From Lytechinus pictus (Eukaryota): a stretch of DNA of 64,000 bases. A program made the position numbers and the translations under genes. The notes below the pieces were generated by a model. The model ran no database searches. It was not told the origin of the DNA and saw only the letters and a program-made list of their open reading frames with translations. Of the stretch, positions 1 to 64,000 are shown one piece after another (within the stretch, counting starts at the first letter, position 1; every line of letters begins with the position of its first letter). Location of the stretch: assembly GCF_037042905.1 (NCBI RefSeq), contig NC_087245.1, positions 4,280,001 through 4,344,000 of the forward strand. Reading direction: 5' to 3'.

Positions 1-350
1 ATGAATACAACATGAAAAGTGAAGGAATTTGGAACCAGCGAAAGGCAATCTTCCCAAGTGAGGTATTCACAAGACATAACAGAGAAGGATGCAATCGAGT
101 ATAGGGGGAGAAAGAATTTACCTTTAAAAAAGGAATGAAGTAAACAAAATTATGCAGATACCAGGTAAAACTAATGGTGAACAAGAGATAAACATGAAAG
201 TGATTTAACAGAAGAAATCCAACCAAAAAAGATGGGTAGTAGAAAAGGAAGAATATGGTGGCATTTTTAAAAACGCAGTACTGATCACAAAAGGAGAGAT
301 GAAAGCTGAAATATATTTCAAAATTGATCTCAACATTTGAAGTTACATAC

Positions 351-464
351 CGTTGTTTGCGTTTGCATGATACCTATATTGGCCAGATAATCCTCCATTG
401 CATTCTTACTTGAGATACCAGCTAGATTAGCCAGAGCCTCTGCTGCTTCTTTCTGTATGGAACT
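351..464 (-). CDS. WDR87-like exon 31 (SSIQKEAAEALANLAG...QTQTT)
   Basis: CAG acceptor, GTATGT donor, 38 codons; no stop, so the gene continues left of the window. Confidence 0.78.
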
Positions 465-3400
465 CTGAGTGTAAGCAATCAAAATAAGTCAGGTAAATTA
501 AAAACTCTGAAATTTGAAGCATTGCATCAACTGATAATTTCAAGCTGATAATAGCGATCAAAATATTGATAGCAAACAAATGATACTGTCCCCTATATAA
601 GAAATAATATTTCACTCTCCACTACAGGGCTTAAAATTTAGCAATGATTCAATTTTTTCATCTTTTTTTTTCTATATGAAAAAAATTACCTAAATTAATT
701 TTAGACTTGCCCCCCCCAAAAAAAAGCTTTCACACCCCGAACCTAAACAGAATTCATCATTAACATTCAAACTTCAATATTATCAAATACTTCTAAAAGT
801 ATAAAGGTGATCTCTGACCTCATTATCAGCCATAGCATTGAGGATACCCAGTATAACTGCTGGTCTGTTATCTCCAAGGCCCTTCAGAGTATGGATGGCA
901 CTTAAACGTCTTTCATTGCTGGAGCTTTTCAGGTCTCGTACATATCTCCTCACAAGAAAATCCAACATTGGTCCTCCAAAGTTCACAAGACTAGATGCAG
1001 CATGGAATTTAAGTCATAAAAAATCCAGTTGAAATCAATCCAAAAGTAAAACATGGCTTTGTGAACACTTGGTGAAGAGTTACCAGGTCAGTTCACCAGT
1101 TTATTTCCAATTCGTCTAATGCCAATTCGTCCAATTGCCAACCCGTCTATTATCATTTGGTCTACCATCAGTTCGTCTACTCACCACATGGTCTTCTTTC
1201 ATTTAGTCTAATGCCATTCCGTCTAATAACCAGTTGGTCCAATAGCCATTTAGTCTATATACCATTTTGTCTAATGGGACTACGTGTTAAATTGTGCAAA
1301 ATGAATGAAAATTAAATGGATATTAGACCAACTGGTTCTGAGACGAAATGGTCATAGATGAAATGGTGATTAGACTAAATGGTTGTTAGACGAAATGTTG
1401 ATGGATGGAATGGCATTAGACTAAATGAAGGTAGACCATGTGGTGAGTGGACGTATTGGCAATTTACCAGCTCACCTAGCCCACCATCATTTATCCTAAC
1501 TCATCTATCAAGCTCATTATTCTTCATGAAGTTCACCTTCAATTGTAATTCTGCAGTTCACACCATTTATTTTGTGTCTTGTACCTAAAGAAAGATTATG
1601 ATTTATAATCATCGCCAAAAAAAAAATTGAAATAGACTGCTCTAATTTACATGTATATTAGTTTTCACAGAAAAAGAGTCCTACTGCATTATCATCATAC
1701 ATGTAAATCCAGTCATATCATGTACATGTATGTTGTGGGATGGTACTGTAATACCATAACCTGAACACAATGACTATTTTGTATTCCTTTGGTAATGCTA
1801 AAAAGATATACCATTAATGATTCCCACCAGATTAAAAACAATTATTCTACCCACAGAATGATCATATGCAGGAAGCACTTTTTTTGTATCCCTTGGGTCG
1901 TCATTATCGTTGAGTTTCACTGTAGTTTGATTATTCTGAATCTAAACCAACTACGTAAACTTTATGAGGCATACTTAAGCTTACCCATTCAACTCAAGAA
2001 GTAAATCACATATAGACTTGTAGCGGTCACTAGATGATTCTTCCAACAGGGATACTAAATAAACGCAAAAAGAACAGTGAAAACAATCAAAACTCATTAA
2101 AAGCAGAATGAACTAAAACTGATCAAAAGCCAGGCTAATAGCTATTAATTCAGAATTCCAGGTTGATGGCAATATCAAATTGCTTACTATTGTTGTTATC
2201 ATAAATGAATATAACCACTCCATTTCTCTCCATATCATTCATGCAGACAATCAAACTGAACTAAGATGAGTTTTATCTCAGAGGAACTAAACAATATATA
2301 TATCACATTAATAATTACCAATATCAAAACTGCACAAAGAAAAGCCATACTGAAAGGAATATTTCATGAATGGTCATTATTTTCCTTACACAATGATGAA
2401 AACGATGCCAGAGTTAAGCAGAAAAAAAATCTAACTTTAGACCTCATTACTAAAACTGCTGTGCTATCTGCTATCTACCAATCCAGTTCTCCCAAACTAT
2501 TATCTTTCTATGACAACATCTGATCAAAAGGTAAAACTGATAGTATAGACCTATCACCTACATATATTCTTAACATCTTAATATACTCAAAGGCATATAT
2601 ACCACGTACCATATAGGTAGAAACTGTGCCTTATCTTAATCTTTTTGTTAAGACATTTAAAAAACAGTGTAATGTTATTATCACTTGAAGAGACCTTGTG
2701 TTTGATCACAGGGGGTCAAATGTCAATGAGGTATGTACACAATTATAAAACAATGATAAGAGATACCACATTGACATAATCTACATGCCATCCTCATCAT
2801 TCTTGCTCTAAACGATATGAATTATATCATTTTGCACCCCCCTGTCCTTTCCTCTCCTAGCCTAATTGAAGGCAAACATGAAACATAGTCTTGTTCATGA
2901 CCAACGAGGCAAAGGTTTATTTTCAATTGGTCTAAATGCCAATTCGTCCAATTGCCCGCTCATCTACCATCATTTGGTCTATCATCAGTTCGTCCACTAT
3001 CAACATGGTCTAACTGCCATTTCGTCCACCCACCATTTCGTCTAATAACCAGTTGGTCCAATTGCCATTTAGTCCATATACCATTTGGTCTAATTGGACT
3101 AAGTGTTAATTGAGCAAAATGAATGAAAATAAAATGGATATTAGACCAACTGGTTATGAGACGAAATGGTTATAGACGAACTGGTGATTAGACAAAGTGA
3201 TGATTGGACCAAATGGTTATTGGACTTGTTAGACGAAGTGTTTGATGGATAGAATGGCATTAGACTAAATGAAGTTAGACCATGTGGGGAATGGACAAGT
3301 TGGCAGTAGACAAATTGGCAATTTACCAAGGCAAATTCTACTTTCTTTGTAAAAATGGCATGGCAAGATATAAAAGTATCCTATGAGTGAGCAACAAAGC

Positions 3401-6400
3401 TAGGGGTTCACAGGGGGGGTTCAATTGCACCCATACAAAAAAAAAGCCTGAACTACTTATGATAATAAGTTATAATAACTTAAAGATCCAGACCGGACCC
3501 GAAAATGAAATTGATAAATTATATACCAATCGAAAGCTTATAAGCTACTAAATACACCAAGGTATGCTTTATGCATTTTCACCGCTTCCCAGCTGAGTAT
3601 TTTGCTTAAGAATATTCCAATTATCGGGTTTCGAACCCCGCTTAGAAAATAGGATTTATTGTGCTTTTCACCTGCCTCGAGACCGTGACGTCACGTTGTG
3701 TAAGAAGCGTCGTGATTCCATAGGTTTGTACACAGAAAAACTGGGTGATTTTTTTGCTTTCCAGATAACGGATTTCATTCTCTTCACTTCTATCACAGAG
3801 GGATATCACATATATTTTTACCCACAAGCTTGAATTTATGAAATCTGCAGTTTTGAACTAGTTTTTGCCATATTTTATTTCCTGCTTATTTGGCGCAGAT
3901 TTCAATTCTATCTGCATTTAGATTATGTATAACAACTTTTCCTGACATAGCAATTTAGGCCCAATAAGAGCCAAACAAAGAAATCACAAAAAAGGTAGTG
4001 AATAGTTGTAGGTTTACAACAACTTGAACAGTGAATAATTTTGAGTGCCATTTTCATCTGAAAACGAAAAAAAAAATGGATTCATAACATGGAAATGGAA
4101 GAAAATACCCAATGCTTTTGTACACAAACCTATCGAATCACAACCCTCCTGACACAACGTGACGTCATCATTTCCAGGCGACGTGGGGGTGCTCAATCGA
4201 AGCGTACTTTGGAGGAGCAGTTTCTTTGATTCTTATTTAATATTTTTAACTATTGGAAGGAGATATATGTAATATTTTTGGTATATTCGTATGTATGAAT
4301 CATTACCTTTATTTTGATATATGATTGTTTTTACACCGGTCAGGGTCTTTAACCTAATAATAATAATAATAACCTAATAACTTATTCTACCTATCTCATT
4401 GTACAGTGATTACATACATGCATTGTTGCATACTCACAAACATATAATTGTTATGCTGTATAACTCACAGAGTGTTTTGACTGTGGTGTATACATCCATT
4501 TTGAGTCCCTTAGGATACCAGTAGTTATCACTGATCTTTTGAAGGAGTAAATCTAACGGATCTTTCTCACTTTCATCCTCCTCTGCTTCCTCAATCTCTT
4601 CTTCATCTTGACTGATACCTGCCAATGTACCACGCTGCCACAAAAAATGAATCAGGTTGTGAAGACAATTATGATTTTTTTTCTAATCTTTAAAATAATA
4701 CACACATTTTATTTTCTAGTATTAATATTAAAAGTGATATTCACTATTACAGAGAGCCATCAATCTTGCTATGTTCATGATTGCTTCACTTCAATCTTAT
4801 TTTCATCACTTATTATATTGGATATATGCCCATATTGTTTCTATATTGCCTAATTATATTGATGCATCAATGTTCTTCTATGTATAATTACTTTCATGAT
4901 GTGTTAATATATTATATGTACGTACACAAGAATTTCCACAAACGGGATGATACGAACTACAATTAAAGGGAAGTTCACGAAGACAAAAAGTTTATTGCAA
5001 AAAAAAACAGAAAAATAATGAAAAATATTGCCAAAGGTTTGACAAAATCCATCAAAGAATAAAAAAGTGATTTGTGACGTCATAAGCGAGCAGCTTTCCT
5101 ACATATTGAATGGTAAAAAGATCAATGAAATGTCATTTTCTCAGGAAATTCAAAATGTTCTTCCTGTACATTCAGTAGTATATCAATACACAAATCATTT
5201 TACAACCGTTCCTAAATAGAAAAAAAATAAGGCACCACGAACCATTAAAAATTGAAATCTATGCATTTTTTTATTACATAACATATGGGGCAGCTGCTTG
5301 TTTATGACTATCCAAAACTTAAAATTCTAATAACCTTAATCTTTAAAGGTCAAGTCCACCCCAGCAAAATATTGATTTGAATAAATAGAGAAAAATCAAT
5401 TTAGCTTAATGCTGAAAATTTCATCAAAATCGAATGTAAAATAAAAAAAGTTATGACATTTCAAAGTTTCACTTATTTTTCACAAAACAGTTACATGTAC
5501 AACTCAGTGACATGCAAATGAGACAGTCGATGATGTCCCTCACTCACTTTTTCTTTTGTTTTTTTATTGCTTGAATTATACAATATTTCATTTTTAACAG
5601 ATCTGAAAACAAGGGCCAACTTGAACAAACTGTAGTGTATTTAAACAATGCTTATTCCAGGTGTTCAGGGAGAAATTTATCTTTGTTTCACTTGACAATG
5701 AGGAGAACATTAGAATATTTCATACAATAAAATACAAAAGAAAAAGTGAGTGCATGAGGTCTTGAGTCTCCTCATTTGCATACCAACTCATGTGCATATA
5801 ACTGTTTTGTGAAATCAAGCGAAACTTTAAAATGTCATAACTTTATTTTACATCCAAATTAGATGAAATTTTCAGTGTTATGCTCGTTAGATTTTTCTCT
5901 TTTCATTCGAATCAACTTTTTGTTGGGGTGGAATTGTCCTTTAATGGATTTTCCTCAAACCTTCACCAAACCTTCATCATTCAAAAAAATAATTTTTCTG
6001 CTATTTTTACAACAAACTTTTCTTCAGGGTGAACTTCCCCTTTTATAGACCTATTCTACAATCAAATGAAAACAAATTATAAACTGATTTTTTTTTTGAA
6101 AGACACAACTGGTATCACACTGATTATTATCTCCATAAGTTCATTTTTGCAACAACAAAAAAACAGAAAATTTGTGAAAGCCTGCAGTCTATGAAAAGAA
6201 TGATATATCATTTGGTACCGCAAATCCTTCTCACAACATAATTCATGAAAGATGTATGACAACAATTCCAAATAATTAGCTCATTTGCTTATTCTTTGCT
6301 GATCTATCGTCTACATCATTTCTACCATATTATCAAACAAACATGATTCAAATTCAAATTCTTCTTCAATTTCATTTGGCTAATAGTTCTGTGACTAATC

Positions 6401-9400
6401 TTCATAAAGTATATGAAAGAATTTGCATAAGTTGATATAAACTATTTTAGTATTATTTACCCTTTTATATTTTTTGTGAGATCCTGCTTCCTTGTTGATA
6501 CCTCTTCCTGTCCGCTTGGTCTTCTTGGTCGACACCTTGCAATGAGATAACAATCCTCAAAAATCAATTAGGATCTTCTAAATTTTATTCATTTCTAGAT
6601 CATATTGCAAACACACAACATATCAATGCTTATTAATGTGATATTCATATTTGCATTAATTTATATTACATCAGAAGAGATAGTATTCAGACAACCTATA
6701 GCCTTAAAGCAGATAATTAAAGGCCTTATTTTATTAATATAGCATTAAATTATTAATTATTCAATTTGTGACTATCTATAGGCCACAAAAGAAGAGATAC
6801 AGAGATGACAGCGTGGACATAAAAAGTGCTAGTTAAAAATGAATTATAATTTGGATTCTTGATGAATGTTTCTACAAGGCGACATGACATTTGTTCCTGC
6901 GACAATTGCTCCGGTCTTAATATCTAAGAGGGCACAGGTTTAGAATGAAGACTGTAATAGAGTTTTTGGTTTAGAAAAATGTAAAAGTAAGGATTAGGGT
7001 TTATTTTGTTTTAGAGGTTAGATTTTATGCTTGGCTTAATATACAGATTTTCCATCATAGCAAATGTCACAGAAGCTTCTACACTGAATAAATCAAATGA
7101 AGTCATATTAACTTACTGTTTTTCCTCTCTCTTCACTAAACCCAGGGTGGCTCAAGACCAGCTTCCCAACCACCTCTGAAAAAATAATGAAAATATTTTT
7201 AAAGAATAACAATGATAATAAACAGTAAAATATGCAGTAGATGGTGTGTCTCTTGTTAAGGCTTTCTCCTTAGGGGTAAAAATAAACTCTTTAAATCTAA
7301 AATCAGATTTGAAGCAGGTGCAATGACATACATACATGTATACAATTTTTATATAAACAGTGCGATTGCAACAATTGCCACAGAGAATAAGTAGATTACT
7401 GACAGCTCTAACTAACAGTTGCTACACAAAGAATCTCAATCAAAGTGGTGTGCAGCAGCTCAGATAAACTAAAAGCAAGCATTTACAGATTCATAAGAAA
7501 CACTTCTGACATAACATGAAGATTGAAGTGAATTCTGATGGGAAAGAAAGAAATACATATTTCATGATGAAGCAACTTTAATAGAAATATCTAAAAAAAG
7601 AAAAGAAGATTGTATTACTGCACCGTTCTCTGGCAGTTTTAGAAAAATCAAACTATTAATCAGGGTTGCCAGCAAGATGAGAATACACCATATATGTATA
7701 ACATGATCCAATTAAAGATATATATTAACAAATAAATCTCTATGTACATGTATGTTATGCCTTATTTCTACAATCGTGCAATCCACTATGAATGCCACAA
7801 CTGGCTTTTCGTAGATTGTGAAAAAAATTTAGGCTATCCAAAATTTGTCTACAATCAATACCACTGCCAAGATCATGATCTGATTTGATCTGATAAGATG
7901 ACTATATTAACTCCAAAACTATTTAAAGACCATGGTTTCAATTGTGACGCAATTCATGACAGTGGGAACTAGTACGTATCAGTAAGAAATGTTCAGAGGA
8001 CACAGACCGGTTGCACAAAACATGCATTTGAATGCAACTTTGTTAAAATCAAATAAAAATCATCAAAGCATACTTCTGATTGGCATGAGAATCGGTTGGC
8101 ATATGATTTTCATGATTTATATTCAAATACATATGTAATGCAGCAGGCTTTCAAAAGCTTTAAATCATCAAGTATTTTGTTTCCGGAAACCTAGACTTAC
8201 TTAGGCTCAGCCTCCTTTTATTTTTGCTACCTTCTATAGTTTCTTCTGTCTCACCATCCGTACGGAATCTTGATTTGAATGGTTGATAGAGGGCTTGCTC
8301 AGTAGGAGGGCTAGGAGAAGTCACCGGGGTGACCTCATGTCTACTGCTCTCCTCTGAAGAAGCCCATGTATAAGGTTCATGGTCCTCCTGCAAACATCAA
8401 ATAATCCTAATAAATATGCAATTTTTTCATAAATGACCAGCTGAGAAGTTATTACTACATGATTTATATTTATTAGTAGGCACAGCATGCATGCATTTGT
8501 ATGCTGAATCCGTAATGACATGGTTGTATATAATGGTAAGTCCACAGAATATTTATGTCCAAGCCCCCCCCCCCCCTCTATTGTGGGGCCTTCCTGAATG
8601 ATTTCTGTTTTTCTAGTTCATATTGAGGTTTCATTGTTCACGAATTATAATAGCTTGAGCAGCTGATGAGGTGAATCAAGAATGGAGGGATATTGGAAGT
8701 TGGACTTACAAAAAGGTTGAATATTTCATGGAGTTGGCAATTAGTTGAAACAGGAGTACCATTTTATACAAGCGGTGGACTACACCAGAACAAAAAAAGA
8801 AGAAAAGGATACCATTTTCAAAACTTTTTCATAAATTGATATCATTTTTCTATGTTCACAGTCTTAAATTAAAGACTGCAAACAGATAGTTTTCTAACTT
8901 TTTTGTAACTGCAATGTAATAGATTAAAAAAAAACAGAAAACTTACATATTCTACATCAGACTGATCACCTTCAACAAAGTGTACACGGCCTTCGGGGAC
9001 CTACATTATCAACATGAAAGGAATAACATTACAACAATTTTACAAATCATAAAATGGTGATATAGAACTTAATCAAATGACTGAACTCTATCCTGTAACC
9101 AGTAATTTATTTTACCTTATAAGAAAATTTGACAGGTCATAATGAAAAGTTCCATTAACCAATCATGGTTTTAAGATGAAGATTGTTTATCAGATAACAA
9201 GCTAGGATCCACATCACTATATTATAAAACATACAATACAAATCAGTTTGCAAGGGCATTAGAACGAACACACACTTGTTAACTTTGAACAACAAAGCCC
9301 AAAGGTACTGCATGCATGCAATCCTTCATAATGCCATCGGATATGTACTATTTGTATACTGGTTGAAAATAAAATGCAAAAAAGATGTATCAATGAATGA

Positions 9401-12400
9401 CTATCGAAAACAGGAACATTGCTAAGATTTTTTTTGCCATATAAAAAGATGAATTTAGGCCTGAAAACAGACAGCAACTTGACAAGCAAATATATTTTAG
9501 GCCAAATGGTTGTATCACTAATCATTATGTTGTTTATTTGGCCCATAAAATATGATAATTCAACTCAGAAAAAATAATCTAAAAAACAGTATACTTTCAG
9601 TGATATAAAAAGGATTTTAAAAGGATATTTCTTGAAAAATTCAAATGAAATAAATTAGTGAAATACAAAAAAAAGAGAGTGTAGCATCAGTGATCTAAAA
9701 GGAAAAATTATAAGTTATTTTGAGACATCAAACAGGTGAAATAAGTAACTGAATAACAGAAAAGTATAGGTTATGTAATAGATGAAGAATTGTTACTTAC
9801 ATCTTTGAGCTTCCATTCCTTTGGTGAGGATGGAGGTGGAGGGGGTGGAGGAGGCTGCACTATCTTCCTAATAACAGAGTTTGGTATGTAACCTTAACAG
9901 GAAATAAGAACATTAATGATATGAACAAATAGGAATGTTCATGGAAAATTTGAGAAAGAATAGTATCTTTATACATTTTATGAAAAAACATACTGTATTT
10001 CACAGAAAAAGTCATCAGGACAAAGCAATCCAATGCATTTGTACACATCTTGTGAAAATGTACCTCGTGGAAAAAGCACTATACCAATACAAACTGTTAT
10101 TATTATTAAGATGATGACACTAATAATAATTATAATAGTAACATTTACAATACACTTTATACACATGATTCAAAGCTTCTACTTAGAACAGTAAAAGAAC
10201 TTTATAAAAACAAAAAGATAGACTAGTTTTCTTTTCAAAATCATAGGAGTGTTTCATAAGGCATATTGTCAGTAATTTTCACTAATTTGCTGCGAGCCAG
10301 TCAGGGGCCCGTAACACAAAGCTTAGCAATCATCGTAGAACATAAATCAAGCGTACGATCAATCGCTTACCTTTGTGTTACGGGACCCAGATGTAAGGAT
10401 TTTGGTAGCTTTTAACAATAGCCAGTGAAATATTCTAACTATGTAATACATACCATCAGGAGCAATGGGTAGCTTGATCTTAGGTTCTTCCACCAACCCT
10501 TGCATCATCTCATCAACTGTTTCATCTGTTGGTTCTTCCTTTGATGATATCCCTTCGGTCTTTTCTCCTTCCTCCACGTCCTTTCCTTCACTTATCTCCA
10601 TGGCAACATCATGATCCACCTTCAATTTGTTTGTCTTTACTTTGTCATCTTTGATTGGCTGGTGTGGGACATCCATTTTGGCCTGCTTCAAAGATTTACT
10701 AATCTTGCTGGATTCATCTGTTCAATGGAAGAAACATCAAGAGTGATAACTATACAATGAAATGAAAAAGTTTTAAAATATGATAATTTTAAATTCTCAT
10801 CATAAGTACCAGTACTCAAATCCTCATAGCAAGAAGCTTTAACAAATAAATACACTATCTATTTTTCTGTGATTCATTTCTAGCACAAGATTTTCTCTGG
10901 ATTGGAACTGCTTTCAAATTGGAAGTTTAATTTTCTTGAATAAACTTGAATGAACATTAGTGAAGGTCATATACACTGTATGATCCCTACATCTAATATA
11001 TGAAATTTAAATAATGAACCTTGCATTGTATCATATCCCACCATGATAATGATCAACTATTGATTTGAAGAAATGTTTATTTCCTTCATACCCAGCTTAT
11101 TTAGTTAAATTATTTTATCATCTGTCAAGCTTGTTTGATATATAATGGAGTAGATGCACCAAAATGATAAACATACATTGCTATTTCTTCTGTTTTTATC
11201 TTTTTTTTTAAAGCTCATCCACCATCTTTCATCGTTTCCATGTTCTCTGTAATCATACAAAAACTAACCTGATATTGATAGAGCCTGGTCACCATTGCCA
11301 TGGCAACTCACTGATCCATCAATCTGTCTGGATTTGATTTTCTTGGGTTGGGTAGGTGCTGTCTTTTTACTTTCTGCTGTCACTAGATATATACAGTGAT
11401 AAAAGATGATTTTTAACAATTAGAAACATAAAATGAATAAACCTATAATATCAATTTACAAATGTAAATGTATGCATTGTTGAGTGCATTGTTGTTTATG
11501 CACCATTATCAGAACTCACAAAGGGAAGGAATAATTACAAAAAACACACATAACTGGAACATTTGACATATTCTTTTGCAAATTTTATCAGACCATTTTC
11601 AATATTACTTTCATGAACTGGAAAAAATCCAGAAATGGGATTCATTTTAATTTGAGAGATAAAGTTTTGATGACATGTATGTTTTTAAGTACCCACCTCT
11701 TTTCTCTGCCAGCTGGATGACACTCTCTTCTATAACCTTGAAAATACTTTCTGAATCTACTAGTATCTCAATACTACTTTGGGCATCCTCTTTAGCCTTC
11801 CCCTTCTCCTCTATCTGGGATGCAGCCTCTCCTAAGATTTGCTTTCTCAGCTGAGGTAGCTTCTTTCTAACATGTTGCCTCATCAAAAGATCAGTGGGAA
11901 ATGTTGGAATAGTTTTCAAGTTGAACCTGACCAAATCAATTGAAAGAAATAAGGACAGTGGATGTTGTATTCTGAAATGGTAAAAAGCTTTGTTTAGAAT
12001 TTGGACATGGGAGATTTGAATCTTACAATAGCTAATTTACAATACAATTTAAGTGAACTGTTTACACCTAATATCGTCCTTTGAAAACTTAGATACTGAT
12101 CTGAGGTGAGTATTGTCTGACGTAGTATCATTGTAAGAGGGACTACTTTGATTCTTAACAATGCATTCTGCTTTGAGTACATGATGAGTGTGATTTTACT
12201 ATGTCCCTTCTCTAAAGTTTATCAGTTAAGAATCAGTGATTCAGTGATTTCCAAAAATATGTCTTGCTAATCATTTTCAATATGATTCACATGTATTTGC
12301 AGACTCACAATCAAACTCAATTATTTACCATTCCTAATTATTCCTTCCTGTGTTTTAAATTGAGTGATTCATGACAGAGCAGTCAAATTCTTGTAGCTCA

Positions 12401-15400
12401 GTATATTTTCATCAAATTTTGAGATGTTTGTGAATAACTTGCCTATGGTAACATATGATAATGATTGTACACTCACCATAGAGGAAGATCAGGATTAAAC
12501 TGGAAAGGTTCTTCTACTCTTTCATCTTCAAACTCTATCTCAACCAGCAGCTCCATGAAAGATAAAGGAAGGTATGAAGATATACTCACATGACTGAAAA
12601 AAAGATAACAAAATAAGAGTTTAAAGGGAAGAATAAGCTGTTTTAAAAACAAAGCGATACTAACACCAATGACCAGAAATAGACATGGAAAGCAATGCCA
12701 AGTCCCAACATTTCAACGCAAGTCCCATTTCAACTTCTGACACTGATGGCTTCACTGACTTTGCTTGTTCAATATAGTTTATATATTTTACTTTTGCATT
12801 TTTTGTTATACATCTGTTGAGAGTGCCACATAGGGCATGGTTGCCTTCTTCTTTATAACAACCATCTGCCCCCACAGGCCACTTGTCAATGTTGTAGGAC
12901 TCGATGAGTCCAAGACCAGACTCGAGTCCTTTAACACTGGATGATAATGAGATTCATATCGTTAGCATTCAGTGATACAATATTGCTTTGTATCTCTACA
13001 CATATACCCTAAATGAATAATCAAGCTCCCCCCCTGAAAAAAAATATATTACTAAAAAGTTGCTCATATTCTCACTACCCCTCCACATATCTGAATCTGG
13101 TTATATTCATTCTTGTCTGGAGAGATTCCTCCTTTGTTGTTAATCACCTTTACTTCTTTTCTCTATGATCACACAATAAAATACAACTTTAGCGATCGGG
13201 CAAGAATTAGCAAAATGTCCAACAATCAGTCCCGAGAACGAATGAACTGTGCAACTGTTCTTCTCTAGAACCTAGTGGCTAAAACAGTCTATGAAGCCTC
13301 AATAGTGATAGCTGCCTAAACTATGGACCCATTTATGGAAGTTTACAATCCTCATTAATTGATACACGTTTACTTTGAATTCTACAAGGAACTTCACAGG
13401 ACAGGGTCTTTCAGGGGAATTCTTTATGACAGATCAAACACAATTTGTAGGATGAGTTTAGTCGCTTATCTCATTGATTGTATTTGCATTACCACCTACT
13501 GATTGGTTATTTACATATCATCAAATGTCCATATCCGGGGTTATTTAGACTATTCCTTGGAAAACTTTGATTTAAATGATTGGTTTATAGTGGTAACCGA
13601 TTCTTATCAAGTTTAATAATAATCATATTTGCTTATTATAGTTTCCTGCCATTTCATCATCTGTCTTACCTGTGTTTATTACTCATTATTTTCTTGATTA
13701 ACAGTCTGAAACACACTTCTGATAATATCTCACATCATACTAATTAGTCTCTATTTATAGGGATTTCAATCCTTGTAAGACAACATTTTTCATATTTTGA
13801 AATGATGAAACTTACATTATAAATAATTCTTTATAGGTTTTAGTCAAATTTCGACTAATAGACTAAACATCTCATGATTGAGACTAATCATTGCAATTAT
13901 TGTTATGATTTATTGAATGAAAATGTTACTGTTCTACTGGACAAGACATAATTTTCTCATACAAAACAAATCTTCCATCTATTGTTTTAATTTTTGATGC
14001 CATGCTGCATGCATAAAATTTTGAAGAAGTAAAATTAATTCAAAGACAGCAAATAAACTGTGTGATTTATAACCAGGCTAAAAAGTTCTACAATAACTGG
14101 ATGTATTAACAAGGCAAACGCCAAGCGTTGTCTCGCCTGCATATTGCAGTCATGAAGAGACTGCATGTCAAAACTATGCTATATGACTTAGATGGACCTC
14201 TGTTACGAGTTTGGCGATCCCACCTCAAAGCTATAGAAAGTTATTGTGTGTACAACACAGCACAGTGCCAGTCATGGAAAGTTCATTGACCTTTGACCTT
14301 AATCAAATTCAACTCACATTTGAACTTGACCTGCATGCACCTTCAAAAGATGGACCTCTTGTATGAATTTGGCAAACCTACCTCGAAGATATAGAAAGTT
14401 ATTGTGTAGCACAGTGCCAGTCATGGAAAGTTCATTGACCTTTGACCTTATTCAAATTCGGCTCACATTTGAACTTGACCTGCACCTTCAAGAGATGGAC
14501 CTCTGTTATGAATTTGGCGATCTCACCTCGAAGCTATAGAAAGTTATTGTGTGTACAACACAGCACAGTGCCAGTCATGGAAAGTTCATTGACCTTTGAC
14601 CTTATTCAAATTCGACTCATATTCGAACTTGACCTGTACATTCAAGAGATGGACCTCTGTTATGAATTTGGCGATCTCACCTCGAAGCTATAGAAAGTTA
14701 TTGTGTGTACAACACAGCACAGTGCCAGTCATGGAAAGTTCATTGACCTTTGACCTTATTCAAATTCGACTCATATTCGAACTTGACCTGTCCCTTCAGG
14801 AGATGGACCTCTGGTATGAATTTTGTGATCCCACCTCGAAGATATAGAAAGTTATTATGTGTACAACACAGCACAGTGCCAGTCATGGAAAGTTCATTGA
14901 CCTTTGACCTTATTCAAATTCGACTCATATTCGAACTTGACCTGTGCCTTCAGGAGATGGACCTCTGGTATGAATTTGGTGATCCCAACTCGAAGATATA
15001 GAAAGTTATTATGTGTACAACACAGCACAGTGCCAGTCATGGAAAGTTCATTGACCTTTGACCTTATTCAAATTCGACTCATATTCAAACTAGACCTGTG
15101 CCTTCAGGAGATGGACCTCTGGTATGAATTTGGTGATCCCACCTCGAAGCTATAGAAAGTTATTGGGTGTACAACACAATTGTTGACGACGACGACGCCG
15201 ACACTGGAAATAGTGATACCTATGTCTCGCTCGGCTACGCAGGCGAGACAAAAACAGGGTGAAATTTCATTTTGCAAAACTGGATCTAGATATAAAATTT
15301 CTGCAAAATCAAACAAGTCTCTTGCTAATAAAAAATTGTATTGAGGGATCTAGAAATGAATGTAATGGACTGTATTAAGATGCTATGTCAGACTTACCTT

Positions 15401-18400
15401 ATATGATTTTGAAACCCTACCAAAAGATCTCCCCTAGGATTGGCAAAACAAACACTGCGCAGTGTATCATCAAACCATAATTCACGCACCAAGGTATTGG
15501 TTACATCCCAAATCTGTCACAGAAAGGTAACACCACAATTTAGGAATGAAAAAAAAAAAATTCTGAACACTGCATCAGCTAAATCAGTGATTGGGTAGTT
15601 AATTTGTTCAATGTAAAACATGAATTCTTAATTCTGAATGTAACCATTTACAGGGAAATAGCCAACATGTGACAAATAATATTTTCTGCATTCATATAAT
15701 ATCAATGTTTAAAATACAGTTGTTCATCAGGATAATAATCATTCAAATTTCTCCTCTATTGTTTTTCAACCTACTATAAAATACACATTTTTTTTCCTGT
15801 TTAATATATTTCTTCTTCATCCCATATTACCTTTCCTTTGCAGCCACTTTTTTCTTGGCTCCCTTCTCTCTATCTCATCTCAACTCTCAATCTTTCTATC
15901 ATCTATCTATCTTTACCCTTTCTCATACCCCCACCTCTCCCTCCCTCTCTCTCTCTCTCTCTATTTAGTTAGGAAACGACCCTGTTGGAAATTTTTATAC
16001 TTGTATTTGTATATTTTATACCTGGGGGGTATTTCACAAAGATTTAAGTATGACTTAGAGACGCACTTAAATGCCGACGCGTACATGATATGCAACGCGC
16101 AATCTTATCGATCAATATAGTGCTCGTCCTCTTCTTATAATCTGACCAATAAGATTATGCTTTTCATAACACACGTAATTATATATTTCAGTGCAACTCT
16201 AAGTCATACTTAAACTTTGTGAAACACCCCCCTGGTGAAAAAAAATCAATCAATTATACACATACACACACTAGGTCTTTTATGAATTTACCTTGAGAGC
16301 CCCATCATCGCTGGTTGTAGCAAACAAACCTAAAGATGGACAACTGCATAATGCTGTGATCTGAGAAGAAAAATAAATATAACTTGTACACATGTAAAGT
16401 ATAATGTAATAAATTATTACAACTCATACTACAGTAGGCCTATGTATCAACTAAATTAATTAATTATCACTTTATTAATTTGCAAATTGCCAATCTCATC
16501 TCCATCATCATAATCATCATAATTGTCATCATTGTTGTCATCATTATCATCATCATAACCACCACCATCATCATCATCACAAACACCATTAACATAATAA
16601 TATATTTTGTTACATTGGTATAGAATATTGCTACATGTATCTTCCCTATTACATGTAGGTCTATTATTAAGACAATATCCTGACATTAGTGTAGTAGGTT
16701 TCACGGTACACCATGTATCTTTCTTGGGCAATCTTGACGTTTCGACAAAGGTGTGTTCTTGTCGTCCTCAGGAGGAATCTGCTGAATGTCATAAAGATGG
16801 TAACGTCAACATCTAAAATGCAAATTTGTTCAAAATAGTTTCTAGATATGGTGAATATTTATACATTTGAAGGTTCAGTGCGATTCTCTTTGTTTACTAA
16901 GGATATGTCCTGAGGACAACAAGAACACACTTGTCGAAACGTCGAGATAGGGCGGTCCTTTTCAGGACCAACATTTGCCCAAGAATGCCCAGGTACATGG
17001 TGTACCGTGAAACCTACTACACTATTCTTCTTCGTCATGGAAACCTTCAGAAGTTATATCCTGACATTGTTTCGTTCTTAATCCTTAGCATTCTTATTCT
17101 CCTCCTTCCACTGATTTCTCATCTTAGTCCTTTACCTGTTTGGTGTGATCATGATCTTTAAGATGTTTAAGGGGTTTGATCCCAGGAATCTTATTGGCAG
17201 AGATGTACTGGGCTAGCTGTGATCTTGGTAGGTTCAGTGATGAAAAGCTTTCACCATCATTGTCACATGACAACTCATACATATCCACCACACTGAATTG
17301 AACAAAAATATATAAACAAAGCTTGGATAAAATGGCAATCAATCAGGTAACTTCCCTCAATTTTGAGAAGTATGGTCAAATTTGTAAACAAAATTATAAA
17401 TGTTTCCAGATTATGGTATGGAAATTATGTACTGTTGGAATCCCTTTTGGAATTTCTTTTAATAATCATTATCACATACCGGTAATAACATGGTTTAAAG
17501 AATTTTCCAAGAATAGTACTTCAATGAAAGGAAAAATATGAAAGTAAAGAGTCTCCATAATCGCGTGTACTTTAGGCATGATTAACAAGGAAATGTAGTG
17601 GATCACAAAGCTTCAATATCTTGATAAATAGAAATATGATTAGAGAATTAGGTCTACAATAATTACCGGTATCTATTATAATGGGATTAAAATCATTTCA
17701 TATTTGTGAATGTTGAATGAAAATTGAGCATGGCACTTTACACTACATTCACAAATAAATAAATTACTTCTTCAGTCTTTTATCATTCCCAAGATCCCTT
17801 TACGTAAGAATTGCAAATCACCTATTGTGTTAAAAGTAATATTTGTCAATTCCAGGCTGCAATGAGTGTGGTGAATACAAAATTAGATTAAACTTATCTC
17901 CATGCTACTCACTATGTTGGTAAGACAGTGCACAATATATTGCCTAGCATTGATAAATGGGAAGGAGAAGCGGTGCATGCTATCTAGAAATGAGAAGAAA
18001 CGTGCGTAGGATTCAAAGAAAAGAACAGAAAATAGGGAAAATAATGATAAGCGATGAAAAATAAATTAAACAGATTAGAGTAAAGAGTGAGGAATAGAAT
18101 ATGAAAGATCATACAATGAGACAAATGCGAGGTAGCAGAAGGGGAGAAATGTAAGGAGAGATATAAAGATAGAGATAGAAAGGTGTTGAGGTGCAAGAAA
18201 GATGATAATGTATCAACAAATATAAACTCAAGTGAATGTAGAGAGATATACATAAAGTTATATATAGGGCAGTGATAGAGATTTAAAAAGTGGGTCCCAT
18301 CTTAGAAGACATGCAATTGATCCCATTGATCTATATAAGGGAATTTAGAGACACCATCACCAAGAATAAATATACAAGTCCAAAGTATTATCCAAAGTAT

Positions 18401-20619
18401 CAGGAACAATCGTGCATGCAGTAATACTGTATGTTCCTTTTATTGAATAAGGAGCAGCAAATACACCTCTTTTATGAATTATGGTATCAATGATTTGCCA
18501 TATAAAATTTTGAATTAAGGACTAGTGAATATACCATTTTTGTAAATAAACTTCTTTTATGAATAAAGATATCTATGACAGGTATATTTGATATTCTAAA
18601 TATAGGAAAAGTAAGCCCTTTTACATTTTATGACATTCATTTTTTTTTCCATATTTGAGATCAAAAGATCCATTCCAAATGTAACATATATCCCTTGGAA
18701 TCTCTTGGGATGATAATTACCAGTGACAGTACCATTTTCATCCAATAAATTACCATGGCAACATTCCTGAACAGACAGCCCAGAAAAGTTAATATCAAAA
18801 GCAACAATTTCATCAATGATAAGTTTATGCATGACACCTTGATTATTTAAGTATTTGAGAATACAAGCATTATGACACCAACAAAGCCAAAAAATAAAAG
18901 TTTCACAAAAGAGAGAAAAAAATGACTTCCAGAAAAGAGGTACCGCATGACTTAATAGTAAAACTGAAAAACAATGAAGGTTATTGTAGAGCAAGAATCA
19001 TTTCAGACGAAGAGTTGCTGATCAATAAACCAATGATATCTTGTGATCATTTTATCTCCCGCCAATTGCTCAAGGTTTTAGTTTTTATCGACACTAATGG
19101 GAAAAAAGTTTGCATGTGATGTATGGTTTTTAATATAGGATTGGGATTTTCAGAAAGAGTGATATGGGAAATTTGTTAACATTAGTACATTGTGTATTGC
19201 AGGAACATCTGAAACGCAAGAAGAAGCAATAGGAAATGCAATCAAGGAGTAGACTACAATTACACAAGACAGACTGTGAGAATAAAACATACCACTTTAA
19301 GACAAGAGAGCTTGATAGCCTGAAGAGAGTTACCTATTCCTATCTCCCAGATCTTGACAAGCTGAAAATAAAGATTGATTGATGAAAGAATATAATGATC
19401 ACAGAAAAGGATAAATAATAGACTGATTAGTAGCTTGTGAGAGGTGAGTTGGTATTGCAGTAAAAGATGTTTTACATCTACAATGTTGACATTGATATAT
19501 CCAACATACTAAATGTCATTCTGTCAACCTGATTCACTGCCCCCCCCCCCTCCCCAATAATAAGGCAACTTCCTTGAATTTTCTCTCTCGTGGAACTGAC
19601 TCATGCTGCAAACTTATTTTCATATCATGTTCTTTCATATTTGGTTAAAATTCGAGTCTTGTTTTAAATTGTGTAGATCTGTAGAAATGAATTATGAACC
19701 AAGATTACAATACAGTTTTTGTGGTATGAACTTGTGTGAGTCAAGATACCACTATAAATGATCAGCAAGTTTAGAAACTTTATCATTTCAGACTGCAAAC
19801 AAATATATATATAATACTGATTATCAAATAATGCATTAATAGTTAAGGCATACAATGCTATTATTTCTCTCGGTCACCTGATCAGTCACCTGATGATCAG
19901 CCGTGAATCTTTGGTCATTGGGGTCATACAAAGCACAGAGGATCCTTGGAGAATACAGAAACAACTGTACCTCATATTCAATTTCAAATAAATTCATTTA
20001 TTTTCCACTATTTAATAAAAATTACATCAAAATTGCACAATCACCAATCAACATAGAAATCCTTCACTCTAAATTGATATTGGATAGTCTTATACAATGT
20101 ATATTCATGTGTAGAATTCACAAGAAAGATCTAGTGCTTGGCAGGAAAAGATTCCTTTATCTCACCCTGTCTGAACCACATGAAATAAGCCTGTCTGCAC
20201 TGGCTATATAGTTATCCACCTCTGGTCCATAGACTCCGTGGGAACATTCTAGTGCTAGGACACCCCCTCCATGAGCTTTCAGTGGGTACTTCATAGAGTG
20301 AGATTGACATTCTATCAGTGAGATCTGACCACTAACTAGACCAGCAAAGATGAGGTAATCACTAGTAGGAGTTTCCTCACAGCCATTAGCACAATCCTGG
20401 GAAGGAACACACACACACACAAAAATTAAAGAAGGGAGGAAACAAAACTGCGATGAACATAATTGATATATTACCTGATTTAACCATGAGAAAACCTTAT
20501 ACTAGTAGTTTTCTGCTATTTGATGTTTCTTTCCAAACAAACAAATTCGTAATAAATTTCTTTGCATCGATGTTGTGTTGGAGAAAATCATGATTATCAT
20601 CACCATCACTATCACCATT

Positions 20620-20659
<40 letters not shown>

Positions 20660-20749
20660 CCATCATCACCATCATCCTCACCATCATCCTCATCATCACC
20701 ATCATCATCATCATCATCATCATCCTAATCATCACCATCATCCTCCTCC

Positions 20750-20780
<31 letters not shown>

Positions 20781-23700
20781 CACCATCATCCTCACCATCA
20801 TCACTATCATCACAATTGTCACCATCATTACCATCATCATGATGATGATAATCATTGATAAAACCACCTGGAATTCTATGTAATTCAACTTTCAATGACT
20901 CACAAGGAAGATCATGACAACCCTCTGGTATTATCTTACCAATTTGACTAAGGCAAGACTTATAACCGATTCTTCAGGCATCATGGGTACCAGAAGTTCT
21001 TTAGCCTGACATGGATTGGTTGAACTATCAAAGATTAACACATCACCCATCTCAAGAACAGTGAAGATCAGAGAATTCTTGGGGTCATAGACGATATCAG
21101 TCAGCACCTACAGAAAAAAACACCATTAAGACCAAAACAGACCCTAGAATGGATGTCGTTGGTCGTCGGATGAAAAAAAAACCAAAACAAACACATAGAA
21201 CCTTTAAAATTCTGGTTTAAACTTGCGATTTAATACTACTTGCAGGTGTTTTAAATGAAGAGCTATCTGGGAATATCAACAACTTGTATATGACAAGCCT
21301 GAAATGATTTTTCATCATTTATAATCATATAAGAGAGATGGATGATGGAAGTTACAGCCAAGCCTGTCAGGGCACTGTTTAATGATTATCATTGATCAAC
21401 AATTACAAATTACATTCTCTGGAAATTTCACTGATATGATTGTGAAAAGGCCCTGAAACATAAAGTTCAGAATTACGATTGATCTTTAGACAGACTTCTA
21501 TGATTTATTGTATTGATTATTGATCAATCACTATACCTCAGCCCCACCATAAATCAATAAGCTTTACGTTCCGGCCCCCCCCCCCCCCCCTTTCTCTGAC
21601 TGTGACTATATAACTGTTAGAGAATGTTATCTTCTGACAAGTTGAATGACACAGTATCCATTATCTGTCCTGGATATAGTCCATGAACAAACTTACCTGG
21701 TAAGATGGCATAGGATATATGATGGTAAGCTCTGTCCCTGATACAGCCGATATCAATCGTACACCACCATCCTATTTAAATAAATTACAAAAAAAAACAT
21801 GTAAAGGATATATATTCAAGTTTGGGGTTTTGTCATATTTATGGAAGCAATGACCAAGTACAGAGATGAAATTCATTTTTATGGGGAGAGGGAGTACAAA
21901 CTTTGAAAAATGAAATCCACTTTGAAATTTCTGCTGACGTAAAGACAAAGAAAAAATCAATATAGTAATAGTATATAAAAATAGAATTAAATCAAATATT
22001 AAAAATAAATGTTCATCCCCGAACTCATCAGTAATAATAAAAAGGAATCATACATGTATGTCTAAAAACAGAACATTGAATGAGAACATTTAACTTCAGT
22101 TATTCATCAATTAAAATGTAACAATTATAAATGAATTTTCTTGTTTAAAAAAATGAATAATTTCATATCAAATGTTTACTTATTTCATGAAAGTCTAATA
22201 ATTGAGGATGACCTTTGACATGTGACCCTGGACTCACCTCAGCTGCACATAGTATTCTAGATGGTGAAGAAGGACTGGTAATCCTAGCCAGCTTGTGAAC
22301 GCAAGACCTTACTGGTGTGAATAGATGATGGAACTATGGACAAAAAAAGTATAACCACATGCATTATCAAAACCAAGTAATCCATAGATTTCATAATAAT
22401 GAGATATTGAACATTTACAAAACATTACAAATGAAGCTTTGACAGTTAAAATGGAATGAAAGTGCCATTACATAATCTTTCAAACTTATAGGCCCGTATT
22501 CTGAAGTCGGATTTAACTTAGACCATGGTCTAACTCTGCTAAAATCATGGGGAGCCAAAAATTCAAAAATTTTGTTTTTATTGTATATTAATTATGTTTA
22601 ATATTTTGCTTTCATAATGAAAAAAAAAATACTCTGAAATACTTAATTCATCATTCTCAGACAATTATGAACAATTTGGGTGTCATATGAGTTAATAAAT
22701 TGGATGTGTACTGTAAGGGATTTGTGCCTCAATTGACCCTCCATAGTTAAACCACAACTTTAAACCAAACCAGGGTTTAATTTGAACCTGAGTTCAACAC
22801 ATGGGTCATTGTTTTTATGATTCTGTGCATGTAAATACAGTACTCACCAAATTGAAATTCCACACTTTAATATCATGTGATGTGTAATAGTAAAGTTGAT
22901 TGGAGTTTGCCAATTTCATTCCTAATACTTTCTCCCCTACATTCAATCTATGAGTCTGTGAATAAAAAATAATAAAAGAACAGCATCAATTATAATTGGT
23001 TTTACTATCATTTTATTCCAAAAGATAAGTTACTAAAATGCTATCCATAAAAGGTATTTTCTACCAGACCTGTATAAAAACAAAATTGTTAATTGATCAG
23101 ATAATCATAATCACGAAAGGCACCTAGACATCTTAATGTCCTTTTTAGCATTTTGGGGTTTTATTTCATGAATACCTTTTCAAAACTGCAGTGTGTTGAA
23201 TATTGACTTGCCATTACTTTTATTGTTGTCATTTTTATTCAACAAATTACATATATGTTTAGTTGATACTGTTATTCATTTTTCATTTTTTTCTCCTTAT
23301 TCTAATGAATAGTAATATAAAGGTAACAGCGTGTAACACACAAATTGACAACTGAACAGTCAATGAGTACTAACCAATTCAAAGGTATCCAGCCTCCAGA
23401 TCCGTAATGTTCCATCTTTAGAACTTGATATAAGGAGAGGATCCGCAGGATGAATAACAAGACCTGCAAGACAACAAAAATAATCAATACCAAAAATATA
23501 AGTTTTGTATATTGGATCACCACAATTTTTCTCCACAGGAAAATATAAGTACATGTATGATACAATAATATTCATGTTTGATAAATCCTAAACTAAATAA
23601 TATGTTTCCAGATAATATTTCACTTTGCTTTTCCAAGTTTCACACAAATAATGCATGGGCTCTAGATATTTGGTTTTCAGCTCCGATAATATAAGTGAAA

Positions 23701-26700
23701 TCTTGGTTTTGATAATCAGTTGAGACGCACTGGTATTTGCTAATAAAGCAACTGTTATAGAACATTAGTGCTGATAACCTACATGAAACTGTACAGAGAT
23801 AATGAGATAGCAGTCCAAGGAAATGGTGTCAAAGAAACTTGTGTATGTTTTCTTTTTGTTCAACTTTACAACTTCAAATTTACAGTATGGAGAAAAATTG
23901 CTCTTTCAGATCAGGTTATTTTCTCATGTTTGCTATTTGAAGACAAAATTATTATTTTGGTTATTTTCAGAGAACTTTCTCTGGCGACTTATTATTGGGT
24001 TGGGGGTGGCTGGTCACTAAGTCATTAAGTGCATCAAGACTCTCTTGAGTCAAATGCAAGTTACATTCATTAGTATTATTATTGATATCATCTAAATGGT
24101 AAAGTTTCGAATGAATACAAGAAGGTCTACTTCTGCATATTGCAAGAAAAAGATAACAAAATTGCAGTAAATAAAGGAAATACTTTCAATCATATGAAGT
24201 TAACTGACCAGTAACACTAGCATAGTGGCCAATGAATTGATGGACTTCCTTAAACACCACAGCGTTCCAGACCTTAATAGCCCCGTCCATAGATGCTGTG
24301 ATGCAGTACTCAAGCTTGCGGTAGAAAACAAAACTAAAAGACAAAGGAAATACATGTTCATAAAAGATATCCGGTTTCCTCGTGGAAGTAAAGGATTTTA
24401 CTTTAAGTACCCTGTATTGAATTCCTTTGAAGAAATATGGGGAAGTGATAGAACATGTGGATTTTCATGCAAATGAAAGCATTTGCTTTAAGTTTTCAAA
24501 TAAATGCAGATAATTTCTCAGTTTTCACTGTGTTTGAATACAGTACTGAGGTCTTCGTATTTATTTGTTGAAATACTGTACCTATAAGCTTCGATAGTAG
24601 TTAATGTTGGTGTAAGACAGCACCCTGATGTAATATAACATATATCTACTGTCCTAACAATAATTGATGTCTGCTATTTTGACAATATATTCAGAGTTAT
24701 TGCTGTACCAGGAATTGTGAAATGTTTTTTAACTGACGTTTACACAGTTGTTAGAATGATATCAGAGCAAAGCAATATATCTCTCTCTTTTAAATGATTG
24801 GAGAAAACCTGATTTATGAATTATAAAACACATAACTTGTCTTTGTGGCCTTCTAGTATTATGATACCCATAAAGTAAATGTGAGGGATTATATCAAGAT
24901 TCTAATTTGTTTTCATTAAAGTGAAAGAAACAGATGCTGAAGGTAATCCTATATTGACCTGTATAAAACTTATCATTTCTACTTTTGTGAGGATTCTATG
25001 AATCATGAAACATTCTACGGAATCTTATTGAATCCTTTCTCTATAGAAGTTGTATCAAATTTGAAAGAAGAACATGCAACAGTCATACATGTAGGCTTAC
25101 TCTTAAAATGATATAAAACTAAAAGTGAAAGAGCTAAACTAGATTGATCCTTGACTGCACACACTCAAATGTTATGCCTTCTCCACTGCCAGATTGAAAC
25201 TATATTGCATATTTCATTCTAATATTGTTTAAAAAAGTGTATTTTAAGGTAAATAATGATGACCTCTGTTATCACAAAAATAGGACGAAAGGACGGACAG
25301 AAAACATGCATCCGCCAAAAAAAAATGACATCATTTTAATACAAAAAGGTCATCAAATTTCCATGTCATATTGAAAAACATGTTGGATTAAAGAAAGGAT
25401 TAAGATATTTTTTGTTAATTCAATTCATGGGATGGTATTGAATAAAGAGCACATGAACACTCAGGTGGTTAAGTGGTGTAAAACACTGGTTTAGTAACAC
25501 AGGGGTCATGGGTTCAAATCCCTCAACAGCAGTTATTTCTCATAACAATTGTAAATGCTGTACTGTTTAGAGACATATGATGATATTTGATGTGAAAAAT
25601 GCACTAGTGTTTTGGATACTGCATGATTGTAAGGCATCATAGTGACATACATGTAACCAGTTCAAATTATTATTTCCTTCTTCACATAATTCTACAATTG
25701 ACAGATAAACCATGTGCATTTACCAAGTAAGTGCAGATGCATGCCAATTCTTGATGCAGTAAACCTCGTTGTTTGTGATGTAATTGATGATGTGAATACC
25801 CTCATCACAAAGAGCAAATAATTGATGACGTTTGCGATCAACCCGAACATCTCTAACCCAGTCATCTTCTGTTATCTCACTCTCGATTGGCCGACCTCGA
25901 ACAAGAGGGTCCCGGATCTGCATGCAAGTAACAATCAATTTGAAAGTAACCATGATAATCCCTTTTGTTTTTATTCAAAGCTTTCCAAATAGTCTCTTTT
26001 TTTTGGTTCAGTAATACCTTTCTATATCTAGATGCTTAAACAACCAGGAGCCAACCTTTGATAATTAAAGGACCTGCTTAAGTTGATGAACTAAGAAAAG
26101 TAGATAATAGTTTGCAAACAATGTCCAAAAGACATCACTAATAGTGAACTCAAATAAATTCTAACTATACTTTAACCTAAAAGTTATCAGGCCTTGTTTA
26201 GTATATCATGCAGATCCACACTGAGTCTGAAAGATTGAAAATACTCAAAGATTTTGAGATCTGAATCACAGTTATTAAAAAGTTATCCCAGAAGATCATG
26301 AACTAACCTCCACATGGGTCATCTTCCAAGCTTGTAAAAATCCTCGGCCACCAGTCACAAGTTCATCCATGTCTTCATTATATACCATACTAGAATTTCA
26401 ATCAAAAGTCAATTAAAGATATACATTTTTTATTGCAAAATGACCATATTCGTTCTCGGTATCGTTCAGCAATTTTGTTTTCAATTTTGAAAGAAGGAGA
26501 ACGAAGGAGACAGAACTTTTCCTTTTTTTTGAGGGTCCAGTTTGTGCCTCGATGTCAGGATTCTGTGTCACCACAGACCTTCATAGATCTATACAATCCA
26601 GGTAAGTGCATAATTTTTTTCCCCCTTTTATTTGGGGTGCTATTGCGACCATATTCTACCCCATTTTGGAAAGTACCATCTGCCTAATATTACACTTATC

Positions 26701-29700
26701 ATCTTCATATTGATCATAATCTGAATTTTCTATTCCAATGTCTTATCTTATTTGTTGAAATCACATCTCAATCTTAATAAATAATTTGTGTCTTAAATAT
26801 ATTGAAATCTTTAATCTTATAAGATACCTACCATAGGATAGTTTCTGAGCAGTGTGATTGAGTAAGTTCCATGCAATTATTATTGAGATCGCTGAATACA
26901 TGCAGAGTCACATCAGGGGAATAACCAACAAATACCTGAAGAAATAAATCAATGTACATATGTGATCCATTTACATTCATTTTTTATTTTATAATATTTG
27001 ATATCATAGGAATGAAGGACAGCTGCTTCTTTGCAATACTTTCAGGAATTAATTACTACATTATTTAAATCACTTCCATGAAATATTGCAGATACCTGAA
27101 AAATCTTTGTAAAAATTAGAATTGAAGACAAATATTATACATTCATACTTTTTAGTTTTCTTCTCACAACAAGCATGAAAATGACCATAAAATTCTGAAA
27201 TGACAAACTCAACTACCATACCATCATTACAACTCACCCGATGTTGTGGTACAAATATAATCCTGGACATGAGTGTGTTTATCTTGATTCTAAGGTGATT
27301 GAAGCAAGAAAATAAACATCAATGGCTAGTGTTTAAAGACATGAATAAAATAAATAGCCCAGTCACTTACTTGAAGAACGTATTTAATTCAAGCTTTGGA
27401 TCTCAAATGATGGATGAGTAAATTAATTTTGGCATTTTATGAAGCATATATGATATATTTTCATAGCAAATATAATTCATAATATTGCCAGTGATTAAAA
27501 ACAATCTTGTCAACTTAATGAACTTATAATCCTGAACAAAAAATATAAACAATTTTTTATTTAAGATCTTTATTGATCATTTGTTCCTTTCTCATTTTCT
27601 CAAAAAATGGTCAATAAAATTTCATAATTCCACTCACTTAAACCTTTTTTTTTAAACTCTCAGTTAACAAAAAATAACATTCAATTTATTCTTAAACCAT
27701 GATCACCAACTTTTGTAAATTCTATATTCATATCAAAAACTATTTTAGCAAACTATTAGTTACCATCTCATCAATTTTTTGAGACAGGATTGAAAAGCAA
27801 CATATTAAAAAAAAACTGACCTTTGACATTTGACCTCCTCATCAGGCAAAGTGCTGACAGACCAAAAGTAGACTTCATTGATGACACCAGTGTCTACTTG
27901 AGTTACATATATGTTACCATTGGTGCAATGATAGAACGTCATACATCTGATCACATGACGATGATGAAAGGTTTGGGCCAGCTAAAAATTAGAAGAAATA
28001 AAACTTGGGATCTTAAGAGCTGTGGTTCTAATGTTCAATAGACCATGTATAAATAAATGAATCTTTATTTCAATTTAAATGAAATATTACATACAGCATT
28101 TAAGATTACACTTTCATAACTAGGATCTAAAAGAAGAGGTATTACTATCCCCCACACCTCCCAGATTAAAATCTGTGGACAATAGCCATAATGTTACAAG
28201 TTCTACCTGTTAGACCTACATGCTTGAATGGTAAAAAAAAAAATCATTATTTGCATCAGAGCAGAACATTTTTTTAGCTAAACTACTAGACCAAAACTTC
28301 AGTCTCTCTGTTTTGTCATTTCTTCTACTGGACTATCTTGCTTCATTACATCTTATTTTATACCATTCTGTTTTAAAATGCTAAATAGCATTCTCTATAG
28401 GGGACCAATTCCCCCCACATTTATTATTCATTTTTGCTATTAATACATTTTTCATGGAAAGATAGGTCTATAAATGAGTGAAGTTTTGAAAATAATCAGA
28501 ATCTAGTAATTAACACCATCCCGTAACAAAATAAGAATCAATGTTATTTACATGTTAACTAAACTCTCTTTTTTTTAGGGAAACAATATTACTTAGTCTA
28601 TAGTATGGGGCATCAATCCCTCAAACTGTGAGACGACTAGTCGTGTTGGAGGAGAAACAAAAAAAAAGTTAACAAATATGTTTTTAAAGTCCTCTAGATG
28701 GATTTCAGCTGTCTACTATTAAAAGTTTCAATTAGACCCCTTGCATCTTTTTTTATTCAGAATGGGGGTCAGATGTCCGGACAAATAAGCAGATAAAAAC
28801 ATAATCTTTTGCTCTGGATTTACAGATAATTCTTTACAAATAATTACTTCTAAATATCAATATTTCATTAATCAATTGGAAGTTCCGATTAATGAAATAT
28901 TGATAAAAAAATTCCTGGAATTGCAGTCTTGTTCGGAAATGTAACAACTGGGTACACATTCAGTCAAATGTCATACCATTACCCACTCATTCAATGAACA
29001 AGGTTATGATATAACCTTGTTCTCAGTTATATCTCCATGTGTGGCAAAATAAGGGTGGCAATGTTTGGCTTATTTTCTCTTTTTCTTTGGGACAAATGCT
29101 TGAATTTTTTTACACTGACAGTTTTCATTGCACCTATTCGTAATACAACTTGGCTCTTAAGTAAATTTGATTCTTTAAATTATTTTTTCTTAATTAAAAA
29201 TAGAGATCAAAAAATGAAAATTTTCTTGCCATATTACTTTCCACCAATAGAGGGCGTACACAAAAATATGCCCCAAAATCAAGTTTTTGAGCGCTCTGGT
29301 GAATACAAAAATTATTCCCAAGTTACTAATGAAAAATAAATTGCAACTGTACGGAAATTAGTAATTTTGGTCACAAAAGTGACATTTTAATCATTTTTTA
29401 AAGTGTGTGCTCTGTACAGCATTGGCATGCCATAGTCCAACCTGTAGATTCCCCACAGGCAGGGTGGTTGCAGTGAACAAGTGCCATTACCAAGAGTTAA
29501 AACTTCATTCAGAATGCAGGCCAATTACTTTAAAATTTTGTACCTTGAAAAATGTACTTAAAAAAGGGCTAGGCCAGTAATGTGTATGTATTTGAGTTTT
29601 GTCAGACGTGTATCAATCAGATATAATTATTTACGTCTGGGACCGACCTTTAACGTCACCATTCGAAAGACGTGACCAGGGCTCGAAGCTCGAACCTCTG

Positions 29701-30333
29701 CATCAATTTGTAACTTCCTCACATAGCTTGGATTACTAAACAGGCGCACGCCACAACACCGTAATGTAGAAATAGATCTATGCTTAATGCATGATATAAA
29801 TGGAGAGGTATCGGTTAAAAAATAAAGAAAAAAATATACAAAAATCGTTAAAAAATGCAGTGTATGGTCTGGTTCCTAATACCGTACTAGTACTTCTTTA
29901 TTTGATCTAGTAAGATGGGGGGGGGGGGGTGTCTGGACACTTTTCCATTTTAAAATGTCAATGAACTGAACTATCTGATGCCTCGTTATCCATGTTGTAA
30001 CACTACAGTGTGTATCCATACTCTAATAATCCATTATGACATTGGATTGTAAAGTTACTCTCAACCTTCCTATCCCCTTGGCTTCCATTACATCCTTTCG
30101 GTTAAGCGGTTATCCCAACAACTCAATTATCATCGCTACAGAAATTCAATGATCACCACCGGGCCAGCTCAGGCAGGCATTACGCACGATTTGCGTAGCA
30201 GTACTACAAAACTTACCTGGAGTCCATAGGGAACCATAACGCAGTGTTCTTCTGGATCTGTAGTTCTTAAAATGTGTTCAAGTTGTTCCCTAACATTGAG
30301 CCAAGGCCGGAATTTAGAATCCAGCAATGCCAT
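351..30333 (-). CDS. WDR87: Multi-exon WD40-repeat protein, WDR87-like (WDR87/WDR97 family); 31 exons in window, 3' end beyond left edge
   Basis: 31 GT-AG exons join in one open frame (3798 nt, 1266 codons) from ATG 30333. WD motifs: ITASMDGAIKVWN, GHYASVTGLVIHP..ISSSKDGTLRIWR, ATTSDDGALKIWD. Segments RILCAAEDGGVRLIS, VLIFDSSTNPCQAKELL and VCFANPRGDLLVGF resemble recalled vertebrate WDR87. Later come APDGYIPNSVIR, poly-Pro and HEAT-like helices. WDR87 versus WDR97 orthology is not proven. Confidence 0.8.
819..990 (-). CDS. WDR87-like exon 30 (LVNFGGPM...NAMADNE), HEAT-like
   Basis: Overlaps ORF 783..986; TAG acceptor, GAG|GTCAGA donor, phase 2 to 0. Confidence 0.8.
1098..1468. mobile_element. 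Foldback-type non-autonomous DNA element, copy 1
   Basis: Inverted arms built of ~15-bp subrepeats; 8-bp TSD AGTTCACC/AGCTCACC. Confidence 0.8.
1985..2054 (-). CDS. WDR87-like exon 29 (SLLEESSSDRYKSICDLLLELN)
   Basis: TAG acceptor, GTAAGC donor, phase 1 to 2. Confidence 0.78.
2914..3327. mobile_element. Foldback-type non-autonomous DNA element, copy 2
   Basis: Collinear with 1098-1468; 8-bp TSD GAGGCAAA/AAGGCAAA. Confidence 0.8.
3484..4348. mobile_element. TTAA-flanked non-autonomous DNA transposon (Kolobok-like)
   Basis: TTAA-AGATCCAGACCGG ... CCGGTCAGGGTCT-TTAA; AG..CT termini. Confidence 0.7.
4469..4634 (-). CDS. WDR87-like exon 28 (RGTLAGISQDEEE...TVKTL)
   Basis: Within ORF 4434..4643; CAG acceptor, GTGAGT donor at 4468 keeps frame with exon 29. 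Confidence 0.8.
4967..6041. mobile_element. Kolobok-like MITE family A (host of a nested insertion)
   Basis: TIR AGGGAAGTTCAC / GTGAACTTCCCCT with long imperfect inverted arms; TTAA/TTTA flanks. Confidence 0.7.
5347..5940. mobile_element. Kolobok-like MITE family B, nested copy
   Basis: TTAA-AGGTCAAGTCCACCCC ... GGGGTGGAATTGTCCT-TTAA; homologous copies at 52601 and 58310. Confidence 0.85.
6461..6535 (-). CDS. WDR87-like exon 27 (VSTKKTKRTGRG...KKYKR)
   Basis: AAG acceptor, GTAAAT donor, 25 codons. Confidence 0.62.
6878..7076. mobile_element. Small MITE with 8-bp TSD
   Basis: TGACATTTG / CAAATGTCA inverted ends; TSD TTCTACAA/TTCTACAC; internal GGTTA/TTAGGG-like repeats. Confidence 0.55.
7117..7175 (-). 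CDS. WDR87-like exon 26 (KVVGKLVLSHPGFSEERGKT)
   Basis: TTTTTTCAG acceptor, GTAAGT donor, phase 1 to 0. Confidence 0.72.
8201..8387 (-). CDS. WDR87-like exon 25 (EDHEPYTW...RRLSL)
   Basis: Within ORF 8160..8393; CAG acceptor, GTAAGT donor, phase 0 to 1. Confidence 0.78.
8947..9000 (-). CDS. WDR87-like exon 24 (VPEGRVHFVEGDQSDVEY)
   Basis: TAG acceptor, GTAAGT donor, 18 codons. Confidence 0.7.
9801..9892 (-). CDS. WDR87-like exon 23 (GYIPNSVIRKIVQ-P8-SSPKEWKLKD)
   Basis: Completes APDGYIPNSV; AAG acceptor, GTAAGT donor. Confidence 0.82.
10305..10387. mobile_element. 83-bp Harbinger-like MITE
   Basis: TIR GGGCCCGTAACACAAAG / CTTTGTGTTACGGGACC, CAG TSD. Confidence 0.7.
10454..10717 (-). CDS. 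WDR87-like exon 22 (ESSKISK...KLPIAPD)
   Basis: Overlaps ORF 10359..10691; CAG acceptor, GTATGT donor, phase 1 to 1. Confidence 0.82.
11269..11382 (-). CDS. WDR87-like exon 21 (TAESKKTAP...DQALSIS)
   Basis: TAG acceptor, CAG|GTTAGT donor, symmetric phase 1 to 1 (skippable in frame). Confidence 0.7.
11697..11926 (-). CDS. WDR87-like exon 20 (FNLKTIPTFP...LAEKR)
   Basis: Within ORF 11647..11934; CAG acceptor, GAG|GTGGGT donor, phase 2 to 1. Confidence 0.8.
12477..12593 (-). CDS. WDR87-like exon 19 (HVSISSYLP...FNPDLPL)
   Basis: CAG acceptor, GTGAGT donor, phase 2 to 2. Confidence 0.85.
14108..15254. mobile_element. Helentron/HINE (DINE-1)-like non-autonomous element with internal satellite
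   Basis: Subterminal inverted repeat TTGTCTCGCCTGC (14128) / GCAGGCGAGACAA (15239), terminal hairpin 15223-15250, central tandem array, GAC microsatellite. Confidence 0.7.
14190..15178. repeat. 154-bp tandem repeat, about 6.4 copies
   Basis: AGATGGACCTCT recurs at 14190, 14348, 14493, 14647, 14801, 14955, 15109. Confidence 0.95.
15398..15513 (-). CDS. WDR87-like exon 18 (IWDVTNTLVREL...FANPRGDLLVGFQNHI)
   Basis: Family-typical CFANxRGDLLV motif; CAG acceptor, AAG|GTAAGT donor. Confidence 0.9.
16025..16231. mobile_element. Harbinger-like MITE
   Basis: ~36-bp TIR GGGGGT(A/G)TTTCACAAAG..TTTAAGTATGACTTAGAG; CTG TSD. Confidence 0.75.
16292..16360 (-). CDS. WDR87-like exon 17 (ITALCSCPSLGLFATTSDDGALK)
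   Basis: WD40 repeat; CAG acceptor, AAG|GTAAAT donor. Confidence 0.88.
16498..16580. repeat. Degenerate (CAT)n microsatellite
   Basis: Direct reading. Confidence 0.7.
16688..17055. mobile_element. Penelope-like relic with inverted terminal segments and hammerhead-like motifs
   Basis: 13-bp TSD ATATCCTGACATT (16675, 17056); inverted arms 16688-16772 and 16908-17023, each with CTGAGGA-stem-GAAACGTC. Confidence 0.65.
16904..16949 (+). ncRNA. Minimal type-I hammerhead-ribozyme-like motif
   Basis: TATGTC-CTGAGGA-C-AACAAG-AACACA-CTTGTC-GAAAC-GTC-GAGATA: core boxes, stem II, stem I with 5/6 pairs. Confidence 0.45.
17136..17292 (-). CDS. WDR87-like exon 16 (VVDMYELS...DHDHTKQ)
   Basis: Within ORF 17124..17342; CAG acceptor, CAG|GTAAAG donor, phase 2 to 0. 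Confidence 0.82.
17913..17983 (-). CDS. WDR87-like exon 15 (IACTASPSHLSMLGNILCTVLPT)
   Basis: Long polypyrimidine tract plus TAG acceptor, GTGAGT donor, phase 0 to 2. Confidence 0.78.
19293..19361 (-). CDS. WDR87-like exon 14 (LVKIWEIG...CLKV)
   Basis: Completes WD motif GSDR-LVKIWE; CAG acceptor, GTATGT donor. Confidence 0.8.
20166..20396 (-). CDS. WDR87-like exon 13 (DCANGCEE...LISCGSDR)
   Basis: Within ORF 20157..20420; CAG acceptor, GTGAGA donor, 77 codons. Confidence 0.88.
20590..20850. repeat. Imperfect (CAT)n microsatellite
   Basis: Direct reading; produces spurious poly-H/I/M ORFs. Confidence 0.95.
20940..21107 (-). CDS. WDR87-like exon 12 (VLTDIVYDPKN...LALVKL)
   Basis: TAG acceptor, GTAAGA donor, 56 codons. 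Confidence 0.88.
21697..21771 (-). CDS. WDR87-like exon 11 (DGGVRLISAVSGTELTIIYPMPSYQ)
   Basis: TAG acceptor, CAG|GTAAGT donor, 25 codons. Confidence 0.85.
22238..22333 (-). CDS. WDR87-like exon 10 (FHHLFTP...SRILCAAE)
   Basis: TAG acceptor, GAG|GTGAGT donor, 32 codons. Confidence 0.85.
22490..22808. mobile_element. Degenerate Harbinger-like MITE
   Basis: GGCCCGTATTCTGAAGTCGG... versus ...CCTGAGTTCAACACATGGGTC imperfect inverted ends. Confidence 0.45.
22848..22955 (-). CDS. WDR87-like exon 9 (THRLNVGEKV...IKVWNFNL)
   Basis: CAG acceptor, GTGAGT donor, 36 codons. Confidence 0.85.
23375..23463 (-). CDS. WDR87-like exon 8 (GLVIHPADPLLISSSKDGTLRIWRLDTFEL)
   Basis: WD40 repeat; CAG acceptor, GTTAGT donor, phase 1 to 0. 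Confidence 0.9.
24209..24333 (-). CDS. WDR87-like exon 7 (FVFYRKLEYCITASMDGAIKVWN...GHYASVT)
   Basis: Classic WD40 repeat; TAG acceptor, GTCAGT donor, phase 2 to 1. Confidence 0.9.
25461..25530 (+). mobile_element. Decayed tRNA-derived SINE head
   Basis: A-box-like GGTGGTTAAGTGG and B-box GGTTCAAATCC. Confidence 0.4.
25724..25917 (-). CDS. WDR87-like exon 6 (IRDPLVRG...HASALT)
   Basis: Within ORF 25720..25953; CAG acceptor, GTAAAT donor, phase 0 to 2. Confidence 0.85.
26308..26389 (-). CDS. WDR87-like exon 5 (CMVYNEDMDELVTGGRGFLQAW...)
   Basis: TAG acceptor, GTTAGT donor, phase 2 to 0. Confidence 0.85.
26832..26935 (-). CDS. WDR87-like exon 4 (VFVGYSPDVTLHVF...ETIL)
   Basis: CAG acceptor, GTAGG donor, phase 0 to 2. 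Confidence 0.85.
27238..27289 (-). CDS. WDR87-like exon 3 (IKINTLMSRIIFVPQHR)
   Basis: TAG acceptor, GTGAGT donor, phase 2 to 0. Confidence 0.8.
27821..27981 (-). CDS. WDR87-like exon 2 (LAQTFHHRHVIRCM...VKCQ)
   Basis: TTTTTAG acceptor, AAG|GTCAGT donor, phase 0 to 2. Confidence 0.8.
29584..29760 (-). mobile_element. SINE with 7SL (Alu-domain)-like head
   Basis: Minus strand starts GGTGTTGTGGCGTGCGCCTGT..TAATCCAAGCTA; B-box-like GGTTCGAG; ATAC tail; 7-bp TSD GTAATGT. Confidence 0.7.
30217..30333 (-). CDS. WDR87-like exon 1 (MALLDSKFRPW...VPYGLQ)
   Basis: GCC-ATG-G start context, 39 codons, CAG|GTAAGT donor, CpG-rich surroundings. Confidence 0.8.
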
Positions 30334-30560
30334 GGCCAGAATTCAACCCCCTTTCGGGGAATTCGATCTGGAATTCTTAAGCAATATGATGTGATGTGGG
30401 TGACTAGCCGGCGTGACCCAAAACTAGCGCATTGTGAAAAATGTAAACAATAAACACGTGCTACTCTCGTTTCTTCAAGCGAGGATCATACAATGATCTA
30501 TCAAGTCATTATGACGTAATACTCGCGGCATGCGCTCAGTGGTGGACTTTGGGGTAAGGT
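30334..30560 (-). promoter_or_regulatory. Probable promoter/5' UTR region of the WDR87-like gene
   Basis: Locally CpG-retaining unique sequence directly upstream of the ATG; forkhead-like GTAAACAATAAACA near 30443, CRE-like TGACGTAA near 30512. Confidence 0.5.
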
Positions 30561-31156
30561 AAAACATAAACAAGCTATTAATTAAAACAAAGCAAAGCAA
30601 AGTAAATGTAAATACACGCACCTACCTGCATTACAAGAACAATAGGTTTTATTCGGGGTTTTATTATGAAATAACAGTATGTGAAAAATTCTACACATAT
30701 ACACACTCAACCAGTGCGTTTATCCAAGGAGATATCACTCTATCTCCTTGGTTTATCCTTATCTCTATGGTTTATCTTCATCAACCTGAATAAGCAGCAC
30801 TTACTCTGGAAGAAGAAGAAACCCCCCCCCCCCCCAAAAAAAAAAAAAAAAAAAATGAATGGAAAGAGCTGAACTTGAGATTTAAAGGAAATAATTTTTT
30901 TTCTATTCTTCAAAAAAAAAGAATGAAATGATGGGGGGGGGGAGGGCAGGGGGGTGCGCTACTCAATTTTACAGGATGGGCTCGAAAAGGCACAGCAGAG
31001 GGTCCCGGAAAAGTATTTACAAGGATTCATATTCTCCACAAAATCCCATAACATGGTTATAGTTAATGTATGTATTTACAGTATTTTTTCCAGTATAAAA
31101 TAAAAACCCAAACCAAAAAGTGAAGTTACACTAGATCTTTTTGAAACAGGCCCCTG

Positions 31157-31304
31157 GGGACTGTTTCATAAAAGTTGTCAGCACTGACAATCTGTCTTCC
31201 TCTGACAGTACAATAGTAACAATCAGAGGCAGGTGCCTCTCAGCCAATCAAGTTAGTAGATTCACTGAAATTATCAGTGCCGATAACTTTCATGAAACGC
31301 CCCC
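31157..31304. mobile_element. Harbinger-like MITE
   Basis: GGGACTGTTTCATAAAAGTTGTCAGCACTGAC / TCAGTGCCGATAACTTTCATGAAACGCCCC inverted ends. Confidence 0.6.
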
Positions 31305-34300
31305 CCCCCCCCCCCCCCCCCCCGCTCAGATCATTAGGGGAATGATTATCAATTTCAACCCTCATCCTATTTTACCATGATTACTGATGTAATTCTCTCT
31401 AACATTTCAATTTAAACATTCATCTCATTCATTCAATTTATTAATTTATTTGCACAACTCCTGTTTTATTTCCTGAAATATTATCATTTATCTCCATCCC
31501 CACCATACCCAGTCTCTTCCTTCTATCCCCCTTTCCTCTCTGCCCCTCCCCTCCCTTTCCTCTGCTTCTCTCTCTTTCTACCTTTAACTTTCCTCTATTT
31601 TCCTTTCTACTCCTTTCCAGTAATTTCTCTTATCTTACACTCAATTTTCTGATCTCATACAGAAGAAAAAAATAATGAAACAAACAATAATGATTTGGTT
31701 GTTTAAGAAATTGCTTTTTCTTTCCAACATTCTTACACAAATGATATATAATTTCTGCAATTTTAGAAAACCAGCACTTTTGATTACAAAGTAGTGTATA
31801 GTGTTAGCATTGTACAATAGATGGAGAGTAGGTTTGGGTTTTGAATTGATTGCATAATAATTATCCCATTGGAGAGTGATACAGTTTTTATGTGATCATC
31901 CAGGCACATATCAAATCTAATTAGGATGATTAAAAACACTTTTGTTTGAATATCTAAATATGCTTCTATATGAATGCATTTGCATACAAAGCGTACTATC
32001 ATACATCAGAGAGCTTGTTCATTTTCATCTGTTGACAGCTAAAAAGGACTTTCACAGTGAAGTGGAAGTTTTTGTTATCATGTTCTTAAATCAAACCCAT
32101 TCATAACCTTACTCTAAATGTTAAGATTATTAATCAATCCCAGTTACCAATAATGTTTGTTAGAGTGAAAATTACTTTCAATTTTTATTTCATTTGAACA
32201 AAAGTTTGTTGATTTGTTGATATCTTATATCATTCTATACTCAGAAAGGTGCGAGTTATAAGAAATCCAGTTATAAAGTGCAAACTTTGCATTGCAATAC
32301 CATCACACATGATTTATACTGGATGATTATAATCAAAAGCCAGTTTAACAGTTCCCACAGGTTACAGATTCCATTGGCTACATTGTGTTCATACAACAGA
32401 AATTAATTACACTGCTATAAACATAATGACATGTCTCTGCCTCATTTCCCAGCATATTTGATCATATATTTGATATATTGATATACATTAAAAAACAGAT
32501 CATAACTTCTTATACAACACAAAATATACATATATTTTCAGCATGATATTGCAATCATGAGGAAGTCTTAACATTCACATTAACTTCCAATAAAAATATC
32601 ATTATAAAACATCCATCTTACAACATTAAGTGACATATATATACAGTAATGATGCTTTAATGATAACCGTTTGGTAGTTTCTTTATGGAGTTTCTTGCAG
32701 GTTTGAGCTATTCAGCTGTTGAAATCTTCATTTACCATAAGTAACTCCATTGGCATGATCATTGGATGAAAACTCTTATCACGAAAACATATGTAAGGAC
32801 AATAGTCATCTGAAATATCATCAGATGAATACAAAAAGGACATTTCCCACTTATTGTCCTATATACTTTTCAATTTCATGATTTTTGGACAAAATTAAGC
32901 TTGAAAAAACAGAACAAAAAAAAATAAGCTCAGCAATAGTTGGTGCCCTGACATGGTCAAATAAGTCACCCTACTTATCATATCCAGCAATTTTCTAACA
33001 AAAGATTTGCCCATAGCTAGAGAAAATCTTGGGGGATTGTGTTTTGAACTATTTGTGATTTAGATTAGTCCAAAGCATAAAATGGTTCTTCCTTCAGCAT
33101 TCTATTCCCTCACATCCCATTGACACTGTATACAATATTTTACTGAGCTGGTTCGAGGTCCAACTGAACGAGCCATGTTTAGCATCATGAAACTCTCTTT
33201 ACACAACTATATGGTTCTCTGAATTTCTGGTCCCACTCTAAGTCAGCAAGCAAGCAATCTCACAGAGTCTAATGACTGTGCCTTCTGCTCTCTGGCTTCA
33301 CAATCAGAGGGCGCCATTTATTTTAATCCAAATTTCTAGAGTTAACACCCTCCCATTAATCAATCAACATTAATAGCTATTGTGAATGAAAGGACAGAAA
33401 CTACCTGAGTGCATATTTAATGGTATATACGGTAATGGTGGTGGTGAATAACATATCTTTTTGTATGTAAGCCAAGACTAATGCCTGATACTAGCAGATG
33501 ATTCTTTGCTATAACTGCAATGGCTGACTTGAGATTATGAAATAACAAAATATGGTAAGATGGTGCTCACCATGTTGGCTTTGTTTCTTCATGTTCGTGG
33601 CAAGCATAATATTGAATCCTAAATTGCTCATGCCTGAAGGCTTTATATGTTGTCAATCAGTTTATGAAATAAGTCAATACACAAACAACATGGATGTAAT
33701 AGGTTAGATAAGACCATCTTCTGTTAATAATGAATTCATATTCATATACAACATACAAATGCAAGGAGCTTACATGGATGTATCTCTGGATTTAAAAAAC
33801 CAATACAACCTGAAATAATTTATTTGTTGCTAGGTGAGGCAATTACAGTTTGTACCTCCAATGAAGTACATGTATATGTGTATGTCATACATGCAATTAG
33901 CATCCCAGCTATTACATATTTTCATTAGACATACAGAATATTTTTTGTCATTGTAGTGAAGTTATTAATGTATGTCCAGGCACTTTGCAGAAATATGAAT
34001 TACATTCAGTATACGTATCATTTCTATGGTAGCGAACTAGCGATCCTTTGTAAAATTAACCTTCAGAATAGTGACCATTCCTATCCCTTTCTAGATACAG
34101 TAGGCCTATTTAATCAATTTACGATTTCCTAAGGGTCGGTAAATTTTGACTTATTGATTGACTTCTGAAAAAAGCTGTAAACATAAATGCAGTTTTCTAG
34201 AAGGAATGTATTTTCAGTTAATTACTCATTATAATAGAAACCTTGTAAAGACTATTCACAATTTTTTTCTTACTACACACAAAATAAAATTAGTAATTGG

Positions 34301-37300
34301 AATCTTGATGAACATGTTTACATTGTATTTTATCAATAAAAAAATCATAAAGGGGGTCTTGAACTTTGGAGATGTAAAATGAACTTCTTGAAACAAATTA
34401 ATATCTGTTTTGAAACATCAGGTAGAATACTCCAGTATGTTAAAAAAATAATTGTAAATGAAAGCATTATGTTGAAGTGTACTCATCACAACCAAGGAGA
34501 GAACAAAAGTAATTATAATTCAAGATATTTCTAGATTTTGGGAGCAATAACAAGGCTGCTTGTTGAAAGTAACAAATTCCTTCCACAAAATTGCACACAA
34601 ACAGGATACTTCAGATATAACTGAACCTGATTATACACAATCCTAAGAAGTCAACCAAATTAATGTAGAATCATAAACCATACAAACGTTAATTTACCAT
34701 CTTTACAATCCTTAGAGTTATTTAAAACTTTATATTCATATTGCAAATTTAAAAAAAATGATTTTCTCTTATTTACTTAGGTAAAATCATCAACTTAGGA
34801 CTGACTTGCATATGACAATTATCAAACATGACTGTAATTCAAAAATATTTAGCAGCTTATCAACATATATCATTCATTTCATATAATCTCATATATTTGT
34901 ATATTTATATACAGTGTAAACATAACCTCTGATTAAACATTCAATATCATACAGCAAAATATACATTCGATGAAATATACAGTCACAAAATTACAAGAAC
35001 AAAATTTTTATACAACGTTTGGAGGCATTAACATGTTTAAGTATTAAACATGGCATAAAACACACACTTTAAAGCGAAATCAAAGCAGTAAAATATCACA
35101 TGAAAAAAAATTATATATTTGGTTTCAGAATGTACACATATGAGATGAACAGAGTTGCAAAAAAAAATTCTACAGACCAAAATACAAAACATAAATCCAG
35201 TTGTATGTACAAAGTTTTTATCAGTAATATTACTGCTGTATTTAAATCTATTGTGTTTACAGAAAATGGTAACATTATGTGTAAAATGCAACAGTAAATG
35301 ACATATTTTTGAGATAGTCAAAGTATACATGTAGATCACAATGTCAATTTCTTCCTTTTTTTAAATCTCTTAAATTCTGATTTCTCTCTTTACAAAAAAT
35401 AAGTTCAGCCTTTTTAAGCCTCAGTTTAGACATTGTTTTTACTATTAAATAGCTAAATTATGAATAAAGAAGTGATGTAATCAACACATCAAGCTCAAAT
35501 TATTGTAAACAATAAAACAAAAATACATGTACAACAAAACAGAGCAAAGTTAGCACTTATAAAATTGAAGATTATAAGCCTGCAGTCTAAGACAGAATAT
35601 ATTGGGGTTCCCCCGCCATGTTAACTTACTAGTATTTCATTAACATTTATCTAAGAGGTCTCACATTTATGAAATAATATATACTACATGATATGAGATT
35701 AAAAACAATGTTTTAACACTCAAAGTAATGATTGTATCACTTACCATGAACATAAAACAGTAAAACCGTATTTTTATAAACAAGACCAGCACTTTGCATT
35801 TCTATCATAAGAAAAGCATTGCAAAAAATAATTATCCTCCACCTTGCTAAATCAATTCAAAATAAAATCTTCATAGAAGATATAAAATGATAGGAAAAAA
35901 GACAAAATCATATCACTACATTGTTTTCATTTCATATGTGCAAGAACTGTGTGTCATAGGACATCAATTTCCTTGTGCAATTCGGACAAAGAAAATTTTT
36001 GAAAAACAGAAATCATATTTCATGTCCGATCACAAGAGCAAATGATAATTACCTATTGATCAATACTCAGAGTATAACATATTTCAATAAGTATAATAAT
36101 GAAACAAAGGCTTGGAAATTATAAAACAACAAAATATGACTTACTGAAATATACTTCTCCATTTGAACTGTTAGCTTTACATGAAAACTGCTGGAACAAC
36201 ATTTTTTCATCATATAATTTTTCAGATGTGTTTCATAACATGAGTAAGATAAGACAGGCTCATATTAATTGCAATGATATAGTAAAAAAAAAAAAAAACT
36301 TGGATAGAAACCATTCAGTAACCAATACAGTAGATAAGCTAATAAGATCAAATCCACTAATGTTTTAGTTATGCCTTGTCAAGGTTAAAGTCAGCAATTT
36401 GATTTGGATGATATGGAATCTCTTGTATTATGGAGTCTTAGATCTTGGTTCCAGCTTTTATCACTGTCACATCATGGATTACCATAAACACAGAACCTTT
36501 TAAGTAAAATCATGGAGCTACTCCGTTAGTAGCTCCATGGTAAGATCCTGCTTAACTTTCCTGAGATGCTATCACCATCTCTGAACTCCTCTATTCTCAG
36601 AATACAAGAGCTTTGCAGATGAATCCGTTAACATTTTGTAATATTTGTATAGTGTTTTGAAGCTCTATATTTTACTTCTATCAAAAATGGTAAATATAAA
36701 TCACATAGTCTAAAATCCTATTATCATGTTTTTGTCAAGATGATAATCACCATTCCCTGATTCTTTTATCATATGATTGCATATTGTAAAATGTTTTTAT
36801 TTCAATGATTTCTTTGTGTAAATGAGATTATGAATAAAAAGCAGATGGTACTTTTTTTTTCAAAGATAAAACTGTAAGTTTGAAGAAAATGAATCCAGTT
36901 CATCTTTATGAGAAATTCACATCAATAATTAGTTAGAAAGGAAATTTTTCTAGAGGGCAGGAGAAGTACAAATAGTAGAAGAGAAAATAAATGAACGGCT
37001 GAATTCTTTTTGCTTGCTGCATCAAGCAAGCGAGCATGCCTCGGGCATTTCACACCCAATAAAAACATCATGAGGAAATAATGCATCAAAATGTCATTCT
37101 CTTATAGTGAGGGCTTCAATTGGAAATGACAATAGGTCAAAAGACAAGGAAAAAAAACAGCATGAAAACATACCTCAAAGCTATTCAGTCTTTTCTATAA
37201 TCCATGTTTGACAGTAGAAATATCTAAGCAAGGATGAAAGTTAATTACATTTTCATCTGAGTTATCAAGAAATATACAGGGAAAATTAGTAAAATTTATG

Positions 37301-37997
37301 TTTGATAAATCTTTTTCAAATACCTGTAAGCAACATAACCAGAACCAATTTTCATTAAGAATTTGTCTACTTTGCTTTTTATTATCAAGGCAAAAACGAT
37401 GATTAGAGAGAGAGAGAAATATTAAGAAGCCAATTATTTCATGAACTTTCATCAACTCACATGGGATTGCCCTTAAAAACAAATTTCTAGATATCTTCCT
37501 TGAAATTAAAGACTGTGAATTGATCATAACAAGGGAATGAGATGAAAATCCTTGCCCAAAGGCTTCATATGTATTCCCATGTTTGATCCGTTTCTACTGA
37601 TAGGGGATCAACTTTCACTTGTTTGGAATTGGCAAGTAATCTGAATATTTTTAGCTCAGTACAATTCTAACTTGGCATTAAATTGTTTTGATACAAATGC
37701 TTACTCTTCTTGTGTATTTCTTATTCATGTCAATTAAAAAAGGGTAATTGAAGGTTTTAAGACAGATTTGTACTGACCGGAATATTAGTTCAAAACATCT
37801 TGATTATGTTTATATCAAATATTTATTACTTCATACAACTTAGAATAACAAATAAAATACAATATTTTTATATAAATCTCTTTGGATGAAAGAAATAATC
37901 TTGCATTTCACCCTAATTCTGATCAGCCTACCTGATAATATATAAGAATGATAAAACAAAATCAGATCAAAGACATTTGTTAGTCCATGCTGACTTA

Positions 37998-38412
37998 AGG
38001 CCACCGCACACCTTACGACTGTTCGCGATCCGATTTTGGAACAAATCGAATTTTGCTCATTTTCTGAAAATGTGAATGGAACATATCATTTTATTTGAGG
38101 TTAAAATTTATTGAAAGAATACTAATATAACCATTTTGAAAGATTTCAAGCTTTTATTTTGGAGTAAAGGCCAAGTTAGTTTCAAATCGTAGCCAATCGT
38201 ACGACTGCTATGACTTCATTACGACTAGATATTAAATTCGCTTTTATTCTAAGAAGGATGATAGCATAGTTACAGATTTGAACATAGGTATTCGTACAAT
38301 GATTTAGAACATTACACAGTGAGATATTCCAAGTCTCAATATTAGCATCAAATTCTACTACATTTTATCCTGAAATTGGGTCGCACACCAATCGTAAGGT
38401 GTGCGGTCGCCT
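37998..38412. mobile_element. PIF/Harbinger-like MITE
   Basis: TIR AGGC(C/G)ACCGCACACCTTACGA; 3-bp TSD TTA. Confidence 0.8.
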
Positions 38413-41400
38413 TTAGACATGGATTTTATCAAGAATCAAATAATAACTTTTAAATGAAAGAACAGAATTGAATAAAGCACAAACCTGTTCCCTGAATTAA
38501 AAAAAAAGAGAAATCTTATAAATATTCAGATCAAAACCACGTAAGAATCTAGGTATCACGGAAATGAAAACAGGCTCCTAATATCACCTCACTTTGTGCT
38601 GATGATAACAATACCATATTGTTCATTACATAGGTCATTTAGAGTTATTGCTGGTCACTTTAATGGGGTATTCACTATGTCATTAGGGTGCTTAGATGGT
38701 CAAGAGGGAAGTAATAGAGACCATCATATCTTGCGTTCCATAACATAACCATGATAGGCTAACCAATGCTAACTCCACACAATCACAACTTTTCACTGTA
38801 TGAAGGCCTAGTTATATTTCATAAAGATCTGTTTTCAACAGATCATCTAGGACTAGTTATATCTTATGAAGATATATGTTTTCAACAGATCTGTTGGCAA
38901 ATTATATGATTTATCTACAACTAAGTTCTTTTATATGTTGGTGAATCTAAATATTACTCCAAAGTTTTTAACATACTGAAGCTTTTCGACATGCACTCTT
39001 CGGAGTAAAATAAAATGAATGACTACACTAGAGCGAAACGATATATAATAGAACCGAAAGAGACGACGGAAGCTAAACGGCGAGCTGTGATTGGCTGTCA
39101 TGGTACACAAAGTTTTGATTCAGTTTCAGGTAAAATGAGATGTTCCAACATAGAACACTCTAAATTGGATTTTTGCAAGCTAAAGAAAGAAAAGTATGGT
39201 CGGCCGTGCATTTTCACTACTTTTGTACTTATAGTGTGAAACCACTTTCCACCCTTTTGACAACCAATAAAAGTATTAAAAAGCAAAAAAGCATTCCACT
39301 AATTCAGGGATGTCTCTTCACAGCCCACATATCCATATGTGATTTAAAAACAAAAGAGTGGAATATTCACCTAGGTGTACAAGATGTTAACCAAAATCTT
39401 GATTTTGGTAGTTTAATTCCAGCAGCACATTTTCAAACTAAGGAAGCTTCTCTATCTGTTGCACTATAAAAAGAAGGATAAGGCTAAAAACTATGCAATA
39501 AATGAAGAGGACAAAAGCAATCATTGAAATTGATTAGGCTTCACCCATAGCACAAACCCTACTGAAGATTCCCCAGTGATCCAAGTTGGTATCATCTTAC
39601 TCTGTTTGAACAAGTCCCATGCATAATAACCACTGGCAACAAGCATAAACGCAAGACCCTCAAAACTAATGACTTTCCCTCTCTGATTTCCCCCGTACCC
39701 TCAATACCGCCGTTGAGGACTGAGGACGACGATGACAACCAACCGCTGGAAAAAATATTGCTCTTGATTATTTATGGAAAGTCCTGCAATATGTAATGAA
39801 GATAAGAAGAGGGAAATAAAAAGGAAGCAGGTTTCACATTACAAGGTAATGATCATGGTGGATGTTTATAAATAGGCTACTGCATTTCAACAAGTGAACT
39901 TCGCTTGTGTTTACAACATCGTTACGAGATCTAATTGCAACTGGGGAAAGCAATGTTGCATAAAGATATATTCATTTGTCCATATTGTGTTACAGTATGT
40001 TTTATGTTTTGGGATATCTAACCTTCAAATTGCTATCTCAACAAGTAGATAAAAGCACAATGCTCAATTGGCTGGATATAATATTACCTGCTTGAATAAA
40101 GATAAAACACAAGTTTATAACTCAATTATTTCACCAATATGCTTTTGTTTTTCAACTTGCCAGCGTGGGAAGAAGATGAATTTTGTTTTTCTCTCCTTGT
40201 CTTGAAGTATCCCTGAAGTGGGGCGGATAGGAACATGGTTAAATGCATACTGTATAAATCTTGTAGCAATTCCACATCCTCACGCTATAAAAATACTTAC
40301 AAATCAATAAATGATGCCAATATTTTACAATACTGAACAACCAAGTAGGAATATTGATTTTAGTAATGCACTTTAGGCAAGGTGAATGAATTGGTTGGGA
40401 GGTGGGTAAAATGTATTTAGTTGTCTCTCTTATTTCTCTCGTGGATTTAAAGTGTGGTTAGAGCAAAATATAGAGATAAGTTTGTTATTTTAAATACGGG
40501 CGAGAGGCTTATCTTCTCTTTAACATTGCACTGATTTCTCTGCAGTTATTAATTGATATAAAGCAATTTATAATTGACAGTAGCTAAAAACATAGCTCTC
40601 TGAACCCATTAGGTTAATTAACACAAACATATTATATCTATTTTTTTATAGTTGGGCATTGTCGGAAGTGGGATACTCGTTATCAACAAAACAAATCAAT
40701 ATCACAATTGGATTCATCATGCAATTACAAGTAGTAATTTCCGTTGATTAAGCATACTCCAGTGTGGTGTTTTACATCATCAAATCTCTCTGCCAGATAG
40801 TTTAAATTGACCAAAAATCATTTTAGGTTGATTTCATAAAAGAAAATACTTATTTATATTGGAAAATGGAAGTTCTGAGATATTAATCTGAAATAATCAA
40901 TGGAATCATTTTTCAAAACTATATCATTTTGATTAAATTTTGTTTTTTCAATTGACATTTCAGATTACTTTGATACATTCTTAAAAATCTTTACTAAAAA
41001 ATGGTGTAATGAAAAATAAAAAGGTTGAGTTTAAAAAGACAAATTTTAGTGTAAAATTTTGTAAAATAGTGAAAATCTTGGCAAGAATATGTTCTCAAAA
41101 ACATCTGTATTTTCCAATCTAATCCATAAAGCTATCATCTTGTCTTGGATTTATACTTCAATCTAATGCTTGTAATGTTCCCTAATGTAATGAAGCCACA
41201 CCGGCATGAAGGCCACCACTTAACATACTGGCATTAATCTGCTACAGTTTTAATTTGATCACATAATAAAGCAATGCAATTAGATCATCTTATAATAAAT
41301 CTAGGCAAAACAAGGTACTTGAATACATAAGTACACAGGGCAGACAACAAGGTATGTGAACAACGTTCACTGAACCACTTTAGAAAAATATAGGGGCAGA

Positions 41401-44400
41401 CTCACAGGAACAAAGTGGGCCCAGGTCAAAGTCCTTTGTATTTTAGAGAAAAAATTAGAGAATATTCAAGTGAATACCAAAAATGCCACTATTGATAATC
41501 CTAAATCCTGAAGCTTACATCTTTAGCAGCCTGACCATGATTGTAACATTATTTTTTGTATTTGTTTATTTCAAAAACTAGACAAGATGATGAGATGATC
41601 ATGAGATCTCACCTCAGACACCTTCAATTCTTCAAGTAAAAATCCATTCAATGCTAAAGAAAATAACACGGATATTATTAAAAGAGAAAAATCTGATTTG
41701 ATCTTTAGACTTCTTAACCCCAGACTTTCCTCATACCCATATTATCTGTCTTTTTTTGTTTCAGACTGTTTTTCTAGACTATTTGTATCCATTGCCATTC
41801 ACATTGTGAAAAAAAAAATCTGAACATACATTTCCATATGCCAAACTCACTGCCAACAAGATGGAGGGCCAATTTCTGTTTACGAATCAAAGTGAATATG
41901 AACTGCTCCATTCATCAAACCAAAATAGGTGTGAAGAACAAAGACTAGAGAGAAAGGAGTATCTGATTTCAGGGGTAAATCTGTAGAAGGGTGACTCATT
42001 CAAAGTCACTTGGGATAACTCATTATCCTAATTCTGGTGTGACTTCCTCAGTTTGCCTTATAGCTACCAGGGAATCTCTTCCTTCCAATTACTATAGGGG
42101 TAAGGTGGCATTCTTAATTGGGAAGGGGAGGGGGCATTTATTCACCCTGTGCCACTTTCAAATCAAAGCTGGCATTCCTTACAAAAGCAATTACCGGACA
42201 TAATACTTTATGCTTTATTCAATCAATGTCATACAATATTATTTTCTTGTCTCCTTGCATGCTTAACCAATGTTTTTTCCCCAGTTATATTCCAACATCA
42301 TCCAAAATATATTAAATACATTTTCCAGAACCCCCTCGCCAAAACCCACACCCAAACCTCTCCCTGCCTCAATCCTAAAACAGAAAAAAATATATGTTTC
42401 ATAGATCATCAAGAGAGAAATGCTAATTTCTAGATTCAAATCTTGTTACTGTATTACCAAGCAGTCTTGAGGTTAAAGTTGATACAGTGCATAAATTAAA
42501 CAGACACATAGACTGAATATAAATAGGATTGAAAGGCTACGAGAGCTCTAAAGCATCACAAAAATAGGCTTTGTTGCTCGATAAATCATAGAATGTTCAA
42601 ACAAGTTTCCTGGACGTCATGCAAGGTGTGCTCACACTAAATCCAATTTCAGGAGATCAGAGGAATTTTCTAGATGAAATTGGATCAAGTAAAATTGTTT
42701 CATCTTTGGAGGTACCATTCATACTACATCAGAAGAAATGACCAAGTTCTCTGAAATACACTACTGTATGATCTTAACAGATTGCAAATTGAGAACAAAA
42801 GAAAATGAGATTGTTTTAAAACACCCAAGCTAGCTTTTTGAAATAAAGATAAAAACATCAATAAATAGAAATTGCTGGTATCCTCAAACATCATGGCACA
42901 TCTGTTATTAATCATACTCACCCCTCACACAAATGAGAAAGAAATCACAAAGTCATGAAAATTTTCCAAAATTCAATGAACTGTTTTGAGATCCAATAAA
43001 GTTTCTTGTTAAGAAAAAAAAATGGACAAGGCAAAGTAATCTATCCTTAATGAGAATTTCACCAACGTCATTGCTAGAAGCACTCACTCGGCATGAATTA
43101 GCAACAAGTTAGCATCCTGCAGTAGTACATACGTAAGAAAATTAGTTACAGATCTAATGTTATCTAAGTATTCAATTGCAAACTTTGGCATTTCTTTTCT
43201 ATCAGGTTTTGCCTGATTAGTTTTTTTTTCTTCATAATAACACATAGATATCAATCTCTATACACAAAAATACATTCAGAAGGTGAATGAATAGGATGTT
43301 ATATGATATGTACATGTAAATGGTAATGGGTTGTGGTTTTTTTTATTTCATTTGTTTGTAAAATGAGGCATGACTTTATGAACAACTTGAATATGAAATG
43401 CCAAAATATCTGTTTTATCCAAATTTTTTAATAAATAATCACTGTATTTAAATAATTCTAAAAACATTCTTTGTATCTTTAATAATTTTCACAAAAAATT
43501 ATTGTATTTTTTAATAATTTTCACAAATGACTAGTATCTAAGATATGTAGTGACAGAAAACTTAATTTGAACTAAAAATGTTTTGATTGGAATAACTTTG
43601 ATCAACATAACTTTGTTTCTATTGTGGTTAAACTGATTTAGAATTCCATTTTGCTTGCCATATATTCCAGTTACTTTCTTTTAAGTCATCCATGACAGCT
43701 TAAAGAACATTTTTCTTGGAAACAGATAAGTACAGCTTTTCTTTTTCCGTACAATGCAACAATCCTTCAGAGAAAATATATGGTGAAAAATAGGGATTGC
43801 TATCTTTCAGCATATCATTGAGACTCTATTGACATATAAATGAAACTGAGATTCCTTAGATAGTGCGAGGTAAGAGCAGACACCCCAATTTCCCCACTTC
43901 TCCAAAAATAAATCCATGCGACAAGAAATCCAATTTGTGGGCAGGATATTAAAGAACACATTCACACGGCCGATCTTGGACAGCATCAAAGGTTCTGCAA
44001 GTTCAAATGGCCAACTCTTAGTCTTCAAAAACACAAACCCATTCAATAAATTCTTCACTACTGGAAAGTATTCTGAGATCTATGGCAAGCATTATCAATT
44101 TAAATATAAATATTCTTATAATTTGTTGTATTAGAATCTATAGATAAATTATTTAAGGTACAACACAGTGGTGATTTAACTTTGGAAATAAGTTTTTCTC
44201 CTTAAGTTTATTATTTCTAGTGAACGGGGGTATGACATTCTAGACTAGTTGATCCTATCCCCAATATATAAAGGAAGGTAACCCAAATAGTTCTATTTTC
44301 TCATTTATATCTCCCCTTTATTGAGGCTAACTTCTTGCTGCCAATAAATATAATGAAGATGTCTCAGGTGATCATTGCTACATGTATTTCTCATTTTGTT

Positions 44401-45401
44401 ACTTGTCACCCTCAAATCTACAATTTTGGCTATGATCATGAAGAACACAACTCATCATACTTTACAGGAGATAAAATATATTTATAGTAGATAACATGAA
44501 AATGAGGTGATAAAAAAAAAAGAAAATAAATAACTCTCTCTTTGTAGTGTCGATGGGTGGATACAATGTCACTGAGTATGTTTTGTCCTATGTTGTTACT
44601 TTTTAACAATTTTTCATTGCTTTGATAATTTTTTTTGAAATATTCAGCTTTTATGCATGCATTTATGAGCAGTGTATGATATTAAGGACTATGGTTTGAA
44701 AGATAACAAATAACATCAAACTAAGTGGATCATCTTCAAATTCATGGCCTTCACATTGGTACTGAATGGTTTCATCAATGTCCTCCAATTAGTCCATTAA
44801 TTAGGTTCGGTTTGTCACCCTCAATACCTTGACCCAGCTACACACATACTACCGGGGTAGCATTACATGAAACCATTTCACAATGATTTTCATCAATTAT
44901 CTGTTTTAAGCTCGTGAAATCCTTGCACATATTTTGCTCCTAGCAAATTCATCAATTGAATTTGAGGAAACACTACCCAGTTTATTCCCTCAACCCACAC
45001 ATGTGACAATTACTACATGTACACTTTCTGTAACATTTCATGGCATCAATTAAGTGTCGGTGTGAAGGAAACAGAAAGTTCCATGACATATCTTTTCAGA
45101 AACTTCATCTATGAACGTAACATACCCAATACATCCTAAACTGTTTCAGCTAATTCATCACATGAGATTTAGCAAAAAACAGGACATAATGTCTGGTCAT
45201 TTAATAATTTCAATTTCCCTTTGATGTCTTAATTACAGACTTTTCTCAGATTAAACTTGGCACTAATATCAACATACATTAAATAATATTAAATCACAAA
45301 TAAATGTTCCATGCAGATAACTTACATGTACGCTGAGTTTGACGTTTTCCTTTAAATAAAAAAGAAGCAAATAATCAGGGGGAAAAATAAAAAGCACATA
45401 T

Positions 45402-45540
45402 GGGGACCATTTCATGAAGTGTCTCGTTAACTGATTTTAACTGACAGATTCACTCCCACCGAATCAAATACAGTTATTTCAGTAGCTTATAACAGCTGTC
45501 TATGGAAATCACGGACAAATTGCTTTATGAAACTCTCACA
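45402..45540. mobile_element. Degenerate Harbinger-like MITE
   Basis: GGGGACCATTTCATGAAG ... CTTTATGAAACTCTC inverted ends. Confidence 0.4.
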
Positions 45541-47151
45541 GAAGAGGTATACACACAAAGGCAATCATCGGTATCTTTGGTTATCTTAGGTTCATTTTTA
45601 CTTTTATATATAAAATATTTTAATGAAGATAATATCTAACCTGACATGTGTTTGAGTAAATTTCTTAGCTTGTTTGTCTACATCTACCTACTACACTGAG
45701 TGCACAGTATGGTTTTGTTTTAGACGTTTCACTTGTAAGAGTAATTATTCTCTCAATTCATCATAATGTATCATCATACGTATTCATTTATTTTTTTTAC
45801 ACATGGGATGTTTACTACAGATCTGCAAGGAGTTCAAGAGTTGTATTTTGTTTACTGCATATGTACAAAAGACATTTCACTAGTTCCATCCATTCACGTG
45901 AGCAAATGCCTTTCCCATTAGTGCATTATTACTTTTCACTTGCTTCAAGAAAATATGAATTATGAGGAACGTATGGATGTTTGATAACTGCAAACATAGA
46001 AAGAAAATAGAGATCCTCAATGAACCTTGCATCACTACCTTCGCAAATTCTTCTATAACAATTCAAATCAACCTCCCATAAGAAAGTGAGAGAGATTAGT
46101 AACCAGGTAAAAACAACTTGGAATCAGTGAATCAAATGTGAGTTGTGTTGTTGATTTTTTTTTTCTCTCTCTCTCTTAGAATGTTCTGGACTAATATTTC
46201 TTGTGAAGAAAAAAGTCATCCTATGAATGTTGTTCTTTTCTCTATTGCACTGCATCTTGATTGAGCAGAAATCATGGAATTGAAGGTGGAACCTGCGCAC
46301 CTTTGAGCCCATGAGATTTCATACTGGCAGGTTACCATGACAACATCCTTTCAAAAAAGGTGAGAACAGTTGCAGCAACACTCTACACACTTGTTAGGTC
46401 AGAAAGGTGGTCTTTGTCACTCTTTTTTACAGAATAAATTAAAAGACCATGGAGACTGAAATAAGGCAAAGTCTTACATCAAGTTTGACATTATAAGTCT
46501 CATCTTTCTTATAACAAATCTTTTCAACACATGTGGTAATCACCTCCTATGTGCCTATACAATGACAATTTCAAGTAATGTATGTCTTTCTGTTTCCTAT
46601 GTATGCAGTTATATATGTCATAAATTGGTTTTCAGAAAAATTCCTGGATCATTTCATTTTAAGTGGATTTGGCATCATATCATTTAATAAAACCTCAAAC
46701 CTTTATAAAACCACAATAAAGCAACATTAACTACATGTATAAACCCTCTATCTTTGATAAAAACCTCAAATAGCAGGTCTTCAATACAAAAGAAGTAGAA
46801 TCCTCTTGATAAATGAACAACAAGTTACATGTACCTTAGAAATAGTTGGGTTTGGCACTGAACTATATGAGTTGATTGGCACTCGGATATGCATAATTAC
46901 TCTCCCTTCTCTGAAAATAATTAAAAATGCATAATTTCCATCTATTTTTTTTTTTGGTAAAAAGATTTGTGTGTTGGTAATGGAGGGCACAAAGATATAA
47001 ATTAGGAGTAAGAAATTCAAGAGAAAATCCCTGAAATTCATTACCATGCATTCATCAATTTATATGAAATGAGTAACAATCCTTTCAATGCAACACTGAA
47101 GCGATCCATTAATCTGAAGTACATGTTGCCATTCAAGATTTAACAGAACAG

Positions 47152-47328
47152 GGGGCCGTTTCATAAAGCTATTCGTAAGTTAAGAGCGACTTAAGAACAA
47201 CTGGTGAAGCTTTCTTGCGCGCTTAAACCATCGCCAATGAAAATACAATTTTCCACAAGAAAGGTTCACCAGTCGTTCTTAAAGTCGCTCTTAACTTACA
47301 TGTACGAACAGCTTTATGAAACACCCAC
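47152..47328. mobile_element. Palindromic Harbinger-like MITE
   Basis: ~65-bp inverted arms (GTTTCATAAAGCT..TAAGTTAAGAGCGACTT); CWG flanks. Confidence 0.8.
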
Positions 47329-48260
47329 CTGGGGGCAATTTCACAAAAGCTATTTCTAAAGTTATGTGTTTCACTAAAACCAAGTGCAAATCCATATGGG
47401 CATTTTTTGTGTGCAAGTGACTGTTGATCTTCTTGCAATGCAATGTATTTGATATTGACCCTCTGTTTCATATATACCTGTGGCTGCTTGCTTTTTAAAA
47501 GGTTAAAATATTGTATATAAAAATAACTTTCTACTTTCCCTGAATTTGGGTGAATATTTGTATGTGCAGAGTTATTACTGATGTACGCCTCTATACTCTG
47601 GTGACATCATCATGCTTGCAGTGATTCAAAGTGCAATTTCTACCATGAATGCGAAGTAACTTACAAATGCATTGTGACAACATTATCTGAACCTCTTTTA
47701 ATATGAAGTAGGCATATGCCACTGTTGCTGAAATATCAACTGCATCAATTATCTACACTATATCAAGTTTTTTAGTGTATACTGAATTCAGGTGAGTATA
47801 ACGATGTATTTAAGTAATTCAAAACTATTCATTACCATGTCTTTCATACAGTTTACTGAATAATTTGTGATTTCAAAGTGATATATGCTACATATACTTG
47901 AATGTGAAACAAATATTTCTTTTTCTTTGTAGCAATACTGACATAATAACTCTTTGACCTGGCCCTTGAACTGTTCACATATCATTAGTTTGGTTCAGGC
48001 ATGACTGAAAAGAGATATTGATTTGAGTTATTTGTAGAACTGTAAAGAGAGACAATGGAGGGGTGGGGGTGTTTTGTGGTTTTAAGTTTTGTGGTTTTAC
48101 CACAGCCCATTATTACACATCAAAATAGCAATCTTCGCAACAAAGTATGCTGTAATTAATGTCCTTGAGGGTGAATTGAAATTCAGGAGAAATATTGTTG
48201 TGATTATGACAAAACATGTTTAATACTCATCCTTTTACTCATATTCACATTGACATTAGC

Positions 48261-48583
48261 TTAGGGCTTAATATCATCTGGGGTATAATACTGCCCTTCC
48301 CGTAGATACTCCTTCAGTCGTCTTGGCAACGGGAGGGCATCAATATGGTCGAGCCGGACGTGTCGGCGGATGACAAAGCGGCACATGTGCTGGAGGGATC
48401 GAGCCTTCTGGAACCGAGAGATTGGATAAAGTAGCTGAAGAGGGACGGGAGGGAGTCCTGGCCATCTTGGACGAAGGAAGTAGAGGAAGCGGCCATTCCT
48501 GGAGTGGCGCATCGCTTCCTCTATAAATTCTACGATAGATGAACTCCCATGAGTTGTTGGTTGGGACCAGAAGCTGAACTTGC
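48261..48583 (-). CDS. SOCS7: SOCS7 terminal coding exon (SH2 C-terminal part plus SOCS box)
   Basis: CAG acceptor in phase 1, SLQHMCR...LPLP SOCS box, TAA stop at 48261-48263. Confidence 0.93.
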
Positions 48584-51500
48584 CTGAGGATGAAAGAAAT
48601 GAAGAGGACTTTGGTTAGGTGAGAATATGGAGTCATTATGCAATGGTAGAATAGAACCATTTTTCACCAAAGATCAATATAAACATAATGGCAAAGATGA
48701 TATTGGCCAATGGAATGAAAAGAATTAAGGCCCTTCTAAACCATACGCTATTTATTCCAATGCAGTGAAAGATGTACCACTCTTTTATTTTAATAAAAGA
48801 AAATGCTCTTTCAAATTTGGTACTCAAGGAAATTTATTTCAGGAGATGTAATAATAAAAAAAGCTATTGTCTTGTTTAAAACAAGAAGTCACGAAATCTG
48901 TTTACACACTGTGGTACTTAATATTCACAAAATCAATAGACAAGTTACTATAGGTTATTTTAGAAAGTGATGGCAATTCCATTTCATAGAGTAATACTGT
49001 AAATGTATAGTAGGGCATTTTCACCACAGATGGACACAGAGGCACAAAAATCAAGTTGATATTCATGTCAAATGCTTTATGTTTTTTAATAAAACAAGAC
49101 CTGAAGTTTCTGAGACAAAATTTTTTTCGGACTCTGGCAGCCATTTTTTATTTCAAAATGGCTGCCAAAGTATAGATACAAATTAGTGTTGAAAATAGTA
49201 TATTGATACATATTTTGTTTTGACAGATTTTTAAAGAACAGGTTTGATCATGATGTTTTCGCCTGTGATTTAGCTTGCTATTATAACACTCTTTAAAATC
49301 CCACAGAAAGAAACACTAGTAATTCATTCATCTGATAAAAAAACATTGATGAAGTATGTGATATGGTATGTAATGTCAGTTACCGAAAACATGAACTTTT
49401 TTTTCTCATTTCCTGGAAAAGAGGATATATTATATGAAACTTGGTAGATTACCTCTCTAGGTAACACCCCTCCCTTCTACACCAAAATTAAAGATTACCA
49501 ATTAACAATGAAGCCATAGGGTACCATTAAATATATGTAATGTCAGTTACCAAGTGGAAAATGTAATGTCAGTTACCGAGGTGTAATGTCAGTTACCATG
49601 ATAAAACGTTGGTTACCAATATTGAAATGCAAATATGTGGTCAATTTTGTGGTGAAGAAATATTGTATACTTGTTATTTAAGTCTTTCACTTTAAAAGTC
49701 ACACCAGAAGGAGCTTGTTATTGACTTTTAAAAGGTATAGTTCACAAGGAATACTATATAAAATTATGAAGGAAGTTGCATTCCCATCGTGCAAAAAAAA
49801 TTAATATGAAATTGTTTTGTACATGCACTTACCAAGTACCTACATGTAATTGTTTATATCAGACAATTTTTTGTTTGGTTTTCGGGGGGGGGGGGGGGTA
49901 GGGGGTACTTTTCCCAACCTATTGCCTAAATCTGCAACATTTTTTAAGCTTAACATTGTGATGAAGGGGATTTCCAGGGTCCCTTTTTTAGTTTCTAGGA
50001 TTCTTTTGAGCATTGCCTCGCTAAAAGTAAATTCCTGGTTTTTATACCTGTTAGTAGTGTGGATGTGTGATACAATTCTGTTTTTGGTTTACAAGTATAG
50101 ATGAAGAGTAAAATTTGACAGTTCTGATCAATGTTGCGTGGATCTACTAAAACTGTGTTGTTTTTTTTTCTAATTTACAAATCGTTCAGTTTCAGTTTAG
50201 AAGCTGGAGTTTATTTTTGTTGACAGCTTAAAAAAGAAATTAGCAAAGAAAATTATTAAACAAATTATGAAGAGAATTGAAATCCGAAAGATATGAACAA
50301 GCATTGCTTGCACTGACCAGAATAGAAATCAATAAAACTACATGGCTGCATGAGATTCAGGGGAGGGGTACGTGTAGCCTAGGGGAGGAGACCCTTATTC
50401 ATTTTGCCTTTTTGAGGGGAGGGGGAGGTTGGAGAAGGAAAAGGTTTAAAAAGTCAATATAAAACTGATGAATATATTATGGGTGTATGTACATGTATAG
50501 TCAGAAAAATCCATGTTTACAGTCAATGCAATATTAAATTACTATAGGAAAACATGTAGCTGCTATGACCCCCCCCCCCCCCCCCCCCCCGAGTAAGTAA
50601 AACATACATTTCTTATCTTTTGATAATTAAAAATGTGAAGTATTATGAAACTTTTATGATTTTAAAAACCCTTACATATAAGTACCAAGAAAATTATGCC
50701 TTTGAAAATCATATAGCACTGGTAAATGTTAATGTGTATTGTCAGTTACCGACAAGTAATGATAAAAATGTTCAAATCAAAGAAAGGAATTGAAAAAAAT
50801 AAAAAGTTTTTTCATTGAAATGTTCCTAGAAACTCGGGTATACTTCCACATCAAGCTCACTTTCATGTGAAGCCCTGCACAGAAGATACAATGCAATGAT
50901 TCCACACATTTGACTTCCATGTGTTATCTCTATGGCAAATTAAGTGTAATGTCAGTTACCAGCATGGTTTTGGAAAAATTATCATAGCCCCCAAAAGACA
51001 AAAACAAATCGTTTAATATTTTGACACATCTTAACCTAGTAACGGAGGTATATTTACATATTCAAATTATTACTCTATCTACTCAGGGACATGAGATATT
51101 TCAATTTTAATGAACACCCTGATATTGCATGTCCTTTTGCGTAATGTCAGTTACCGACACATTTTTGCTTGCTGATGCGTAAAAAAATGTGGTTACATAG
51201 GAAAACTTAGTATCAGAGTATACGGCAAGGTTTACTTTATTAACTCTATCAAAAGTAAACTCCCATCATTTGTTGTTTTAGAGATACACACAGTGAAAGG
51301 TGTGAAAACATTGTGCCGTGTAATGTCAGTTACCGTGAAAATGCCCAGTAGTATTTAATTTGGGAGATTTGAGAAAGCATAAAAAGGGCAGGGGCAACAA
51401 TTCCAGGGAAATTACTGCAATATTGCTGAGCCATGAATGGGCTTTGGTCACTCAATACTGCAGACATATATCCCCCAAAGGATTTAGAGTGAAATCAATA

Positions 51501-54500
51501 TCAGTTTTCAATTGATCCCTTGCAGTAAATAAACAAAATATACACTTAAGCTTCATCACTCTCATTTTGTTTTATACCATCAACAAACTATTAGAAGTGA
51601 CCATTGTAAGAAACATCTTTATAACATTAAGTCTTGAGCATTATAAGAATTCGGAATGAAATAAGAATCAAAATTTTATAGTTTAATTATTCTCTCTTGA
51701 AGATTGAGATTTGAATGAAGATGAATGAAATGACAGTTTGACCATCAATATGAATAAATGGAGACTCATACATGGTATTGGTTGCTTGACTTGCAAGCCT
51801 TCATTGATTGAAAAGGTAATGTTACAGGATCAATGACAATCAGAGGTAACCAGATAAACCATTACTGACGTCATTCTGCCAATGCAGGACAGGTAGGCAT
51901 GGCTCCCAGGTATCAAGGAGTGACTGGATAGAGGTCCAAGGTGGCAGGTTACAAGTTAATCAGTATGTGGGACTGTACTTTACTTTTGAGTGGTAAAGAC
52001 TTCAATGATTCCAAATTTGCAATAAATGTATTTTGTGGATGGATTAATACACAAATTATGAGAAACAGAAGTCTCACATAAAAAAAATAATTTCATGACA
52101 ATCAAATTCATCTAATATTTACTTTATAATGGGCCATGCATTTTGCCACTGGAAGACCACTCAGGATTTAGAAATCTTCTTTTCCTCGGGATTCTCCACC
52201 AAAATTATGCATTCATATTTTGTCTTGTCATTTGTCATGCAATTCGTAACATAGTATAAATGAGAAATTAGCATCATACATGTATATCTTATTCATTTAT
52301 GTGTCAATTTTCTTTTTTGCTTCTTTTGAAAAATGCGAATTTATACTATGGTAATGTTGTATACAATTGTAATTTTGGAATAAACTGAAAATTGAAATGA
52401 GAAGTTAAATAGAAAATGTGAAAATTTATGAGTCATGGTGGAAATGTATCTGATAAAAATAAAGTGAAAAGAAAAGGATTTTTTTTAATTGAATAAAACA
52501 AATTTTAGATATTTTCATATAACTAAAAAGATCATAAATTTGAAGACAAGTTTCTAGACTATAATTTATTTTCCCAGTGCCGAAAAACAGAATATGTTAA
52601 GGTCAAGGCCACCCCAGAAAAATGTTAAATTGAACAAAAAGAGAAAAATCAAACAAGCATAATGCGAAAAATTTCATCAAAATCTGGTGTAAAATAAGGA
52701 AGTAATGACATTTCAAAATTTTGTTTACTTTTCACAAAATGTTCAGTGATATGCACAATTCAGTGACATGCAAATGAGACAGTCAATGATGTCCTTCACC
52801 TACTATTTCTTTTGCTTTTATTGTCTGAATTATACAATATTTCATTTTTTACAGATTTGACAATAAGGACCAACTTGACTGAATCATATAGTATCAAACA
52901 ATGCTAATTCCACACGTTCATGGAGGAATTAATCGTTGTTTCACTTGGCATGGACATCATTGTGAAAACAATTCCAGTCATATTTTTCCCCAAAACTGTT
53001 ATACTTTGGGATTTGATTTGTAATTATCGAAACAAATTTTTAGTACACATGATGAAGAAAAGTTTTCATATATGGATGTTTTTCTATTTTTTGTCATTTC
53101 TCATTTCATAATCACCTCATAGGCTGACAAACAGATGCAGGAAAAAAATACAATTTCTAGTCCATCAGACCTAGAAAGTTTGCAAAAAGCTGTATAATAC
53201 TTTCAGCTCTCAAGCTATCCTAAGGCAACTCTCACGTAAAATGACACAAACTCCACAAGGAAATCACCTAAAAGGGTCAGAGGGATTACAATTTCACAAT
53301 AACATCTCTGAATTGCTAGTACGAATATTCAGTTTTTGTATTTGTTTTCTAAATCATAGCATTATATCCGTCTTTTGGCTGCCATTTTACAAAACCTTGA
53401 AAGTGAATCTCTTCTCATCTGGGTTTTTTCCGTATTTTATCAGGTTATTGCTTAAAATGAATGAAGAAAATGCTTAAAAATGAAAAGGAGTAAATGCACA
53501 AGTAAAGATCCTTGATAAATGGATTGCCTTGTTACACTCTGAACTCATACCCTACAAAATGCCACCTACATGTATCTGTAGCCCCACATTAAATATCTTT
53601 CATAATTTCCATACTTCTAACAGTTGTTTAGTGAGAGGAAGACCAGTTATGTAGGTACATGTACTCAGTCATTTCAACCATGTCTCTGTACCAAGGGAAG
53701 AGTTTACTTCCTTTCAGCATTAGCATCCAACCATCATTACCCAACAAGCTTCTGTCTTTTTCAAACAGTTTCCATATTTCCTGCTGAATAAAAAAGATTG
53801 AAGTCCCATACCACTTGAAGATTGCGATATGGTTGTCTCTTTTTTTTTCTTCTGTACATTTTGGAGTTAGAAGGTACAAAGGTGATGGATGATTTACAAC
53901 TGTTTTATGAGTTGAAACACAAGTCCCAAGAATGGCCGTAGAATGATTACTCAGAATATTACATGGTTCTTGAAATGTTGAATCAGGATCATCAATTTAT
54001 GAGTTCTAAGTAATTTCTCAATGATTCTTCAACTATTCTTGGAAATATTCTCACATATATGTAGTATTTTACTTCATGAATATGGAAGTGGTGAATAAAG
54101 TTTCAATTTCAATTTCAGAAGAGTTTTACTACACAAAGGGATAATTATTGTAACTTATACAGTACATTGACTAACCATCCCCACCCCCCCCCCCCACACA
54201 CACACACATAAACACAAAAACCCTGCACTTTTCCTCTTGTGATGAAATGCAGAGAATTTCAAATGACTGAGTTGTTTTTCTTGCGTAACATCAGCAAAGA
54301 GTTGCATGGTTGGAAATTCTTCACTTTAAAGTAAATTTCCATAATTCTTAAGGGGGCTTTCTGGAGTCCAATGCAGGAGTAGTGGTCACACGACACTAGG
54401 AGGGGCTTCACAATCATGAAGGAATTTTTTAATAGCCTTTAGCATGCATGATCTTGCATTAATAATGTCTCAAGGCTCGTTAATGCAATTTGATTTGGTT

Positions 54501-55093
54501 TTCTTCATGCCTGCAGTCCCATAGGTTTCCACTGCAGCCTCAATATCAGAAGACTTGTCCATACAATATTCAGATCAGACTTCAACTTGAAGGTGGGAGT
54601 ATTTTGATTTACATTCATACAAGTCCCTAACAGTCCATAAAATTCATTTTGAATTTTCACTGGCATACTGTAAACAACAAATTGTACCATGACTTTTGCC
54701 TATAATAACAGGGCTCCACAATAACCTTTTTTTTTCTTCTGCTCCAACCTGTTCATGTCTGACCAGTAGATACCCAGTTTCTCAATTTTTTACTGGTCCC
54801 AAGAAATAAAGAAAAACATAAAAAAGACCTGAATTTATATTGCTGTCTTTTTCTGCTTATTGCTACCCCCTTGCGCTGCTAATAAGATTTTCATTATCCA
54901 AGATTATGAAAGATGGGTTATTACCATTATGATGTTCAATGCGTGTATGATGTGTGCTGCCTTGAACTCTGAATGTTAAGCTGAGTATATGACGATCATC
55001 TGAACTATCTCGTACCAAGAAGGAACCATCTGGAGTATTCTCTAATCTCATCTCAGCATCATCCCAACTCATTGGACCCCAGTACCAGCCACA
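48261..55093 (-). CDS. SOCS7: Suppressor of cytokine signaling 7 (SH2 domain plus SOCS box), last two coding exons; 5' exons not found in window
   Basis: Spliced product CGWYWGPMSWDDAEMRLENTPDGSFLVRDSSDDRHILSLTFRVQGSTHHTRIEHHNG-KFSFWS...GRFLYFLRPRWPGLPPVPLQLLYPISRFQKARSLQHMCRFVIRRHVRLDHIDALPLPRRLKEYL closely follows recalled human SOCS7 (CGWYWGPMNWEDAE, THHTRMEH, GKFLYFLRSRVPGLPP). Confidence 0.93.
49013..51346. mobile_element. 2.3-kb non-autonomous DNA transposon (possibly Sola-like) in the last SOCS7 intron
   Basis: Perfect 12-bp TIR GGGCATTTTCAC, 4-bp TSD AGTA, eight direct copies of TAATGTCAGTTACC. Confidence 0.75.
52601..52948. mobile_element. Kolobok-like MITE family B, truncated copy
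   Basis: Aligns by eye to the left ~60% of 5347-5940, same orientation. Confidence 0.8.
54925..55093 (-). CDS. SOCS7: SOCS7 SH2-domain exon
   Basis: FLVRDS SH2 signature; TAG acceptor, G|GTAATA donor, phase 0 to 1. Confidence 0.93.
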
Positions 55094-57361
55094 CTAATAA
55101 CAAATGAAAATAGAAATAAATCATTTAGTACACGATATATAAGCAATTTGATATTGTGGTATAATTTTGTTCATATGTATATAGATTATGGTAACATACA
55201 CCCATACAGAGTTGTACTTGGAAATTAAATTGTTATCAGTTGTTTACAATATGAATGTAAAATGGTTATTCATATTCATAAATACACATATAAATATTCA
55301 GTATGATCTCATAAAGATTAATAAGACAAATCTACAAGGAACAAATATTTATGCACAGTGACATACTGTATATTCGATATTAAAAATTTGCTGGTCAAAC
55401 GTCAAAATATAATAAAACATAGTCAAAGTCAACGTAGAGTGAAAGTTAGATGGACTGTATGCATGCGTCTTGTATGACATTGCACTTTGTCCTAGCTAAT
55501 GGATACCAAAAAAGGCCATTCCTCTGTTGTTCATGATTTTTCTTTACAATATTCTAATTGAATTGCGAGAGTAAGAACAACAAAATAATGACACTTCCAC
55601 TCTTTAGGGGATATATGTTGCTGGGGACCTCTCATCTTTATAGAAAATCACATTTTTGTTTGAATGACAAGATAATCTATCAATTGAAATTCTCTCCAAA
55701 TCTCTACTTTTTATCTTCAAAATATCAAAGGGTACACTGTCCCACTGGAAATACACACGTAAGGGCAGCCATATTTGATTTTCATATTAGCAGAAAAATG
55801 TGCACTTACATTATTATCTTAGTTGCTCAACATTTACTTATAATTCTTTCTTTTTTCTGATTCACTTTCTTCATTATTCGCTTTGTTTTCAATGGATGTT
55901 GATAATCATTAGATACCACTATGTAACATAGCTAAGATCAGTTATTCAGTGCTTTTTTTTACCTAGATGTACTCTACATATAAGAAATATCTTGAAAATG
56001 TTAAATAGTGAAATTGAAAAAATGAAAAAGAAGAAGAAAAATACAAACAAAAAAAGGAAAGAAAGGGAAAGAAAAAAAAAAAAGTGGGAAAACTAAAATC
56101 AAAAGAAAGCATCAGCAAACAGATGTAAGTCCACATCTACTGCAGATAGTATATGTGCTAATAGAGAGATAGATAAAGAGAAAGTACAATACCATATATA
56201 CAGTATATATATGTATTCTTGTAATTACTACATGACCATTTCACACTTTACATTCCCCCCCCCCCTTCGGAACAATGTGCATAAACTAAAATTTCAGTTT
56301 ACCAAAAAAAAGCCAAAATTACAGGAAGTTATGATTAATGCCTGGAGAGGTTTCAATAATTTATTCAGCCTAGATTATCTCCGCCCGAGAACTAGAGTAG
56401 AATTCTTCTCTTTTATCCTTCTCACTTGTTACATCAATTCATCATCCTTGCTGTAAGCGTTACCACAACAACGTCATACTACATCACAAGATGTAATGCT
56501 ATATTTTACATTCTGACAATGTTGTAAATCAGGCAAAGCTAACTAAATGTCAGATTTAAGATTTTAGTAGAGATTCTCAGAAAATGTTACAAATTGGGTG
56601 GTGGGAAGTAAATACATGTGACAACCAACACCAATGATTTGCAATCGCTCTTTCTTTCTTTCTCCCAGTTTTATTTGCCAAAGCTCACCAGTGCTGATTG
56701 GCTATTCTAGGAGTAACTCACATGGGACCTATTGGTGGAGAGATCCAAAGTGATCGTTTCTCATCTGGAAAGTGACAAATCCCAGCGTGGTCTTGCCAAA
56801 TTGACTCCTTCTATGGCTCGGCTCATTCAATCAGTACGTAAAGCGCTTGTAAAACAGCTACTGAATAAATGCATCGGGCACTCCAAATAGACTGAGGCGT
56901 ATTCGACCGATGTAGGATTTAAATTAACTGATAAAGCACTGATCACAATGGAAGCACACTATTTTTACAAAAGGATGTAACTCCATAAGATAAATGAAAA
57001 GGAGTCACAGAAATAAATCAAATCATTCTTCATGAAAAAAGGTGTGATTGCTGCATTTTTCACTTGTCATTTACTGAAGCAAATATATTTCAGATAGAGA
57101 AAGGAACATGGATCCATATCAGGAATTTATAAAATTGAAAATTTCTGAAAACTACATGTATATGCACAATAACTTAAACCTAATGAAGTCAGCAACATTA
57201 CACTTTATTTCTTAGAACAAAAAAAAAGAGTTGTGTGAAAAACATAAAAGGTAAGCAACTCCACATTTACAAATAGAGGACTTAATGCATTTCAAACCCC
57301 TTTATTCCAATAAAAGGAATGTAGCAGGATTGAGGTCTTTACTGCATCTACATGTACAGTG

Positions 57362-57578
57362 CACACTGTTAAAAACAATTTAAACAACGCTGTTTACTAT
57401 GTGAATCGCACAGTAGTTGTTTAAACAGTTTAAACAAGTGTTTAAAATCTTTTTAAAAAAATTTAAATTCAAATATTCAATTATCAATAATTAAATCATG
57501 GTTGTTTGATTTTAAACACTCGTTTAAACTGTTTAATCTACCGTGTGATTCACATAGTAAACAACGTTGTTTAAATCA
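57362..57578. mobile_element. Palindromic MITE-like element
   Basis: TTTAAACAACGCTGTTTACTATGTGAATC / GATTCACATAGTAAACAACGTTGTTTAAA inverted arms. Confidence 0.65.
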
Positions 57579-58309
57579 TTCTTTAGTAACCATAAAAGTG
57601 TATTCCATAAAGCTATATGCTAAACACACCATCTAGAGGAGAATGATTTATAGCTGATAGGTTCAAATGAGAGTGGAGGGATACAGTATCAGACACTGTG
57701 ACTCTCAGCAGCTATGCTTCAACACCCATCAAAACCCTGTTCATATTCTCATTCACAATCTACTGAAGACAGCATATCAGCTTTAAAGGCATGAGATGGT
57801 ATTCTAGTCCAGCATTGTAATCTGCATGTACATTTTTTATGCAGATTCAAAAGCTTGATAATATGGTCACTGATGAAAAACAATGGCAATCAATCCACAA
57901 CAAAGTTTGATTTTTGCATGTACATGAATATATCTTCATTTTACTAGTGCATTCATCTCTGCTTGAGTCTTTCTTCACAGATCCATTCTTGATCAAAATC
58001 ACAATAAAAGGCAAATTTAATACATTCATATCAATGAAGATATTTGGTACCATAGTATCTAGAAATGGCAATGAATAAATACATGCTAAATAATTGACTT
58101 ACATGTATAGAAGAACAAACATAAGAAAACATCAACGTGTTTCCATTTTACTTTTAGTTTGATTTTGGCTTCTGCTGAATTCTTGCATTTGCTCTTCATA
58201 AGTGTAAGTCAAACTTTTAAGCATGTCTTTTTTTCCGTGCCATTTTTATGTTCATATCATATCTTGCTCATGAAAAACTGTACTAGTTGGTGAATCCTAA
58301 TGTTATTAA

Positions 58310-58918
58310 AGGACAAGTCCACCCCAACAAAAAAATTTGATTTGAATAAAAAGGGAAAAATCCAAAAAGCATAACACTGAAAATTTCATTGAAATCGGAT
58401 GTGAAATATGAAAGTTATGACATTTCAAAGTTTCGCTTAATTTCACAAAACAGTTCTATTCAAATCTTTGTCGGTATGCAAATGAGAAGACTTATAATGT
58501 CATCCACTCACTATTCCTTTTGTACTTTATTATGTGAAATACGAAATATTCTAATTTTCTCCTCATTGTCAAGTGAAACAACGATTAATTCCTCCCTGAA
58601 CATGTGTAGCTACCATTTTTAATACTACACATGTATATGGTTCATTCAAGTTGGTTCTTATTGTCAAATCTGTGAAAAATGAAAAATTCTATAATTCAAA
58701 CATTAAAAAACAAAACAAAATAGTGAGTGATGGACATCATCGACTGACTCATTTGCATGTCACTGAGTTGTGCATATCACTGTTTTTTGAAAAATAAGCG
58801 AAACTTTAAAATGTCATAACTTTCTTATCTTACGTCCGATTTTGATGAAATTTTCAGCGTTATGCTAGTTTGATTTTTCTCTTTTCAAATCAACATTTTT
58901 CTGGGGTTCACATAACCT
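58310..58918. mobile_element. Kolobok-like MITE family B, full copy in opposite orientation
   Basis: TTAA flanks; reverse-complement match to 5347-5940. Confidence 0.85.
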
Positions 58919-61900
58919 TTAAATAACTGCCTTAGAGTAGGAAATAACCTTGTCCGTACACCAAGCCGAGTTCATATTCTTCAAGCCATGACCATGAGTG
59001 GGTGTTTTATATTATACAGATGAACGATTGCCAAATATTTTTTTCAATTTTTTTTTTTAAATCAAAATCTATCCAAGCTATCAATCTAAAGTATGTGTTT
59101 TTCCATTGCCTGTCAATCCCCTTTAACTGAGATTGATGTGCAACAAGTACATGTATATCTCCAAAGGAAGCAATGCGTATTGTGTAGTTCAATTAGAAAA
59201 TGAGTCTCTGTACTATACTGCATGTTACTGATGTTTTCACAAACTACCCGAAGAAGTATTCAACAAACAAAACCAACTTTAGAGATAAACATATAAAATT
59301 AAGCTTTGTCTTGGGGCTCAGTAAAGTACCTGATTGAATCTAATTTCTGATAACATGAAAGTTTAAACATCTACTGAATCGAGTGAGAATGTTATTAAAC
59401 TCTGGAAAAAATTGTGAAAGTATCCAAAAGTCTAGTTCAATCATTAAAAAAAGACTAGTAATTGTTACCTACATGTAATTATCTCTGCATTTCACTCTCA
59501 TAAATTGCTATTAGATCAATGAAAAACATAATTCAAATAAATTGAATAACATGTAAGCCAAAATAGAAAATTATATATAGAGAGATTTCTTTCCCTTCAA
59601 ATCCATGATAGATAAATTATTCATACTCTTTCTTTATCATGGGGTGCACATTACACGAAAAAATATTCTCAAGCTAAATAATGGGTTTTTTTCATCCAGT
59701 GACACAACACTAATTGAACATCAAAGATGTTGGAGGCTGACAATAAATTGAGTACATGTAAGTGTGAAAATCTGGATACATTTACAGCGCCTTTTTCTTT
59801 CATAATGCTGCAGGGGAATTTCTGATGAAACGTGATCATACATTTTAACAAACATGGCAGCTAACAATCCAGCTAAGTGCTCTCCATGGTGCCATAATGG
59901 GTGTTGTATAAACGAGCACAAATCATGTCCAATATTTCTATTTTTTCCAAATCCGTATTTCATGAATTCTGTATTAATTAAAGTGGAGGGGGCAGTACGG
60001 GATTTTGACATCAAACTTGCCTGACAGTACTATTAACTTGCTGAAGTTTGCAACAACTTAATACTTAACAGGATATTGTTCTTTATTGTTCGTATGTTGG
60101 GGTTTTTCTTGGAATAGTTTTATCATTTCTTTTCTGTCTCATGCTTTCACCTTTGTCATGAAGAAGTGGAACTGTTTGAAAGTGTTAGGCTACATGTATT
60201 TCATGCTAACTACTGTAACATTGGGAAATTGATAGCAGCTTTATACTAGGTCAAAACCACTCGATGGTTTAAAAATTAGCATTGTCTGCCTACACTCACT
60301 GAATAATTGTCTACAGTATGGCTTTTAAAGGTAACTAATTGTTTGTCTTGGGGGTATCAGGTTTGAGAGTGAAGCAAAAGACATGTGTCTATCCTTTCTT
60401 GGACAGAGACTATCTAAACCATTTTGAAGAACACCTCATGCATCATCTACAAAGATAATGTTATCAATAGCCAACACAATATGAAAGGCAAGTGTCTCAT
60501 CATCATTTTTTGTCTTGGTAAAATAATATTCATCTAGAATATAAGATAAGTATTGAGAAGTGATACCAGGAAAATAGCTCCCTAATGGATCATTACCACT
60601 GTACCTTGCTCCATGTCTGGCATCAATTAGTTTTTAACCCTAATAGAGTCTCTCTACCCCATCTAATAATCAATTCACTGCTGATGATACTGGAGCAATC
60701 TTCTTCCCTCTGAACAAACAAAAGCGATCGGGTGAGTCATATTGACCTGATTTCCCATACTTTCCTTCAACTGACCATTTCTTGCAACATATGTAAAGAA
60801 TATTCTTCTTTTAAAGACAAAGATAAACTTCCCATGATACATCTCTGGCCACAAACAGATACATGTATAAGCGAGGAGTGCAATACTTGGTGTGAAGGTA
60901 GCCAGTTCCAAATGCCACTATCAGGTCAGTCAACACCCTAAGACAATCCCTGAACAGACTATACAATATTGAAGAGAGGCGATAGGTGTCAGGAGTGGGA
61001 TAATGTTTCATCTTAAGGTGGAGAGAAGGAGATGGAGACTTGTAAAGAAGCTTCTGCGGCAAGAAGACCATCTACATCCTCTTCACATCAGATTGCTTCC
61101 ATAGTTCTCTATCTTTAATAGTATTTTGATTAATTTCAGTTTGGTCATTACAAACAGCTTAAAACTACACTGCAGATAAGTATTTCATATAAATAATTCT
61201 ACTCTCAATGTTTACTCAGATCAACATAAAGGTTGTCAGATGAATGCAAACAGCTTGCATTTGAGCAATTCCTAAAAATGTGCTCTGTCAGAACTTGAAT
61301 ATTAAAGTGCAATTCCCGTTATTGAATTTTAACAGAATCAGACTAAATGTGTGTTTGTATTTATGAATTAACACTATCTGCTATTATGGCAGAAAATGAA
61401 AAATAGGTCAGTAATTGGCAAAATAAGCATGTAGTTGGACATTAATGGGACCTATTTTCCTCATTTTACTTATTTTTCAGCTCTATGAAGTCCTTATTAT
61501 TCAAAACATTTGGATCACTTCAGTACTTATTTTGATAATATCATCGATGATAAAAGAACTTTCCTGCTACTATTGATGCCCATTGCGATTCACTGAAGTT
61601 TGGCTTCACAAGTGACCCAATACATTTCACTCCAAACTGGATTTAATTTTGTTTTCAAGAAATCCAGGCTGGAAGATCTACAGTGGATCATCATTTTACT
61701 TTTCGAAGATACCATAAGACTCATTCTCCCCACAAGAATCATTAACAGGATTGAATTCAAATCAATCAAACTGTCAAAATAAAGCACAGTATCAGTTTCA
61801 TCCCATTTTTACTTCAAATGCCAAGTGTCTGCAGTGAATCTTTTGTATAGATTCTTCCTAAATGTCACAGCTGAAAGATAATACTGTTTATAAATCTATC

Positions 61901-62064
61901 AAGTTAGACTTATCATTGTGTACAGTTGTTCTTGGTAGAGTCTTTCTGCTCGGCATTAGAGGGTAGATGTAACTGATGGTATTTCAAATGGTCAAGCCGA
62001 AGGGGGGGGGGGGTTAAGCTGAGATTGAAAACTGAAGTAATTCTGTAACTATGACCTACAGGTA

Positions 62065-62317
62065 CAGTCTAAATTGCAGGGATTTGAAATAAATCCAGGC
62101 AGACTGTATTTAGATTGTATTTATTTAGACTGTACCAAGTTTGGGATTAACTTTTAATCCTTACAAAAAAAAAATCATTTTTAATCTCACAGGATTTAAA
62201 TTTGAATCCTTTAATACTTAAAAAATAATCTTGAGGATTAAAACTAAATCCCAAATTCAATTTGCTTTGTAACTACAGTCCACCTGGATTTAGTTTAAAT
62301 CCATGCAATTTAGAGTG
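62065..62317. mobile_element. Palindromic MITE-like element
   Basis: CAGTCTAAATTGCAGGGATTT...AAATCCAGG / CCTGGATTT...AAATCCATGCAATTTAGAGTG. Confidence 0.6.
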
Positions 62318-63489
62318 CATGTCAATGAAATATCAAATAAAATAATAATCATATACACTTTTAATGAAAGAAAAACATAATTTTTAACTGATACTTTAAA
62401 ATTTGGTTCTCTTCAAAGTTTAGTACTGCACAGAAGTCTCAAATCTAACTGGCTACTATAAAGGAAGCTTGGGGAATACAGACATATCTGTGGGTTTAAA
62501 ACATGAAAGAAACTAAATCATTATTTTTACAAAACTGATCATTTTCATAAAACATAATGATTAAAAAAAACTAAAATAGAGATTTACATTGTACTACACA
62601 TTTAATTCAATGAACATTATAAAAGTGTTGTACATGTAGTACCGTACTGTTAAAGAAAATATGGGTGTTTTTTCTTTATATTCTAATGGATAAAGGTAAA
62701 AAATGGAATCTATTGACGACTTGCAATAATGAGTCTTTATTGTGCCCTACAGTTTGTATTCCAAGGCCAAAAGGCACGTAATGCATTTATTCTGTCACAT
62801 ATGCATGAAAGAGTTTTTAAAGCTGAATGCAGTGTACATCATCAATGTCATTATTTGCTTTTGATCAGTATGACTCTCACAAGCTTTGTGCTCGACAAGC
62901 AGGAAGTCATTATTTTGATCAAAGATGAAAAATTACTATGATCAATAAAAATGAAATGTTCATATCAAGGCTGGTGATGAAGAATAGGGGGTGCTGCATG
63001 CTAAAGAACTTTGACATTGAACCACTCAAAGAATGTTGACAAGTGTGGTGAATAGTAAACATACTATACAATCTGGCCTTTATTTTTTTGTATTTCATGC
63101 ATTAATCCAGTTATTCTATTTATTGTGTGATTTTATGAATTTGAGCAACTTTTAGAATTGTGCAATCAGCAAAAATGGGTAGATTGTACTTCTAAATGTA
63201 AATTTGAGAGGTCTGATTGTACACAGAAGCTCTAATTGAACGCATGCCAACATGTATACCAGTATGAGCATACTGTGAGGCCCTGTACTGTGGATGACAG
63301 ACATACATTTCTCAATGAAGGTCACATACATTGTTTAATGATATAACTAGCTACTGGCATGCATTAGTTCATGTCCAAAATGCAGACCAGCCAGGGCAAG
63401 CATTGTGCCTCAAGAATACTTTCTATGAGGATACTGAAAATTTTGTGCAAGCTAAACTACTATTATGATTTAGAAATTTGAAAATCATT

Positions 63490-63846
63490 TAATAATAATA
63501 ATAATAGCCAATTTTTATAAAGCGCTTTTACCAGAATGGCTCAAAAAACGCGTTACAGCATATTATTACCCCAGTCATTGGATTTATTTCAATCCCGCAC
63601 GAAAAGTGCACAATTTCCACTCCCTGGGGAGCATTCCTTGCATTCATCGCAGCCTCATTATGGCGCTGACAAAATCAAACATACAATATCTTTCGCATCC
63701 TACCGGGTACCCATTTAGCACCTGGGTCGAAAGTGGCAAAGTGTGGATTAACACCTTGCCAAAGGACGCGAGACTGCGGTGGGATTCGAACACACGACCA
63801 TCTGTTTACAAGGCGAGAGTCATAACCACTACACCACGGCTCTTCC
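63490..63846 (-). mobile_element. tRNA-derived SINE, apparently full length
   Basis: Minus strand: A box TGGTGTAGTGG, B box GTTCGAATCC, core CCCAGGTGCTAAATGGGTACC, AAGCGCTTTATAAA end and (ATT)n tail. Confidence 0.85.
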
Positions 63847-64000
63847 ACAACATTTGTGGTACTGTCTGCTATTATCACATCAATTGACTATTATTTGGGC
63901 TAAGTACTGTCAGTGATCATGTACACTTTGTTACTCCTCATTGGATGTCATGAAAATAATTATCATCATCAAATCACAAATGATAATGTCATTGAATTTG

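What the first reader, a model, noticed from the sequence alone, without database searches (positions are those of the whole stretch)
29584..29760. 7SL/Alu-domain-headed composite SINE in an invertebrate genome
Seen: on the minus strand this 177-bp element begins GGTGTTGTGGCGTGCGCCTGT(TTAG)TAATCCAAGCTATGTGAGGAAG. It continues with a B-box-like GGTTCGAG, then CGTCTTTCGAATGGTGACGTTAAAGGTCGGTCCC, ends in an ATAC tail and is flanked by a perfect 7-bp duplication GTAATGT. Known: the 7SL/Alu 5' domain reads GGTGGCGCGTGCCTGTAGTCCCAGCTACTCGGGAGG, and 7SL-derived SINEs are rare outside Euarchontoglires. The middle resembles my recollection of the Deu-domain motif (GTCTTTCGGATGAGACGTTAAACCGAGGTCC). Inference: an independently evolved Alu-like SINE chimeric with a Deu-domain piece, inserted sense in intron 1 about 450 bp from exon 1.
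Basis: partly seen in the sequence, partly recalled or inferred. Interest (0 to 1): 0.75.

Follow-up and report, generated by a model that had tools for sequence, protein, structure and literature searches.

The report
Sea urchin SINE with 7SL head
This is one slightly damaged copy of a many-copy jumping element in a sea urchin. Its front end matches the start of the signal-recognition-particle (7SL) RNA, as in human Alu, an origin that the papers read here report only from a few mammals and a hagfish.

Summary
29584-29760 (minus strand) has a 7-bp target duplication and lies in intron 1 of a WD40 gene of a sea urchin. Reads show a dispersed family of hundreds to thousands of copies in two organisms, with about 12:1 sense-biased RNA. 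The family's first 30 bases match the hagfish 7SL-derived SINE head at 28 of 30 (by eye). Clear similarity ends near base 47, the 5' Alu domain. A B-box/T-arm stretch, about 38 bases of the Deu/Nin 5' end, a strong stem-loop (z -4.5) and an (AC)n tail follow. No 3' Alu strand was found, unlike Alu, B1, Urop and the hagfish element. Against: Rfam gave no SRP hit, I could not obtain the host 7SL gene, and a competing helix hides the SRP9/14 motif in the computed fold. This copy lacks 4 head bases and has a 5-base insertion in that motif. Eight literature searches listed no invertebrate 7SL SINE; Dfam and Repbase could not be searched. This scan already noted what reads as the same family on other pieces of this genome (12 notes seen). 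Verdict: new variant of SINE1.

The parts
29761..29767 (-). Target-site duplication, 5' side (7 bases)
   Evidence: Exact repeat of 29577-29583
29713..29760 (-). 7SL-like 5' Alu domain, family bases 5-47 (A box, helix 3, UGU motif, helix 4); this copy lacks family bases 1-4
   Evidence: Family bases 1-30 match the hagfish SINE1-1_EBu head at 28 of 30, and bases 1-48 at 37 of 48 columns (by eye). A 20-base motif of that head hits only here with 2 mismatches, 0 of 100 shuffles. Helices 3 and 4 are in the minimum-energy fold of the isolated head
29735..29739 (-). 5-base insertion at the UGU motif, absent from most copies
   Evidence: tables 4 and 7. One contig of organism A carries it without differences over 29707-29848, so it is real and not an assembly error
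29700..29712 (-). Linker of unknown origin, family bases 48-60; bases 47-51 can pair with bases 23-27 of the head
   Evidence: Pair probabilities 0.81-0.97 in the full-length family RNA
29673..29699 (-). B-box / tRNA T-arm-like stretch with a 7-base tandem duplication that gives two GGTTCGA motifs; the second is damaged in this copy (29688)
   Evidence: Direct repeat D13. One unit is missing in 9-17% of depth. 25 of 30 columns (4 gaps) match the 3' half of the tRNA head of Lsa_Nin_1 (by eye)
29639..29676 (-). About 38-base piece like the 5' end of the Deu/Nin domain
   Evidence: 28 of 38 columns match AmnSINE1_HS from position 213 (by eye); also like BivaMD-SINE1, Pan_1-3 and Lsa_Nin. A 13-base motif hits only here, 2 of 100 shuffles
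29603..29639 (-). 3' stem-loop, the likely recognition site of the partner LINE's reverse transcriptase (function inferred)
   Evidence: -13.0 kcal/mol, z -4.5, 0 of 500 shuffles, family-majority letters
29584..29602 (-). Tail: A-rich motif, then (AC)n; it runs on for 3 bases into the target duplication
   Evidence: Loose ends at 29581 and 29587 and the majority change at 29586
29577..29583 (-). Target-site duplication, 3' side (7 bases)
29560..29565 (-). First run of four or more T downstream (six T), a possible Pol III stop; the family sequence has no such run inside
   Evidence: such runs are common in this 33% G+C DNA
30217..30333 (-). Coding exon 1 of the host WD40-repeat gene (context)

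Best explanation
The stretch is one decayed copy of a young SINE family of a sea urchin close to Lytechinus. SHOWN: a dispersed family with uniform structure, a target duplication, an (AC)n tail, and a 7SL-like head limited to about 47 bases. INFERRED origin: the 5' Alu domain of the host's 7SL RNA replaced the 5' half of the tRNA head of an older Deu/Nin-type SINE, by template switch or recombination. The T-arm B box, a stub of the Deu/Nin body and a LINE-type 3' end were kept. INFERRED mechanism: Pol III transcribes the element from a hybrid promoter (7SL A box plus tRNA-type B box) and stops at the first T run in the flank. A partner LINE's reverse transcriptase recognises the 3' stem-loop and primes at a nick, helped by pairing of the (AC)n tail with the target. 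The 7SL head may also dock the RNA on ribosomes through SRP9/14, as in Alu. My odds: SINE family 0.97; head from 7SL 0.9; B box from a tRNA SINE rather than 7SL 0.65; SRP9/14 binding matters 0.45; partner of the Nimb/I group 0.4. This copy is probably dead: 4 head bases lost, an insertion at the UGU motif, one B motif mutated.
For:: summed contig depth is about 1.1-1.2 million on the element against 41-60 on exon 1 in two DNA runs. At least 124 contigs carry the commonest changes, and 3' flanks are many and unlike (agreement 0.4-0.5). RNA depth is 2007 against 171, in the same mate direction as the host exon. 78 molecule ends pile at 29754-29755, at family bases 10-11.: 28 of 30 head bases match the hagfish 7SL-derived head; 0 of 100 shuffles give the 20-base head motif; helix 3 (6 pairs), helix 4 and a closing 1-3:45-47 stem can all be written with standard pairs; the 3' stem-loop has z -4.5; there is no internal T run; tRNA T-arm likeness; precedent of a 5S head fused onto a tRNA-Deu SINE; 46 bases of the Alu 5' domain suffice for SRP9/14 binding and one round of retrotransposition in HeLa cells.
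Against: Rfam gave no SRP RNA match for this copy at E up to 10 or at the gathering score. No 7SL gene could be fetched for alignment (searches were all empty). The head is no more stable than its shuffles (z 0.2, 280 of 500). In the full-length RNA helix 3 has probability 0.12, the closing stem 0.0, and a rival helix 23-27:47-51 covers the UGU motif. Family base 37 appears to be U where the human loop-loop pair has C (human pairing recalled; one search hides 41 rows). About 630 RNA reads share one 3' flank, so the RNA signal may rest on few loci, and this copy's own flanks have depth 0. No empty site was seen in any of 4 runs. The copy number is only bracketed. All comparisons with published SINEs were made by eye.
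Confidence: 0.8

Rival explanations
1. The head is from 7SL but serves only as an A-box donor or passenger. The RNA folds otherwise and does not use SRP9/14; mobility rests on the 3' stem-loop alone.
For: The competing helix over the UGU motif has p 0.81-0.97 and helix 3 has p 0.12 in the full RNA. No helix-5 partner was found (161 of 300 shuffles pair as well). A variant with 2 bases missing in the helix-4 loop makes up 81 of 421 RNA reads against 0.4-1.1% of DNA depth.
Against: Clear homology stops near base 47, the tested minimal SRP9/14-binding unit. Helices 3 and 4 and the UGU motif are intact in the majority letters. Energy models omit the protein and the loop-loop pseudoknot that stabilise the fold.
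Confidence: 0.45
2. A conventional SINE1: 7SL homology runs to about base 84. The B box was tuned from 7SL's own internal box, as in Alu and the hagfish element, and no tRNA piece is involved.
For: The B motif sits at bases 64-80, close to the 7SL B box at 76-86. A gapped by-eye alignment of bases 49-84 with the hagfish head gives about half matches.
Against: About half matches with free gaps is near noise. The same stretch fits a tRNA T-arm of a Nin SINE at 25 of 30 columns. No 3' Alu strand pairs with bases 48-66.
Confidence: 0.25
3. The whole head is tRNA-derived and resembles 7SL by chance.
For: The first 16 bases match the tRNA-derived head of the snail SINE Lsa_3 at 14 of 16 columns (by eye), so the A-box region is not diagnostic. 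Rfam gave no SRP hit.
Against: Bases 17-36 match the hagfish 7SL head at 18 of 20 columns, where the tRNA heads seen have an unrelated D-loop sequence. ARAGORN and Rfam found no tRNA either.
Confidence: 0.04
4. Contamination or horizontal transfer of a vertebrate Alu-like element, or a one-off chimeric retrocopy.
For: The head is very close to a vertebrate element.
Against: Thousands of contigs in two organisms and four runs carry it. A contig of organism A spans the 5' junction without a difference. Two contigs of organism B run from the 3' flank 45-68 bases into the element. Body and tail are not Alu-like.
Confidence: 0.02

Closest known systems
SINE1-1_EBu of the hagfish Eptatretus burgeri (PMC7245038; parts 1-3 of 4 of the text read, supplement passages seen)
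   Same: 7SL-derived head (28 of 30 bases), chimeric with modules of another SINE/LINE, microsatellite tail, mobilised by a non-L1 partner (inferred here), young.
   Different: The hagfish element keeps 96 bases of 7SL 5' part plus a 3' Alu strand (bases 97-140), has an RTE-derived tail with (AAC)n and about 17-base duplications. This one keeps about 47 bases, shows no 3' strand, has a Deu/Nin stub, an (AC)n tail and a 7-base duplication.
Alu, B1, Tu and shrew-mole Urop (PMC13023118; passages and section 8 read)
   Same: 5' Alu domain at the 5' end; A and B boxes at similar spacing.
   Different: All arise from an internal deletion of 7SL that joins its 5' and 3' ends, and the mammalian ones have poly(A) tails. 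Here no such join was found, and the rest of the element is foreign to 7SL.
SA46/AY46 minimal Alu constructs (PMC12199147; passages and first part of the Discussion read)
   Same: The same 46-47-base unit.
   Different: The constructs are artificial and driven by an outside promoter. The authors argue such a truncated form did not succeed in evolution for want of a B box; this family appears to be a natural case that gained one.
DeuSINE / Nin-DC / Inv-alpha SINEs: AmnSINE1, EbuSINE1, BivaMD-SINE1, Lsa_Nin_1, SINE2-3_SP (PMC4824008, PMC4758252; passages and supplement parts seen)
   Same: The 5' roughly 38 bases of the domain, preceded by a T-arm-like B box; head replacement is known here (5S onto tRNA-Deu).
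   Different: The rest of the Deu/Nin domain is absent, and the head is 7SL-like, not tRNA or 5S. I did not see the SINE2-3_SP or Inv/alpha sequences.

Membership tests
SINE (SINEBase definition, PMC3531059) | Short (under 1 kb) and interspersed, not tandem | tested here: met
   176-177 bases; many unlike flanks; single copy in 64 kb
SINE (SINEBase definition, PMC3531059) | [quoted passage not shown] | tested here: met
   Depth ratio 20,000-26,000 in two DNA runs. Indirect: no genome count was made
SINE (SINEBase definition, PMC3531059) | At least 60% identity with tRNA, 5S or 7SL over at least 60 bases | tested here: inconclusive
   37 of 48 columns against a 7SL-derived head, by eye; the clear match is shorter than 60 bases and no 7SL gene was at hand
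SINE (SINEBase definition, PMC3531059) | Pol III transcription from internal A and B boxes | tested here: inconclusive
   Boxes present, no internal T run; sense bias about 12:1 and 5' ends piling in the head; polymerase not tested
SINE (SINEBase definition, PMC3531059) | Simple-repeat tail; target duplication as the mark of LINE-driven insertion | tested here: met
   (AC)n tail; 7-base duplication; no empty site seen
SINE1 (7SL-headed, as used in PMC7245038) | 5' part derived from 7SL RNA | tested here: met
   28 of 30 bases match the head of SINE1-1_EBu; motif test 0 of 100 shuffles. Indirect, through a published SINE1; Rfam SRP models gave no hit
SINE1 (7SL-headed, as used in PMC7245038) | Closer to the host's own 7SL gene than to other species' 7SL | not testable with these tools
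   No genome held; six collection scans empty. Earlier scan notes claim it; not checked here
SINE1 (7SL-headed, as used in PMC7245038) | Not a plain retrocopy of 7SL | tested here: met
   About 130 of 176 bases are B-box, Deu/Nin-like, stem-loop and tail modules shared across copies
Alu/B1/Urop/Ebu1-1 type (internal deletion, whole Alu domain) | 5' and 3' ends of 7SL joined, forming helix 5 | tested here: not met
   Bases 48-66 pair with downstream sequence no better than with shuffles (161 of 300); no match to hagfish bases 97-140 by eye
Alu/B1/Urop/Ebu1-1 type (internal deletion, whole Alu domain) | 5' Alu fold: helices 3 and 4, UGU motif, loop-loop pairs | tested here: inconclusive
   Helices and motif present in the isolated head, z 0.2; out-competed in the full RNA; broken in this copy
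Alu/B1/Urop/Ebu1-1 type (internal deletion, whole Alu domain) | SRP9/14 binding | not testable with these tools
   Needs a binding assay
DeuSINE / Nin-DC | Central domain of 70-330 bases (PMC4824008) | tested here: not met
   Only about 38 bases match (28 of 38 columns to AmnSINE1); the downstream core is absent
Inv/alpha-domain SINE | Match to the Inv/alpha consensus, which overlaps the Nin-DC 5' end | not testable with these tools
   SINEBase supplement not readable; the overlap is stated in PMC4758252

The most novel reading that the evidence does not exclude
The first 7SL-derived SINE outside chordates, and the first built from the 46-47-base 5' Alu domain alone. It is a natural 'SA46 plus borrowed B box' that uses SRP9/14 ribosome docking to capture a non-L1 LINE with a stringent stem-loop tail. 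That would make the SRP trick general across phyla and LINE clades, and show that the shared internal deletion of all known SINE1s is not required.
Probability: 0.4. Interest if true: 0.8.

Novelty: new variant of a known kind. Interest (0 to 1): 0.68.

Why it matters
Papers of 2020, 2024 and 2026 (PMC7245038, PMC10886601, PMC13023118) limit 7SL-derived SINEs to supraprimates, a hagfish and a shrew mole, and treat one shared internal deletion as the key to their success. A sea urchin family adds an independent origin in another phylum with a different build. It bears directly on a stated prediction (PMC12199147) that a 46-base Alu head cannot succeed without a B box. With many young copies in a laboratory-tractable animal group, one can test whether the Alu fold is under selection for SRP9/14 binding or is only a promoter part. 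The copy in this window has no sign of a host function.

Tried and rejected
Own genome: none held. Rfam at E up to 10 on 1,501 and on 81 bases, and at the gathering score on the window: no SRP, tRNA or 5S match. ARAGORN: 0 genes. Pattern scans for more copies or for 7SL genes: 0 hits in metagenome contigs, genome contigs and viral contigs, so no alignment or covariance model could be built. The run search listed no holder on record as RNA, which is no evidence either way; a raw RNA run of the same species label was laid instead. True 7SL reads did not appear among the loose ends shown (1,048 rows hidden, and human-like reads are dropped), so no test came of it. Folding of the whole window copy was unremarkable (z -0.5). 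Two protein searches with single exons found nothing; one search settled the gene. A first copy estimate of about 20,000 from summed depth was dropped: the tool warns it is no copy number, and overlapping short contigs inflate it. A DNA-transposon reading was rejected: none of the 25 of 46 inverted pairs shown joins the two ends. SINEBase supplements and file 1 of two other supplements could not be read; they may hold a matching sea urchin family or the Inv/alpha consensus.

Full report
Observation. An exact 7-base direct repeat abuts both ends; chance is about 9e-5 at one fixed place and about 1% with 5 bases of slack. There is no second copy in the window. The host gene's exon 1 (30333-30217, GT donor) and exon 2 (from 27981) match residues 1-39 and 40-94 of a 2,013-aa WD40 protein of Diadema antillarum. 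The element therefore lies 456 bases into intron 1, in sense. A SOCS exon elsewhere in the window is 100% identical to a Lytechinus variegatus protein cluster and 99% to Diadema antillarum. Exon 1 of the WD40 gene is only 82% identical to the Diadema protein. The host is a sea urchin, probably near Lytechinus (inference).

It is a repeat family. No genome is held, so I laid 4 of the 23 listed runs on 29300-30350 at 80% likeness. Summed contig depth at 29624-29659 is 1,085,463 and 1,177,633 in two DNA runs of organism B, against 41 and 60 on exon 1; in a run of organism A it is 37,632 against 4.5. The tool warns that this is no copy number. Short overlapping contigs can inflate it up to about 31-fold (my reasoning from the word length), which brackets the family between about 600 and 26,000 copies. 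Earlier notes of this scan give 1,300-1,600 (unchecked). The 3' flanks are many and unlike, and the tail is (AC)n. Most laid records are 90-99% alike, a second repeat in the stretch included. This copy differs from the majority at 6 or more of 172 places (41 rows hidden), lacks 4 head bases and has a 5-base insertion that one contig of organism A confirms. Two contigs of organism B run from the 3' flank 45 and 68 bases into the element, which suggests a shared insertion, though they carry 14-15 gap letters. No empty site was seen.

The head. The loose ends give the family's first 30 bases. They match the head of the hagfish 7SL-derived SINE1-1_EBu, printed in the supplement of PMC7245038, at 28 of 30; bases 1-48 match at 37 of 48 columns (both by eye). 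A 20-base motif of the hagfish head hits the window only here, with 2 mismatches; 0 of 100 shuffles give a hit. The first 16 bases alone are not diagnostic, since a snail tRNA-SINE head matches them at 14 of 16. Bases 17-36 are diagnostic: 18 of 20 columns with the hagfish head. Against this, Rfam gave no SRP match for this copy at E up to 10 on 1,501 or 81 bases, nor at the gathering score. The copy holds only about 43 homologous bases split by an insertion, but I could not calibrate that negative. Six collection scans for further copies or 7SL genes were empty, so the host's own 7SL gene was not compared.

Fold. With majority letters the isolated head folds helix 3 (4-9 with 18-23) and helix 4 (28-30 with 42-44) around the UGU motif at 23-25, and bases 1-3 can pair with 45-47. 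These are the parts of the 5' Alu domain, whose UGU U-turn binds SRP9/14 (PMC8137916, passages). The fold is no more stable than shuffles (280 of 500). In the full RNA helix 3 drops to probability 0.12, because bases 47-51 pair with 23-27 (0.81-0.97) and cover the motif. Bases 48-66 find no downstream partner better than shuffles (161 of 300), so no helix 5 was found. The calculation omits the protein and the pseudoknot, so it weakens the SRP model without refuting it.

Body and tail. Bases 61-87 hold two GGTTCGA motifs from a 7-base duplication, one unit of which is missing in 9-17% of depth. They match the 3' half of the tRNA head of Lsa_Nin_1 at 25 of 30 gapped columns, and the hagfish 7SL stretch at only about half. 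Bases 84-121 match the start of the Deu domain of AmnSINE1 at 28 of 38 columns, and a 13-base motif hits only here (2 of 100 shuffles). The rest of the domain is absent; described members keep 70-330 bases (PMC4824008). Bases 121-157 form a stem-loop with z -4.5, 0 of 500 shuffles. The end resembles by eye those of BivaMeta-SINE1 and a firebrat V-type SINE. Meta and V SINEs are linked to Nimb LINEs among others in PMC11481361 (passages), so a Nimb/I partner is a guess.

Expression. In a raw rRNA-depleted RNA run of organism A (about 6% of the run read) depth on the element is 2007 against 171, in the same mate direction as the host exon (depth 1-2); the neighbouring repeat reaches only 8-115. 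Listed loose ends run past the 3' end in 1,408 reads and past the 5' end in 116, and 78 molecule ends pile at 29754-29755. This fits transcripts that start at the head, as Pol III transcripts would. However, 630 reads share one flank, the insertion in this copy biases alignment at the 5' end, and this copy's own flanks have depth 0.

How it most likely works. Shown: family, boundaries, modules, sense-biased RNA. Inferred: the 5' Alu domain of 7SL replaced the 5' half of a tRNA head in a Deu/Nin-type SINE, as a 5S head did in other Deu SINEs (PMC4758252). Pol III uses the 7SL A box and the kept B box. A LINE enzyme binds the 3' stem-loop and primes at a nick; the (AC)n tail continues 3 bases into the duplicated target, which fits pairing at priming. 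SRP9/14 docking is possible (0.45): 46 bases suffice for binding and for 86% of Alu's mobility in HeLa cells (PMC12199147).

Comparison and novelty. It works like a SINE1 and passes the tests for a SINE as far as they could be run. It fails the internal-deletion feature of Alu, B1, Urop and the hagfish element, and fails DeuSINE membership by length. PMC7245038 (parts 1-3 of 4 read), PMC10886601 (passages) and PMC13023118 (passages, section 8) name only supraprimates, hagfish and shrew mole as hosts of 7SL SINEs. Eight searches (listings seen, at most 30 rows each) showed no invertebrate case. The library lacks most subscription papers; Dfam, Repbase and the SINEBase supplement were out of reach. 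This scan has noted what reads as the same family on other pieces of this genome: 12 notes seen, 74 fitting the look-up. A sequence look-up found none, so identity of the family is judged from their descriptions. They are not independent support.

Verdict. A real, young, 7SL-headed chimeric SINE of a sea urchin; new variant of a known kind; interest 0.68. The boldest reading, a natural minimal Alu head that recruits SRP9/14 outside chordates, has probability about 0.4 and would deserve 0.8.

Noticed in passing
window 63530-63840, minus strand: A second, unrelated SINE with a tRNA-like head and a CORE-like middle. The CORE label and the likeness to the sea urchin SURF1/SP-4 group are recalled, not tested; ARAGORN did not call it.
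   Followed up: no
window 29300-29483: Another high-copy repeat 94 bases downstream of the element: summed depth 0.16-0.85 million in the DNA runs, sharp edge at 29483, weak RNA signal mostly from the other strand.
   Followed up: partly
window 30020-30055: A small depth bump (1,944-3,670 against about 50) marks a short fragment of a further repeat in intron 1.
   Followed up: no
window 29724-29725 (family variant): A variant lacking 2 bases in the helix-4 loop makes up 81 of 421 RNA reads, plus 199 loose ends, but only 0.4-1.1% of DNA depth in organism B. It is perhaps one strongly expressed locus, the one whose 3' flank is shared by 630 reads.
   Followed up: no
window 29572-29578 and 29761-29762: The target reads AC-TGG across the 3' end of the duplication, the same as the family's first 5 bases, which suggests microhomology at the 5' junction.
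   Followed up: no
window 5342-5945, 52591-52950, 58302-58927; 1099-1461 and 2915-3305; 57378-57576: Palindromic, MITE-like dispersed repeats of at least two families.
   Followed up: no
window 14190-15178: Tandem array with a period of about 154 bases, about six copies, 88-92% alike.
   Followed up: no
window 48261-55093, minus strand: Exons of a SOCS-family gene with SH2 and SOCS box.
   Followed up: partly
window 20497-20890: Long (CAT)n-type microsatellite in the WD40 gene region.
   Followed up: no
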